A stretch of DNA of 64,000 nucleotides, taken from sequence record DRR378314_606. One strand, given 5' to 3'. The translations under genes were made by a program, and so were the position numbers. Shown piece after piece: positions 1-64,000 of the stretch. The notes under the pieces are model-generated. The model ran no database searches. It was not told where the DNA came from and worked only from the letters and a program-made list of their open reading frames with translations. Numbering within the stretch: the first letter of the stretch is position 1; each line of letters opens with the position of its first letter.

Positions 1-73
1 TGGATCCCTTCCGTCTTTTGTCCCTGAAAATGCACGAATTTATATTGTAATATTGTAGCATAACAATAGTTAT

Positions 74-1258
74 ATGAATATTAAGGACAGAATAAAACAA
101 TTGGCCCAGGCACACACTTCAGAGTTTGTTAAGGTAAGGAGGCATCTGCACCAGTACCCCGAACTTTCCTTTCAAGAGCACCACACCTGTGCCTATGTGC
201 GGGAACGGCTTTTGGAAATTGGGATCACCGAAATTGAATCTGTTGCCAAAACTGGTTTAATGGCTACAATAAATGGAAAGGCTTCGGGCAAAACCATCCT
301 TTTAAGGGCAGATATGGATGCCCTTCCCATACAGGAAGAAAATACAGTGGAATACGCCTCCCAAAATAATGGGATTATGCATGCCTGTGGACATGATGTA
401 CACATGACTTCCCTCTTGCTGACCACTAAAATTCTTTGGGAGCTTAGGAAAGATTTTTCTGGAACGGTAAAATTATTATTTCAACCAGGGGAGGAACTAA
501 TGCCCGGTGGGGCTACCTTGGTAATGAAAGAGACTGCCTATAAGGCCTTGGGGTCAATTCCCCATTTAGGACAACACGTAATGCCCAACCTTCCTGCCGG
601 GAAAGTAGGTTTTAGATCTGGACTATTTATGGCCAGTATGGATGAGATTTATATCACCATTATTGGAAAAGGCGGTCATGCCGCCGTGCCAGAAGAATGT
701 ATAGACCCTATTCTCATTGCATCCCATGTTATTGTGGCGGCCCAGCAGGTGGTTAGCAGAATGGCATCGCCCAAAACTCCCAGCGTCTTGTCCTTTGGTC
801 GTATTGTTGGGGATGGGGCCAATAATGTTATCCCGGACAAGGTAACCATTGAGGGTACTTTTAGGACCTATGATGAGGTATGGAGAACAGAGGCGATTGA
901 AAAACTCACTACGTTGGTGAAATCCATCGCAGAAGGTATGGGTGCGGAATGCATAGTAGATATACCAAGGGGATACCCACATTTAAAAAATGACGTGGAA
1001 TTGACAAATGCTATGAAGAAGGGAGCAATAGACTACCTGGGTTCTAACAATGTGGAAGACCTGGATTTATGGATGGCTGCCGAGGATTTTGCTTATTATT
1101 CCCAACAAAATAGGGCCTGTTTTTATTTGTTGGGCGTAGGGAATACGGAAAAGGGCATTACCTCTGGCTTACATACCCCAACCTTCAATATAGATGAATC
1201 GGCATTGGAAACAGGAGGTGGATTAATGGCATGGTTGGCTTTGGAGTCACTGCTTTAG
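74..1258 (+). CDS. M20 family amidohydrolase (M20D/hippurate hydrolase-like)
   Basis: Motifs RRHLHQYPELSFQE, LRADMDALP, MHACGHDVH, FQPGEE, GKGGHAA, AEDFAYY and LHTPTF. Confidence 0.93.
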   Translation: MNIKDRIKQLAQAHTSEFVKVRRHLHQYPELSFQEHHTCAYVRERLLEIGITEIESVAKTGLMATINGKASGKTILLRADMDALPIQEENTVEYASQNNGIMHACGHDVHMTSLLLTTKILWELRKDFSGTVKLLFQPGEELMPGGATLVMKETAYKALGSIPHLGQHVMPNLPAGKVGFRSGLFMASMDEIYITIIGKGGHAAVPEECIDPILIASHVIVAAQQVVSRMASPKTPSVLSFGRIVGDGANNVIPDKVTIEGTFRTYDEVWRTEAIEKLTTLVKSIAEGMGAECIVDIPRGYPHLKNDVELTNAMKKGAIDYLGSNNVEDLDLWMAAEDFAYYSQQNRACFYLLGVGNTEKGITSGLHTPTFNIDESALETGGGLMAWLALESLL

Positions 1259-1266
1259 GCGAAAAA

Positions 1267-1452
1267 TTAGTTTAGTTGGGACAACCTGTTCACCAATTTT
1301 CCGACAGTTAAGCCCCGCACCAGTATAGAAAAGACAACAACATAGGTGATAACCAAGAAAAGGTCCCGATGTATTTTTGAGGTAGGCCCCAATAACAAGG
1401 TAATGGAAATTCCACCTTTTAATCCGCCCCAGGTGATAACTATGTTTTCAAG
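1267..1452 (-). pseudogene. C-terminal remnant of a CPA1/NhaP-type Na+/H+ antiporter
   Basis: Manual minus-strand translation gives NIVITWGGLKGGISITLLLGPTSKIHRDLFLVITYVVVFSILVRGLTVGKLVNRLSQLN*. This resembles the WGGLRGxxS...VVxFSILVQGLT end of NhaP proteins. There is an in-frame stop just upstream and no start codon. Confidence 0.75.
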
Positions 1453-1534
1453 TTAAGGATAGAATAAATTTTTGGCATAATGACAACCAACTAATGTTTT
1501 GTTTACTTTTAAGCCTTCCATTGGTAATTATAGT

Positions 1535-2767
1535 ATGAAAAACTATTGGCCTTATCTTGTTAGTTTTCTGTTTGTGCTACTGATCTATGGTATTCACATG
1601 TTACCAGTTTCAGATAGTATGTTGAATGAAAATAACACCGAACTATCCAATGTGTTTTTGGCATCCCAAATTAGATATCATCAGGAATTTGCACCCTTTG
1701 CGAGACGGCCGTTGACTTCCTTGTTAATCGAGGGATCCTCGGGTATTTTTGGAATTACCCTAGGGGAGTCCTTTGTACTGGTAAACCTATTATTGTTGTA
1801 TTTCAGTGGATTGTTGGTATATATCCTTTCCATTGCACTTAATGCTTCCAAGGGTCAGGCATTATTTAACCAAGTGTCTTATTTTTTGACATTTTCTATT
1901 CTATTCGCCTTTTTTCCACCCGTCTTCAGTTATGATGAGCCACTTCAGTATTGTTTGATCATGCTTGGTATTTTGGCCTTGATCCGTGAAAAGTGGTTGT
2001 ATTATATTCCTATATTTTTATTGGCAATTATTGCCAGGGAAAGTACTGTATTTCTTATGCCCGGATTGGCCATTATTTTTTCAGGTTTTAGTTTAAAGGC
2101 CAAGAATATGTGGTCCATGTCCGTAAAAAGAGAATTGCTCCTGCTCTTTGTTCCCCTTCCGCTATACGCAATTTATTTGGGGACATTTTTGTGGACTACA
2201 GATATTTGGAAAGAAACTTCAGAGGTGGCCGCCAACAGGCTGAGCTGTTATTTTCAAAATTTTGGGACTTATGCCAGTTCTGTAGAATCTATAGTCTCTT
2301 TTTTCTTGGTTTTAGGTCCTGGTCTATATTTTCTTTATATGAGCAATAAGCCAAAGGTCTTTACTGCATTGGAAAAAAATTACATTCAGGCTTTTTTACT
2401 GGCAGTGGTAATTAATACACCTATTGTAATGGTAGCTGCCTTGGCCAGGGAAACCAGATTATATGCCTTGCCACTTATTTTTTTATGGCCTATGGCCGGG
2501 CAATTGTTTGGAAAGGAATTGTTATCGCTTTTGAGAGTCAGAGTATATCTAAGTGGTCTAAAAGATTGGCGGTTTTTGCTGCTTTTGGGGTTCAGCTGTT
2601 ATATAAACTATCTAGTTTCCTTTAAAATATACGTCCCCAGTTTCCCTCCCAAGGATAACTTTTTTAATGAATATCTCTTTATACTTTTGTTCATCGTGTC
2701 CGTCCACTTTTTGATTAATATTTTTGACAAATTGTATTTGAAAAAAGATCAAGTAGGAAAAGGGTGA
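1535..2767 (+). CDS. Hypothetical polytopic membrane protein (possibly GT-C-like)
   Basis: Many hydrophobic segments with charged loop motifs YDEP, ARES and ARETRL. ATG 1535 is preferred over TTG 1499. Confidence 0.7.
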   Translation: MKNYWPYLVSFLFVLLIYGIHMLPVSDSMLNENNTELSNVFLASQIRYHQEFAPFARRPLTSLLIEGSSGIFGITLGESFVLVNLLLLYFSGLLVYILSIALNASKGQALFNQVSYFLTFSILFAFFPPVFSYDEPLQYCLIMLGILALIREKWLYYIPIFLLAIIARESTVFLMPGLAIIFSGFSLKAKNMWSMSVKRELLLLFVPLPLYAIYLGTFLWTTDIWKETSEVAANRLSCYFQNFGTYASSVESIVSFFLVLGPGLYFLYMSNKPKVFTALEKNYIQAFLLAVVINTPIVMVAALARETRLYALPLIFLWPMAGQLFGKELLSLLRVRVYLSGLKDWRFLLLLGFSCYINYLVSFKIYVPSFPPKDNFFNEYLFILLFIVSVHFLINIFDKLYLKKDQVGKG

Positions 2768-2866
2768 TCATCTCTAGGATAACAGGGATACCGAATCTTA
2801 AGCGGTAATCCAAGGCTTAAAACGGGATTGGATCAAGTCTGGATAGCTCTATTGTTTCTTTGTTAA

Positions 2867-3859
2867 TTAATACTCTATTGTTTCGCCTAAACCAGCGTAA
2901 ATATAGTCTTCGCCATAAAAGTTGGACAAAATTTTAAAGGCAAGATGGCCTGTACAATGTGCGGGGGCAATTTTTTCTACCTTAAATTCATTCTTTATTA
3001 CTTTCACCAGTTTAGTTGTTTGTTCTCTATTAAATGGTAGCATATGTAAGCCTCCATAGGCCAAACTTATTTTGTCCTGGGTTACCTCTTGTGTTTTCTG
3101 AAGGATATTTTCTATCCCTGTATGCGAACAGCCAACAATAAGCACTTGTCCATCTGCCGTTTTCAAGGCCAAGGACAATTCAGGAAGATTGGTGTTTTTA
3201 CAAGCCTCTTTTTCCTGGTCGAATCCGCCTTCCACAAAACCTTTTCCAGGATAGCAAGAAAAATATCCCATATAGGATGAATAGGTTGCAATTAACGTTA
3301 ATCCTGGAAGAATTTCTTTGGAGGATTTCATGTATTCAATGTTAGAATTCCAAAATCTGCCAGTTTGTTCAATGGTGAATTTGGTGTCCCCTCCGTCAAA
3401 ATACTGCATACTCGTTGGTAAGGAATCTTTAATTAGCGGTTCTTGACCTGTAGCATCAAATGCTACATCGGCACCCCAAAAAATATCAAATGGAAAATAG
3501 ATTTTTACTGTTGGATTAATTTTTAACAAATAATCAAGTCCGTTTAAATGATCAAAATGTCCATGTGAGACAACCACTATATCTATCTGGGATAAATCTA
3601 TATTTAGTTTGGAAATATTGTCCTTGAAAATGTCGGCATTCCCACCAGCATCAAATAGTATGGTCTTGCCCCTATAATTGGTGATACAGGAGAATCCAAA
3701 GTCTTTTGTAAGTTTCGGATTATTACCAAAGGCATCATAGAGATTGGTAATTGTCCCTTCCTTTATCTCCCTAAGGTGACCATTGGATGGCCTAGTGCCA
3801 ATAAATATAAGACCCAAAAAAACCATTGCACCTAACAGGGCGAATTTCATTTTTTTCAT
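2867..3859 (-). CDS. MBL-fold metallo-hydrolase (COG1237-like) with signal peptide
   Basis: SHGHFDHLNG (HxHxDH), ILFDAG, GCSHTG, GGLH and PAHCTG. Start taken at MKKMK. Confidence 0.88.
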   Translation of the reverse strand: MKKMKFALLGAMVFLGLIFIGTRPSNGHLREIKEGTITNLYDAFGNNPKLTKDFGFSCITNYRGKTILFDAGGNADIFKDNISKLNIDLSQIDIVVVSHGHFDHLNGLDYLLKINPTVKIYFPFDIFWGADVAFDATGQEPLIKDSLPTSMQYFDGGDTKFTIEQTGRFWNSNIEYMKSSKEILPGLTLIATYSSYMGYFSCYPGKGFVEGGFDQEKEACKNTNLPELSLALKTADGQVLIVGCSHTGIENILQKTQEVTQDKISLAYGGLHMLPFNREQTTKLVKVIKNEFKVEKIAPAHCTGHLAFKILSNFYGEDYIYAGLGETIEY

Positions 3860-4131
3860 TTTATGACGTTTAAATGTAAAATTCAAAAGGGAGATGCTCA
3901 AATACTTAGGGAGGGAGTTGGCCCAATTTTCTTGTTAGAGAATAGAGCCTATTAAATGTAGCTATTTTTTAAATATATCAAATTAAAACAGCGCCGTAAA
4001 TTATTCTGTTAGAACGGAATGATTCCGTATGTAATGGTTTGCTGGGCAGTATTTTATGCTCAACATGGGAATTAAAATAAGCGTTCCTTATTCTTAAGTA
4101 TACGAATAGGTGTTTCGTAATCCTGTAAACC

Positions 4132-4755
4132 CTATTCCCTTATCTTCCTATGTATTACAGGTGCCACCAATTTGGGGTCATGGGGTAAGGTGGATTGTTC
4201 AAATTCCAGTTTGTGTTCTTTTCCCAATTTATCATAGGATGCCAATACTAAATCTAAATAACGTTTTTCTATGATGTTTTTGTCCCCGTCATTAATGTCA
4301 TCATACTCATATTCAGGCAGCGCCTTGTAGGCATAGACTTTGCCATTTTCAAAATTATATTCTTCAACACGATCCGTTACATCAATTCTGGTATACCCTA
4401 ATTCAAATTGATCGAACAATGCCAATTCCTCATGGGTCAAGAAATACAAAGTACAGTTTAATCGTATATCCTTATTCTCAATAATATTTAAAAAAATAGA
4501 CTTTTCGTAAGGTATGGCGCTGTTATTTTTTAGATAAAAGGATTCATAGTTTATATATTCTGCAGGAAAATTTGGATCGTTATTGGGGGCTACAAAATTC
4601 CAAGCACGCTGCAGGCCGATAAGATGTATCCAATAGATAGGATCTTCATATTTTCTACCTAGAATTTCTTCGAGACTCTCCAAAGAGGATAACATACCGT
4701 ATCCGATCATTCCTACTTTGCCTTCTTGGATTTCTATAGTGGATTTTCCGTTCAT
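4132..4755 (-). CDS. Gamma-glutamylcyclotransferase-like protein
   Basis: N-terminal IGYG motif, GLQRAWN, and LALFDQFELGYTRIDV (LD.rE.gY.r-like), then YLDLV helix. Confidence 0.6.
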   Translation of the reverse strand: MNGKSTIEIQEGKVGMIGYGMLSSLESLEEILGRKYEDPIYWIHLIGLQRAWNFVAPNNDPNFPAEYINYESFYLKNNSAIPYEKSIFLNIIENKDIRLNCTLYFLTHEELALFDQFELGYTRIDVTDRVEEYNFENGKVYAYKALPEYEYDDINDGDKNIIEKRYLDLVLASYDKLGKEHKLEFEQSTLPHDPKLVAPVIHRKIRE

Positions 4756-4949
4756 TAGCTTACATCGTAAAATGTTGATACTTAAGAAGATAAAATTTAT
4801 ATTGAAGAAGAAATTTGCTTCCCTTTAATCAAATTTGTTGTGAATAAAGTCCATTTCAAGTTGTTTTGATGAAGATTTCTTGGCCAGATACTTTGATGAC
4901 ATAACATCCCAAATTTAGCTTAATTCACTATATAAGTAAGAGACACTTT

Positions 4950-5405
4950 TTAAAATATTTCATCCAAGGCCTTGGTCCTATAGTCGAATATTTCGTTGAG
5001 CTTTCCCTTTATAATAAGGGTGTTGGCAACACTACCCAGGAGTCCCAAAGGTGGTTGGTAGCTTACAATATCTGTCACTAGGGTCCCCTTTTCCGTCCGC
5101 TGTATCCTATGCTGATGATGCCATATCTTGTATGGTCCAACCCGTTGTTCGTCCACAAAATAACTATTTTCCTTTAAATGGGTAATTTCGGTTACCCATG
5201 TTGTCTTTATTCCGAACAAGGGTGAAACCTTGTAGCTTATAATCATGCCGGCATACATTTCGGAAGGTACATCTTTTGAAATGATATCAAAGCCCATATA
5301 ATCCGGGGTTATTTTTTTTAGATTGGCGGGGTCGGAAATAAATTTCCATACTTCTTCCAAACTGGCATTGATTTCCTGTGTTTTTTTAAATTGATAAAAT
5401 CCCAT
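4950..5405 (-). CDS. SRPBCC family protein
   Basis: EVWKFISDPANLKKITP, WVTEIT, FVDEQRVGPYKIWHHQH and IFDYR. Confidence 0.88.
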   Translation of the reverse strand: MGFYQFKKTQEINASLEEVWKFISDPANLKKITPDYMGFDIISKDVPSEMYAGMIISYKVSPLFGIKTTWVTEITHLKENSYFVDEQRVGPYKIWHHQHRIQRTEKGTLVTDIVSYQPPLGLLGSVANTLIIKGKLNEIFDYRTKALDEIF

Positions 5406-5420
5406 GCTTACTTAATTGAA

Positions 5421-6062
5421 TTAATTAGAATTTGATTTCTTCCTTAATAATAAGGAAAATACTAGTGGCACAGTAGTAATTATTATTAAGGATAGGAAGA
5501 TTAGTCCATAATTATTCTTCACCCAAGTAATTTCTCCGACAAAAAAACCTGTTAATAAGAAAAGGCTTATCCATAATACTGCACCTGAAATGGTATTTTT
5601 TAAGAATAAACGGCGATCCATATAGACCATACCGGCCAAAAAAGGAATATAGGTTCTAATGATCGGGAAAAAGCGACCTATAATTATGGCTCTTCCCCCG
5701 TGTTTGTCATAAAATTTCTGTGCTTTGGGCAAGCTTTTCATCAAGTAGTTTTTTAGAAAATAATTATTACTTCGTTCCAACTTTTCGCCCAAATATTTTC
5801 CAGCGGTAAAATTTAAAAGGTTTCCTATAATGGCGGCTATAATAAGTATTACCAGCAATATCCAAATGTTTAAATTTGTAGAGGCGGCTACCACTCCAGC
5901 GGAAAATAAAAGGCCGTCCCCCGGTAGAAATGGAAAGAATATAAGGCCGGTCTCGAGCATGATTATAAAAAAAAGTAGAAGATAGGCATTAAAAACATTA
6001 TCTGCCACCAAGGCCAATAGTGCATCATCCGTATGTAATATTATTTCGATTAACCTGTCCAT
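5421..6062 (-). CDS. DedA family (VTT domain) membrane protein
   Basis: ETGLIFFPFLPGDGLLFSAG, GRFFPIIRTYIPFLAG. Confidence 0.93.
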   Translation of the reverse strand: MDRLIEIILHTDDALLALVADNVFNAYLLLFFIIMLETGLIFFPFLPGDGLLFSAGVVAASTNLNIWILLVILIIAAIIGNLLNFTAGKYLGEKLERSNNYFLKNYLMKSLPKAQKFYDKHGGRAIIIGRFFPIIRTYIPFLAGMVYMDRRLFLKNTISGAVLWISLFLLTGFFVGEITWVKNNYGLIFLSLIIITTVPLVFSLLLRKKSNSN

Positions 6063-6538
6063 CGTAATTGAATTGTATCTTATTTGCTCCAGTTGAAAAT
6101 AAGGTGAAAGGGTGGTAATTAGTACTGTGTTTGGGGTAAAATTATCCCCATAATAATGCCATGGCTACATTGGTGTAGTATCTGCGTCATGGGAAAAGAA
6201 ACAATTTTCCATTGTAAAAAATAGTTTATTAAATGTACGTAATATCTAGCGTGCAAAGTTGGGGAACGTATTAAATATTTTGTAAGGTTGAAGAAGTTTT
6301 TCTTAATCACTTTTAGCTTGGCAAACTTATTTTGGGCTCGGTGCGGAATTTTTAGGGCAGCCTAGGCAAATTTCCGTAAAGTAGAATTTAGGTAAATTCA
6401 GAGCTTCCATTGTGGGCAATCGAGCCTTGAAATCAACTTTTTTAATTAAGTAGAATTCTTAATTCCACTGACATTCCAATACATTATATGTTCTTTGGAA
6501 ATGCCTAATGTGCGGTAATGACAAGGTGGGCAAAAAGT

Positions 6539-6581
6539 AAAAAACCATAGTCGCGCCTTGGGCTGTGTGACTACGGTTTTT
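6539..6581 (-). terminator. Intrinsic terminator-like hairpin downstream of the cupin gene
   Basis: Minus strand reads AAAAACCGTAGTC...GACTATGGTTTTTT, a 13-bp stem with one G-U pair and A/T tracts at both ends. Confidence 0.6.
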
Positions 6582-6666
6582 ATGAATAAAATATTTTGGT
6601 TTTAAACCTTTCGCGCTTGTGTTTGTAGAAGGTACTAATATATCTTAGTTCTGTTTTCTTCTGAAA

Positions 6667-7212
6667 TTAAACAAAGGTAATGCCCTGTTTTGCACATATC
6701 TCTGCAACCTTCGGAAAGTCTGGGGGTCCAGGTGGTAATTGGGATAATTCAGTGAACATATGTTCTATCCCTGCAGGGAAGGCAGAGGTAATCATTTTGG
6801 CCTTTTCCGTACCCACAACTGTCCAGGAATGAGGGATGTTTTTTGGGGCAAAGGCCACATCGCCCTCATTTAAAATTGTGGTGGCTCCATCAACCATTAT
6901 TTCTACCTGCCCTTTAATGACCCTAAAGATTTCATCTTCGCAGGTATGGATGTGCGCAGGTATGCCTACCCCTGGTTCTACATTGTCTACCCATTCCACA
7001 ATCTGGTTTCCAGTTTCGCTACCAACAAGTTTATGTGTTTGTATGTCCCCTATTACATTTAAAACATTTCCTTCTTCGTCCCTGATGACCTTGGGTACCA
7101 ATTTATCGGAATAGTCGCCATCTCCAGTTGATGATTGACATTGTACCAATCCTGGGACCAACGTTAATCCCAATCCTACTCCTGTTGTCTTTAAAAATTT
7201 TTTCCTATCCAT
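6667..7212 (-). CDS. Cupin-domain protein (quercetinase-like), Tat-like lipoprotein signal
   Basis: PAHIHTCEDEIF and PKNIPHSW cupin motifs; N-terminus MDRKKFLK...GLVQC. Confidence 0.82.
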   Translation of the reverse strand: MDRKKFLKTTGVGLGLTLVPGLVQCQSSTGDGDYSDKLVPKVIRDEEGNVLNVIGDIQTHKLVGSETGNQIVEWVDNVEPGVGIPAHIHTCEDEIFRVIKGQVEIMVDGATTILNEGDVAFAPKNIPHSWTVVGTEKAKMITSAFPAGIEHMFTELSQLPPGPPDFPKVAEICAKQGITFV

Positions 7213-7299
7213 AATATTGTTTTTAGTAGTAGCAACTTACAATATTAGGTAGCGCTAGGGAATGCGAAAAACTGGGTAAATCCTTAGATTTTATAGGAT

Positions 7300-8103
7300 T
7301 TAGTTCTGTCTGAGCATAGACGGAGTTACACCAGTATGCTTTTTAAAGAAATAGCTGAAGTAATCAGGGGAAGAGAAGCCCAATTCAAAACATATTTCTT
7401 TTACGGTCTTATCCGTAAATTTTAAAGCGTGCCTTGAAGTCATTATTCTTTTCTCGGTTATAACCGCCTTGGCATTTACCCCAATGGTTTCTTTTATGCA
7501 TTCATTTAAATAGTTGTCTGAAACATTGAGCAGATCCGCATAGTCACTCACTTTATGGTACTTGGCAAACCACTTGTCCACCAGTTTTTTGAATTTATAG
7601 ACGATTGCCTTTTTTGCATCGTTTTCCGAAATAACGGATTTGATATTGCACTGACCATCACAATAGACAAAAATGGTATTCAAGAGGGAAATTATGGCAT
7701 CGTCCTTATGGTTCAGTTCAGAACCGATCAGTTCATCAAGCATTTCCAAAATAGACTGAATTCTTTTTTCAATACCCGGGGATAAATTGATTTTGGGGAT
7801 TTCCTCCGTGGTAAAAAGCCTGATTTCATTTATATGTAGTTTGCTCAATAAGGGATTGTCCAGTATTTCCTTAGACAAGTACAGTATATATCCGGAAGAT
7901 GTGGTGCTATTTTCTTTTGAAATTTTCCAATTGATACTAGGGTGAAGAAAGAAAATGGAATTAGATACATTATTGTAGGAAACCCTGTCTATTTCAAGGG
8001 ATTTTACTCCGTTCTGAATCCAAAAAACAGAGTAATATTTTCCGTCCTTTTCAGAAACGGTCTTATTTGATATTCTCGATATTTTTATGGCTTCTGGATT
8101 CAT
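7300..8103 (-). CDS. AraC family transcriptional regulator
   Basis: VSDYADLLNVSDNYLN and VKEICFELGFSSPDYFSYFFKKHTGVTP. Confidence 0.93.
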   Translation of the reverse strand: MNPEAIKISRISNKTVSEKDGKYYSVFWIQNGVKSLEIDRVSYNNVSNSIFFLHPSINWKISKENSTTSSGYILYLSKEILDNPLLSKLHINEIRLFTTEEIPKINLSPGIEKRIQSILEMLDELIGSELNHKDDAIISLLNTIFVYCDGQCNIKSVISENDAKKAIVYKFKKLVDKWFAKYHKVSDYADLLNVSDNYLNECIKETIGVNAKAVITEKRIMTSRHALKFTDKTVKEICFELGFSSPDYFSYFFKKHTGVTPSMLRQN

Positions 8104-8275
8104 AAAGTCGGCTTTAGGCCGTGTTAAATGGAATCATTTTTAGAAACTTATTCAATGATTAAAAAATCCCATATATAAATATGCGAAAACTTTGGGGGAT
8201 TAACAAGGTTGGGGAATTATATCTACCTAGAATCCACCTTTTGTAACCGGTTGTGATAGATTGGCGATGATAGTT

Positions 8276-8623
8276 CTATTGATCCGACCATACTGCAAGC
8301 TCATTGCCGGAAGGGTCACTAAAATGGAACCTACGACCTCCTGGAAAAGAAAAAATATCCTTGGTAATATCACCACCAGCCTCGATTATTTTATCCCTTA
8401 CGAAAACAAGATTTTTGTGATATAAAATTACCAGGGCACCGTTCACTATTTCATTTTCAGTCTTTTCAAATCCTCCTTCCAATCCACTATCCGAAAAGGC
8501 GATATAGGTAGGGCCATAGTCCGTAAAGGTCCAATTAAAGGCTGCGGTGTAGAATTTTTTAGTTTTTTCAAGGTCCTTTGCCTTGAGCTCTACATAGTTG
8601 ATGTGGTTGTCTTTTGCTGTCAT
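8276..8623 (-). CDS. VOC (glyoxalase/bleomycin resistance) family protein
   Basis: INYVELKAKDLEKTKKFY and GGRRFHFSDPSGNELAVW. Confidence 0.9.
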   Translation of the reverse strand: MTAKDNHINYVELKAKDLEKTKKFYTAAFNWTFTDYGPTYIAFSDSGLEGGFEKTENEIVNGALVILYHKNLVFVRDKIIEAGGDITKDIFSFPGGRRFHFSDPSGNELAVWSDQ

Positions 8624-8712
8624 TTAATTAGGTTTTTTTGAATGCAGTTTGAATGATAGTTAAATTTAGTTTCCATTTAGGTTGGGACCAAACCCATTGA
8701 TTAAATCTTAAC

Positions 8713-10203
8713 TTATTTTGTGGTTAATTTTTGATGCATTACCTTTCCTTCCCTAACTATTATTTCAATGATTTCCTCTATGTCTTTTTTGGAGGTCCTA
8801 AAATTTACAATACAGCCGCGTAAGCAATATTTATGATTTACTATGGCGTTGGAGAGAAATACCTGGCCACCTAGTTGCAGCTTATCCAATAGGGCCTCAT
8901 TTAAGGTGTTTAAATATTTTTCATTCCCATCGGATTTATCCCCGTAGCCCAATGGCACATACCTCAGGGTGGTAATACTCAAATTCTGGGTTATAGCTTC
9001 CAATTCCTCATGGTTTACTGCCAATTGGAAAAATAATTGGGACAGTACAATGTCTTCCCTAATTATTTTTAAATATCCACTTCTTCCTAATTGTTTTAGT
9101 GCCATCCAAACCTTTAAAGCCCTAAATCCACGTGAGTTTTGAAGTCCATATTCATAAAAATTCTGAGCTGTTCCCTGTTCGTTTTTGCTAAAATTATAAT
9201 ATTCGGGATGCGAACTATAGGTGTCTGTAAGGTGTTTGGGGTTTTTGACCAAGGTACACCCAGCTTCTAAGGGACTATAGAGCCATTTATGCGGGTCCAG
9301 TGCTAAGGAATCTGCCTCTTTAATGCCTTGGAACATTTGTTTTAATTCTGGAACAATAGCGGCAGGTATGCCATAGGCTCCATCTATATGGAACCATAAA
9401 TCATAAGTCTTACATATAGATGCAATGCCGTTTAGGTTATCTACAACCCCTGTACTTACATCTCCTGCAGTTCCTACAATCATAAATGGTTGATGGCCAT
9501 CTTTCAAATCCTTTTTTATGGCTTTTTCCAAGAGATCGTTGTCCATTTTATTGGAGGCGTCGGTTGGGATCCATCTGGTAGACTTTGAACCATGGCCAAA
9601 AAGAATAGCTGCTTTTTCCACCCAGGTATGTGTAGTTTTTGAACAATAGATCAATAATTTTTTTGAAGTTGAGGTAAGGCCGTCTTCCTTTATGTTTTTT
9701 GGGGCCTTGGCAGTTCGCGCTGCTAAAAATGCAGTAAAATTGGCCATGTTGCCTCCACTTACCAATATTCCGCCATAGTCTGGCCCTACCCCAATAAATT
9801 CAGCCAGCCATTGTACGGTTTGCTTTTCAATTTCTGTGGCCATGGGGCTCAAAATATGTGCACCCACATTGGGGTTTACCGAAGCCGCCAATAAATCGGC
9901 CAGCATACCAATAGGTGCAGGGGAGGAGGTAATATAGCCCATAAATTTTGGATGCCCGTTGAGCAGGGAATGGTCCATCAATAAATCGGTGGCATTGGAA
10001 ATAATATCTTTTGCGTCAGTACCGTTGTCCGGAAGGGAAGAAACGCCCAGTAGTTTTTGTAGTGCTTGGGGTTCCTCTCCTAGGGTAACAGGTTTTTCAT
10101 CAATTGTGTCTAAGAATCCAGCTATCTTATCTATTAGCTGATAACCAATACTTTTAAACTCTTCTTTTTTTATTTCCAGTGCTGAATCTCGATTATTGGT
10201 CAT
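8713..10203 (-). CDS. Group II PLP-dependent decarboxylase (aromatic amino acid decarboxylase-like)
   Basis: HPKFMGYI, SGGNMANF, WFHIDGAYG, LDPHKWLY (PLP lysine) and QNSRGFRALKVW. ATG 10203 is preferred. Confidence 0.9.
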   Translation of the reverse strand: MTNNRDSALEIKKEEFKSIGYQLIDKIAGFLDTIDEKPVTLGEEPQALQKLLGVSSLPDNGTDAKDIISNATDLLMDHSLLNGHPKFMGYITSSPAPIGMLADLLAASVNPNVGAHILSPMATEIEKQTVQWLAEFIGVGPDYGGILVSGGNMANFTAFLAARTAKAPKNIKEDGLTSTSKKLLIYCSKTTHTWVEKAAILFGHGSKSTRWIPTDASNKMDNDLLEKAIKKDLKDGHQPFMIVGTAGDVSTGVVDNLNGIASICKTYDLWFHIDGAYGIPAAIVPELKQMFQGIKEADSLALDPHKWLYSPLEAGCTLVKNPKHLTDTYSSHPEYYNFSKNEQGTAQNFYEYGLQNSRGFRALKVWMALKQLGRSGYLKIIREDIVLSQLFFQLAVNHEELEAITQNLSITTLRYVPLGYGDKSDGNEKYLNTLNEALLDKLQLGGQVFLSNAIVNHKYCLRGCIVNFRTSKKDIEEIIEIIVREGKVMHQKLTTK

Positions 10204-10330
10204 AACGTTAAAGGAATTAATTATTGGTGAATTCAATTTTTACAGCAAATTATTAATGCTGTATTCCATTAAGGAGGGGTATTAATTTTTGTTTCAAACT
10301 ATATGAAGGCCTACTCAAGTATTTTACCTG

Positions 10331-11044
10331 TTATTCAAAATACATGTTGATCTCATCAGCAATGAGTCTATGCCCTTCAGCATTTGGATGATTTACTTGC
10401 GACATAAATTTTGAAATACTGTCTCCGGAAATCGCTTTTTCTTTGAATATTTCGAAACTATCCACAAGGCCGATCCCATTTTCCTTTGCTAAGCTTTGAA
10501 TTTGTTTTTGATGCTGTTCCAGTACATTATTTGCTTCCAACATGTTTATGCGTTGGTCAGGGGAGGGAGTTAAAAGTATTATTTTAATGTTTCTCTTCAA
10601 AGCTTTTTGGATCATATTGTTCCAGGCCTCATAGGACTTTTCCAGTCCGATCCCGGTATCGTTTAAGGCATAATCCAAGAAAAGCACATCTGGGTTGTGG
10701 ATCAGGACTTCGGGCTCAAATCGTTCCGCCCCGCTAACAGAATTCTCTCCGCCAATGGAAGTATTAATCATGTTAACTACTGCAAAGGGGTAGTGTTGCT
10801 TTATTGTTTGTAACACTAGAAAAGGGTAGGATTCCAAGGTTTTGACAATTGGGGTCTTAAAATAGCCCGCTGGAACCGAATGACCGTGAAAAACCAAATT
10901 GATAGTCCTATTGTTGGGCCATTTTTTGGTGAGTTCTACTTTAATGTCCTTCAAGTAATCTGAATTCGATGCTATCTCATTTTGAGCATACGTATGCCAT
11001 GAAAATAATATCAATAGTAATAAGACGAAGTTCAATTTTTTCAT
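10331..11044 (-). CDS. SGNH/GDSL hydrolase family protein, secreted
   Basis: FHGHSV (block I variant), IGGENS, DYALND, VNHPNAEGH; signal peptide. Confidence 0.85.
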   Translation of the reverse strand: MKKLNFVLLLLILFSWHTYAQNEIASNSDYLKDIKVELTKKWPNNRTINLVFHGHSVPAGYFKTPIVKTLESYPFLVLQTIKQHYPFAVVNMINTSIGGENSVSGAERFEPEVLIHNPDVLFLDYALNDTGIGLEKSYEAWNNMIQKALKRNIKIILLTPSPDQRINMLEANNVLEQHQKQIQSLAKENGIGLVDSFEIFKEKAISGDSISKFMSQVNHPNAEGHRLIADEINMYFE

Positions 11045-11111
11045 TTTAATATGTGTTCCATCAATTTGGGTATAAAAGTCTAAGTCACTAATAAACTACA
11101 ATAAATACTTA

Positions 11112-12020
11112 TTATAGTAACTCCATTTTTATCCAAAAATTCCATGTCATAAATAAGGTTATGAAAAGTGCGATTCCATAAAAAATAAGAATGGTAATCA
11201 TTCTTAATAGAGTTTTTGACCAGCTCCTTTTATAGAGATGTAATTTGCCGAAAAATAAGTAAAAAGGAATGGAGGTTATTAGGTAATTCTCTGGATAATA
11301 AGCCCGAATTGGGAATATAAGTTTAAAGCAAATTATAAGGACAAATAGGAGAAAAACAAAAGTATGTTGATTAATGGCAAGGACCAGATGGCTGTAATAA
11401 TACTTTTTACTTTTTCTAAATAACAGCCATAGGAAGAAGGCGTAAACGGGCATAAGAAAAAACAGGGACCATGATACAAACTTAAGAAAACTGTCCATGT
11501 ACATTTTGGGGTTATTTAGAACCTTTGAAAGGGCATTGGTCAATTTCTTTGGGCTAACAGAACTATCGCTAATATTTATTTCGTTAGTTTTTAGGGAATC
11601 GGTCTCTGGATTAAGTGAGTCTATTTGACCGTTGAATGATAAATTTATTTCATTTCTGACTTTTTCACTGATCTGAATTTGACTTCCGGCATAAATAGAC
11701 AATAATAAAAAGAATAAGAAACTTACAAATATATAGAGCCTAAAGGGGGACATATACCTTGCCCTATGGCCATTGAGATATTCCTCTACAAATTTAACTG
11801 GACGAAAAATTAAGGATGACATGGATTTCCATAACCTAGTATCGAAGGCGAAAATATTCCCTACGAGATCAACGATCAAAAAACGAAATGGCTTTTCAAA
11901 TTCATAGACAGATTGGCCACAATTGGGGCAAAATTTACCCTTAAATTGAGTTTTACAGTTTTTGCATGCCGTGTTATTTAATTCCGTTTCTTTGGAATTC
12001 TTTTCTATTTTCTCCGTCAT
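11112..12020 (-). CDS. DUF3667 domain membrane protein
   Basis: CKNC...FCPNCGQ zinc ribbon, EYLNGHRARYMSPFRLYIF, several TM helices. Confidence 0.85.
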   Translation of the reverse strand: MTEKIEKNSKETELNNTACKNCKTQFKGKFCPNCGQSVYEFEKPFRFLIVDLVGNIFAFDTRLWKSMSSLIFRPVKFVEEYLNGHRARYMSPFRLYIFVSFLFFLLLSIYAGSQIQISEKVRNEINLSFNGQIDSLNPETDSLKTNEINISDSSVSPKKLTNALSKVLNNPKMYMDSFLKFVSWSLFFLMPVYAFFLWLLFRKSKKYYYSHLVLAINQHTFVFLLFVLIICFKLIFPIRAYYPENYLITSIPFYLFFGKLHLYKRSWSKTLLRMITILIFYGIALFITLFMTWNFWIKMELL

Positions 12021-12159
12021 TTTTTTAAGTTATTAACTGTGGGCAATGCTTCAAATAGACAGTTCCCAATATCATGGTAATAAAGACCTATTGGTGTTAT
12101 CCACATTCATGCTGTTTTTGGAAATAGCTTTTCTGATCTAGCAGTAAAATAACGATTCG

Positions 12160-13239
12160 TTAATACCCGGTAATTTCTTTTAGTTTGTTGAAAAAAGCCT
12201 TCTTTCGATTAGAACTAATAGTCCAATCCACTGGGACACTTTGAAAACCTGCAGAATAATCCTCTCCTTTCATTCTAAAATCGAAGTAACCCCATGAAGC
12301 GTACGATTCTGTGGCAGAGAGAAAATTATAGGACTCCTTGTCAAAATCAAAATGATCGTCCTCATTGAATAGTATAGGCTTGGCAGAATAACTTTCGGAT
12401 TGTCTAACCAATGCCACCATCTCTTCTATTCTTTTTGGATCATTTACTCCGTTGCCATGTAATAGCACAAAATCTGAGGCTGCAATAACCTCTGAGGAGG
12501 GAATCTTATTACCGCCATAACTGGTGCTTACCAAGAGTTTGTTCCCACTTATTTCCTGAACCCTTTTTATTAATTCATGGACACGCTGAGGCTGCAATAT
12601 GGTATGGTCATATTTAACATCACATTCGTTATTAATCTCTATCAGAATGTTTTTATAGCCTTTTTGTAAAATCCAATTTGTTATGTTATCAACTGCATTT
12701 ACTACAGCTTGTTCATCTTTTAATTGTTCATCCTGACCAAAATAAAAATAGCCCAAAATAACTACCATACCTAGTTCATTGGACTTATTCAATATTTTTT
12801 CAAGTCTATTCAGGTAATCTTCCCTTAGGTTGCCCAAACTGTCGAAGGTTGAGTTGATCCACCCGTGATTGCCATAGCCCAACGGACTTCCGCCTTGCAG
12901 GTTAAGGGTAAAGGATAACAGGCCATGGGCCTTCCAATCCTCCATGGCGTTGACAAATTCTGTGGTGTTCCTATCCGCATCCCACTTGCCCGAATCCGGA
13001 TATTTAAAATTATCCCGGGTGTCGCCATTAAGATCATCGAATATTCCTTGCACCATTCGCGAATTAAAAAGTAAGCCTTCAATTTTATTGCCTTTCCAGT
13101 ATCTATTTTTATAGGTTATTTGATTGTTGATGTAAAACTGCGCTCCTTGGATACTTACAGAAGTTTTAGTGGGTTTGTAGGTAAAGGAAGATAGGCTAAT
13201 TGTGGATAATAGTATAACCACGGTGAAAATGTATTTCAT
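12160..13239 (-). CDS. Secreted hypothetical protein, putative TIM-barrel glycoside hydrolase
   Basis: Signal peptide; RLEKILNKSNELGMVVILG, LIEINNEC and PILFNED resemble clan GH-A acid/base and nucleophile contexts. Confidence 0.5.
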   Translation of the reverse strand: MKYIFTVVILLSTISLSSFTYKPTKTSVSIQGAQFYINNQITYKNRYWKGNKIEGLLFNSRMVQGIFDDLNGDTRDNFKYPDSGKWDADRNTTEFVNAMEDWKAHGLLSFTLNLQGGSPLGYGNHGWINSTFDSLGNLREDYLNRLEKILNKSNELGMVVILGYFYFGQDEQLKDEQAVVNAVDNITNWILQKGYKNILIEINNECDVKYDHTILQPQRVHELIKRVQEISGNKLLVSTSYGGNKIPSSEVIAASDFVLLHGNGVNDPKRIEEMVALVRQSESYSAKPILFNEDDHFDFDKESYNFLSATESYASWGYFDFRMKGEDYSAGFQSVPVDWTISSNRKKAFFNKLKEITGY

Positions 13240-13520
13240 TCTTATTTTTTTAAATAAATTCTCTATTTTATGATATTGCTTGTTTAAATGTAGGGAATTT
13301 TTGTGTTGTTACGCCAGAGTTTAAATTTTTGAGTCTACTTGCTGTAAGCTCTGTATAAACTAATAATCAATTGGCAGACAGTATTTTGTATCTGAAAAAT
13401 CTAAAAAACGGCCCTTGCTATGCCTGTCAATAGTAAGGTTCTAATTATGGGTAGTATTTTTAAGGATTGAAATTATATACCCAAAAGTAGTGGCTTGGCA
13501 GGTTTAAAAAATAGAGGATA

Positions 13521-13552
13521 TTGCTATTCTGAACTTCCTTTCTTTATCTTTG
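13521..13552 (+). promoter_or_regulatory. Bacteroidota housekeeping-sigma promoter for ppnP
   Basis: TTG at 13521 and TATCTTTG at 13545-13552 match the -33 TTG / -7 TAnnTTTG consensus, 26 nt before the ATG. Confidence 0.65.
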
Positions 13553-13578
13553 CGACCTATTTGATAAAAAGAAAGTAT

Positions 13579-13860
13579 ATGATCTCGAGCAACGAATATT
13601 TTGAAGGAACGGTAAAATCGTTAGGGTACACCTCCGCTACAGGAAAATCTACCATAGGGGTAATGGAGCCCGGCGAATATGAATTTGGCACTTCCGCAAA
13701 AGAAAACATGATTGTAGTAGAAGGGGAACTAATAGCCCTACTGCCAAATGAAACGGAATGGAAATCCTTTAAGTCGGGCACTTCTTTTAAAGTAGCGGCA
13801 AATACTTCTTTTAAAGTGAAATCGGTAGGTCAAACTTCCTATCTATGTCAATACGAGTAG
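13579..13860 (+). CDS. ppnP: Pyrimidine/purine nucleoside phosphorylase (DUF1255)
   Basis: MISSNEYFEGTVKSLG...STIGVMEPGEYEFGT...SYLCQY, 93 aa. Start set at ATG 13579, downstream of the promoter. Confidence 0.9.
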   Translation: MISSNEYFEGTVKSLGYTSATGKSTIGVMEPGEYEFGTSAKENMIVVEGELIALLPNETEWKSFKSGTSFKVAANTSFKVKSVGQTSYLCQYE

Positions 13861-13875
13861 ACTAATATTTCCAAT

Positions 13876-13899
13876 TAGGAATTTTTGGTTCCTATTTTT
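13876..13899 (+). terminator. Short hairpin plus U tract after ppnP
   Basis: TAGGAA-TTTTTGG-TTCCTA-TTTTT. Confidence 0.4.
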
Positions 13900-13940
13900 A
13901 AGGGCGTTTCACTCAAATAAATTCGGAGAGTAAAGAAGTT

Positions 13941-14378
13941 TCACATAATCTGGTTGAATTCCAGTTTTTCCCCATCCAAACCCCTTATTGCGAAATATTT
14001 GCAGCCCTTTTCCCAAAAGTCCAGGAAAACGGGTTTCTCCTCTACCATGGTAAAACCGGCTTCCTTTAGTTCGTGAAAAGCCTTGTCCACATCGGCCACA
14101 TCAAAGGCAATATGGTCTACATGGCCATCTTTCCTCGATCTAAGTTCGTCCATCTCCTTCCTGGTCACCTGATATAGTTCAATGATTACTCCCTTTTGTT
14201 CCATCATGGCTACGAGTATGGTGTCATTTTCTTCAGGTACATCTACATGTGAGGCCATAATTCTTTTAAATCCTAGCGATCTGTAAAACGCTATGGAAGC
14301 TTCAAGATTTGAAACGGGCAGGCCAAGGTGCTGTAGCCCGTTAAAATTGTCTTGGAGAAGTGGGGTGTTACGGCTCAT
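13941..14378 (-). CDS. VOC family protein
   Basis: LQHLGLPVSNLEASIAFY, IELYQ, VDHIAFDVADVD and GLDGEKLEF. Confidence 0.88.
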   Translation of the reverse strand: MSRNTPLLQDNFNGLQHLGLPVSNLEASIAFYRSLGFKRIMASHVDVPEENDTILVAMMEQKGVIIELYQVTRKEMDELRSRKDGHVDHIAFDVADVDKAFHELKEAGFTMVEEKPVFLDFWEKGCKYFAIRGLDGEKLEFNQIM

Positions 14379-14611
14379 TGATAGAGGTTTGTTCAATATG
14401 GTAAGATAGCAATTTTATTGTTGTACTTCTTTGGAGTTTTTCTTCTTTGGTTTTTGGCTATTAATTTTCACATAAATATGTGATTGTCGGCATCACACTT
14501 TCTTTATTCCTTTGTAAAGTGTATTTAAATCTCTGTACCATGTTTATATGGGCGTCGGATTAAAAACTAAATGCCCAAATATCCTTAAAGTAAAATCAAA
14601 ATTGAAAGTTT

Positions 14612-15181
14612 ATGAAAAAAACATTTTTTGCGTTTGTCGTTCTTGGTATAATGGCAATCGCTTGCAACTCTCCCAAACAAAAGGAATTGGCAAAAGCAGA
14701 TCTGCCCAGCGCCGCCGATAGGATAGAACGCGGGGAGTTTTTGGTGGCTACCTTAGGGTGCAACGATTGCCACTCCCCAAAAGTTATGACCCCAAGGGGT
14801 CCTGTACCGGATCCCGACAGGCTGTTATCCGGCCATTATTCCAATGAAGTTTTACCGGAATATGATCCCCAGTCGGTAGGGGGCTACGTGCTTTTCAATA
14901 TGAACGGAACTGCAGCAATTGGACCTTGGGGCACCTCCTTTGCCGGTAATTTAACCCCGGATGCTACGGGTATAGGGTTTTGGTCCGAGGAGCAATTTGT
15001 GAAGTCCATAAAAGAGGGGAAATACAAAGGACTGGACAATAGTAGGCCACTATTGCCCCCAATGCCATGGGAAGGATATTCCAAATTGCCAGATGAGGAT
15101 CTAAAGGCTATATACGCCTATTTAAAGAGCATAAAGCCCGTTAAGAATATAGTGCCACAGGCAATCTTGCCCGGAATATAG
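14612..15181 (+). CDS. c-type cytochrome lipoprotein (one CXXCH)
   Basis: Lipobox MAIAC, CNDCH, GPWGTSFAGNLTPD, PPMPW (likely Met ligand), DLKAIYAYLKS. Confidence 0.88.
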   Translation: MKKTFFAFVVLGIMAIACNSPKQKELAKADLPSAADRIERGEFLVATLGCNDCHSPKVMTPRGPVPDPDRLLSGHYSNEVLPEYDPQSVGGYVLFNMNGTAAIGPWGTSFAGNLTPDATGIGFWSEEQFVKSIKEGKYKGLDNSRPLLPPMPWEGYSKLPDEDLKAIYAYLKSIKPVKNIVPQAILPGI

Positions 15182-15224
15182 ACAATTTTTCAACCATAAA
15201 TTTTAAGGATTATTTTGGATTGCA

Positions 15225-15285
15225 ACGGTGCCATTCTACAATTGTTAAAAAATTGAGAGCCAAACATATAAGTGAATGGCACCGT
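15225..15285. terminator. 12-bp perfect inverted repeat between convergent genes
   Basis: ACGGTGCCATTC (15225-15236) and GAATGGCACCGT (15274-15285) with a 37-nt loop. Confidence 0.45.
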
Positions 15286-15322
15286 AATTATTCTTCACCC
15301 AAACTTGATAAAAAGCATAAAA

Positions 15323-16276
15323 TCAGGAATCATTTTTTACAGGTTCTTTTTTATAATCAGATTTTACAATTGCTTTGATGCCCTCCAAATAGCTAGTTGT
15401 TTTAAATTCAAATTGGCTATTGAATTTATCCGAATTAAAAACGTAGTCCCTGTCGTATTGATACATCATCTCGGGCATTTCCCTCATTATAGGCATAAAA
15501 AGCCCTAGTATCTTTACAATTAAGCTACTGGCAACCTGAAATCTGGGCTTTACCCCCATTTCATTTGCAATGGCTGTTATCCACTCTTTTCCTGTATACG
15601 GATTCTTTGCGGTGGGTAAATGCCAAACCTGATTGTAGGCCTCCGCTGAATTTCCCAGAAGGGCAGTGGCCTTGCCCGCGTCAGGCGTGTATGTAAAGGA
15701 ATGTTTGTGGTTTAAGGAAGCCATCCAATTGGCTTTTTTACCTGTACTTAAGGGTTTCAATACGGTCTCCGTCAACATACTGGAATTTTTGATACTGGGG
15801 CCATAAAAATCCGCTGAACGGGCAATCAAAGCTTCTAGTTGACCTTCTTTGACTTTGTCCATGATCATGGCAGCAATTTCTGCACGTACTTTGCCTTTCT
15901 TGCTCGAAGGATTTATTGGCGTTTCCTCATCCATTCCATCCAAAAAATTGGCATCGTACATGTAGATATTGTCAAAAAACACCAATTTACTGTTGTTTTC
16001 TATACAGGCGTCGATGACATTTTTAATGAATTTTGGCCAGTTTTGCTGCCAAATTTTAAGATTATAAGGAAATCCAACCGTGACATAAACAACGGAAGAA
16101 CCTTGGACGGCTTCAAAGACTTTTTTTCTGTCCGAAAGGTCTGCAGCTAATAGCTGATCGGTTTCATTTACCTTTACGGGATTTCTGTTTACCAACCTTA
16201 TTTTGCTGGTATATGCTGTTAGTGCTTTGGCCAGTTCAATACCTATTGGTCCTCCGGCACCCAATATAGTCTGCAT
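15323..16276 (-). CDS. NAD-dependent epimerase/dehydratase family (atypical SDR)
   Basis: MQTILGAGGPIG, NIYMY, ARSADFYGP, SFTYTPDAGKA. Confidence 0.88.
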   Translation of the reverse strand: MQTILGAGGPIGIELAKALTAYTSKIRLVNRNPVKVNETDQLLAADLSDRKKVFEAVQGSSVVYVTVGFPYNLKIWQQNWPKFIKNVIDACIENNSKLVFFDNIYMYDANFLDGMDEETPINPSSKKGKVRAEIAAMIMDKVKEGQLEALIARSADFYGPSIKNSSMLTETVLKPLSTGKKANWMASLNHKHSFTYTPDAGKATALLGNSAEAYNQVWHLPTAKNPYTGKEWITAIANEMGVKPRFQVASSLIVKILGLFMPIMREMPEMMYQYDRDYVFNSDKFNSQFEFKTTSYLEGIKAIVKSDYKKEPVKNDS

Positions 16277-16575
16277 GCTTATTCTTTTTTGTTTGATATG
16301 TGCCAAACCCAGAATATCGTCATTATCTGTTGCCTAAATAAATTTAGCGGGGCAGCTTGGTGACGCTTGTTCTCCATGATTTGCACACGGATAAAAATTG
16401 TTTGGTTAAATTTAGGAAAATTCCCTTTTCTTAGGTTAAGATAATAAATTTTAGTTGGCTTATATTTAGTGTGATTCAATCCCTAATAAGTTTTGGGAAC
16501 TTAATTTCTATTTGGAGTTTGATCCTTGTAATTCAGGGGTCAATGGAATTTAATTTAAATACTCTAACAAATCAT

Positions 16576-17925
16576 ATGAAGCGCACAGTTTTCCCCTTAT
16601 TATTCCTAACAATAATATTACTTGGACATGGACAATCCATGTTTACGCCCAAGGACCCTATTTTGAGTGACGGGGATTTAGAATTTTTAAAAACACTAAC
16701 CGAAACCATTATTGATAGTTCCCGCATTTACCCCGGAGAACGGGTTGCGGATCAAATGGGCAATAACAATACAGGGGGAATACTTGTTAAGCCAGGAGGT
16801 AGGGGGAGTTATCCGGCCTTCTGGATCAGGGATTATGCCATGTCTTTGGAGTCTGGATTTATTTCCAGGGAGGAACAAAGACATATGTTACTGTTAACAG
16901 CGTCTACCCAAGCGGATAGGACATGGATTACCAAAAATGGGGCTTTAATCCCCTTTGGCGCCATAGCAGATCATATCCGTATGGACGACGGATTGCCCAT
17001 ATATTTTCCGGGTACCTATAGTTTTGAAGAACAGGGCACTCCAGAGTTTGGTAGGACCCCGCCTTATGGCGATCAGTTTTTCTTTGTGCATATGGCCTAT
17101 TACTTTATTAAAACCACGTCGGAATTAACCATTTTAGAACAGAAAATAAATGGAACGAGCCTTATGGACCGACTCGAAATTGCATTTAATTTGCCACCAT
17201 CGAGATTGGAAGATCATATTGTTACCACCACGGACCATTTTAGGGGCATCGATTTTGGGTTTAGGGATGTTATGACCATTACGGGCGATCTTTGTTATCC
17301 GTCCATATTAAAATTTAAGGCGGCCCTGGAACTTTCCGAATTGTTTGAAAAACGAAACAATCCGGTTAAGGTGGAGAAGTATAGGCTGATTGCCAATAAT
17401 ATCAAGGAAGCAATACCACAATTGTTTATGGATGAAAGGGGTATGCTAAAAGCGTCAACCGGAAAAGGAAATCAGCCTGACGTATGGTCTACGGCCTTGG
17501 CCGTATATTACGATATCTTGAGCCAAGTGGAAACGGAAAAAACAAGCCGATTCTTGTCCCAAGCCTACGAAAATGGGCATTTGTCCTACAAAGGTAACAT
17601 TAGGCACATTTTAACCACCGATGACTTTGATGAATCCACGGCTTGGGAATTCTCCTTGGCCCAAAAAAACACTTACCAGAATGGGGCCTATTGGGGCACT
17701 CCCACAGGGTGGGTGTGTTATGCCATAGCCAAAACCAATTTTAAACTTGCCCAGCAATTGGCCAAGGAGTACATAGATGATATACGCCAGAACGATTTTA
17801 GAAAGGGACCAGAATACGGAGCTCCCTATGAATGTTTTCATCCTTCAGGACACACACAAAATCCTTTGTATATGACTACCGTAAGTTGTCCTTTGGCTGC
17901 GTTTAGGGAGATCACTAGGCCTTGA
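16576..17925 (+). CDS. Secreted six-hairpin (alpha/alpha)6 glycosidase-like protein
   Basis: Signal peptide; YPAFWIRDYAM and YQNGAYWGTPTGW...PYEC motifs typical of six-hairpin GH-like proteins. Confidence 0.6.
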   Translation: MKRTVFPLLFLTIILLGHGQSMFTPKDPILSDGDLEFLKTLTETIIDSSRIYPGERVADQMGNNNTGGILVKPGGRGSYPAFWIRDYAMSLESGFISREEQRHMLLLTASTQADRTWITKNGALIPFGAIADHIRMDDGLPIYFPGTYSFEEQGTPEFGRTPPYGDQFFFVHMAYYFIKTTSELTILEQKINGTSLMDRLEIAFNLPPSRLEDHIVTTTDHFRGIDFGFRDVMTITGDLCYPSILKFKAALELSELFEKRNNPVKVEKYRLIANNIKEAIPQLFMDERGMLKASTGKGNQPDVWSTALAVYYDILSQVETEKTSRFLSQAYENGHLSYKGNIRHILTTDDFDESTAWEFSLAQKNTYQNGAYWGTPTGWVCYAIAKTNFKLAQQLAKEYIDDIRQNDFRKGPEYGAPYECFHPSGHTQNPLYMTTVSCPLAAFREITRP

Positions 17926-18263
17926 TTTTTTATGAAATCAACTGTTAGGAGGTGAATAATCAATATTTATTTGTTCAGGCTTTATTACCCATGGAACTCT
18001 GATTTTTCTCAGATAGAGGTTCTAAACCGGAGGAAAGATGATCTGTGTAAAAGAAGTTTCTGTATTCTCCATGTTGGAATTTATAAGCAAAGTATTGACT
18101 GTTATATTGTAAATCAATACTTTAATGCCTTTAAATTATGTATTTTAATTAATGTAATGGCGTAATTCTTGGACTGAGTATGCTTCCGGAAGATTTTGGC
18201 CCTTATAATACCCTTAAAACCCATTGTAAGTATTTATATACCAACTTCTAAAGATTACCAATT

Positions 18264-19112
18264 ATGAAAAGGAAAAGAAACCAAATTGTTGCAACCTTCT
18301 TTATTTTGTTATTTTTTTTGTCAAGCTTTCAATTAATGGCACAGGAGCATCTTGACGCTGACCATGAAAAGGAAATGCATGAACACAATGCAATGGGAAA
18401 TGAAGCAACATTGAAGGTTTTGCTTTTTTCTGGAACCGGTTGGTTCCGTCATCCGGACATTCCCATTGTAAATGGATGGATTGTAAGGTTAGGTGCCGAA
18501 CACAATATGCAGATAGATGTAAGTGAAACTGGTACAGATATATCAAAAGAAAAATTAGGAAATTATGATGTAGTGCTGTTCAACAATGCCAATGTCCTCG
18601 ATAAGGTTTTCAACGAAGAACAGCGTAATGCCATTGAAGAATGGTACAAGGATGGTGGGGCCATTGTTGGTTTACATGCATTGTTGGTACATCAGGAAAA
18701 CTGGCCCTGGATCATGGAATTGGGAGGGTGTGATTTTAATAGTGATTCAGAATTTCTCAAAGCCAAAGTGGTGGTCGATCCTTCGGCCATGGGTCACCCT
18801 GCAGTTAGGGGAATGGGCGAGGAGTTTTGGTATGAAGCTGATTGGACCAATCATACGATATCCGTTACTGGTTTGCCGGGGTTACAGGTGTTGTTAAGAG
18901 TGGACGAATCAACATATGAACCAGTAAGGGAATATTTCAAGACTAGAGGAGGCGTTGCAATGGGTGAAGATCATCCTATAGCCTGGACCCGGGTTTGGGG
19001 TGGAGGAAGATTCTTCTATACAGAATTGGGCCATGACATCCGTTCGTTGGATACGGATTTTGGTAGACAACATCTTATAGAAGGAATAAAATGGGCCGTG
19101 AAAAAAGAATGA
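18264..19112 (+). CDS. ThuA domain-containing protein, secreted
   Basis: KVLLFSGTGWFRH, YDVVLFNNA, GGAIVGLHA, VLLRVDESTY, DHPIAWTR, GRFFYTELGH. Confidence 0.9.
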   Translation: MKRKRNQIVATFFILLFFLSSFQLMAQEHLDADHEKEMHEHNAMGNEATLKVLLFSGTGWFRHPDIPIVNGWIVRLGAEHNMQIDVSETGTDISKEKLGNYDVVLFNNANVLDKVFNEEQRNAIEEWYKDGGAIVGLHALLVHQENWPWIMELGGCDFNSDSEFLKAKVVVDPSAMGHPAVRGMGEEFWYEADWTNHTISVTGLPGLQVLLRVDESTYEPVREYFKTRGGVAMGEDHPIAWTRVWGGGRFFYTELGHDIRSLDTDFGRQHLIEGIKWAVKKE

Positions 19113-19176
19113 TACAATGTCCACCTTTATTATATCAAAATCCAAGACATTACAACTTTATAAACCACAATTAAAA

Positions 19177-21975
19177 ATGGCAATACCTTTTAATATAAGG
19201 AGTATATATAGATTCTTTTGGATTTTGACCATTTTATTTTTGGGTTCATGTAATGACTCATCAAAGACTGAGATAAGTTTTAATAAGGATGTTCGCCCAA
19301 TCTTAAATAGCAAATGTCTAAGATGTCACGGAGGAGTGAAAGCCAATGGCGAGTTTAGTTTGTTATTTGAGGAAGATGCCTTTAGTAAAACGCAATCTGG
19401 CAAAGCGGCCATTGTACGGGGGAATCATGAAAAAAGTGAACTCTACAGAAGATTGGTGTCCAAAGACCCGGAAATTAGGATGCCTTATGAATCTCCAGAA
19501 CTCTCCCAAGAAGAAATCGATATTTTGGGCAAGTGGATCGATCAGGGGGCAAAATGGGAAAAACACTGGGCTTATATTCCCCCTATAGAAAATATTGTAC
19601 CCCCTGTGGTAGCCGATAGTGGTTGGGCCAAGAATCCAATCGATCAATTTATATTTTCCAAGTTAAATGAAAAGGGATTATCTCCTTCAATAAAGGCGGA
19701 TAAGAACACCTTGATGAGAAGGATTTATTTAGACCTTACGGGATTACCGCCGACCATTGAAGAGGCCGAAGCCTTTTTAGGGGATAATTCTCCCAAGGCT
19801 TATGAAAATTTAGTAGATCATTTGCTGGGGTCTTCCCATTTCGGGGAAAGATGGGCTAGTATGTGGTTAGATCTGGCACGGTATGCAGATTCCAAAGGAT
19901 TTGAAAAGGATACCAACAGGGAAATATGGAAATTTCGGGATTGGGTAATAGCGGCTTTTAATAATGACATGCCCTTTAATCAGTTTTCCATTGAACAATT
20001 GGCAGGGGATCTGCTTCCTGAGCCCACCGAGGACCAGTTGATCGCCACGGCCTTCCATAGGAATACACTTGCTAATGATGAGGGTGGAACGGATAACGAA
20101 GAATTTAGGGTGGCCTCTGTTGTGGAAAGGGTAGCAACTACCTATGAAGTCTGGCAGGGAACTACCATGGCCTGCGTCCAATGCCATAGTCACCCTTACG
20201 ACCCTTTCAGGCACGAGGAGTTTTATGAATCCATGGCTTTTTTTAACAATGCGGTCGATGACGATTCTTATTTTGAAAAGCCTAAACTTTTTACTTATTC
20301 CAAGGAGAATAAAAAGGAAGTGGAAAATCTTTTGGAATACATTAATGGGCATTTGCTCCCCAGTGACGGGCAAGTGACAAAGTCACGTTTCTTATACGAT
20401 CAAAAAGAGGCCTTGTTAACGCATTTGGGCTATCGTTTCACGGAAGCTGAAGCATTTGATAATACCAGTCCCTTTATAGAGTTGGATGGAGGTTTAAATT
20501 TCTTATGGCAGATTCAGGATAGTTCATGGGCGAGTTACAATGATATTGATTTAAGAAAAGTTAATAAAATGGGCTTTTTGGTGTCTGCCTCGCTAAAATA
20601 TGCAGGTGATATATCAATTCATTTGGATTCTCTAAATGGAAGAAAAATTGGTCAAGTCCGAATAAACAGTACCGAAGATTCCAAACTCGAGGAACACGGG
20701 TTGAAAATTAAGGAGGTTAGTACCCAAATTCCTGAAATTACAGGTAAACACGATGTTTTTTTGCAATTTCATAAAGGCGAAAGTTTTGAGGGGCATCTTT
20801 TCTATTTGGATAAGATCTTCTATTATGAAAAAGAACCTCTTTTTGAGAATCATGACAAGGAATTTAAGCAAAAATTGGAGCAACTTGCCCAAATCCCAAC
20901 TACAAGTACACCTATAATTCAAGAATTGGAAAAAGATAAAGCTCGTAAAACCTATGTTTTTGATCGGGGCAGCTGGCAAAATTTAGGGGAAGAAGTGCAA
21001 GTAGGAATTCCGAATATTTATGCTGTGGATGAATCCAAGGAGCCTAGCAATAGGTTGGAATTTGCCAAGTGGATGGTAAGTGATAAAAATCCTCTATCTG
21101 CCCGCGTTGCAGTAAATCGTTTTTGGGAACAAATTTTTGGAAGGGGTTTGGTGGAATCTATGGAGGAATTTGGTTCACAGGGAAAAAATCCAAGTCATCC
21201 GGAGCTGTTGGATTGGATGGCTGTAAAATTCATGAAAGAATACAATTGGAAGGTAAAACCCTTGTTGCGCGACTTTGTCCTTTCGGCTACCTATCAACAA
21301 TCATCAGATGCAAGCACAGAACGGTTAGAATTGGACCCCAGTAATAGCTGGCTTTCAAGAGGATCTCGTAAACGTCTTTCCGCGGAGCAGATTCGGGATG
21401 AAATTTTGTTAGTGAGCGGCTTGTTGAATAAAACGATCGGGGGACCAAGTGTCATAAATTCAGATGTTGAAATTGCAGGCGGGTGGAACACTCTTCCGGA
21501 TTATGTCATAAAGGGGGATGAAGCCAAGTATAGGCGTTCGCTATATACCTTTTGGAAACGGGTGAACCCACCAATGAACATGATCGTCTTCGATAGTCCG
21601 GATAGGTCGGCTTGTGTTTCAAGTCGGGTACTGACCAATACACCCTTACAGGCCCTTAGTTTACTTAACGACAAAACTTTCTTTGAGGCATCCCAATTAT
21701 TGGCAAAACAAATGTTCGAGGCGGATAATCAATTGGAGAATCAAATTAAATTTGGGTATTTTAAGGTGATGGGAAAAAATCTGAACGGGGAAAAATTGAA
21801 GCACTTGACCCAGCTTTATAATGAGGCTCTAATGCATTATGAAAATAGTAGGGATAATTTGGAGTTCCCTGATGTGGCGTTGCAGTATTCAGGAAAAAAG
21901 AAGCCAATGTTGGCCGCACTTACCATGGTGGCCAACGTATTCCTAAATCTGGATGAATTTATTGTAAAAGGATAA
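19177..21975 (+). CDS. Planctomycete-type cytochrome c / DUF1549 / DUF1553 (PSD1) lipoprotein with CBM6-like insert
   Basis: Lipobox LGSC; ISFNKDVRPIL..KCLRCHG; NPIDQFI, RRIYLDLTGLPP, WLDLARYADS, ACVQCHSHPYDP; NPLSARVAVNRFW, PSHPELLDW, TNTPLQAL. Start could be 19117 or 19177. Confidence 0.9.
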   Translation: MAIPFNIRSIYRFFWILTILFLGSCNDSSKTEISFNKDVRPILNSKCLRCHGGVKANGEFSLLFEEDAFSKTQSGKAAIVRGNHEKSELYRRLVSKDPEIRMPYESPELSQEEIDILGKWIDQGAKWEKHWAYIPPIENIVPPVVADSGWAKNPIDQFIFSKLNEKGLSPSIKADKNTLMRRIYLDLTGLPPTIEEAEAFLGDNSPKAYENLVDHLLGSSHFGERWASMWLDLARYADSKGFEKDTNREIWKFRDWVIAAFNNDMPFNQFSIEQLAGDLLPEPTEDQLIATAFHRNTLANDEGGTDNEEFRVASVVERVATTYEVWQGTTMACVQCHSHPYDPFRHEEFYESMAFFNNAVDDDSYFEKPKLFTYSKENKKEVENLLEYINGHLLPSDGQVTKSRFLYDQKEALLTHLGYRFTEAEAFDNTSPFIELDGGLNFLWQIQDSSWASYNDIDLRKVNKMGFLVSASLKYAGDISIHLDSLNGRKIGQVRINSTEDSKLEEHGLKIKEVSTQIPEITGKHDVFLQFHKGESFEGHLFYLDKIFYYEKEPLFENHDKEFKQKLEQLAQIPTTSTPIIQELEKDKARKTYVFDRGSWQNLGEEVQVGIPNIYAVDESKEPSNRLEFAKWMVSDKNPLSARVAVNRFWEQIFGRGLVESMEEFGSQGKNPSHPELLDWMAVKFMKEYNWKVKPLLRDFVLSATYQQSSDASTERLELDPSNSWLSRGSRKRLSAEQIRDEILLVSGLLNKTIGGPSVINSDVEIAGGWNTLPDYVIKGDEAKYRRSLYTFWKRVNPPMNMIVFDSPDRSACVSSRVLTNTPLQALSLLNDKTFFEASQLLAKQMFEADNQLENQIKFGYFKVMGKNLNGEKLKHLTQLYNEALMHYENSRDNLEFPDVALQYSGKKKPMLAALTMVANVFLNLDEFIVKG

Positions 21976-21984
21976 TATATTATT

Positions 21985-23442
21985 ATGGATATTTTCAATG
22001 AGGCACATTATCGAGAGAGCGAATATAATACCCGTAGGCACTTTTTAAAGAATTGCATTTCCGGTATGGGAGCCTTAACCCTCGGTTCTATGCTGGGCGG
22101 GGATTTGTTTGCCAATAATTTGCCCGCACCAATGGCGGGTAATGGCAGCCCACATTTTTTACCCAAGGCAAAGCATGTGATCTATTTGCACATGGCAGGG
22201 GCACCATCGCAATTGGAGCTTTTTGATCATAAGCCTGTTCTAAATAAATTAAATGGACAGGATTGCCCTCCATCCTTGTTGGAAGGTAAGCGATTTGCGT
22301 TTATCAGGGGTACTCCTAAAATGCTTGGATCGCAGGCTACTTTTAAACAATACGGGGAATCCCGAACATGGATATCCAATTATTTGCCAAAATTTGCCAG
22401 CGTAGTTGATGAAATTAGTTTCCTAAAGGCAGTTTCCACGGAAGAATTTAATCATGCCCCGGCACAGTTCTTAATGCAAACGGGCTCACCAAGACAAGGT
22501 AGGCCTTCATTGGGAAGTTGGGCAACTTACGGGCTGGGTTCGTCCAATGAAAACCTGCCCGGTTTTATTGTTTTACTTTCCGGAGGGGTGGTCACCGGGG
22601 GGAAACGTCTTTGGGGAAGTGGATTTTTACCTACCGTATATCAAGGCGTACAATGTCAGTCAAAAGGGCCTGCGGTCAGGAATCTACAAAACCCTAAAGG
22701 CGTGGACGCAAAATTGAGAAAACAAACTGTTAACGCTATAAATAAAATAAATGAACAGGAGTATCAAGAATCCCGTGATCCTGAAATTCTAACGCGAATG
22801 TCACAATATGAGTTGGCGTTTAAAATGCAAACTTCGGTACCCGGTGTTATGAGTATTGATGATGAACCAGATTATATTAAAAATCTATATGGTGTAACTC
22901 CTGGGGAAGGTTCCTTTGCGAATAATTGCCTTCTAGCTAGAAGGTTGGTAGAAAATGGGGTGCGGTTTGTTCAGCTTTATGATGAAGGTTGGGACACCCA
23001 TGGGGTAGGACCTGGTAGTGGGGTAGATGTTGGACTAAAGGATAAATGTAGCCGTATTGATCAAAGTATGACAGCACTGCTGATGGATTTAAAACAAAGA
23101 GGGCTTTTAGAAGAAACCCTAATTGTTTGGGGAGGGGAGTTTGGTAGAACTCCAATGATGGAGGCTAGATCGGGTCAAGGTTTCTTTGGGCGGGACCATC
23201 ATGGAGAGGCCTTTACTATGTGGATGGCCGGAGGAGGTATTAAAAAAGGATTTTCTTTTGGCGAAACAGATGAAATAGGCTATTCGGGAATCAGGGGCAA
23301 GGTGCATGTCCATGATATACAAGCAACAATTCTTAACCAATTGGGGTTAGACCATGAAAGGCTAACATACCATTTTCAAGGAAGGGATTTTAGACTAACA
23401 GATGTAAGCGGCAACGTAATAAAGGATATTTTAACACAGTAG
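21985..23442 (+). CDS. DUF1501 domain protein with Tat signal
   Basis: TRRHFLK; AKHVIYLHMAGAPSQLELFDHKP, CLLARRLVENGVRFVQL, GWDTH, WGGEFGRTP, GRDHH, GRDFRLTDV. Confidence 0.92.
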   Translation: MDIFNEAHYRESEYNTRRHFLKNCISGMGALTLGSMLGGDLFANNLPAPMAGNGSPHFLPKAKHVIYLHMAGAPSQLELFDHKPVLNKLNGQDCPPSLLEGKRFAFIRGTPKMLGSQATFKQYGESRTWISNYLPKFASVVDEISFLKAVSTEEFNHAPAQFLMQTGSPRQGRPSLGSWATYGLGSSNENLPGFIVLLSGGVVTGGKRLWGSGFLPTVYQGVQCQSKGPAVRNLQNPKGVDAKLRKQTVNAINKINEQEYQESRDPEILTRMSQYELAFKMQTSVPGVMSIDDEPDYIKNLYGVTPGEGSFANNCLLARRLVENGVRFVQLYDEGWDTHGVGPGSGVDVGLKDKCSRIDQSMTALLMDLKQRGLLEETLIVWGGEFGRTPMMEARSGQGFFGRDHHGEAFTMWMAGGGIKKGFSFGETDEIGYSGIRGKVHVHDIQATILNQLGLDHERLTYHFQGRDFRLTDVSGNVIKDILTQ

Positions 23443-23450
23443 TATTAATT

Positions 23451-24818
23451 ATGGAATTGGATTTATTTCTTGGGCGCTTTCACCCTTTATTGGTACACTT
23501 GCCAATCGGGTTTATTGTATTGACCGTGGTTATTGAAATTATTGGCCTGTTTAAGAAAGATAGGAAGATTTACGATCGTATTGTTCAATACTCACTAATA
23601 GCCGTAATGGTGTCAGGGCTTATTACTATTGCCACGGGACTTTTTCTCTCCCAAGGAGGTGACTACGATGCGGATACCCTTTGGCAACATAAGTGGCTTG
23701 GGATAGGGGTGGTCATATTTTCTGCCTTGGCCTACGTGCTTAAAATTAAAGTCCGTACGTATAATAACAGGCAATCTATTTTTATTTCGTCCATATTAAT
23801 AATCCTTGTTGGCTTAACTGGACACCAAGGGGGAGTACTTACCCATGGTCAAGATTATCTTCTTGCCTATTCCCCGGATGTGATAAAGAATCTTGCTGGG
23901 ATCGAATTGGCAAATTCAGAAAAAGGAATCCAACAAAAGAATCAAGACTCTGTTCTTATTTATCAGGATATTATTCAACCTATGTTTGAACAAAAATGTA
24001 CCTCATGCCATAATAATGAGAAACAAAAGGGAAATCTTAATCTTATGGTGTATAAGAATTTATTTGCCGAGGCGGAAAGTGGATATCCCATTGTACAAAG
24101 CGTTCTAGTGGAGAGTGAACTATTTAAGCGCGTAAGTTTACCGTTGAACAATAAAAAATTTATGCCTACAAAGGGAAAACCTTTAAGTTATAGTGAAATA
24201 AAAATTCTTGAATATTGGATAAATATGGGAGCGGATAGCCTGGCAGTCTTCGACCATAAAAATATGACCCCAGAATTATTGCAATTAATGATCCGGGATT
24301 ATAATTTGGACTATAACCCCAAACCTTATATATCAACTATCATTGTTAATGAGGTTGAGCAACAAAAAGTAGATATTTTGATTGAAAATGGATTTACGGT
24401 CAATAGGTTGGGGGAAGATAATTTTTTGTTGGATGTGAGTTATGATGGGGACTTATTAAGTTTGGAACAAATTAATTTTTTGAAGCAAATAGCCGATAAT
24501 ATTACATTTCTAAATCTGTCCGATTGTGGACTATCAGATCAGTTGCTGGCCGAATTGCCAGAACTAAGAAATTTGACTAAAATAGATTTACATTCAAACC
24601 CTATTTCAGATAATGCTCTGCAACATTTGCAAAAGTATAGGCACCTGGAAGTGGTTAATCTTTATGATACACAAGTTTCCAACTTGGGGTTAAAAATATT
24701 GTTGGATCTTGATTCCTTGAAAAGGCTGTATTTGTGGAAAACCAAGGTAACCCAGCAGATGGTGGATGAAAGTAGTAACAATTCAAATGTTTTGATCGAC
24801 CTTGGCGGTGCCATCTAA
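23451..24818 (+). CDS. DUF2231 membrane domain + planctomycete cytochrome c + leucine-rich repeats
   Basis: GRFHPLLVHLPIG, HKWLG, TGHQGGVLTHG; IQPMFEQKCTSCH; LRR repeats LTKIDLHSNPISD, LEVVNLYDTQVS, LKRLYLWKTKVT. Confidence 0.88.
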   Translation: MELDLFLGRFHPLLVHLPIGFIVLTVVIEIIGLFKKDRKIYDRIVQYSLIAVMVSGLITIATGLFLSQGGDYDADTLWQHKWLGIGVVIFSALAYVLKIKVRTYNNRQSIFISSILIILVGLTGHQGGVLTHGQDYLLAYSPDVIKNLAGIELANSEKGIQQKNQDSVLIYQDIIQPMFEQKCTSCHNNEKQKGNLNLMVYKNLFAEAESGYPIVQSVLVESELFKRVSLPLNNKKFMPTKGKPLSYSEIKILEYWINMGADSLAVFDHKNMTPELLQLMIRDYNLDYNPKPYISTIIVNEVEQQKVDILIENGFTVNRLGEDNFLLDVSYDGDLLSLEQINFLKQIADNITFLNLSDCGLSDQLLAELPELRNLTKIDLHSNPISDNALQHLQKYRHLEVVNLYDTQVSNLGLKILLDLDSLKRLYLWKTKVTQQMVDESSNNSNVLIDLGGAI

Positions 24819-24862
24819 GTTTGTTATTGACTAATAGAAATAGTTAGTGTATTGTGCCCTTA

Positions 24863-26740
24863 TTAAGGAATATCGAGGAATTCCAATCTACGCATTACCT
24901 CTGAATCCTCGGCAACCACTTTGGATATCTTATCCAGCTCAATATTAAAATTATAGCCGTAATCACTAGAATTCATCAACACGATCGAATTTAGGATCAG
25001 CAGGGCTTCACTTGGTTTTTCTGAAGTGTACAAAGCGTTTGTCATTACCGAGGATGGGTCCAATTTCTTTACGATACCCAGGAATTCGGCGGCACGCACT
25101 TTGTTGATCAGCTCCGGGTCATCGGATGAGATTTCCCTTATTGTTGTCTCCATACCAATAGCCTGTTCCCCAAAAGAACTGCAAACAATTATGGCCCAAT
25201 ATCTTTCCCAGGGATCGGATGAGTCCAAGGCTTGGGATATAGAATTTTCTGCCTCCCTAAAGTTCAAAAGGCCTAGATCGGCAATTTCTATATATTTTTC
25301 AATTTCCTTTTTGTGTTTTTGTCCAAAGGCCACCGGGTTGTAAAACGCCTCTCTGATCAGATGGTGTTCAGGGTAGAAAGAAAGATCTGGCATTCCTTTT
25401 ACCCAAGTGTTGAGTCTGTTTCGCAGGTCCAATAGTGTAGCCTTATGTTCTGGATCATTGGCCAGATTTTTGGTTTCATAGGGGTCGGCTTCAATATCAA
25501 AAAGCATTTCTGGCGTACGATCTTCAAAAAAGGCCGACTGTATTTCGTTGAGCTCTCCCGTGTCATATAGGGTCTGCCATTCCTTATAGGCCAATTGCTT
25601 GTAACGATAATTGTTCATTAAGCCATCAAAATTAAAGGGCTGATAATTTCTAATGTATTTATACTTCCCTTTTCGTAAGGCCCTTACCATATCATATTTT
25701 TCGTCGAACCTATCGGCATAACTATAGGTCTCATCCCGTGAGTTTAACTCTTCAGCATTTATATCCTTGCCTAAAAAGGCCTTTCCATCTATTTCTTTGG
25801 GTATATCTATGCCTGCAAGGTTTAATACTGTTGGTGCCAAATTAATAAAGCTTACAAAACCGTTTACGGAGCTGCCAACAGGACTATTTACAAGGTGTTT
25901 GTATTTTTCGGGAACGTGGACTACCATGGGAACGTGGAGTCCCGTTTCATAGAGGTAACCCTTGCTTCCCGGTAGTACACCTCCATGGTCCCCATAGTAA
26001 AAAATGAAGGTATCATCCAAGCGGCCATCTTCCTTTAGTTCCTTGATTATTTCCCCAACCTGGCGGTCCATTTCCCTGATTTTGTCGCGGTATAGGGCAT
26101 TGGTGTATTTAAATAAATCAGTATTGGGGTGGTTGGGTTGAATTTCAAAAGAGTTTTGAGCCGTTTCAGGAGTGTTGGTTTCCATGTCTTCGGCAGAAAA
26201 GTGCATACTGGATTCATGAGAGACCCCAATATTAAAAACATGGAAAAAAGGTTGATTTTCACCCCTGTTTCTCCAACTTGCCTTCTTTGAAGACTCGTCC
26301 CAAACTCCTTCGGTTTTGTTTATATTATAATCTTCCTTGCTATTATTGGTAGTGTAATAACCAGCCTCCCTTAGATAGGCAGGAAACATTTTTAGTGAAT
26401 CGGGCATGGGGACAGTAGCGATCTTTCTATGAAATTGAGCTCCTATACGTGGTCCGTAGCAACCGGATATAATCGCGGACCGAGCAACACTGCAGACCGG
26501 GGCATTGGAAAATGCACGATTAAATATCAGGCCATGTTCTGCCAAGGATTCAATATTCGGGGTGGCAATACCATTCTCGTCAAAAAGCTTTAGATAGTGT
26601 TTGGAATTATCCTCAGAAGTGATCCATACAATATTGGGACGTTGTTCTTCTGTCCGGTGGGATTCACAACTAAAAATGGTTAAGGCACCAATAAATAAAA
26701 TAAGGTACTTGAAAAGTATTCTAGGGTTAAACTTTAACAT
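24863..26740 (-). CDS. S1 sulfatase lipoprotein with C-terminal helical (HEAT-like) extension
   Basis: Lipobox IFSC, PNIVWITSED, APVCSVARSAIISG, YYGDHGG, GKYKYIRNY. Confidence 0.88.
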   Translation of the reverse strand: MLKFNPRILFKYLILFIGALTIFSCESHRTEEQRPNIVWITSEDNSKHYLKLFDENGIATPNIESLAEHGLIFNRAFSNAPVCSVARSAIISGCYGPRIGAQFHRKIATVPMPDSLKMFPAYLREAGYYTTNNSKEDYNINKTEGVWDESSKKASWRNRGENQPFFHVFNIGVSHESSMHFSAEDMETNTPETAQNSFEIQPNHPNTDLFKYTNALYRDKIREMDRQVGEIIKELKEDGRLDDTFIFYYGDHGGVLPGSKGYLYETGLHVPMVVHVPEKYKHLVNSPVGSSVNGFVSFINLAPTVLNLAGIDIPKEIDGKAFLGKDINAEELNSRDETYSYADRFDEKYDMVRALRKGKYKYIRNYQPFNFDGLMNNYRYKQLAYKEWQTLYDTGELNEIQSAFFEDRTPEMLFDIEADPYETKNLANDPEHKATLLDLRNRLNTWVKGMPDLSFYPEHHLIREAFYNPVAFGQKHKKEIEKYIEIADLGLLNFREAENSISQALDSSDPWERYWAIIVCSSFGEQAIGMETTIREISSDDPELINKVRAAEFLGIVKKLDPSSVMTNALYTSEKPSEALLILNSIVLMNSSDYGYNFNIELDKISKVVAEDSEVMRRLEFLDIP

Positions 26741-27086
26741 TGTTATATGGGTTGGTTTTTTGGTAGGATATTACTGAAATAGGTTTGATAACGAAGGTAT
26801 AAAGATAGTAAATCTTCTACACCTGAATAAATGTATTTATAGAAACTCTGGCCAGTGGGGCCATATGCCATAAGTCTTTTAATAAAGCGGATATGCTATA
26901 TTTTTAATATTGTAGACCTATTATCTTCATTGGAAGTATTTACCTGCCGTTTGTAGAATTGATACCTTATCTTAATAGGAAGGCTAGTTAAATAGTCTAA
27001 AGACAAAAATACATTGGTATAGGATTAAATGTGTGTAGATATTCCTTGGTTTTAGCCTTAGCTTTATTTTCTATAAATAATCAATC

Positions 27087-29444
27087 ATGGTCCTATTTAA
27101 ACATATCCTTTGTGGTTTAATGATGGTATTTCTGGGCGGTACTTCGTTGGCCCAAAATACCTTTCAAAATCCTATTCAAAAGAGGGGGCGACTGGGGTCT
27201 CCCTTGGTAGAAACCTCCCCTTTTGTTTTTGGGGACAATCTTTACATCTTGGAGAATAACCAGCGGTTTTGGGACATTCCAGGGACCAAGCCAGGGGATT
27301 ATTTTCATGAGGATGAGGTACGTATCAGGGAGGTGGAATCCGGCAATATTGTTTCAGAGCCATTAAAGAACCACGGGTTCGGTACCGCTCTGGTTTGGAA
27401 CGATCGTGTTTATGTTTTTGCCGGTAACTACGGAGAGGGCAAGCCTTGGCGGCATATTACAGAGATTACTATGACAAGTTCTTCAGATCTAAAAAATTGG
27501 ACCAAACCCCAAGTGGTACTGCGGGCGGCCGAGGGAGAATTTTTTTTTAACACAGCAGTCTGCCGGGGCAAAAATGAGTTTATTCTACTTTATGAAACCA
27601 ATGATAAGCGCTGGAAGCCGTTTACCTTCAGGTATATGAAATCGACCGACCTTACAAAATGGGAAGCAATTCCCGAAGCCCTGTATGGTGTGGATAAATA
27701 TGTGGGCGGCCCTGCCCTATATTACGAAGGGGACTGGTATTATACACTTTATTTGGAGGCTTTGAAGCCTGGATATGAAACCCGAATTACACGCTCCAAA
27801 GATTTGGTTCATTGGGAGGATGCACCGGCTGGGAGACCTTTTATAAGCTTTGACCCTACCCATAAAAATATTCCTTTAATAGACCCAAGTATTAGTGAAA
27901 GTAATGCTTCCGATGTTGAACTATGCTATTTTGAAGGGCGAACTATTCTTTATTTTACAGGAAGTGACCAGACTTCAGCCGGAGATTTACAATGGGCAAC
28001 CTATGATGGGGCACCCGGACAATTATTTGAGCATTTTTTTAAAAAAACCGATGAAGATTCCTCAGAGCCCCCAGAACATGAAGGGGATTGGACTCCGGTT
28101 CTGATATCGCCCCAGAACAATCTGGAGAATACCAAAGCTTCCAATAAAGGGATACGCAGAAAACCTACTCCCCAGCAATTAGACTATCAAGAAAGACAGA
28201 TGGGTGCTTTTGTTCACTTTGGTCCAGCTACGTATATAGCATCGGATTTTATGAGTGTGCCGGCTGCGGATCTTTTTAATCCGTCGCAACTAAATGCGGA
28301 ACAATGGGTAAAGACGGCCAAATCCTTTGGGGCAAAACACATTGTTTTAACTGCCAAACACCATAATGGGTATTGTTTATGGCCCACGAAAACCACTGAT
28401 TACTCTGTTAAAAAATCACCATGGAAAAATGGTAAGGGAGATGTTGTTGCGGAATTTGTTGAGGCCTGTAGGAACAATGATATTAAAATTGGACTATATA
28501 TATCTGGAGGGGATAAACATTTTGGGGTCACCAGTACTCCCGATCCCCAAGGGGAAAGAAAGTTGGTAGGTGATATTCACCAATACTTCCCTGTATTTCT
28601 GGAACAATTGAGGGAATTGTTGACCAACTATGGTGAAGTATCTTATGTGTGGTTTGATGGTGCCTATGACCCTTTCGGCTGGGATGTTATGGATCCCAAA
28701 ACCATGAAGCCATTAGGTACCGCTTATGGCGATGCCATTAGAACTATGGTGGAACATTTGCAGCCCAATGCTTTGGTCATGGGAGGTACAAAACCAGATG
28801 TGCGATGGTCGGGCAGCGAGCAAGGTTGGGCTGCCTATCCGCTTTGGAATGTTCTGGAGCCCGGGGAGGGATTTGACCACTGGGTAGGGCCCCAAAATGC
28901 CGGTTGGATACCCGCGGAGGCCAATATACATCCTAGAGAGAAGTGGTTTTGGACCCCTAATTCCGATAGTACTTTAAGGAGTTTGGATTACTTAAGAAAA
29001 GTATATCTGGAAACCATAGGAAGAGGGTCCAATATCCTTATCAATATGACACCGGATACCAATGGATTAATTCCTGAACCGGAAGTGCAACGATTAAAGG
29101 AATTGGGTGTGGTGATAGACAAGGTGTATTCCAACCCCATGGGCAGGGCAGAAGCAACAGATCTTTCACAGGAAAGTGAAATTTTCATAAATCTCCCAAA
29201 AAAGAAAACCATGAACCTTTTGGTAATTGAAGAACAACTTCGGTTAGGGCAATTTATAAAGGAGTACAATGTGGAAGCCTATATTAAGGGGAAATGGGTA
29301 AGTATTGCAAAAGGACAAAGTGTTGGAAGGAAACGAATTCAGACCTTTGAAAAAATCAGAACAAATAAACTTAGGCTATCCTATAAGAGCGTGGAAGATA
29401 AAGGTGCTATTCGAAGCTTTACCGTTTATGATGCTGATTTTTAA
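27087..29444 (+). CDS. GH29 alpha-L-fucosidase with an N-terminal beta-propeller domain
   Basis: C-terminal half has AFVHFGP, LTAKHHNGYCLWPT, QLRELLTNYG and WFDGA (nucleophile). N-terminal ~320 aa has three SxDLxxW repeats. Confidence 0.85.
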   Translation: MVLFKHILCGLMMVFLGGTSLAQNTFQNPIQKRGRLGSPLVETSPFVFGDNLYILENNQRFWDIPGTKPGDYFHEDEVRIREVESGNIVSEPLKNHGFGTALVWNDRVYVFAGNYGEGKPWRHITEITMTSSSDLKNWTKPQVVLRAAEGEFFFNTAVCRGKNEFILLYETNDKRWKPFTFRYMKSTDLTKWEAIPEALYGVDKYVGGPALYYEGDWYYTLYLEALKPGYETRITRSKDLVHWEDAPAGRPFISFDPTHKNIPLIDPSISESNASDVELCYFEGRTILYFTGSDQTSAGDLQWATYDGAPGQLFEHFFKKTDEDSSEPPEHEGDWTPVLISPQNNLENTKASNKGIRRKPTPQQLDYQERQMGAFVHFGPATYIASDFMSVPAADLFNPSQLNAEQWVKTAKSFGAKHIVLTAKHHNGYCLWPTKTTDYSVKKSPWKNGKGDVVAEFVEACRNNDIKIGLYISGGDKHFGVTSTPDPQGERKLVGDIHQYFPVFLEQLRELLTNYGEVSYVWFDGAYDPFGWDVMDPKTMKPLGTAYGDAIRTMVEHLQPNALVMGGTKPDVRWSGSEQGWAAYPLWNVLEPGEGFDHWVGPQNAGWIPAEANIHPREKWFWTPNSDSTLRSLDYLRKVYLETIGRGSNILINMTPDTNGLIPEPEVQRLKELGVVIDKVYSNPMGRAEATDLSQESEIFINLPKKKTMNLLVIEEQLRLGQFIKEYNVEAYIKGKWVSIAKGQSVGRKRIQTFEKIRTNKLRLSYKSVEDKGAIRSFTVYDADF

Positions 29445-29691
29445 TTGGTTTATTTAATGGTGAAAAAATCTAAAGAGTACCGTATTTTCAACATAAAAAG
29501 GTTTTTTCATAAAATTATCCCATTCTTATTCACCGTGTATCTATTCGATTTACGAAGGAAGAAATTAAAGAGGTTCCGTTAGAAGGGCATACAGTTTTGG
29601 CTGGTTCTTTAATTTTTGTAAGACCTTAAGTCAAAATCAAATATATTTTTTGTTTCCTATATTAGTGGTCTTATTTAAACCATCATTCTTT

Positions 29692-31302
29692 ATGAAAGCA
29701 CTATCATTATTCTCGTTGGCTGCTCTTTGTCTTTTGTGTTTGCACAGCTGTGCAGAGAAAGAAGAGCAGAAGCCACTGAAGCCCAACTTCCTGTTTATCA
29801 TGTCCGATGATCATGCCTATCAGGCCATTAGTGCTTATAGTGATCATTTGATCCAAACCCCAAATATTGATCGTTTGGCCAAGGAGGGCATGTTGTTCAG
29901 AAATGCCAGTGTTACCAATTCTATCTGTGCACCCTCCAGGGCCACTATACTTACCGGAAAACATACCCATATTAATGGGAAAATAGATAATCACAATCCC
30001 TTTGATACCACCCAGGTTACATTTCCGCAAATTTTTCAGAAGGCGGGGTACCAAACGGCCATGTTCGGGAAACTGCATTTTGGGAACAACCCCAAGGGAG
30101 TGGACGATTTTATGATCCTGCCAGGGCAGGGACATTATATTAACCCGGACTTTATTACCCAAAAGGGAGATACCACTATTACTGGCTATGTAACGGATAT
30201 CATTACAGATATGAGTTTGGAATGGTTGGATAAAAAACGCGATCCCAACAAGCCCTTCTTTTTAATGTATTTGCACAAAGCCCCGCACAGACCTTGGTGG
30301 CCAAGGGCAGATAAGTTTAAGGAGTACACCCAAAAAACCTTTCCCCTGCCGGAAACTTTATTCGACGATTACGCTAACAGGGGCACTGCGGCCAAAACGG
30401 CTGAAATGAATCTTTTATATCATATGCAGTATAGCCATGATAGCAAGATTTGGCCCGAAACTCTGGAATCTATGGGAGGTGCGGAGCCGTTTGTAGAAGG
30501 TTCTCAGGCAGATGTTTACAACGAATTCAATCGTGGAAATGAAGAACAAAGGCAGGAATACAAGCCCATTATCGATGCCATTAACCAAGATTTCAGGGAA
30601 AAATGGCCGACTATGACGGACGAGGAAAAAATGATATGGAAATACCAGCGGTATATGCAGGACTATTTGGGAAGTATTTCCTCTGTGGATGACAATGTGG
30701 GCAGGGTACTGGATTACTTGGACGAGAATGGCTTGGCCGAAAATACCATAGTGGTCTACACCTCAGACCAAGGGTTCTATTTAGGGGAGCATGGTTGGTT
30801 CGACAAGCGCTTTATTTACGATGAGTCCTTTAAGACTCCCTTGTTGATCCGTTGGCCCAATGAAATTAAACCGGGAACTACAGAGGAGGAAATGGTACAG
30901 AATCTGGATTTTGCCCAAACCTTTTTGGAGGCGGCCCAAATCACCGCACCGGAAGATATGCAGGGGGAAAGCCTTATGCCATTGTTAAAAGGAAAATCTG
31001 ACCAATGGAATCGGGAAGCCGTTTATTACCATTATTATGAATATCCCAGTGTGCATATGGTGAAACGCCACTACGGCATAGTTACCAAGGAATATAAATT
31101 GGCCCATTTTTATTACGATGTGGATGAATGGGAATTATATGATCGCAAAAAAGATCCAAAGGAATTGAACAATGTTTATGATGATCCGGAATATGCGGAA
31201 ATCGTGAAAGAGCTCAAGGAAAAACTCGCCCAGCTTAGGGTAAAATATAAGGATTCCAAAGAGCTGGATGATAAGTATGTTGAACAGAGCAAGAAGTATT
31301 AG
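29692..31302 (+). CDS. S1 sulfatase lipoprotein
   Basis: Lipobox LHSC, PNFLFIMSDDH, SICAPSRATILTG, FGKLH, YTSDQGFYLGEHGWFDKRF. Confidence 0.93.
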   Translation: MKALSLFSLAALCLLCLHSCAEKEEQKPLKPNFLFIMSDDHAYQAISAYSDHLIQTPNIDRLAKEGMLFRNASVTNSICAPSRATILTGKHTHINGKIDNHNPFDTTQVTFPQIFQKAGYQTAMFGKLHFGNNPKGVDDFMILPGQGHYINPDFITQKGDTTITGYVTDIITDMSLEWLDKKRDPNKPFFLMYLHKAPHRPWWPRADKFKEYTQKTFPLPETLFDDYANRGTAAKTAEMNLLYHMQYSHDSKIWPETLESMGGAEPFVEGSQADVYNEFNRGNEEQRQEYKPIIDAINQDFREKWPTMTDEEKMIWKYQRYMQDYLGSISSVDDNVGRVLDYLDENGLAENTIVVYTSDQGFYLGEHGWFDKRFIYDESFKTPLLIRWPNEIKPGTTEEEMVQNLDFAQTFLEAAQITAPEDMQGESLMPLLKGKSDQWNREAVYYHYYEYPSVHMVKRHYGIVTKEYKLAHFYYDVDEWELYDRKKDPKELNNVYDDPEYAEIVKELKEKLAQLRVKYKDSKELDDKYVEQSKKY

Positions 31303-31325
31303 AAACACTCATTTAGGGCACTATT

Positions 31326-31362
31326 AAAAATTAGGCGGGGTATAATCCCGCCCAATTTTTTT
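31326..31362 (+). terminator. Intrinsic terminator
   Basis: AAAAATTAGGCGGG...CCCGCCCAATTTTTTT. Confidence 0.7.
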
Positions 31363-31545
31363 GTTAAATGGCTTATTCATTGTTACATAAGAAATTGGTT
31401 GGTAGGGCAAAGATAACTGTTGAAGATTTTCATTAAAATGGTTGTGGGGATGTTTTAAAGCCAAAATCAGGTTATATTCGGGCCTATTTTACGATTTTCT
31501 TAATTCATGCCCTTATTCCTTATCATTTTTAGTTTATATTGTTTT

Positions 31546-34500
31546 ATGCGATTTTTTAATGTAAGAACAACCCCCCTATTCGTTTTTATTTTTTGCACAA
31601 CGATCGGTTTTGCTCAAAATGCAACTTCTAATTCCGATAATTCTACGATTAAAATTTGGAATAATTCCTCTGCAGCTAGCCAAAATAACCCAAAAAGTGC
31701 TCTAATCCATCCAGAAAGAAAATACAAATTACAGCAAATAGATAATTCCCTCGGCCTATCAAACAGTTCCATCAATGCAATTTTTCAAGATTCGGACAAC
31801 TTGCTTTGGATTGGGACCTGGGATGGCTTAAATCGCTATGACGGGAGTAAATTCAAAATATTTCGCCCTGAATTGAATAATGAGAATAGCTTAAGTAATC
31901 AGGTAATACTTAATATTCTTGAGGACAAGACGGGTCAAATATGGGTGTCGACCATTCATGGAATAAATAGTTATGATAAGAGAACAAATACCTTTAGGCG
32001 TTTTTATTTTTCAAGAATAAACAACCCTCCAGTCTCGGAATCAGAATTTACGATTGCTTTGGATTCCTCCAAAACAGTATTCTGTGCAATAAAGGACTGG
32101 GGTATAGGCTACTTTTTCGAGGATGGTTTTATACAATTGAATTCTTTTAATCTTCCCTCCGAGGCGGTTAAAAAGATGGTGTTCACACCTTCAGGGGATC
32201 TACTTCTTCTATATGACAATAGTGAATTGTACCAATTGGAAATAACTCCCGGGGAAAATGCTCAAAAAAGGATATCAAATAGTGAGTTGGTTGCTGAAAA
32301 TGTAAATGGGTTCGAAATCCTACAAAATGAAAAGTTATGTATTATTTCAAAGACAGGTGAGATGGACATTTTCTCATTGTTGGATCAAGGATCGGTTGAA
32401 GTTGATGAAAGGAATGTTAAAAACATAATAGGATCTATATCCGAGGGACTCCTACTGTCCAATAAATCGGAGTTTTTAATTATTGATAGTTTAGGGAAAA
32501 GAGTAAATCTTCCTTGGCAAAAATATCTTAAAGAGCAAAAGATAACTACTATCTTTCAAGGTAATGAAAACGTTATTTGGGTAGGTACCGATGGGGAGGG
32601 TATTTTTAAGTTATATCCGCTCAGAAAATCCTTTCATTTAGTTACCAAGTCGCAAGTTCCGGAATTCAGTGATGGTATTATTAGAACATTTACAGAGTCT
32701 GAGGGAAATTCTTTTTGGATAGGCACTAAAGGAAAAGGATTGTTCCGCTTTCCTCCCCAATTTTATGAGAATTCAAATGAATCCTTGCCGTATGAAAATT
32801 ATAATCAAAATAATAGCGGGATCAACAATTCAGTTTATGCATTGCATAAAGGACAAGATGACTTAATTTTTATCGGAACGGATGGAGAGGGAATTGATGT
32901 TTTTGATTTGAAAAGGTCAAAACTTGTAAATTGGTCCCAAATCTTGCAGAGTAATCAGTGTGAATACTTTAAGTCGACCTATGCCATTTTTCAGGATAAA
33001 AATGGCTTTATATGGCTGGGTACCAATGGTTATGGAATGATTCGCCTAAAAATCCAACGCTTTGGAGATAAACTAAAGGTTTCTGAATTCAAGAAGTATG
33101 TCGCAGGGGAATATGAAGAAAACAGGCTAAGCAGTAATATTATTTTCTCAATACTTCCTAGGAACGACAGGGAACTATGGATAGGTACACGGTTAGGGGG
33201 GTTGAACCTTTTTAATAAGGAATCAGACTCATTCCAGGTTTTTAAGAATAAAAGGAACGAACTGCGCAGCCTATCCAATGATGATATTTTATGCCTCTAT
33301 AAAGATTTAAAAGATAATCTATGGGTAGGAACAAGTTTCGGGTTGAATTTATTGCAGGAAATAGGAAGTGATGGGGAAGCATATTTTAGACGTTATACCG
33401 TAAATGAAGGCCTGCCGAATAATACTATCCATGGAATTATTTCTGACAAAAAATCAAACCTCTGGATAAGCACTAATTATGGTCTTTCCAATTTTGTAGT
33501 CGATGAATCCAGATTTATCAATTTCACCGAAAATGAGGGTTTACAAAACAATGAGTTTGCGGATGGAGCCTTTTATAAAGGTGCCGACTCTGATTACGTA
33601 TTTATGGGGGGAATTAAAGGATTTAACTATTTTTTGCCTTCGGAAATAGAAGAAGATCCGTTTGTTCCCGACATTCTTATTGATAAAATAAGTGGTCAAA
33701 ATATGAAGGAGCCATACTATCAAAATCTGGTGGTCTCCCCAAACGGTAACAGCTTTCCATCTATTAATTTGGAGCACGATGAGAATTATTTCGACATAGA
33801 CATTGCAGCCCTAACCTTTATTCACAGTGAAAAATGCACATATGCCTATCAGCTTATAGGTTTTGACAACGAATGGGTGTACATCAACAACCGAAGAAAT
33901 ATTTCCTTTACGAATGTACCACCTGGTAAATATTCACTATTGTTAAAATGGACCAATAGCGATGGTATTTGGAGCAATCCCACAAAAGCAATAGATATTA
34001 AGATCGATCCCATTATTTGGCGAACAAATGTGGCATACGCTGTCTATTTGCTACTTTTCCTTCTATTGCTTGTTTTGATTTACAGTTACTATCAAAAAAA
34101 ACAATCTTTAAAACAAAATATTATCAATCAAAAAAGAGAAGAAGAAATTCATCAAAACCGTCTTACTTTCTTTACCAATGTAGCACACGAATTCCAAACT
34201 CCTTTGACTTTGATTACCGGACCTGTTCAAAAACTATCAGAAATGGTGGGTTTAAGTGAAAAGAACCAGAGGTTTATAAATATGATAGAAAGGAACTCAT
34301 CTAGATTACTCTTTTTAACACAACAATTACTCGAATTTAGAAAAGCGGAAAGCAATTATGTGGAGGTGCGAGTAAAGCAATTCGATCTAGTGAATTTAAT
34401 AGAGCAAATTGCCGAATTATTTGATGAATGGGCCATTCAGAAAAATATTGAATACGAATTGGAAATGCCATCCTTATTGCAGGGGTGGTTCGACAAGGAT

Positions 34501-35751
34501 AAAATTGAGAAGATCGTATTTAACCTTTTGTCCAATGCCTTTAAATATACTCCAGAAAATGGAAATATTAATCTAAAGTTATTTATTGAGGACGATTACG
34601 ATATTCTTAATATTATAGTATCCAATTCTGGAGAGGGTATTGCCAAAGAAAAATTGGAGCGCGTATTTACAAGATTTGTATTGTTGGATGAGAGTAAGGA
34701 TACGGATACCGATAAGTTTAGGACTGGGATAGGATTGGCATATGTAAAAAGTTTGGTGACAGTTTTGAAAGGTGAGATTACGGTTACGAGCGAAGTCAAG
34801 AAAGAGACCTCATTTAAGGTTTTGCTTCCCTGTAACAAGGGGAGCTTTAAGGATACTGAATTGGAAGAGCATTCCGGGCAGGTAAATATATCCTATCACC
34901 TAAAAAACATTTTGGAAGATGGATCTGGCAATTCTGAAGATATTTCAAATAAATTAACGTCACTTGATGTTCTTCAAAATAAACGTAAAATTGTTTTGAT
35001 TGTTGAGGACGAAAAAGATGTAAGGGTATTTTTAAAAGAGCTATTGATAGATAAATATAATGTTCTAACAGCCAATAATGGGGCCGAGGCCTTGGAATTA
35101 ATGAAAAAGGAAATGCCAGATCTGATTATAAGTGACCTTATGATGCCGGAAATGGATGGAATGGAATTATGTAAAAAAATAAGGAACAACAACCTTACAT
35201 GTCATATTCCTTTTATTATGCTTACATCCAAAAATTCTGTCATTCATAGTATTGAAGGATTGGAAAGTGGAGCAAATTCATATATTCCCAAACCCTTTCA
35301 TCCAGATTATTTGCAGGTGAAAGTTCAAAATCTCCTGGAAGAAAAGGAGGTGATGCTAAAATATCTATCCAAGGAAACACCAATGGATAGCTTTACGAAT
35401 GTTTTAGAGCATGATGAACATAAGGACTTCATGAAAAAGGTTTTGAAAATTATTCATAACAATATAGAAAATGAAAACCTTCAAAGTTTGTTCATAGAGA
35501 AAGAATTAGGAATTAGTAGTTCACAGCTCTATAGAAAAATTAAATATATATACGGCTTTTCTCCCGGGGACCTTATACGAACCGTAAGATTAAAACATGC
35601 GGCGGCGCTCTTGAGAAAAAATACACTTACGGTCTCGGAGGTTTGCTATCAATCCGGGTTCAACAACCGTTCCTATTTTTATAGGGAATTTAAGAAAATG
35701 TATAGTATCACTCCAAAAAATTATCAGCTTAAGGCTATGTCTAGTTTGTAG
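31546..35751 (+). CDS. Hybrid two-component system sensor/regulator (HTCS)
   Basis: Periplasmic Reg_prop repeats (LWIGT.DGL), Y_Y_Y domain, TM helix, HisKA FFTNVAHEFQTPLTLI, HATPase NLLSNAFKY/GIGL, REC SDLMMP, and AraC SEVCYQSGFNNRSYFYREFKK. Start could be 31507 or 31546. Confidence 0.96.
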   Translation: MRFFNVRTTPLFVFIFCTTIGFAQNATSNSDNSTIKIWNNSSAASQNNPKSALIHPERKYKLQQIDNSLGLSNSSINAIFQDSDNLLWIGTWDGLNRYDGSKFKIFRPELNNENSLSNQVILNILEDKTGQIWVSTIHGINSYDKRTNTFRRFYFSRINNPPVSESEFTIALDSSKTVFCAIKDWGIGYFFEDGFIQLNSFNLPSEAVKKMVFTPSGDLLLLYDNSELYQLEITPGENAQKRISNSELVAENVNGFEILQNEKLCIISKTGEMDIFSLLDQGSVEVDERNVKNIIGSISEGLLLSNKSEFLIIDSLGKRVNLPWQKYLKEQKITTIFQGNENVIWVGTDGEGIFKLYPLRKSFHLVTKSQVPEFSDGIIRTFTESEGNSFWIGTKGKGLFRFPPQFYENSNESLPYENYNQNNSGINNSVYALHKGQDDLIFIGTDGEGIDVFDLKRSKLVNWSQILQSNQCEYFKSTYAIFQDKNGFIWLGTNGYGMIRLKIQRFGDKLKVSEFKKYVAGEYEENRLSSNIIFSILPRNDRELWIGTRLGGLNLFNKESDSFQVFKNKRNELRSLSNDDILCLYKDLKDNLWVGTSFGLNLLQEIGSDGEAYFRRYTVNEGLPNNTIHGIISDKKSNLWISTNYGLSNFVVDESRFINFTENEGLQNNEFADGAFYKGADSDYVFMGGIKGFNYFLPSEIEEDPFVPDILIDKISGQNMKEPYYQNLVVSPNGNSFPSINLEHDENYFDIDIAALTFIHSEKCTYAYQLIGFDNEWVYINNRRNISFTNVPPGKYSLLLKWTNSDGIWSNPTKAIDIKIDPIIWRTNVAYAVYLLLFLLLLVLIYSYYQKKQSLKQNIINQKREEEIHQNRLTFFTNVAHEFQTPLTLITGPVQKLSEMVGLSEKNQRFINMIERNSSRLLFLTQQLLEFRKAESNYVEVRVKQFDLVNLIEQIAELFDEWAIQKNIEYELEMPSLLQGWFDKDKIEKIVFNLLSNAFKYTPENGNINLKLFIEDDYDILNIIVSNSGEGIAKEKLERVFTRFVLLDESKDTDTDKFRTGIGLAYVKSLVTVLKGEITVTSEVKKETSFKVLLPCNKGSFKDTELEEHSGQVNISYHLKNILEDGSGNSEDISNKLTSLDVLQNKRKIVLIVEDEKDVRVFLKELLIDKYNVLTANNGAEALELMKKEMPDLIISDLMMPEMDGMELCKKIRNNNLTCHIPFIMLTSKNSVIHSIEGLESGANSYIPKPFHPDYLQVKVQNLLEEKEVMLKYLSKETPMDSFTNVLEHDEHKDFMKKVLKIIHNNIENENLQSLFIEKELGISSSQLYRKIKYIYGFSPGDLIRTVRLKHAAALLRKNTLTVSEVCYQSGFNNRSYFYREFKKMYSITPKNYQLKAMSSL

Positions 35752-35791
35752 AACATATGTAATCTTCTCATTTTAAACGTTTTACAATTTG

Positions 35792-35834
35792 GTGTACACT
35801 TTTGATTAAATAGTGTACACATTTTGGTGTACCC
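35792..35834 (+). promoter_or_regulatory. Candidate HTCS operator upstream of susC
   Basis: GTGTACAC at 35792 and 35813 (21-bp period), plus GTGTACCC at 35827. Confidence 0.65.
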
Positions 35835-35955
35835 TACTTCTAATTTTACTTCAACTTGAAACTGGCTATTTATAGGCAGGTTATAATTTATTCCGACTTG
35901 CTTTTAGGAGTAAAAAAAGTGCTCAACTTGATTAACCAAATTTAAAACAATTCTT

Positions 35956-38900
35956 ATGATGATGAAAAATTGTATTAGTAAGCTAACTTTTCTCGGAGCC
36001 ATTCTTTTTGGAAGCTCCCTGCTGGCACAAAACATTACCGGCGTCGTCTCGGATGATGAAGGTCCCCTGCCAGGGGTAAACGTAATTATAGAAGGAACCT
36101 CCATAGGAACTTCTACAGATTTTGACGGCAATTACACCATTTCGAATGTGGATACCAATGCGGTATTGTTGTTTAGCTATATAGGCTATAAGACCCAGGC
36201 GATTCCGGTCAATGGACAAACCCAAATTAATGTTACCATGTCCGTAGATGCAAATGCTTTGGATGAAGTTGTTCTTGTAGGGTATTCCACTTTAAAGAAA
36301 TCTACTTTAACCGGGGCAATTTCCGTAGTGGATGTGGATGATTTGAACAAAGCCAGAACCTCCAATGTTGCCCAAGCATTACAGGGGCAAGTTGCTGGGG
36401 TACAGGTTGCCTCCAGTAGCGGGGCCCCAGGTGGTGGGATTCAAGTTCGTATCCGTGGAGTAGGTACTATTGGAAATAACGATCCATTATATATTGTGGA
36501 TGGGGTACCGTCTCGGGATATTACCTTTTTGAACCAGTCCGATATAAAAACCATGTCGGTTTTAAAAGATGCTGCGGCTGCATCCATCTACGGTTCAAGG
36601 GCATCTGCTGGTGTTGTCCTGATTACCACTAAAAGTGGTTCAGCAGGAAAAATGAAGCTTGAGGCCGAGTACTGGTATGGTGTTCAATCCGCTTCAAACT
36701 TACCTACCATGCTCAATGCCGAACAATATATAAACACTACTGAGAAAGCTTGGAACAATACATATACCGGAGCAAATCCATATACTGCGGATAGGGGCAG
36801 GGCAGATTTTAGTGATACTGATTGGCTGGATGAACTCTTCGAGGGAGGAAGTTCCCAAAACCTACAGTTGTCTGCCAGCGGAGGTAGTGAAAATGTTCAA
36901 TTTTTGACATCCTTGGGATACTATGGGGAAAATGGTATAGTGGTTTATGATAATGACAAATTCCGAAGATTGAATTTTAGATCTAATATCAACGCCGACC
37001 TAACGGATAGATTAAAGATTGGGACCAATGTTCAATTGTCTTCATCAACCCAGGACAAAGTTCCTTCTACAGGAGAAAGTTTAATACGATTTGCGCTGTT
37101 AAGGGCTCCCGTAATACCCGTTTTTAAAGATGTAAATGATCCAACCTATTCCGAAAGAGATCCTTTTACCGATATGCCTTTCTTTACAGCTACCGGTTAT
37201 GATCAAGGATTGAACAGAACTATGTACGAAATGGTCGGAAATCCCATTGCGCAAGCTTATTTTTCAGATGACCAGACCAGAATATTCAAAACTTTCGGCA
37301 ACATATATGGCCAGTATTCTTTTTTAAAGGATAAAGAATTAACCTTTAGATCCAATGTAGGGGTAGACCTTACCTTTTTTCATGACAAAACATTTAATGA
37401 GAATTACGGAGATGATGATGGTGGTGGAAGTGCAATAGATCAAGGATTGGGAAGAAGGAACAGGCCCAATAATCTAAGTGAAAGAAGAGGGGAATCTTTG
37501 GCCCTAACTTTTAGTAATACCTTAAATTACAATAAGTCGTTCGGTGAAAAACACGACTTCAGTGCTATGGTCGGTACCGAATATGTTACACAAACAGAGT
37601 CGGACATCGTTGCCAGCAGGGCGCGTTTCCCATATTCCATAGACGAGTTTAGATATTTGTCCTATGGCGGTGAAGGCTTGGACGAAAATAACGCAGGTGC
37701 AGGTACGGAATCTGCTCTGTTCTCCTATTTTGGGTCTACTACATATTCCTATGACAATAAATACATGATAACCGCCAATTTGAGAGCGGACGCGTCATCA
37801 AGGTTTGCCGAAAATAATCGTTGGGGATATTTTCCATCGGTTTCTGGAGGTTGGACACTATCAAGGGAGGATTTTTTAAGCGAAGTAGATTGGCTATCCG
37901 ATTTAAAATTAAGAGCTAGTTGGGGTCAACTGGGGAATCAAAATATAGACAATTACACTTACGCTGAATTAATAGAACAAACGGAAGGCATTGTTAGAAA
38001 AGTACGCTATGGTAATCCCGATCTAAAATGGGAAACTACCACTCAGGCCAACTTTGGAATCGACTTGGGTCTTTTTAATAACAAAGTCGGTGTTACAGCG
38101 GAATATTTTGACAAAAGCACAACGGACATATTGTTACCTATAGGCTTACCTGGTTTCCTTGGCGATTTGCAGCCAACCATAGTCAATGCCGGTGAGGTGA
38201 GCAATAAGGGATTTGAATTTTCAGTCAATTTTAGAAATTCAGAACGAGAGTTTAAATATAATATCAACGCTAACCTTTCAACAGTAACAAATAATGTTGA
38301 AAAATTGCATCCAAATGTGCCCAATATAGTCAATAACGAATCCAGAACGGTAGTTGGTCAGCCTTTGGATGCTTATTACGGATATAGAATGGAAGGGATT
38401 TACCAGAATCAGGCAGAAATAGATAGTCATTTATTTTTGGAAGGGAATTCCAAACCAGGGGACATTAGGTTCAAGGATATTAATGGGGATGGGAAAATAA
38501 GTCCGGATTTTGATCGCGAATTTATAGGATCCTCTATCCCGGATCTTACCTATGGTATCTTCCTAACAGGAGAATACAAAGGATTTGACATGTCCATGCT
38601 TTTTCAGGGAGTAGAGGGTATTGACAGGTATAATGACGGGAAAAAGATCATAGATTTTGATACAAGGCCTTTTAATTACACTACGGCTATTTTAGGGGCT
38701 TGGGACGGAGAAGGCAGCACCAATAGTATTCCAAGGGTTGCTTTTGAGGATAATGGTAGTAGCAAGGTCTCAAGTATTTTTGTTGAAGACGCATCCTATT
38801 TCCGTTTGAAAAATATTGAAATTGGCTATACCATAGATGGCGTTCAAGGGTTTGACAGCGCACGACTTTATATATCCGGTAGAAATCTCCTTACCTCTAC

Positions 38901-39000
38901 CAATTATACAGGTTTGGATCCCGAAGCATCGGATTTAGTAGATAAGGGTACCTACCCACTTTCTACATCCTTCATGTTTGGTGTAAACGTTAAATTTTAA
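35956..39000 (+). CDS. susC: SusC/RagA family TonB-dependent transporter
   Basis: GTSTDFDGNY, LDEVVLVGY, DPLYIVDG, VLKDAAAASIYGSRASAGVVLITTK, NPDLKWET, C-terminal VNVKF. Confidence 0.96.
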   Translation: MMMKNCISKLTFLGAILFGSSLLAQNITGVVSDDEGPLPGVNVIIEGTSIGTSTDFDGNYTISNVDTNAVLLFSYIGYKTQAIPVNGQTQINVTMSVDANALDEVVLVGYSTLKKSTLTGAISVVDVDDLNKARTSNVAQALQGQVAGVQVASSSGAPGGGIQVRIRGVGTIGNNDPLYIVDGVPSRDITFLNQSDIKTMSVLKDAAAASIYGSRASAGVVLITTKSGSAGKMKLEAEYWYGVQSASNLPTMLNAEQYINTTEKAWNNTYTGANPYTADRGRADFSDTDWLDELFEGGSSQNLQLSASGGSENVQFLTSLGYYGENGIVVYDNDKFRRLNFRSNINADLTDRLKIGTNVQLSSSTQDKVPSTGESLIRFALLRAPVIPVFKDVNDPTYSERDPFTDMPFFTATGYDQGLNRTMYEMVGNPIAQAYFSDDQTRIFKTFGNIYGQYSFLKDKELTFRSNVGVDLTFFHDKTFNENYGDDDGGGSAIDQGLGRRNRPNNLSERRGESLALTFSNTLNYNKSFGEKHDFSAMVGTEYVTQTESDIVASRARFPYSIDEFRYLSYGGEGLDENNAGAGTESALFSYFGSTTYSYDNKYMITANLRADASSRFAENNRWGYFPSVSGGWTLSREDFLSEVDWLSDLKLRASWGQLGNQNIDNYTYAELIEQTEGIVRKVRYGNPDLKWETTTQANFGIDLGLFNNKVGVTAEYFDKSTTDILLPIGLPGFLGDLQPTIVNAGEVSNKGFEFSVNFRNSEREFKYNINANLSTVTNNVEKLHPNVPNIVNNESRTVVGQPLDAYYGYRMEGIYQNQAEIDSHLFLEGNSKPGDIRFKDINGDGKISPDFDREFIGSSIPDLTYGIFLTGEYKGFDMSMLFQGVEGIDRYNDGKKIIDFDTRPFNYTTAILGAWDGEGSTNSIPRVAFEDNGSSKVSSIFVEDASYFRLKNIEIGYTIDGVQGFDSARLYISGRNLLTSTNYTGLDPEASDLVDKGTYPLSTSFMFGVNVKF

Positions 39001-39018
39001 TTTAAAAAAATAGTAATC

Positions 39019-40503
39019 ATGAAAAATATATTTAACAGAATACTAATTGTCCTTTTCATATCATCACTTGCAGTGGGTTGTATGGATGAATTGGAAAAAG
39101 AGCCAATTGGGCTACTAACGGAGGACATCGTGGACAATGACTTGGCTTTGGTGACCCTTGAAGCTTCGGTAAGCTCAATATATCAACCTTTAAAAAACAC
39201 TCTGAACGGTGTTATTCCAGGTTGGAGATGGGATTTGGGGACCGTATTTAGAAATGACATTGTATTGCAGGATATCGCATCCAATGACATGAATAAAAAA
39301 TGGAATCCGGATGGAGATCAGCCCTGGATGGATGAAGTGGGCAACTACACTTTTACACCGGAAAACCAAGCTTTTAACGGAATTTGGGTTTATGACTATA
39401 TTGGAATAAACAGGGCCAATTTGGCAATAGGGTTTTTATCCGATGCGGCTACCGTCCAATCGGCAGGCATGACCGATGCCCGAAAAAATCAACTTTTGTC
39501 AGAAGCACATTTTTTAAGGGCCTACTACTATTTTGATTTAGTGAATAATTTTGGCGATGTACCTTTAATTAGTGCAACTCCAGATTCTTTTGAGGAAGCC
39601 TTGGCCGTAGCCATTAGAGCACCAAAAGAAGAGGTTATGAACCAGGTGAACTCCGATATTGCCCTGGCAAAATCATTGGCAACCAACGCCAAGTACCCCG
39701 ATCCGGCAGAACCATGGAGAGTTTCCAAAGGAGCCATAATTGCATTGCAGGCAAAAGTTGCATTATTTAATGAGAATTGGTCCTCGGTGCTAAGCACGAT
39801 TGCGGAATTGGATGCCCTTGGAAATTACAGTCTTAATGCTAATTATTTTGATAGTTTTAACGCCGAAATGGAATTCGCTGACAATGAAGTGATTTTTGCC
39901 TATGATCATCGTTCAGACGAAACGCCTAACAATACTAATGGATTGAGATTTGTTATTGGTTGGGGATTTTTTGCACCAACGGATGATTTTGTGGCGGCCT
40001 TTGAAGCAAATGACCCAAGATTGCTATATACCACTACTGCCAATCCTGACGATAAACGTTCTTTCAAGATAATAGGATCTACCACAGATATGATAGATTA
40101 TGGCAATAAAGTCTATATCCGCTACGCCGATGTCCTGCTATGGAAAGCAGAAGCACTCAATGAAACAGGGGATTATGTAGGAGCGGTCGACATTATAAAC
40201 CAAATTAGAAATAGAGCTAGGACCAGTGCTACTGCAGACGGTTCTATAGTACCTCTAGGTACATTAACAGATAGACCGGCGTCAACAAATGCAGTCGAAA
40301 TTTTAGGATGGATAATGTCTGAAAGAAGAGTGGAGCTAGGTTTTGAATCCCATAGGTTCAATGATTTAAAAAGATGGGGAACGGCAAAAACCGTATTATC
40401 CGATTTGGGGAGAAATTTCCAAGACTATAATTATTTATTCCCAATACCACAAAGGGATATTGATAAGTCTGGAGGAACAATTACCCAGAACCCAGGTTAT
40501 TAA
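39019..40503 (+). CDS. susD: SusD/RagB family lipoprotein
   Basis: Lipobox AVGC, EAHFLRAYYYFDLVNNFGDVP, IRYADVLLWKAEA, ERRVELGFE, QNPGY. Confidence 0.95.
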   Translation: MKNIFNRILIVLFISSLAVGCMDELEKEPIGLLTEDIVDNDLALVTLEASVSSIYQPLKNTLNGVIPGWRWDLGTVFRNDIVLQDIASNDMNKKWNPDGDQPWMDEVGNYTFTPENQAFNGIWVYDYIGINRANLAIGFLSDAATVQSAGMTDARKNQLLSEAHFLRAYYYFDLVNNFGDVPLISATPDSFEEALAVAIRAPKEEVMNQVNSDIALAKSLATNAKYPDPAEPWRVSKGAIIALQAKVALFNENWSSVLSTIAELDALGNYSLNANYFDSFNAEMEFADNEVIFAYDHRSDETPNNTNGLRFVIGWGFFAPTDDFVAAFEANDPRLLYTTTANPDDKRSFKIIGSTTDMIDYGNKVYIRYADVLLWKAEALNETGDYVGAVDIINQIRNRARTSATADGSIVPLGTLTDRPASTNAVEILGWIMSERRVELGFESHRFNDLKRWGTAKTVLSDLGRNFQDYNYLFPIPQRDIDKSGGTITQNPGY

Positions 40504-40555
40504 AACAAATCAAAAACATAAATTATTGAGTTGATTGTTAAGTTTTGTTGGAGTT

Positions 40556-40592
40556 GAGAAGTAGTATGAATTCTATATACTACTTCTCTTTT
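40556..40592 (+). terminator. Intra-operon stem-loop after susD
   Basis: GAGAAGTAGTAT-9 nt-ATACTACTTCTC-TTTT, a perfect 12-bp stem. Confidence 0.65.
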
Positions 40593-40626
40593 CAAAAACT
40601 TTACCCAACCCAGAACTGAACGGAAT

Positions 40627-41676
40627 ATGACAGATATTGCAAATAGATATAGTGAAAATCCATTATTGTCGCCCAAAGATTTAAAGCCAAGCAATAAGAA
40701 TATGCTTATTGAATGTTTGCTTAATCCGGGGACATTCGAATTTAATGGAAAAATTGGACTACTAGTTCGTGTTGCCGAAAGAACTGTCAAAAAAGACGGT
40801 CTAATATCCGTCCCTTTTTATAACGATTTTGGAAAGGTAGAGATTTTGGATTTTAAGTTGGATGACCCCAAGTTGGATGCTTCAGATGCCAGGGTCATCA
40901 ATTATGACGGAGTGGATTACCTAACTACTATTTCCCATCTTAGATTACTTTTTAGCGATGACGGAATTACATTCTCGGAGTCGGAGGAATACCCGGCACT
41001 TTTTGGTGAAGGGGAATACGAAAGTTATGGTATTGAAGACTGTAGAGTTTCAAAATTGGAAGACATTTATTTCCTGACCTATACCATGGTTTCCCCCAAT
41101 GGAGTTGGCGTTGGGTTGAGAACAACAAAAAATTGGAAAGACTTTGATAAAAAAGGGATGATTTTTAGTCCGCATAATAAGGACTGTGCCATTTTTGAAG
41201 AAAAAATCAATGATAAGTTTTATGCACTGCATAGACCCAGTAGTCCCGAATTAGGCGGGAATTATATTTGGATCGCTGAATCGCCAGACGGTGTGCATTG
41301 GGGCAATCACAAGTGTATTTCTAAAACCAGGGCTTCAAAATTTGACAGTAAAAGACTTGGAGCTGGAGCTTCACCCATTAAAACCAAGGAAGGATGGTTG
41401 GCAATCTATCATGGGGCAACGGACAAAAATAGATATTGTTTGGGGGCTTTGTTGTTGGACTTGAATGACCCCTCTATTGTAATTGCAAGGTCTGAGGAAC
41501 CGATAATGGAACCATTGGCCGAATATGAAAAAACTGGATTTTTTGGCAATGTAGTTTTTACCAACGGCCATTTGGTGAATGGGGACGAAATAAGTGTTTA
41601 CTACGGAGCTTCGGATGAACACGTATGCCTAGCAACTCTTTCTATCGAATCAATACTAAAATCACTTAAGAAATAA
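40627..41676 (+). CDS. GH130 mannoside phosphorylase, cytoplasmic (beta-1,2-mannobiose phosphorylase-like)
   Basis: RYSENPLL, LLVRVAE, YLTTISHL, YGIEDCRV, HNKDCAIF, ALHRP, IYHGA, FFGNVVF, YYGASD; no signal peptide. Confidence 0.88.
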   Translation: MTDIANRYSENPLLSPKDLKPSNKNMLIECLLNPGTFEFNGKIGLLVRVAERTVKKDGLISVPFYNDFGKVEILDFKLDDPKLDASDARVINYDGVDYLTTISHLRLLFSDDGITFSESEEYPALFGEGEYESYGIEDCRVSKLEDIYFLTYTMVSPNGVGVGLRTTKNWKDFDKKGMIFSPHNKDCAIFEEKINDKFYALHRPSSPELGGNYIWIAESPDGVHWGNHKCISKTRASKFDSKRLGAGASPIKTKEGWLAIYHGATDKNRYCLGALLLDLNDPSIVIARSEEPIMEPLAEYEKTGFFGNVVFTNGHLVNGDEISVYYGASDEHVCLATLSIESILKSLKK

Positions 41677-42917
41677 TGGGAGTTGTTGCTAAAATTGGAA
41701 TAAAGGATTTTTCAAGGAGTGCTAAAATATTGATCCTAACAAATTTGGTCTATGCATTTGTTATGCCTGTTATAGATATTTTTGTGGCATCCTACATCAT
41801 GAGGAACTCCAATGATCCATCAAAGGTGATGTTGTATCAATTGGCCATATATACGGGTATACCCATTACTTTTTATATTAACGGGTACTTACTTAACCGG
41901 ATAAACATTAAAAGATTATTTTCTTTGGGGATGTTGCTAAGCGGGGTATCCATGATTTTTATGATGTCGCTAAAAGAGATTTCTTATTCAGGATTGGTTT
42001 CGGCTGGACTTATAATGGGGATGTCTTTTGGTCTTTATTGGTCCAATAGGGATTATCTAGTACTTGCGACTACATCGGATAGAACTAGAAATTTTTATTA
42101 TGGACTTGACACGTTCTTTTATACCACCACCGCAGTTTTGGTACCTATTGTTATAGGATGGTATCTAATGACTGGCAATGGCAGTACTAATGAAGGGGTA
42201 AATTCAGGATATAAGGTTGTAACGGTTGCTGTCTTTATTTTTACCATTATTGCTTCAATTATTTTTCATTTTGGGACCTACGAAAAGCCGAAGAACGAGA
42301 AGTTCCTGTATTTCAAGTTTCATAAACTTTGGAATAAAATGCTCCAAATGGCTTTGTTAAAAGGGTTGGCCCAGGGTTTTATAGTTACGGCCCCAGCCAT
42401 TTTAATGATGAAATTTTTTGCATCGGAAGGGGCATTGGGCACGGCCCAATCCATAGGAGCAATAATAGCAGCTATTATAATGCTTATTTTAGGAAAATTA
42501 TCCAAGCCAAAGCACCGCCTCATTATTTTTAGTTTTGGTCTAATATGTTTCTTTTTGGCTTCCTTGTTCAATGCCTTATTGTTTAGTTCCATTGGAGTGA
42601 TCATTTTTATATTTCTACTTTTGATCGCTAGACCCATTTTGGATATAGCCTATTTTCCAATTCAACTTAAAGTTATTGATTTACTTTCCGAACTGGAGAA
42701 CAGAAACGAATTTGCCTATATACTAAATCATGAATTTGGATTGTACGTGGGCAGGCTTATAGGAGCTGGTACATTCCTAGGTATCGCATTTTTTGGTGAT
42801 GCCGATATCGCTTTACGATATGCTCTATTAATAATAGGGACATTGCAACTATTGGCCATAGTAATTGCAAAACAATTATTAACGCAACAAAATAAACTAG
42901 AAAATGAAAATATTTAA
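41676..42917 (+). CDS. MFS transporter
   Basis: About 12 hydrophobic helices in 413 aa; start overlaps the GH130 stop (TAATG). Confidence 0.82.
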   Translation: MGVVAKIGIKDFSRSAKILILTNLVYAFVMPVIDIFVASYIMRNSNDPSKVMLYQLAIYTGIPITFYINGYLLNRINIKRLFSLGMLLSGVSMIFMMSLKEISYSGLVSAGLIMGMSFGLYWSNRDYLVLATTSDRTRNFYYGLDTFFYTTTAVLVPIVIGWYLMTGNGSTNEGVNSGYKVVTVAVFIFTIIASIIFHFGTYEKPKNEKFLYFKFHKLWNKMLQMALLKGLAQGFIVTAPAILMMKFFASEGALGTAQSIGAIIAAIIMLILGKLSKPKHRLIIFSFGLICFFLASLFNALLFSSIGVIIFIFLLLIARPILDIAYFPIQLKVIDLLSELENRNEFAYILNHEFGLYVGRLIGAGTFLGIAFFGDADIALRYALLIIGTLQLLAIVIAKQLLTQQNKLENENI

Positions 42918-44670
42918 TTGTTATATAGTCCTTTTATTAACTTTAACTCTTGGACTTAATTCATGTAAAAATGCAAGTAAAGCCGATCTGTTTGAGGTTC
43001 CCAATCCGATAGCCCAGGTTGGTGTTCTAAGGATCGATTCCATGCCTAACCTGCCAAAGCCCTTCAAAATTTTGGATTTTAACAGCTTGGCAAAAGATTA
43101 TGACAAAAAGGTATACGATGAAAATCAAACAGGGGAATATTGGCCTTTAGTTTGGAAGGATAATTCTAGAAAAAATTTTGACCAAGAAACCTACGGGATT
43201 TATACTGCTATGGGCGATGTTAGACAGGGCCAGGAACATTATGACGGTATTTTTCACGAATCGCTTGCAAGTATTGGGTCTGTATTAGGGGCAAGCTTGG
43301 TGGGCATTGACAAGACCAACCAAAACGGTGAAAACTATTTAAGGATGTTAAAGAACTACTACAATAGTGAAACCAATTGGAACATAATGATGAACAATAC
43401 CGGACCCGAAGTGGCTCAGCTTGGTGGTGGCTATGCCAGGGATTGGTGGTATGATGTTTATCCCAATGTTATGTTCTATGCCGTTGCCGATCTTTATCCA
43501 CAGGCAACAGAATACGATACCATATTAAAGTCAGTGGCAGATAAGTTTTATGAAGCAGACTCCGTACTAAACGGTAACTACGATTATTCCTTTTTTGATT
43601 ATGCTACCATGCAACCCAATAAGACATGGATATGTACTCAGCAAGATGCGGCGGCGGGTCATGCCTTTGTACTTTATTCAGCTTACCAAAAATTTAATGA
43701 TCCAAAATATTTGGAGGGGGCCAAATCATCCTTGGAAGCACTTTTAAATCAGAAGGAAAACTATTTCTATGAAATTTTGATGCCTTTTGGGGCTTATGTT
43801 GCCACTAGAATGAATGCGGAGCAAGGGACCAATTATGATTTTTCAGAAGTTTTGGATTGGACCTTTGATGGCAATTCCGCTTGCCGGGAGGGTTGGGGTG
43901 TACTTGTGGATAATTGGAATGGATATGACGTTTCCGGGCTAGTGGGCAGTACAACCCATAATGGAGGTTTTGCTTTTTTAATGAATACCTATGACGCTAT
44001 GTGGCCACTGGTGCCTTTGGTGCGTTATGATCAACGGTACGCCAATACCATCGGTAAATGGATGCTAAATGCCGCAAATGCTTCTAGGTTGTTTTACCCA
44101 TACGAAATACCGGATGACCATCAAACGATACCTGAAGAGAAAGAACACACTAAAGGCGTAATTGCTTATGAAGGCCTTATAAAAAGTTCGCATTATGAAG
44201 AAGAGGGGTTGTATTTGGATATAGCGGCACCAGTAGCTATTGGTGATGGAATGAAATGGAATAAGGACAATCCGAAAGTTTCCCAATTCAGTGTTTACGG
44301 TAGTGGTCATGTGGGTGTTGCCGGGGCTATAATTTCCAAAACCAATGTTGAAAATATACTTCAATTGGATTTATTGGCTACCGATTTTTATCGTGAAGAA
44401 GCATACCCAAGTTATTTATATTACAATCCCAATGCGGAAAGTAAAGAGGTCATCATCTCAATTGGAGACAAAGATTTAAAGATTTACGATGCTGTTGAGC
44501 GTAAGTTTATTTCCCAAAAGACGAAATTCGATTTTACTTTTAATATTGAAGGGGAGTCCTCGCGTTTATTGGTTATGATACCGGCATCCGCAAAAGTTAA
44601 GGAAAAAGACGGTAAATTATATGCCGATGATATTATTATAGATTATAAATACGGTTATGAAATAAATTAA
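42904..44670 (+). CDS. Uncharacterised lipoprotein, putative glycan-cleaving enzyme
   Basis: Lipobox LNSC; aromatic/acidic-rich (RDWWYD, QQDAAAG, FYEILMP, REGWG); overlaps the MFS gene by 14 nt. Confidence 0.6.
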   Translation: MKIFNCYIVLLLTLTLGLNSCKNASKADLFEVPNPIAQVGVLRIDSMPNLPKPFKILDFNSLAKDYDKKVYDENQTGEYWPLVWKDNSRKNFDQETYGIYTAMGDVRQGQEHYDGIFHESLASIGSVLGASLVGIDKTNQNGENYLRMLKNYYNSETNWNIMMNNTGPEVAQLGGGYARDWWYDVYPNVMFYAVADLYPQATEYDTILKSVADKFYEADSVLNGNYDYSFFDYATMQPNKTWICTQQDAAAGHAFVLYSAYQKFNDPKYLEGAKSSLEALLNQKENYFYEILMPFGAYVATRMNAEQGTNYDFSEVLDWTFDGNSACREGWGVLVDNWNGYDVSGLVGSTTHNGGFAFLMNTYDAMWPLVPLVRYDQRYANTIGKWMLNAANASRLFYPYEIPDDHQTIPEEKEHTKGVIAYEGLIKSSHYEEEGLYLDIAAPVAIGDGMKWNKDNPKVSQFSVYGSGHVGVAGAIISKTNVENILQLDLLATDFYREEAYPSYLYYNPNAESKEVIISIGDKDLKIYDAVERKFISQKTKFDFTFNIEGESSRLLVMIPASAKVKEKDGKLYADDIIIDYKYGYEIN

Positions 44671-44723
44671 GTTCCCCCATTTAATATCTTCCTTGACATA
44701 ATGTGGAAGCTTTTATAGCTGCC

Positions 44724-44760
44724 AAGGAGTGTTCCTATATAATTACGGAATGCTCCTTTT
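44724..44760 (+). terminator. Intrinsic terminator closing the GH130 PUL
   Basis: AAGGAGTGTTCC-11 nt-GGAATGCTCCTT-TT; two G-U pairs favour the + strand. Confidence 0.65.
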
Positions 44761-44937
44761 GTCTTTTAAGCGGATTTATCCCTGCTTGGGCAGGCCTTTA
44801 AGCTGATCAGACTGAAGTCTGGGAAAGCGAAATTACCTGGTAAGGTCCTAGTTTAATGGTGTTAGGGTAGTAATATCAAAAGCTATTCCTAAAATAGAGG
44901 TGTCTCCTGTCTTGATTTTTCTAGACCATCTCCCTGT

Positions 44938-47160
44938 TTAGGATTTCAAAATTTTCTCTGGCGTTATCGGCAGATCATAAATACGTATAGCATAGGCATT
45001 ATAGATGGCATTGGCTATTGCCGCAGCCGTTGGCGGAACTGGGACTTCCCCGGCACCTTTGGCGTCTTCGCTTGGGCGGTTGATAATGGCTACCTCCACT
45101 TCAGGGACTTCAGAAAATTTTAGAATGGGATATTTTATCCAATCTGTACTAGTTATTTCTGTTGTATTGAACGTCACCTCCTCTTTTAGGGTCCAGCTGG
45201 CTGCCTGCATCATCCCGCCTTCAATTTGATTGGTGAGTCCATCCATATTGATTACCTCCCCTACGTCTACCGCTGCCCACATTTTAATAAGACCCACATT
45301 ACCGTTATTTTTATCCACCGTAACCTTGGCCGCAACGGCAATATAGGCGTCCGTATTTTTATACCTCATAAAGGCATACCCAATCCCTTTGCCATCCTCG
45401 TTATTTTGTGTGCTGGTAAGGGCTTGCACTTTTTGGATTACCGCTATGGCCCTTTCATCTTCCAAGTGGTTTAGTCGGAATTCCAAGGGGTCTTGGCCTG
45501 CCTTTTCGGCCAAAGTGTCCATAAACGATTCTATGGCAAAAATATTGGTAAACGATCCTAGGCTACGCAAAGAGGATGTGCGAAAGGGTCCATCATAGTA
45601 GTGTGCATTCACGGTAATATCGGGAATGCCGTAATATGGATCGGCATTTCTATGTCCTCCTCCCAAATACCCTCTCGACTTCATCTGGTATGGGTTTTCC
45701 AAATACCTGGCGGCCAATACCGTTCCGGCATCCTTGTTCGGGCGTGTGCTATGGGAGTCGGTCCACACCTCGGTTTTCCATGAGTTTATTTTATTGTTTT
45801 TATCCAGACTGGCTTCCAATTCGGTGATCATGGCCGGACCATAGGGATCCCACAAGTGCTCATCATGTCTGGACCATTGCACCCTAATATGGGTATTGGG
45901 GTATTCGATGGCCAAAAGTGCTGCATCGGCCGCGGCATCATCGGCAGTGCTATGGCCAAAACACCCTGCTCCAGGGACACTCTTAATATGAATTTTATCG
46001 GGTTCCATATTCAACATGGTCGCCAAGGCTTCCCTCATGGGATATATTCCTTGACTGTGGGACCAGATATGCAATATTTCACCATCAAACATCGCTATTC
46101 CACAGGCGGGGCCCATAGAGGCGTGCTTAATATAGGGTTTCGTATATGTTGCTTTAAGGGTTTTAGTGCCTTCAAATGCTGCTGCCACATCACCTTCGTT
46201 TTTCACTGTTTCCGGGCTGGAGGCAATCAATTTAATATGTGCGTAGAGATTTTCAGATTTAGCGAAGGGTATGGGGGCCGTCCATATCGAGTGGTCCTTC
46301 AGGTATTGTTCCGCCTTTACGGCTTGGTATTCCCTTTCAGTAATTACGCCCACAAAACTTCCTTTTCTTACCGTTTTAATGATTCCTGAAACTTCTGATT
46401 TTAAACCGGTGTCATCCAAAGAAATCAGTTGGGAAGTATATCTCGGAGGTCTCACCACTCTGGCATGCACCATACCGGGGAAGCGCAGGTCTTGAATGTA
46501 GGTCGACTGCCCCCTTACCATTTCTTCTATATCTGGTCTTGGTATGGCTTTGCCAACAAAGCGATGTTCCCTGTTGTCTTTTATGGGAATTGGAAGCATT
46601 ACTTCTTTTTCTATCTGTTCGCCATCAAGTATCTCGGCAAAAGTCAAGGATTCTTTGTTTTGTTTAGATTTAACTAGGCCGTTGTAAAGCAATAGATTAT
46701 CAACAGCAGTATTCAGTTTTTTACTCGCCAAGAGCAATAATTCCTGTCTAGCTGTAGCTGCTGCATAGCGAACAGACATGGCACTGTTCTGAATGGAAGC
46801 GCTGGCACCGGTATAGCCCTCATTAGGGGTGACACCAGTCTCTGCCAGATGAACTTGTACCTTCTTCAGATCCATATCCAGTTCTTCGGCGGCCACCTGC
46901 TGGATAGCAGTGCGGATGCCCTGTCCCAATTCTACTTTTCCAGATAGTACCCTAATGGTGCCATCCTCCAATATTTCCAACCAGGCGTTTACGGTTTTGG
47001 CACGGCCCATACTGCCTGGTAGTTTCCCATCATAATCTAGTCGGGCGGCCATTATGGGGTCTTCCACACCCGAGCAGGCTCCAAACAATGTAAATCCCAC
47101 GCTGATATAGCCCAAGTCTTTGATAAATTTTCTTCTGGTTGTAAGTGGTATTGCTGTCAT
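44938..47160 (-). CDS. Xanthine dehydrogenase family molybdopterin-binding subunit (IorB/NicB-like), Tat signal
   Basis: TRRKFIK, SGKVELGQGIRTA, HASMGPACG, SLRSLG, NQIEGG, GAGEVPVPPTAAAIANA, RIYDLPITPEK. Confidence 0.92.
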   Translation of the reverse strand: MTAIPLTTRRKFIKDLGYISVGFTLFGACSGVEDPIMAARLDYDGKLPGSMGRAKTVNAWLEILEDGTIRVLSGKVELGQGIRTAIQQVAAEELDMDLKKVQVHLAETGVTPNEGYTGASASIQNSAMSVRYAAATARQELLLLASKKLNTAVDNLLLYNGLVKSKQNKESLTFAEILDGEQIEKEVMLPIPIKDNREHRFVGKAIPRPDIEEMVRGQSTYIQDLRFPGMVHARVVRPPRYTSQLISLDDTGLKSEVSGIIKTVRKGSFVGVITEREYQAVKAEQYLKDHSIWTAPIPFAKSENLYAHIKLIASSPETVKNEGDVAAAFEGTKTLKATYTKPYIKHASMGPACGIAMFDGEILHIWSHSQGIYPMREALATMLNMEPDKIHIKSVPGAGCFGHSTADDAAADAALLAIEYPNTHIRVQWSRHDEHLWDPYGPAMITELEASLDKNNKINSWKTEVWTDSHSTRPNKDAGTVLAARYLENPYQMKSRGYLGGGHRNADPYYGIPDITVNAHYYDGPFRTSSLRSLGSFTNIFAIESFMDTLAEKAGQDPLEFRLNHLEDERAIAVIQKVQALTSTQNNEDGKGIGYAFMRYKNTDAYIAVAAKVTVDKNNGNVGLIKMWAAVDVGEVINMDGLTNQIEGGMMQAASWTLKEEVTFNTTEITSTDWIKYPILKFSEVPEVEVAIINRPSEDAKGAGEVPVPPTAAAIANAIYNAYAIRIYDLPITPEKILKS

Positions 47161-47172
47161 GGCAGATGTAAA

Positions 47173-47637
47173 TTATAGGCTTTTGGCTGCGGTCTTAATA
47201 GCTCGGATGATCCTAGTATGGGTTCCGCAGCGACAGAGGTTACCCTGCAGTGCAGTTTTGATTTCCATCTCATCTGGGTTTGGGTTGGAATTTAAAAGTC
47301 CAACCGCGGTCATCACCATACCATTGAGGCAATAACCGCATTGGGCAGCCTGCTCGTCCACAAAAGCCTGCTGCACGGCATGTAGCTTACCTTTATTGGT
47401 AGTAAGTCCTTCCAAGGTGATTATTTCAGCATCCCCAATAGAGGATATTGGAATCATACAGCTGTTGATGGACTTTCCGTTCACGAGGATTTTGCACGAC
47501 CCACATTGTGCAAGTCCACAACCAAATTTTGGACCATTAAGTTCCAGATAGTCTCGTAGGACATATAGTAAAGGGGTGTCGGCTTCAGTCTCGACCATTT
47601 TTTGGGAACTGTTGACGTTGAGGTGGTAGGTTGGCAT
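47173..47637 (-). CDS. (2Fe-2S)-binding small subunit (IorA/NicA/CoxS-like)
   Basis: KFGCGLAQCGSC...SC, QCGYC, NLCRC. Confidence 0.95.
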   Translation of the reverse strand: MPTYHLNVNSSQKMVETEADTPLLYVLRDYLELNGPKFGCGLAQCGSCKILVNGKSINSCMIPISSIGDAEIITLEGLTTNKGKLHAVQQAFVDEQAAQCGYCLNGMVMTAVGLLNSNPNPDEMEIKTALQGNLCRCGTHTRIIRAIKTAAKSL

Positions 47638-47714
47638 GGTAATTTGTTTAGCTTCTAAGATAATGAATTGCTTTTCTAAAACAAATGACCGTGCAATCTA
47701 GAAAGTAGGAATTT

Positions 47715-49175
47715 TTATCGCAGACTTTTTTCTTTGATTTTCTGTTGTTCAAAAGCGGAATCGTATTCTGGATTGCTTTGGCTTGGAACCTTGGCATTGG
47801 TTGTGGCACGCCATTCCATTAGTTTCTTACGGAGTTCCTGTGTTTTATCCGGATTTTGTTCGGCAACATTATTTTCTTCACTTGGGTCATCTATTAAATT
47901 GAAAAGTTCCAACGCGCCATCTTCAAAATATTCATGCAGTTTCCAATCGCCCGAAATAACTACTGAGCCAGGACGGGTACGGAACAATGGGTCGCGACTA
48001 CCATCCTGTAAACCGTGGTATTCCTGAAGGTAGATAGGAAAATGAAAGAATAGGTCCCTTTCCACTTGGGATTTGTCCTCAAAAATGGGTTTGAGGTCAA
48101 TTCCGTCCAGTAGCAGAGCCTTTTTCTCTGGGCTTACAATATTTTGTATGGTGGGGTAAAAGTCCAGATTGCTTACACGGGCGGCAGAGCTGGAATTGGG
48201 TTCTATTTTTCCAGGCCATTTTATCAGTAAAGGTACGCGTATTCCTCCTTCATAATAAGAACCTTTTCCTGCACGTAAGGGGTTTTGTTCGGATATGGCC
48301 CTAATGCCACCATTGTCCGAGGTAAATATTACCAAAGTATTCTTTTCCAGTCCGTTTGCTTTTAGTGAGGAAAGTAGTTTGCCCACGTTTTCATCCATAG
48401 AGGCCACCATAGCGGCATAATCGGCCCTGTTTTGTCCATTGGATCCCTTTTTGTCCTTAAATTTTTCAATCAGTTCCTCTTTACCCATAATTGGGGTATG
48501 TACGGTATAGTAGGGGAGGTAGAGAAAAAAGGTGGTGTCCTTGTATTTTTCTACAAAAGAGATGGCCTCTTTGGTAATGCGGTCCGTTAAATACTCCCCA
48601 TCGGGGCCATTGGTGATATGATCTATTTTATATGGCGAAAAGTAGCCCCCGCTTCCTGGGTTTCCTCTGGCACTTCCGCCAACATTTACATCTATCCCCT
48701 GTTCTTTAGGGTCGTTCCCTACGTGCCATTTCCCGAAACTTCCGGTAATATATCCGGCCGATTTAAGCATGTTGGGGAGTGTGTATATGCTGTCATTTAG
48801 ATGGTCCGTATTTTTTACAGGGACAAGTTTTCGTGTCTTTGGATTGCCCCTATCCGAAGGGCTCACTGTATAAACGCCGTGTCGCGGAGTATTAAGTCCG
48901 GATAGGAGGCAGGCACGGCTGGGGGCGCAATTTGCCGCTCCTGCGTAAGCATTGTAAAATACCATACCTTCTTTGGCCAAAGCGTCCAAATGGGGTGTTT
49001 CATAATACTCACTGCCCATAAACCCTAAATCCTTCCAGCCCAAATCATCTACATTTATTAGAACTATATTGGGAAGTGCCTTGTTTGGCTCGTTCTCTTT
49101 TGGGGATTTGCAGGAGTGTATGGAATAGATTATTGCCAAAACGACAATAATGGCGTGATGTATTGAGTGCTTCAT
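47715..49175 (-). CDS. S1 sulfatase lipoprotein
   Basis: Lipobox IHSC, PNIVLINVDDLGW, NCAPSRACLLSG, GKWHVG, FTSDNGG, GKGSYYEGGIRVP. Confidence 0.93.
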   Translation of the reverse strand: MKHSIHHAIIVVLAIIYSIHSCKSPKENEPNKALPNIVLINVDDLGWKDLGFMGSEYYETPHLDALAKEGMVFYNAYAGAANCAPSRACLLSGLNTPRHGVYTVSPSDRGNPKTRKLVPVKNTDHLNDSIYTLPNMLKSAGYITGSFGKWHVGNDPKEQGIDVNVGGSARGNPGSGGYFSPYKIDHITNGPDGEYLTDRITKEAISFVEKYKDTTFFLYLPYYTVHTPIMGKEELIEKFKDKKGSNGQNRADYAAMVASMDENVGKLLSSLKANGLEKNTLVIFTSDNGGIRAISEQNPLRAGKGSYYEGGIRVPLLIKWPGKIEPNSSSAARVSNLDFYPTIQNIVSPEKKALLLDGIDLKPIFEDKSQVERDLFFHFPIYLQEYHGLQDGSRDPLFRTRPGSVVISGDWKLHEYFEDGALELFNLIDDPSEENNVAEQNPDKTQELRKKLMEWRATTNAKVPSQSNPEYDSAFEQQKIKEKSLR

Positions 49176-49301
49176 ATTTAGGAAGGTATTTGGCATATAA
49201 CTTTATATCCAGTTAAATATAATAAGTCCATAGGTAGTAGCATAATTTTTAATTACTTTGGGGTGAGGTATTCTTGCCCCAATGTAATTGATAATAACAC
49301 C

Positions 49302-50792
49302 ATGACTAAAAAATTTCTCCATTTAGGATTACTTATATTCCTTATTTCCTGTGCATTTGCATGCAAAAACAAAGGTCAGCTAACTGAGGCCTCCAAAACA
49401 GACAGCACTCAGGAAAATGTAGCCAAACCCAATATTATTTACATCTTGGCCGATGACTTGGGTTATGGGGATTTAAGTGCCTATGGACAGCAAAAGTTTA
49501 CAACACCCAACATAGATAAATTGGCTAGGCAAGGAATGCTTTTTACCGAACATTATTCCGGGAGTACGGTATGTGCCCCGTCTAGATCTGCATTGTTGAC
49601 AGGTATGCACACAGGACATACCTTTGTACGTGGCAATAAGGAAATACAACCAGAGGGGCAGTATCCCATACCCGATAATACCTACACCTTGGCGGAGGCC
49701 ATGAAAAAAGCTGGCTATGCCACTGGAGTTTTTGGTAAATGGGGGCTAGGATATCCAGGTTCGGAAGGGGATCCATTGAACCAAGGCTTCGATACTTTTT
49801 TTGGATACAATTGCCAACGCCTGGGGCATAATTACTACCCCCGCCACCTATGGGCCAATACGGACTCTTTAGTTCTGGAAGAAAATGCAGGAACAAAGAA
49901 AGGGATTTATGCACCACAACTTATACATGAAAAAACGCTCGATTTTATTGAGTTCAATAAGGATAATTCCTTCTTTCTTTATGTAGCATCTATTATACCA
50001 CATGCAGAGCTTGCAGCTCCAGAGGAAATCATGAAAAAATACAGAGGTAAATTTCCTCCTGAAAAAGCTTATGAAGGGGTGGATGATGGACCGGAATACA
50101 GAAATGGTCCTTACGAATCACAGAAAGAAACCCATGCCGCATTTGTGTCTATGATTCATATATTGGACAATCAAGTTGGGGAGATCATGGCCAAATTGGA
50201 ACAGTTGGGCATTGCCGACAATACCATAGTTATGTTTACCTCGGACAACGGTCCCCACACTGAAGGAGGTGCCGATCCTGATTATTTTAATAGCAACGGT
50301 CCATTTAAGGGTACCAAGCGGGATCTTTATGAAGGAGGAATCCGGGTTCCCTTCATTGTTAAGTGGCCAGGACATGTTGCCCCTAATACCAGAACCGATC
50401 ATGTATCTGCATTCTGGGATGTGTTTCCAACATTTGCGGGCATCGCCGATATGGAAGTTCCCAATTCCTTGGATGGTGTTTCCTTTTTGCCTACCCTTTT
50501 GGGGCAGGACGAAGAACAACAGGAACATGAATATTTGTATTGGGAGTTTCATGAAAAAGGAGGGCGACAAGCGATCCGAAAAGGGAATTGGAAGGCAGTA
50601 AAATATAACGTATTCAATCCGTCCGGTTCGCCAATTGAACTTTACGACCTGAATTCGGACGTGGGCGAGGAGAATAACTTGGCAAAGGATTATCCGGAAA
50701 TTGTTGCCGATATGAAATTGCTTTTTAAGGAAGCTAGGACACCGTCTGAAGTTTTTACTTTTGGTCAGGGGACCTACTTGAATGTAAAATAA
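49302..50792 (+). CDS. S1 arylsulfatase-family lipoprotein
   Basis: Lipobox AFAC, PNIIYILADDLGYGD, VCAPSRSALLTG, FTSDNGPH, KRDLYEGGIRVP. Confidence 0.94.
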   Translation: MTKKFLHLGLLIFLISCAFACKNKGQLTEASKTDSTQENVAKPNIIYILADDLGYGDLSAYGQQKFTTPNIDKLARQGMLFTEHYSGSTVCAPSRSALLTGMHTGHTFVRGNKEIQPEGQYPIPDNTYTLAEAMKKAGYATGVFGKWGLGYPGSEGDPLNQGFDTFFGYNCQRLGHNYYPRHLWANTDSLVLEENAGTKKGIYAPQLIHEKTLDFIEFNKDNSFFLYVASIIPHAELAAPEEIMKKYRGKFPPEKAYEGVDDGPEYRNGPYESQKETHAAFVSMIHILDNQVGEIMAKLEQLGIADNTIVMFTSDNGPHTEGGADPDYFNSNGPFKGTKRDLYEGGIRVPFIVKWPGHVAPNTRTDHVSAFWDVFPTFAGIADMEVPNSLDGVSFLPTLLGQDEEQQEHEYLYWEFHEKGGRQAIRKGNWKAVKYNVFNPSGSPIELYDLNSDVGEENNLAKDYPEIVADMKLLFKEARTPSEVFTFGQGTYLNVK

Positions 50793-50812
50793 AAATAGTT
50801 AGTTTAGTTTTG

Positions 50813-50849
50813 AAAAAAGAGCCCTTATGTCATATTTGGGGTCCTTTTT
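50813..50849 (+). terminator. Possible terminator after the arylsulfatase
   Basis: AAAAAAGAGCCC...GGGGTCCTTTTT, imperfect stem. Confidence 0.4.
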
Positions 50850-50988
50850 ATCTTTAAGATCTTTACTTGTAGTCATTTTTCGTAGCAGATAAGTAATTTG
50901 TAGATATGGAAGAGTGTGATTTATTTTTAAATTGAAGTAATAATTTTAGATATTGGGGCTTGTTTGCTAAATCCTATTATCTAATCTT

Positions 50989-52368
50989 ATGAGAAAACTA
51001 CTTTTTTGTTTTAGTCTTGTTTCGGTGTTTTTACATTTTCAATACGTTATTGGGCAGTCCCTTCGCATTAGCGAAAATGGAAGATTTATTGAAAAGTCAA
51101 ATGCTACGCCTTTCTTTTATCTGGGAGATACGGCTTGGGAATTGTTCCACAGATTGGACATTGGGGAGGCGGAGTATTATCTAAATAATAGGGCAGATAA
51201 AGGTTTTACGGTTATACAAGCAGTTATTTTATCAGAACTGAACGGTATTTCCGTACCTAATGCCAATGGGGACCTGCCCTTATTCAATAAAGACCCAAAA
51301 AGACCCAATGAAGCTTATTTTAAACATGTAGACGCCATAGTGGATAAGGCAAGTTCTTTGGGATTGGTTATGGGAATGCTTCCCACCTGGGGCAGTTATT
51401 GGAGTTCCCTAAGTGAAAAGGACATCATTTTTACAGCAGAAAGTGCTGAGGAATTTGGACTGTTTTTAGGGAAAAGATATAAGGATAAACCTGTTATTTG
51501 GATATTGGGTGGAGATAGAAATATACGAACGGAAAATGATCGCAAGATTGTGGAGGCAATGGCGCAAGGGCTGAAGCAGGGGTGTAATGACCAACAGCTT
51601 ATCACTTTTCATCCCAGGGGACCCGGAATGTCGTCGGATTATTTTCATGATGCCGAATGGCTTGATTTTAATATGTATCAATCTTCCCATGGTCAACATG
51701 GGCATGACAACGGACTTTATGCAGAGCATGATTATGCCCTAGAGCCTATAAAACCAACCTTGGATGGAGAACCGAGATACGAAAGTATACCGGTAGGGTT
51801 TTATTTTAAAGGTACGGATCCAAAGGATCGCTTTGACGATTATGACGCACGGCAGGCGGCCTATTGGTCGGTTTTTGCAGGGGCTTGCGGACATACCTAT
51901 GGGAATAATAATATTTGGCAGATGTATTCGCCCGACAATAGTCCAATTATTGGGGCCGCAATACCGTGGAAAGATGCCTTGGACCATCCTGGGGCCTTTC
52001 AAATGAAACATCTTAGAACCTTAATGGAGGCACGTTCCTTTTCTAAATTGACTCCCAAGCCCGAGTTGATCAAAAATAGCATGGAAATAAATGGTGAGCC
52101 CACAAGGGCGGTATTGGCACTGGATGCCTCTTTTGCAATGATCTATACCCCCAGGGGAAAGGCCTTTACGGTGGACAAGGGAATGATTTCAGGTTTAAAT
52201 AAAAAGGCTATTTGGTACGATCCCAGATATGGAGTGTCCCATCATTTGGGCACTTCCGACACTGATGGTATTCAGACCTATAAGCCGCCTACTTCTGGAA
52301 GAGGGCAGGATTGGATCCTGATCTTGGAAAACGCCGATCTCAATTTGCCAATGCCGGGTTTTCATTGA
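50989..52368 (+). CDS. GH140-like protein (DUF4038; apiosidase family)
   Basis: PFFYLGDTAWELFHRL, RADKGFTVIQAV, IWILGGD, TFHPRG, WLDFNMYQSSH, KPTLDGEPRYE, GHTYGNNNIWQ, WYDPR. Confidence 0.82.
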   Translation: MRKLLFCFSLVSVFLHFQYVIGQSLRISENGRFIEKSNATPFFYLGDTAWELFHRLDIGEAEYYLNNRADKGFTVIQAVILSELNGISVPNANGDLPLFNKDPKRPNEAYFKHVDAIVDKASSLGLVMGMLPTWGSYWSSLSEKDIIFTAESAEEFGLFLGKRYKDKPVIWILGGDRNIRTENDRKIVEAMAQGLKQGCNDQQLITFHPRGPGMSSDYFHDAEWLDFNMYQSSHGQHGHDNGLYAEHDYALEPIKPTLDGEPRYESIPVGFYFKGTDPKDRFDDYDARQAAYWSVFAGACGHTYGNNNIWQMYSPDNSPIIGAAIPWKDALDHPGAFQMKHLRTLMEARSFSKLTPKPELIKNSMEINGEPTRAVLALDASFAMIYTPRGKAFTVDKGMISGLNKKAIWYDPRYGVSHHLGTSDTDGIQTYKPPTSGRGQDWILILENADLNLPMPGFH

Positions 52369-52402
52369 TTTCCGGCTGCTAATTATAAAGGTTGCTAAGA
52401 CT

Positions 52403-53002
52403 TTACCCCAAAGAAGACCTTCTTTTTTGTTTTTTGAAATCGAAAAGTAAGAAAAACACAGCTTCCACTTTGGCACCCAGTTTTTCGGTAAGGATTTTAA
52501 AGGCACGGGTAATATGGCCCTCCACTGTTTTTGTAGAGATATTGAGGTATTCGGAGATTTCCGTATGGGTTAGCCCCTCCTTTTTATTCATTAAAAATAT
52601 TTCCTTGCATTTAGAGGGTAAATTGTCAATTTCGGCATTCATTAGTTTTATGAGACCTTCCAATTCTACAGGTTCTATTTCCGCCACCACATCAATGGCC
52701 TCAAAATATTTTTTTTCCAAATAAAGTACGGGTTTATTTTTTCTATATTGACTTATAAACTCATTATAAACAGATTTATACAAATAACTCTTGATGGATA
52801 AGTCTGGATTTATTTTTTTTCTTTTGACCCATATTCTAACAAATACATTTTGAACAATATCTTCGGCCAATGCGGGGTCATTGCATAAGGATTGGGCATA
52901 TGCGCACAAGCGTTGGTAATATATATCCATTAAGAAATCGTAGGCTTTGCAGTCACCAGAAATTAATCTTTCGGCTAAATATTGGTTTTTTAGGTGGTCC
53001 AT
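52403..53002 (-). CDS. ECF RNA polymerase sigma-70 factor
   Basis: AEDIVQNVFVRIW and LPSKCKEIFLM...EISEYLNISTKTVEGHITRA. Confidence 0.94.
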   Translation of the reverse strand: MDHLKNQYLAERLISGDCKAYDFLMDIYYQRLCAYAQSLCNDPALAEDIVQNVFVRIWVKRKKINPDLSIKSYLYKSVYNEFISQYRKNKPVLYLEKKYFEAIDVVAEIEPVELEGLIKLMNAEIDNLPSKCKEIFLMNKKEGLTHTEISEYLNISTKTVEGHITRAFKILTEKLGAKVEAVFFLLFDFKKQKRRSSLG

Positions 53003-53070
53003 TAAAATTGGTTATTCTCAATATTACAAATTTTTTTTTTTGAATATCGAAAAAAAATACACAAAAAATA

Positions 53071-53100
53071 GAGGGGTATGTAAAATTTGAACGTATTAGA
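53071..53100 (+). promoter_or_regulatory. Putative ECF-sigma promoter upstream of the FecR gene
   Basis: GAGGGGTA...CGTATTA about 20 nt before the ATG. CGT-containing -10 boxes are typical of ECF promoters. Confidence 0.45.
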
Positions 53101-53120
53101 TGCATAATTGTTGATTAAAG

Positions 53121-54284
53121 ATGGCCGAAGTAGAAAAAATAATTGTCAAGTTTCTAAATCAGGAGGCCAATCGTTCCGAGTTGGAAAGATTGGAAGATTT
53201 GCTAAAAACGGCTGAAGGGTTGCAAGTCTTTAATAGTCTAGTTAAAACACAATATTTAAGCACACTTTCCATGACAGAATACGATGTTGATAAAGCCAAG
53301 GAAGCTATAAGGGCTAGACTGAAAAATGGCAGGCGAACAATGAGGATTAACTTATATAGGAGAATGGCGGCTGCTGCTTCAGTTATGTTGATACTGGGCC
53401 TAGTCTCTTATATGTGGTACAAGACTGAAAAAACAAGCGAAACTGAAATTGTTAAAAAGCCGCAAGTTATATTAGCTGGTACAGACAAGGCTATACTAAC
53501 CCTCGGAAATGGTGATGAGGTAGCCTTGGAAAAAGGTAAAAATTTTCAGACTGGAGAGGTTAGTAGTAATGGGGAGAAATTGGTCTATGCTGAAAAAAAG
53601 CATAATAATGATGTTGAAAAAGAACAGTCATTTAATTATTTGACCATTCCTAGGGGAGGTCAGTTTTTTGTTAAATTATCAGACGGTACGGAAGTTTGGT
53701 TGAATTCAGAAACCAAGTTAAAATATCCCGTGACATTCACCGAAGGTCTAACCCGGAAGGTGGAACTGATATATGGTGAGGTCTACTTTAAGGTTTCGCC
53801 CAGTACTCAGCACAAAGGCGCAGGGTTCCATGTGCTTACAAAATCGCAGGAAATAAACGTTTTGGGTACAGAATTTAATATAAGAGCCTATAATAATGAC
53901 GAGGTAATGGCCACCACCCTAGTGGAAGGCAAAATAAGAATTAAAAAAGGTGAAGTCAGTGAAACTTTAAAGCCTAATCAACAAGCTAAAATTAGCCAGG
54001 AAAGCAATCAAATAGATATTCAGGAAATAGATGTATCTCAGGAAATTTCATGGGTCAACGGATTATTTGCCTTCAACGAAAAACCCTTGGAGGAAATATT
54101 GACTGTCTTGTCAAGATGGTACGATACGGAGGTGGTCTTTGAGAATGCGAAACAAAAGAAGTTTGTTTTTACAGGATTATTGGAAAGGACTAAAGCGGTA
54201 GAAGATATTCTTAAGCTTATAGAAGCCACGAGTGAGGGGCAGATAAAATTTGAAATTAAAGATAAAACAATTATTATTAAATAA
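53121..54284 (+). CDS. FecR family anti-sigma factor
   Basis: Single TM helix; IPRGGQFFVKLSDGTEVWLNSET, GEVYFKV, VLGTEFNI, TTLVEG, LSRWYD. Confidence 0.94.
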   Translation: MAEVEKIIVKFLNQEANRSELERLEDLLKTAEGLQVFNSLVKTQYLSTLSMTEYDVDKAKEAIRARLKNGRRTMRINLYRRMAAAASVMLILGLVSYMWYKTEKTSETEIVKKPQVILAGTDKAILTLGNGDEVALEKGKNFQTGEVSSNGEKLVYAEKKHNNDVEKEQSFNYLTIPRGGQFFVKLSDGTEVWLNSETKLKYPVTFTEGLTRKVELIYGEVYFKVSPSTQHKGAGFHVLTKSQEINVLGTEFNIRAYNNDEVMATTLVEGKIRIKKGEVSETLKPNQQAKISQESNQIDIQEIDVSQEISWVNGLFAFNEKPLEEILTVLSRWYDTEVVFENAKQKKFVFTGLLERTKAVEDILKLIEATSEGQIKFEIKDKTIIIK

Positions 54285-54288
54285 AAAA

Positions 54289-54327
54289 GGAAAAGGCCAG
54301 CACCTTCCACAGCAACGGCCTTTTTCC
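54289..54327 (+). promoter_or_regulatory. Stem-loop between fecR and susC
   Basis: GGAAAAGGCC-18 nt-GGCCTTTTTCC. Confidence 0.55.
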
Positions 54328-54372
54328 AAGTAGATCAATTAAAACAATGTTTAACTAAACCATTACAAATTT

Positions 54373-57300
54373 ATGAAAATTAAATTAACCAACCGACCAC
54401 CTTGCCAATTTGGCAAAGTTCTTTTACGCTTTTTTATGAAATCCATTATTTTTCTATTTTGTTCGATTTCATTTGCACTAAACCCCGTCAATGGGGTAGG
54501 CCAAAATGCAGAGATTATTGTCGATTCAGATGTGACCTTGAACGTTAAACAGGTCTTTCGACTAATCAATAAGCAGACCGATTATAAGTTTATCTATCGA
54601 CATGACTTGCTCAAAACCGCGCCGAATATCCAACTCAAGAAGGGAGTGATTAAAGCAGGGGATTTATTGGATAAAACACTGTCTCCTTTAAGTTTTACTT
54701 ACAACTTCACAGATGGCTCCACTATTGTAGTGAAAAAAAGTCCAATGAATTCGTCGGAAAGTAATTCGGTTGAGGCATTGGACAAGAAAATGCAATTTCA
54801 GGTAATGGGACAAGTAACCGATGAAAATAGTACCCCCTTGCCAGGAGCAAACATTGTAGAAAAAGGTACTACAAATGGTATTCAAGTAGATTTTGACGGT
54901 AATTTTGCAATTTCTGTTGACAACGAAAATGCTGTTTTAGTGGTTTCCTATATTGGTTTTGCAACCAAAGAAGTGCCAATCAATGGACAGTCCAATATTA
55001 GTATTGTTTTGGAGGAGAGTGCAGCAGGCCTAGACGAAGTTGTGGTTATTGGTTATGGTGCCACGATAAAGAAAAAAGATTTAACAGGAGCTGTTGCAAG
55101 TGCCGATTTGGCCAAGGCTAGCGAATTTCCCAATGTGTCAATAGTTCAAGCGCTTCAAGGAAGTGTGGCAGGGTTAAACGTTGGTGCTACTACCACCGCG
55201 GGTCAGAACCCCACAATATCCATTAGAGGACAAAGTACTTTATCTAGTGATGCTGGTTCCAATGCCCCACTTATTGTATTGGACGGAATTATTTATAGAG
55301 GTAATTTAGTTGATTTGAACCCCTCGGATATTGCCTCTATAGATGTGTTGAAGGATGCAAGTTCGGCCGCAATTTACGGTTCACAAGCATCAAATGGTGT
55401 GATATTGATCAGCACCAAGAAAGGACAAACTTTGATTAAGCCTACCATTGAATATAGTACCAGTTATTCCATTCAGTCTCCTTCAAATGTGTTACTGCCA
55501 ATGAGGGCTGCAGAATTGGAGGAGTTTTATCCTGACATATTTTGGGCAGAGGGTGGAAGATTGGCACCAGACTACCTTCAAGTAAATCCGGATTATGTAT
55601 GGCAAAATAACTTTAAAACAAATGAAATATCCCAGGGTTATGCCAATGGGGTGGACACCCCTTGGTGGGATCTTTTTACAGGGAACGGTTTTGTAAATAC
55701 GCACAATCTTAGTATAAGGGGTAAAACAGAAGCTATAGGATACTTTGTCTCAGGTGGTATTACCGATCAACAGGCATATCTGAAAAATGATGACTATACC
55801 CGTTATAATTTTAGGGTCAACTTTGATGCTAAAATTACGGACTGGCTTAATATTGGTACTCAAACTTTTGTTTCTATTGGTGATTATTCAGGGGTTACAG
55901 CGGGTACGGGTACACCATTTTATTTACAACCTTGGGCGCCGATTCGTGACGTAAATGGTGAAATTATTCCACAACCTGAAGGCGGGTCATTAAATCCTTA
56001 TTTAATAATAGAACAGGATGATTCAGAGGTGAACAAGAATTTCTTTAGTAATTTATATGCTGATATTAAATTGCCGTTGAAAGGTCTTTCATATAGGCTT
56101 AATTATTCAAATAACTATAGAACACAGAATAATTCCCGGTTTAACCCCTCTGCCAATAATTTTACTGGTGGTGCCACCAAAAGCTATGGGGAAGCAAGGG
56201 ATTGGACCTTGGATAATATTGTAACCTACCAAGGGACATTTAATCAAGATCATAATTTTAATATGACTTTGCTTTATGGTGTGGAAAAAAGAAACATCAA
56301 CTCATTCAGTGCGGAGGCCAAACAATTCGGTATAGATTTTTTGGGATATAATAGATTGCAGGCTGGTGATCCAAGTCAAAACGTTGTAACCTCAAACAAA
56401 GAAGAAGAAAGTAGTTTATATTCCATGGCCCGTCTTTTATATGATTACAAAAACAAATACTATATCACGGGAACCGTTAGGCGTGATGGGTTTTCTGGCT
56501 TTGGTAAAAATGATAAGACAGCTGTCTTTCCAACCGTGGGTCTGGGATGGGTTGTAAGCAACGAAAGCATGTTCGAAAATAGTTCTTGGTTGAATTTCCT
56601 AAAACTAAGGGCCTCGTATGGCCAATCGGGAAGAAGGGGTCTAGGTCGATATGATACTGCTGCAATTATTAGTACTGGACCTAGTTATGTCTTTGGTGAC
56701 GGTGGGCAAAGTTTTCAAGGGCAATCTATTAGTTCCCTTCCCAACGATGCCTTAGGATGGGAAACAACAACCGGAACCAATTTAGGTTTGGATTTTTCGG
56801 TTATCAATTCCAAAGTTAGTGGTAATGTTGAATATTATAAAAATGATACTGAAAATATTCTCTACGCCATTCAGCTACCTAACTTAACAGGCTTTAATTC
56901 AATTAACAGTAATATAGCAAAAGTATCCAATCATGGGTTGGAATTTACCCTTAGTAGCAATTTATTGAATAGTAAAGACTGGAATTGGGTAGCGTCAATA
57001 AACTTTAGTAGCTATCGAAATAAAATAGACTCTATATTAGGTCCGGAAAATGACAATGATGGTGATGGTAAGGAAGATGACTTGGTAGGAAGTGGACTTT
57101 TTATTGGAGAACCGCAAAACGTTATTTATGATTACGAAATTACTGGCATGTGGCAATTGGCCGATGAAGCCGATGGGTCTATTTATAGTGGGTTTTTTCC
57201 GGGAACCTATAAACTTCGTGATCTCGATGATAGTGGTGATATTTCTTCCTTGAATGATAGAAAGATATTGGGTTACGTGGATCCTGCCTATCGTTTTGGT

Positions 57301-57765
57301 GTTAGTAATACCCTTAATTATAAGAATCTCAGTCTATACGTTTTCGTTAATTCCATTCAAGGAGGCAGCGATTATTATTTCGGAGACGATGCCCCTCATA
57401 GTAATGGAAGTTGGAACAAAAGAGACCAATTATCTTACAGCAATATACCAAGAGGTGCATGGGATTATTGGATGCCCGAGAACCCAAATGCAAAATACCG
57501 AAGGTTGGATTTGGCATCTCAGTTTGGAGGTACACCATATACCCAAAGGAATTTTGTGCGCTTGCAAGATGTATCATTATCCTACATTTTTCCAGAGCAA
57601 CTGAAAGATGCATTGCACGTCAGCAACTTAAAGTTATTTATATCTGGCAAAAACTTGGCAACTTGGACCAAATGGAACGGTGTGGACCCTGAAACCGGGG
57701 CGGGATTTTCTCCTGGTTCTCCACTATTAAGAAGCTATTCCCTAGGACTAAATGTTGAATTTTAA
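54373..57765 (+). CDS. susC: SusC/RagA TonB-dependent transducer with N-terminal STN-like extension
   Basis: N-terminal VKQVFRLINKQTDYKFIY; APLIVLDG, VLKDASSAAIYGSQASNGVILISTK, LGWETT, LNVEF. Confidence 0.95.
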   Translation: MKIKLTNRPPCQFGKVLLRFFMKSIIFLFCSISFALNPVNGVGQNAEIIVDSDVTLNVKQVFRLINKQTDYKFIYRHDLLKTAPNIQLKKGVIKAGDLLDKTLSPLSFTYNFTDGSTIVVKKSPMNSSESNSVEALDKKMQFQVMGQVTDENSTPLPGANIVEKGTTNGIQVDFDGNFAISVDNENAVLVVSYIGFATKEVPINGQSNISIVLEESAAGLDEVVVIGYGATIKKKDLTGAVASADLAKASEFPNVSIVQALQGSVAGLNVGATTTAGQNPTISIRGQSTLSSDAGSNAPLIVLDGIIYRGNLVDLNPSDIASIDVLKDASSAAIYGSQASNGVILISTKKGQTLIKPTIEYSTSYSIQSPSNVLLPMRAAELEEFYPDIFWAEGGRLAPDYLQVNPDYVWQNNFKTNEISQGYANGVDTPWWDLFTGNGFVNTHNLSIRGKTEAIGYFVSGGITDQQAYLKNDDYTRYNFRVNFDAKITDWLNIGTQTFVSIGDYSGVTAGTGTPFYLQPWAPIRDVNGEIIPQPEGGSLNPYLIIEQDDSEVNKNFFSNLYADIKLPLKGLSYRLNYSNNYRTQNNSRFNPSANNFTGGATKSYGEARDWTLDNIVTYQGTFNQDHNFNMTLLYGVEKRNINSFSAEAKQFGIDFLGYNRLQAGDPSQNVVTSNKEEESSLYSMARLLYDYKNKYYITGTVRRDGFSGFGKNDKTAVFPTVGLGWVVSNESMFENSSWLNFLKLRASYGQSGRRGLGRYDTAAIISTGPSYVFGDGGQSFQGQSISSLPNDALGWETTTGTNLGLDFSVINSKVSGNVEYYKNDTENILYAIQLPNLTGFNSINSNIAKVSNHGLEFTLSSNLLNSKDWNWVASINFSSYRNKIDSILGPENDNDGDGKEDDLVGSGLFIGEPQNVIYDYEITGMWQLADEADGSIYSGFFPGTYKLRDLDDSGDISSLNDRKILGYVDPAYRFGVSNTLNYKNLSLYVFVNSIQGGSDYYFGDDAPHSNGSWNKRDQLSYSNIPRGAWDYWMPENPNAKYRRLDLASQFGGTPYTQRNFVRLQDVSLSYIFPEQLKDALHVSNLKLFISGKNLATWTKWNGVDPETGAGFSPGSPLLRSYSLGLNVEF

Positions 57766-57780
57766 TCAAAAAAGAAAAAA

Positions 57781-59418
57781 ATGAAAAATCTCATATATAT
57801 ATTTTCGTTGTTCATGATAATAACTTCATGCAATGAAGACCAGTGGTTAGAGGAGGAAGCTTTTAGTTTTTATACTCCAGACAATTCCTTTACTACCCCC
57901 GAACAGTTGGATATAGCCGTAGTCCAACTATACAGAAATGTAAGTAATATGTTATATGGTAGTGGTGCCAACGGAGATGCATTTACATTTCAATACACCA
58001 CGGATGTAGGGTATGATGCTATTGCCCCAAACCATGAACTTAATTCATGGGGAGATCAGATACGCCCAGAAAAAAGACAAATCGGAAGGTTTTGGAACGA
58101 TTTATATCAACAGATTTATGATGCAAACGTCATATTGAACAGAATAGATAATATTGAATTTATGTCCGAGGATCAACGAAATATTAAAAAAGGAGAGGCT
58201 AAATTTTTTAGGGCATTTGCCTATAGGGGATTAGTAACTATGTATGGTGGTGTTCCTTTAGTTTTAGAGGAAACCGATTCGCCAAAAAGAGATTTCGTAA
58301 GAGCTTCGGCAGCAGAGGTCTGGGCTCAAATCATTGAAGATCTTACCGATGCCGCCCAATTTTTACCAGGAGCAGACGAAGTGGAACAGGATGGACGAAT
58401 AGCTAAAGGAGCAGCCTTTCACTTGTTGTCAGAAGCATATATTGTAATAAAGGACTATCCGAAAGCGATAACCGCAGCGTCTGAAGTAATAGACAATTTA
58501 GGTTATTCTCTAATGAAAGACCGCTTTGGAACTAGAAGTGATGAGCCAGGTGATGTGTATTGGGACCTTTTTAGAAGGGGCAATCAGAATAGGGGATCTG
58601 GTAATACCGAATCAATTTATGTGTCACAATATGAATATCTTGTAGCTGGAGGTGAAATTGAAGACAACCTTGCAAGGTTCCTGGTACCCCTATACTGGCA
58701 ATTAAAGGGTAACAGTGATGGCTTAAACCTTTTTGTTGGACCAACGCAGAAGTATGGTGGACGTGGTATAGGCTGGTGGGCCGCATCCGATTATATGCTT
58801 AATCAAGTTTGGCATGACTCAGGAAATGATATGAGAAATTCTGAGTACAATATAATACGTGATATTGTCTCGGACAATCCGGAATCTGCTTATTATGGAC
58901 AAAAGATTATCGAAAGTGGCTCTATTACGGAGTTTAGTGATCCATTAAAACGTTGGTGGAGCGCTATTTTTGCTAAAAGTACCCCAATTAATAACTTTCC
59001 AGCCGAGGTGGGGGATAATCAAGCCAATAGCTCTTATCGTGATCGTTATGTAATGCGATTGGCAGAAACATTCTTATTAAGGGCGGAAGCACATTACCTG
59101 AATGGTAATTTGGATGCTGCTGCCGACGACATTAACGAAATTCGAGAACGTTCAATGGCAAGTCCAATTACTTCAAGTGATGTTACTATGGAGTTTATTT
59201 TGGACGAAAGGGCTAGGGAGCTTTTTGTAGAAGAAAACAGATTGATGACCTTAATGAGAACAGGAACTCTAGTAGAACGTGTGCGGGCATTTAATCCCAT
59301 GCATAACGGGACTTTGGGAACGAATCAGATTTTTGACTATCAGAATCTATGGCCTATCCCGAATAGTGAAATTGAAAGGAATACAGAAGCCAAATTGGAT
59401 CAAAATCCCGGATATTAG
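57781..59418 (+). CDS. susD: SusD/RagB family lipoprotein
   Basis: Lipobox ITSC, GEAKFFRAFAY, MRLAETFLLRAEA, ILDERARELFVE, QNPGY. Confidence 0.95.
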   Translation: MKNLIYIFSLFMIITSCNEDQWLEEEAFSFYTPDNSFTTPEQLDIAVVQLYRNVSNMLYGSGANGDAFTFQYTTDVGYDAIAPNHELNSWGDQIRPEKRQIGRFWNDLYQQIYDANVILNRIDNIEFMSEDQRNIKKGEAKFFRAFAYRGLVTMYGGVPLVLEETDSPKRDFVRASAAEVWAQIIEDLTDAAQFLPGADEVEQDGRIAKGAAFHLLSEAYIVIKDYPKAITAASEVIDNLGYSLMKDRFGTRSDEPGDVYWDLFRRGNQNRGSGNTESIYVSQYEYLVAGGEIEDNLARFLVPLYWQLKGNSDGLNLFVGPTQKYGGRGIGWWAASDYMLNQVWHDSGNDMRNSEYNIIRDIVSDNPESAYYGQKIIESGSITEFSDPLKRWWSAIFAKSTPINNFPAEVGDNQANSSYRDRYVMRLAETFLLRAEAHYLNGNLDAAADDINEIRERSMASPITSSDVTMEFILDERARELFVEENRLMTLMRTGTLVERVRAFNPMHNGTLGTNQIFDYQNLWPIPNSEIERNTEAKLDQNPGY

Positions 59419-59513
59419 AACCTAATATGGAATGGTTAGTTTTATATGGAAGAGATAATTGGTTAATATTTTACCATTTAATTAAAAGTATAGTTTTGAG
59501 TTAGTTGGAAAAT

Positions 59514-59542
59514 GGACTGGATTTGATACCAGTCCTTTTTTT
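59514..59542 (+). terminator. Intra-operon terminator-like hairpin after the second susD
   Basis: GGACTGG-ATTTGATA-CCAGTCC-TTTTTTT. Confidence 0.7.
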
Positions 59543-59561
59543 AAATAAATATAAGTATACA

Positions 59562-61982
59562 ATGAATTTTAGTAAAAAAAAATTACTCATTTTTTTATTG
59601 ATCGGCCTTAGTAAGTTATTTTCCCAATCACCACGAACGTTACCTGATTCATATAATATTGTTTGGCACGAACAAAGTAAAAATAGTTCAGAATCAATGC
59701 CATTGGGTGGTGGCGATATTGGATGTAACGTATGGGTAGAAAACGGTGAGGTTCTACTTTATGTTCAGCGCAGTGGCAGTTTGAGTGAAAACGGAGAGTT
59801 TTTAAAAATGGGCCGCTTCCGCATAAACTTGAATCCAAATCCATTTGATGGAGAAAATAGCTTCAAGCAAGAATTAAAATTAATCGACGGATTTATTGAG
59901 GTTGAATCAGAGAAAAAGGTTGGTCCAAATAGTTTAAATGCCAAAATTAAATTATGGGTCGATGTATATCGACCAATAGTACACATAGATGTAGAATCAA
60001 ATCAAAAAATAAATGCCACTGTTGAATATGAAAGTTGGCGGACAGAAGATAAAGAATTGACATTCGGAAAGGAACGCTTCGGGGCATTTGGCCTTGAAGG
60101 ATATCCCGGAAAAGTTATCAGGACCAAAGACATTTTTGAACAAACAACCGATGGAATTTTATTTTATCACCGCAACCCGGACCAAAAACCTGTGCCTGAG
60201 GCATTTGTAAAACTTCAGGGGTTGGAGGCATATGCTGATGAAATAAAAGATGACCTAAAAAATCGAACATTTGGAGGATTGTTATTTGGCGAGGGCTTTA
60301 TTGCAAATGGAACCAAGATTGGAATGTATCAGAATACTCCCTTTAAATCATGGGGATTAAAAAGTAACACCGCAAAAAGGAAACATAAAATTAGTATTGC
60401 AACACACATTGCACAAGCTGAAACAGTTTCCGAATGGAAAGCCAAGCTTTTAAATACGGTTGAATCTTCTAAAGCTGACCATCAGAAATCAATTGAGAAT
60501 TCCGTATTGTGGTGGAACGATTTCTGGAACCGAAGTTATATTGTGATCCAACCTGGAAATTCGAATCCTAACGATTCCATTTGGCAAATTGGGCGCAACT
60601 ATCAATTGTTCCGTTACCAGTTGGGGGGAAATGCTTTTGGCGAATACCCTACAAAATTTAACGGTGGTAATCTAACTTTTGATTCTGGTCTGGTAGATGA
60701 AGAAAAAGCGCACGGCCCAGATTGGCGTCAATGGGGCGGATCCGTGTTTACGGCACAAAACCAGAGATTGCTTTATTGGCCAATGCTAAAATCGGGTGAT
60801 TTCGATGCCATATTGCCTCAGTTTGAACTTTACCTAAAAGGACTGCCAGGTGCAACTGCACGTGTAAAAGAACATTTTGGCCATGATGGGGCAGTTTATT
60901 GTGAATATACGAGTGTTCCAGGAATAGCCTTTGGTGATGGCTGGGGATGGCAGAATGATAAGAATTATAGAATACGTGGGGAGGAAACTCCCTTTGGCGA
61001 TCCTCGGGCAAATGGGGCTAAAGCATATAATGATCTGGTAGAAAAAGGGGTAATGGCAAATGGATCGATAGCCTATCATTGGGAGTCGCAGATTGAACAT
61101 GCCTATATGATCCTGGAGTATCACCGATTTACCGGAGCAGATATAACAAGGTATATGCCTTTCATTGAAAAGGCTCTAATTTTTTTCGATGAACACTACC
61201 GGGCACGACAAAAAATGCGTAATGCTAAAGAATTGGATGAAAACGGAAAACTTGTAATTTTCCCTTCTACTTCTTGCGAATCGTATAGAGGAGCAAAAAA
61301 CCCTGTTGACGTACTTTCGGGTCTTAATGCATGCTTGACCACCATGCTGACCTTAAGCGAAAAATTACTCCCTTCGAAAAGAAAAGAATACTATCGGGAA
61401 TATTTAAACCGCATTCCCAATTATGCATTTGAAGAGGTCAATGGGCTACGAACAATTAAGCCAGCAGAAAGCTGGATCGAAGAGTCCAATCAAGAGCTGC
61501 CACAATTCTACCCGCTGTTTCCTTTTAATCAGTTTAAAATTGGTGATACGGAGATTGAATCATTCAAAAATTCTTATGATTTAGCTCCTGCGTTCCGAAA
61601 GGGAACTATTATGAGCTGGCATCAGGACGGTATTCAATTTGCTAGGATGGGAATGACGGACGCTGCGGCAGATTATAATTCAAAGAAATTGAAAAATTCA
61701 GAACGTCGATATCCCACATTCTGGGGCCCTGGACATGACTGGGTTCCCGATCATAACTGGGGAGGTTCTGGTATGATCGGACTACAAGAAATGTTGATGC
61801 AATGTTTTGGAAACCAAATACTGTTGTTTCCGGCGTGGCCAAAAACCTGGGATGTGAATTTTAAGTTGCATGCACCCAAAAATACTATTGTTGAAGGAAT
61901 ATTCAAAGACGGTAAAATCGAGGAACTAAAAGTGTTTCCTGAAAGTAGACGGGCCGACGTACGTATAGTTAATCATAAATAG
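59562..61982 (+). CDS. DUF5703-domain protein with GH95-like (alpha/alpha)6 C-terminus
   Basis: Signal peptide; SKNSSESMPLGGGDIGCNVW, PTKFNGG, AQNQRLLYWPML, GLQEMLMQ...LFPAWPKTWDVNFKLHAP. ATG 59562 is preferred. Confidence 0.7.
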   Translation: MNFSKKKLLIFLLIGLSKLFSQSPRTLPDSYNIVWHEQSKNSSESMPLGGGDIGCNVWVENGEVLLYVQRSGSLSENGEFLKMGRFRINLNPNPFDGENSFKQELKLIDGFIEVESEKKVGPNSLNAKIKLWVDVYRPIVHIDVESNQKINATVEYESWRTEDKELTFGKERFGAFGLEGYPGKVIRTKDIFEQTTDGILFYHRNPDQKPVPEAFVKLQGLEAYADEIKDDLKNRTFGGLLFGEGFIANGTKIGMYQNTPFKSWGLKSNTAKRKHKISIATHIAQAETVSEWKAKLLNTVESSKADHQKSIENSVLWWNDFWNRSYIVIQPGNSNPNDSIWQIGRNYQLFRYQLGGNAFGEYPTKFNGGNLTFDSGLVDEEKAHGPDWRQWGGSVFTAQNQRLLYWPMLKSGDFDAILPQFELYLKGLPGATARVKEHFGHDGAVYCEYTSVPGIAFGDGWGWQNDKNYRIRGEETPFGDPRANGAKAYNDLVEKGVMANGSIAYHWESQIEHAYMILEYHRFTGADITRYMPFIEKALIFFDEHYRARQKMRNAKELDENGKLVIFPSTSCESYRGAKNPVDVLSGLNACLTTMLTLSEKLLPSKRKEYYREYLNRIPNYAFEEVNGLRTIKPAESWIEESNQELPQFYPLFPFNQFKIGDTEIESFKNSYDLAPAFRKGTIMSWHQDGIQFARMGMTDAAADYNSKKLKNSERRYPTFWGPGHDWVPDHNWGGSGMIGLQEMLMQCFGNQILLFPAWPKTWDVNFKLHAPKNTIVEGIFKDGKIEELKVFPESRRADVRIVNHK

Positions 61983-62008
61983 GAAAGTAAAATAGGTAAA
62001 TAGATATT

Positions 62009-64000
62009 ATGAAAATAAAAGTAGGAATTATAGCTTATTTGCTCTTTGTTTATAATGTATTTGGGCAAACCAATTCAAACATCCTTCAGTATGATAAACC
62101 TGCCGAGGTATGGACGGAGGCCTTACCCATAGGGAATGGATATATGGGAGGAATGGTCTTTGGTGATCCCTTCAAGGAGAGGATTCAACTCAACGAGTCA
62201 ACACTGTATAGTGGTGATCCGAACAGGAAATATGAAAATTTTAATATTCGCGAGGATTATAATGAAATTATGGCATTGTTTGATCAGGGTAAATATGCCG
62301 AAGGTCAGGAAATGGTTCAAAAAAAATGGTTGGGTCGCCCGCAGGATTTGTACCAGCCCATGAGTGATCTCTGGATAGATATGGCACATACCGGAAAGGT
62401 CTCCAACTACCAAAGAGTATTGGATATTTCCAAAGCCGTACATAAAGTGTCGTATGCCATTGGTAATACTAAATACGAACGGGAAGTTTTTGCCAGTTAT
62501 CCAGATCACATATTTGTTATTAAGCTTTCGGCCAATGGACCGGATCAAATGAGCGGAGCGATATCTTTTTCCACGATTCACGAACCGACTATGGAAGTTG
62601 GTGGCTCAAATAATGAACTTTACCTCAATGCACAGGTACCTGGATTTGCACTGAGAAGAACCCTTGAGCACGTGGAAAACTATCAGGACGAGCATAAATA
62701 TCCAGAAATATATAATAAGGATCGTAGTAGAAAGCCTATTGCCAAACAGATTCTATACCATGATGAGGTGGATGGGTTAGGCATGTACTTTCAATCTCGT
62801 TTAATAGTTGATCACGAGGGTGGTGAAGTAGTGTACATCGATGGGAAGTTAACGTTTACGAATGTCGATGAAATGGTAATAAAGCTTACAGCGGCTACAA
62901 GTTTTACAGCTTTCGACGAAAGCCCTATTAGTAAAGAATTGCCTGAACAAAGGGTTAAGTCATATCTTAAAGGGGTACTGAATTCCAATTATGAGAAAAT
63001 TAAAGAACGTCATATTGCGGACTACACTTCTCTGTTTGATCGAGTCGATCTTGAAATAAACAAAGTCGGGAAACGGTCAAATCTGCCCACAGACGAACGG
63101 ATCATGCGCTACAAAGAGGGTGGTGATGAAAATCTCGCAGCCTTATTTTTTCAGTACGGGCGGTATTTGATGATTTCGGGCTCCAGGCCTGGAGGCCAAC
63201 CACTTAATTTACAGGGAATTTGGAATGATAAACTTATACCACCATGGGCCAGTGCCTATACAATGAATATTAATATGGAAATGAATTACTGGCCTGCGGA
63301 GGTCACAAATCTCTCGGAATGCCATGAGCCATTTTTCACATCTGTAAAGGAGTTGTCGGAAAATGGGGCAAAAGTGGCACGCTCAATGTATGGTAATTCT
63401 GGATGGTTGGCCAACCACAATATGTCCATTTGGCGGAATTCTGGGCCTGTTGATTCCTGTGCCTGCTCATTTTGGCCAGTAGCTTCGGGTTGGCTGGTTA
63501 GCCATTTTTGGGAACATTATCTTTTCACGGGTAATGAGGAATTTCTTAGGGAGGAAGCCTACCCATTACTTAAGGGAGCAGTGCTTTTTTACAAAGATTG
63601 GCTGGTTCCGAATCAAGACGGTTTTTTGGTAACACCTGTAGGTCATTCGCCTGAACAGAGTTTTTTATATGGGGAAGGAGAAAGCTCAACTTTAAGTCCA
63701 GGGCCAACGATGGATATGGCCTTAATTAAGGAAAGCTTTAGTCGTTATTTGCAATCCCTGGACATTTTGGGAATTGAGGATGCCGAATTGAAGAATGAAA
63801 TAATGGAAAAACAAAGTCGATTGTTACCTTATCAAATAGGGAAATACGCACAGCTTCAAGAATGGCAGTTCGACTTTGAAGATAAGGAAATTCACCATCG
63901 ACATATTTCCCATTTGTATCCTTTCCATCCTGGAAACCAAATTACACCAACAACTAGCCCGGAATTGACAAAGGCTGTAAAGCAAGTATTGTTAAGAAGA
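62009..64000 (+). CDS. GH95 alpha-L-fucosidase/L-galactosidase family protein (runs off the window end; absent from the ORF track)
   Basis: Manual translation MKIKVGIIAYLL...YDKPAEVWTEALPIGNGYMGGMVFG...ERIQLNESTLYSG, later FQYGRYLMISGSRPG, NLQGIWN, NINMEMNYWPAE, GHSPEQ, LQEW and HRHISHLY. Confidence 0.92.
   Translation, partial: MKIKVGIIAYLLFVYNVFGQTNSNILQYDKPAEVWTEALPIGNGYMGGMVFGDPFKERIQLNESTLYSGDPNRKYENFNIREDYNEIMALFDQGKYAEGQEMVQKKWLGRPQDLYQPMSDLWIDMAHTGKVSNYQRVLDISKAVHKVSYAIGNTKYEREVFASYPDHIFVIKLSANGPDQMSGAISFSTIHEPTMEVGGSNNELYLNAQVPGFALRRTLEHVENYQDEHKYPEIYNKDRSRKPIAKQILYHDEVDGLGMYFQSRLIVDHEGGEVVYIDGKLTFTNVDEMVIKLTAATSFTAFDESPISKELPEQRVKSYLKGVLNSNYEKIKERHIADYTSLFDRVDLEINKVGKRSNLPTDERIMRYKEGGDENLAALFFQYGRYLMISGSRPGGQPLNLQGIWNDKLIPPWASAYTMNINMEMNYWPAEVTNLSECHEPFFTSVKELSENGAKVARSMYGNSGWLANHNMSIWRNSGPVDSCACSFWPVASGWLVSHFWEHYLFTGNEEFLREEAYPLLKGAVLFYKDWLVPNQDGFLVTPVGHSPEQSFLYGEGESSTLSPGPTMDMALIKESFSRYLQSLDILGIEDAELKNEIMEKQSRLLPYQIGKYAQLQEWQFDFEDKEIHHRHISHLYPFHPGNQITPTTSPELTKAVKQVLLRR

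Follow-up and report, generated by a model that had tools for sequence, protein, structure and literature searches.

Three adjacent genes in sequence record DRR378314_606 (genes 2, 3 and 4 below) likely encode one periplasmic redox metalloenzyme that is wired to the inner membrane. The module consists of the known DUF1501-PSD1 pair and a third, membrane-bound partner, and the ThuA gene that precedes it is incidental. The stretch analysed, referred to here as the window, is 64,000 nucleotides long. All four co-directional open reading frames reported in the first-pass annotation were recovered at their positions, with the domains as named and with the motifs CLRCH and CVQCH in gene 2 and CTSCH in gene 4. 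The features are as follows.

18264..19112 (+): ThuA-family secreted protein, 282 aa (PF06283, E 1e-43)
19177..21975 (+; longest open reading frame from 19117): gene 2, di-haem lipoprotein, 932 aa, exported, Pfam domain order PSCyt1-PSCyt2 (DUF1549)-CBM6-PSD1 (DUF1553); model pLDDT 87.9, pTM 0.90
19315..19482 (+): haem 1 of gene 2, C47-x-x-C50-H51 with Met102; predicted His/Met electron-transfer haem in a FoxE-like domain
20173..20193 (+): haem 2 motif of gene 2, C333-x-x-C336-H337-x-H339, invariant in 137 of 137 sequences
20428..20832 (+): CBM6-fold insert of gene 2, degenerate at the Trp loop and the Asn typical of sugar-binding CBM6
21634..21972 (+): C-terminal helices of PSD1 in gene 2 (residues 820-833, 872-887 and 913-932), the docking surface for DUF1501 predicted by the complex model
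21985..23442 (+): gene 3, DUF1501 protein with Tat signal and alkaline-phosphatase/NPP fold; hairpin 242-283 predicted to bind PSD1
23451..24818 (+): gene 4, membrane protein with a four-helix DUF2231 domain, a His/Met cytochrome c (C183, C186, H187, M238) and LRR
24863..26740 (-): sulfatase, context only, outside the module; in relatives it usually lies directly next to the ThuA gene

One DNA contig of a public run (X3) covers the entire stretch uninterrupted, which excludes misassembly as the source of the gene order. The genes are separated by 64 bases (ThuA to gene 2; 4 bases if the longest open reading frame is used), 9 bases (gene 2 to DUF1501) and 8 bases (DUF1501 to gene 4). Gene 2 probably begins at 19177, because relatives encode a protein of 932 aa that starts 63 bases after ThuA; a lipobox (LGSC) is then located at residue 25. 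Among the 42 window open reading frames scanned, only one further frame contains CXXCH. Purifying selection acts on all four genes, with dN/dS of 0.03-0.24 in comparisons with three relatives. The nearest available genome is G001, and the closest named records with gene 4 (76-87% identity) are from Arenibacter.

Conservation of the module

Ten full-length DUF1501 matches were identified in G001, eight in type-A loci and two in type-B loci. All eight type-A loci have the order PSD1-DUF1501-(accessory)-gene 4, whereas type B (L048 and L050) is defined by the fusion of DUF2231-PSCyt1 to PSCyt2-PSD1. The count given here covers 36 type-A loci that were selected through their PSD1 or DUF1501 match (8 from G001 and two further sets of 14) and leaves out the type-B loci and those fetched through gene 4; the genomes behind it are a sample, in which kin are not independent. 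A PSD1 gene is located upstream of DUF1501 in 35 of the 36 loci, and in 22 (8/8, 10/14 and 4/14; one contig ends early) gene 4 lies downstream on the same strand, no more than 8 kb away; the operon lacks it in the other 14. Because of these counts, the PSD1-DUF1501 pair is the core of the module and gene 4 is its frequent third partner, and the earlier view of genes 2 to 4 as a conserved unit holds in this form. Among 151 Bacteroidota genomes, PSD1 matches and gene-4 matches were found in the same eight. DUF2231 matches were also detected elsewhere in all five tested genomes whose subclade pairs have no gene 4 nearby.

Several loci depart from this layout. The type-B loci (L048:6070-10367 and L050:6922-11223) encode a divergent DUF1501 (26-27% identity), which retains the equivalents of H157, D337, H339, E385 and H405, and have no LRR in the module. 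Two tandem 780-aa PSD1 genes precede one DUF1501 gene in G001 (L042:9797-14799). A subclade DUF1501 gene of G540 (L114:9042-10715) has no PSD1 gene upstream, its place being taken by a CHAT/TPR gene. The gene-4 homologue of G175 (L079:7984-12858) follows a pair made up of a DUF1552 and a PSCyt3/PSD2-5 gene, and the membrane cytochrome may thus serve both kinds of planctomycete-type module.

Subunits and predicted complex

Gene 2 and DUF1501 very probably form a complex, according to structure prediction. The pair reached a complex score of 0.87, compared with 0.00 for the best control; of 78 solved complexes, 51 attain the mark applied, as do 2 of 108 mismatched pairs. The runs share at least 92% of contacts, with a partner pLDDT of at least 86, and the binding that the first-pass annotation had proposed to look for is thus predicted. 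The distance matrices of 46 cognate gene 2-DUF1501 pairs are correlated with r 0.94, against at most 0.25 in 2000 shuffles, and the eight paralogue pairs of G001 give r 0.97, a value for which co-duplication alone suffices. The confident contacts of the model include none from the PSCyt2 piece, and the model thus lends no support to a short haem-to-active-site distance. Redox coupling of this pair to gene 4 is somewhat more probable than not.

Gene 3 (Pfam DUF1501, E 2e-144) carries the twin-arginine motif TRRHFLK and has the core alpha/beta fold of the alkaline phosphatase superfamily. Its invariant residues are H157, D337, H339, E385, D404, H405, R388, D444 and R467. Of these, D337, H339, H405 and E385 are the residues of a putative metal site, and the His/Asp/Glu set may accordingly be read, from conservation, as metal ligands. 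His157 is present in 46 of 46 and 128 of 128 sequences, at the start of a helix, and is aligned with the Cys of sulfatases, an alignment with weak sequence support (38 columns, P 0.0056, a hand-chosen fragment; the global mode failed). In comparison with other members of the superfamily (the NPP structures 2gsn and 7mw8, PafA, sulfatases and LtaS), DUF1501 has this His in place of Ser, Thr or formylglycine at the apparent nucleophile position, and a Cys, Ser or Thr at the start of the catalytic helix is absent. It also differs in lacking the first-strand Asp (M or Q is found at position 70) and the His after the second Asp (no His follows E385 in the alignment), in its D-x-H spacing and in a helical hairpin insert predicted to bind the haem protein.

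In gene 2, Met102 is the sole conserved Met, the haem-2 domain contains no conserved Met, and Trp230 is invariant. A CBM6 domain (PF03422, E 3e-11), left unnamed in the first-pass annotation, is inserted between PSCyt2 and PSD1. A Trp loop and an Asn are the canonical sugar-site residues of CBM6. The insert has the beta-sandwich fold, but TEDS replaces TGDW/TGSW and FYL replaces FNL, in a region that is variable across the subclade. The sugar binding earlier ascribed to the lipoprotein is putative: the fold is there, but two typical binding residues are absent.

Gene 4 contains four hydrophobic segments with five His residues (11, 16, 80, 125 and 132) that are invariant in 30 of 30 sequences; four of the five are invariant in 139 of 139. 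C183, C186, H187 and M238 of its cytochrome domain are invariant as well. When the cytochrome c domain is taken as outside, hydropathy places all five His on the predicted periplasmic half, and gene 4 would thus differ from the two-sided b561 proteins in having its His residues on one side only. The membrane domain may bind haem b; the DUF2231 domain matched no cytochrome b or haem-b protein. The three CXXCH motifs of the module are invariant, and the haem-attachment gene (PF01578) is present in three of three relatives.

Proposed reaction and its alternatives

The Tat-exported DUF1501 protein would dock via its helical hairpin onto the PSD1 domain of the di-haem lipoprotein, as modelled, and would hold the substrate at the putative His/Asp/Glu metal site, with a His at the position of the phosphatase and sulfatase nucleophile. 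The DUF2231-cytochrome-LRR protein would take electrons from menaquinol and pass them over two His/Met haems to haem 2 or to the metal site. O2 activated there would oxidise a small substrate, probably one derived from a glycan, and the oxidised product could be split by the lyase-like gene products of paralogous operons (PAL-like propellers and TIM barrels). This electron direction, together with the oxygen chemistry, is possible and is put forward tentatively.

The direction follows from the quinone. The menD gene was above the cut-off in three of three relatives and UbiG in none of the three, and c haems with His/Met ligands usually lie well above menaquinone in potential. Flow from quinol to periplasm would therefore be downhill in a menaquinone organism with high-potential His/Met haems; the argument is soft, since the potentials of such haems vary widely. 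The first-pass annotation had proposed a complete electron path from a sugar-binding haem lipoprotein to a membrane cytochrome. The redox link to the membrane remains plausible, whereas the sugar-to-membrane direction is doubtful with menaquinone.

Of the 36 loci, 7 encode six-bladed propellers inside the operon and 5 encode TIM barrels there. The one propeller tested matches PAL (3fvz, E 1.5e-5), and TRIM/Brat NHL domains match it equally well. These genes suggest that the product of the complex is an oxidised intermediate that is cleaved by a lyase, which fits an oxygenase and a dehydrogenase alike.

The same three-subunit complex could act as a dehydrogenase on a sugar or glycoside, with oxidation for instance at C3 so as to supply a 3-keto-glycoside lyase, and send electrons inward through the haems and gene 4 to the respiratory chain, a possibility to which some doubt attaches. 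An AP_endonuc_2 TIM barrel is encoded in the operon of five CBM6-subclade loci, inserts in PSD1 genes are frequently CBM-like, and in one locus (L075) a GFO oxidoreductase and a DUF1080 gene lie between PSD1 and DUF1501, with fucosidases around. Such families are 3-keto-glycoside lyases and oxidoreductases in the relevant passages of PMC8121099 and 10.1101/2024.03.25.586180. However, genes 2 to 4 contain no flavin, PQQ or NAD fold among those found, GFO and DUF1080 are absent from the 42 window open reading frames scanned, and their insertion occurs in only one of the 36 loci. Menaquinone would moreover be a poor acceptor for high-potential haems.

The full oxygenase proposal, in which an enzyme on an alkaline-phosphatase fold would use His157 as a metal ligand, receive menaquinol electrons via the DUF2231 cytochrome and the di-haem PSD1 protein, and leave a hydroxylated product to be cleaved by PAL-like or TIM-barrel lyases, is doubtful as a whole. 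If true, a quinol-fed oxygenase of this kind would be a new enzyme class and would provide a reaction type for a gene family that is among the largest still unexplained in the Planctomycetota, Verrucomicrobiota and Bacteroidota.

It is unlikely that DUF1501 is an ordinary phospho- or sulfo-ester hydrolase, acting through metal-bound water or a phospho-His157, with haem proteins that tether it, regulate it or hold its metal in the reduced state. Such enzymes have a Ser/Thr/Cys nucleophile and a first-strand Asp, both of which DUF1501 lacks, and two invariant haem sites, a dedicated membrane cytochrome and the fusion of the latter would be left unexplained. Even less can be said for a di-haem protein that, after the manner of MauG, would build a cofactor oxidatively in its cognate DUF1501, itself the working enzyme. 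The strict one-to-one pairing of gene 2 with DUF1501, one His/Met haem beside a haem without conserved Met, and the invariant Trp230 speak for this maturase role, which is nevertheless very unlikely: no MauG or cytochrome c peroxidase fold was among the matches listed for gene 2, which are dominated by CBM6, and variable CBM-type inserts fit substrate targeting better.

Known systems, the ThuA gene and the surroundings

MsrPQ and TorC, which are quinol-fed periplasmic systems, and the PHM-PAL-cytochrome b561 amidation system are offered as analogues of the proposed oxygenase. By analogy, they would share with it a Tat-exported metalloenzyme fed by a His-rich membrane partner, or a hydroxylase followed by a propeller lyase. 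They differ in that the catalytic and membrane parts have no demonstrated sequence or fold homology, and only the propeller of a paralogous operon matches PAL, weakly.

The two-gene core corresponds to the module described from the PVC group. Kamneva et al. (2012, PMC3542564) described, in the passages concerned, DUF1501 with PSCyt1/PSCyt2/PSD1, the Tat signal, carbohydrate-binding inserts and the presence of the module in a few Bacteroidetes, and suggested that the cytochromes pass electrons to proteins or sugars; the core redox idea has thus already been proposed. Corresponding passages of He et al. (2017, PMC5615132) name CBM6, mention sulfatase neighbours and report PSCyt genes as more abundant in epilimnion genomes, and PMC2754498, in the part concerned, counts each domain 41 times in R. 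baltica. As far as these passages of PMC3542564 and PMC5615132 go, the published module and the present one are alike in both genes and the order of their domains, in the Tat signal, in a carbohydrate-binding insert that may be present or absent, in sulfatase neighbours and in the proposal that cytochromes act together with sugars, whereas the third membrane gene (DUF2231-PSCyt1-LRR) distinguishes the present one. The published four-gene cluster (DUF1501, PPC, PSCyt1/Big_2/PSCyt2/PSD1 and PSCyt1/WD40) is a different one. A DUF2231 partner was not found in the main texts of the two papers or in the supplement text of He et al., and further supplements may show it; their passages likewise contain no complex model or active-site reading.

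ThuAB, LacABC and the 3-keto-glycoside lyases are defined in the pertinent parts of PMC8121099 and 10.1101/2024.03.25.586180. The ThuAB, LacABC and Gul (BT2156-2159) systems resemble the module, on the strength of those parts, in periplasmic oxidation followed by lyases, and some subclade operons contain TIM-barrel, DUF1080 and GFO genes. The set of GFO/GMC and lyase genes of these pathways is present in L075 and partly in four more loci. The window differs in that the 42 open reading frames scanned contain no ThuB/GFO, GMC flavoprotein, DUF1080 or TIM-barrel lyase and that ThuA is untied to the module.

The family is huge: at a threshold of E 1e-30, it counts 11,000 cluster representatives, and the published work found assigns no reaction to it. 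Together with a testable electron direction, the predicted complex and the site residues (H157, D337, H339, E385 and H405; H337 and H339 at haem 2; the five His of the membrane domain) open this family to biochemistry, and Bacteroidota with one copy of the module are open to knockouts. The ThuA claim contributes nothing in this respect.

The ThuA gene is likely a chance neighbour that belongs to a separate sulfatase cassette and lies outside the conserved module. The first-pass annotation had counted it as a member of the system, and the lack of conserved synteny argues against this. ThuA orthologues (84-100% identity) were identified in 16 of 25 genomes of the genus, directly upstream of the PSD1 gene in three of the 16 (G018, G006 and G020, the last 99.8% identical to the window). 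The orthologue lies inside the same locus, but behind the sulfatase, in G007 and G004, and in the other 11 of the 16, including G001, no orthologous module occurs within the 20 kb fetched. It adjoins the sulfatase directly in 15 of 15 contigs of sufficient length; in the window, the module is placed between the two. No ThuA-like open reading frame was found inside the 36 other operons, and one was found 5.6 kb from L114. The dS of ThuA against L062 is 1.01, compared with 0.20, 0.18 and 0.30 for genes 2, 3 and 4, a roughly fivefold difference from genes 2 and 3; against L063 it is 0.86, compared with 0.43-0.59 for genes 2 to 4, and against L053 all four genes are similar (0.74-0.79). That all four genes form one conserved system is therefore highly improbable in spite of their shared direction, the short gap before gene 2, the same order in G018, G006 and G020 and the retention of ThuA in the locus in G007 and G004, and such a unit is largely refuted by the placement of the ThuA orthologues and by dS.

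A gene at 16471-17925 (+) of the window encodes a secreted protein (449-484 aa) without a match in Pfam, NCBIfam or PDB sequences. In 13 of the 15 longer loci of the genus it stays together with the sulfatase and ThuA, and the three genes form a small conserved cassette. Between positions 16471 and 26740, the flanking genes are 97-98% identical to L090 of G001 and the genes here 87-92%. As G001 has the orthologous module at another place, this part of the window is read as a locally exchanged region.

The flanking sulfatases and fucosidase, previously taken as a sign of a glycan-derived substrate, are a weak clue: what adjoins the closest subclade differs from genome to genome (peptidases, housekeeping genes or glycosidases). 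Many subclade loci have no carbohydrate genes nearby and often lie beside peptidases or housekeeping genes (44 of the 140 candidate open reading frames of those loci were scanned). PSD1, GFO, DUF1080, DUF1501, a TIM barrel and gene 4 are encoded in one run in G102 (L075:5001-14405), flanked by genes of the fucosidase families GH29 and GH95, which makes this the best locus for a test of the 3-keto-glycoside link. An ordinary polysaccharide utilisation locus with a hybrid two-component regulator, SusC/SusD, GH130 and an MFS transporter occupies positions 31507-44670 of the window. It is followed at 44938-47637 (-) by molybdopterin and 2Fe-2S subunits of an aldehyde/isoquinoline oxidoreductase type, which several relatives also retain in this region.
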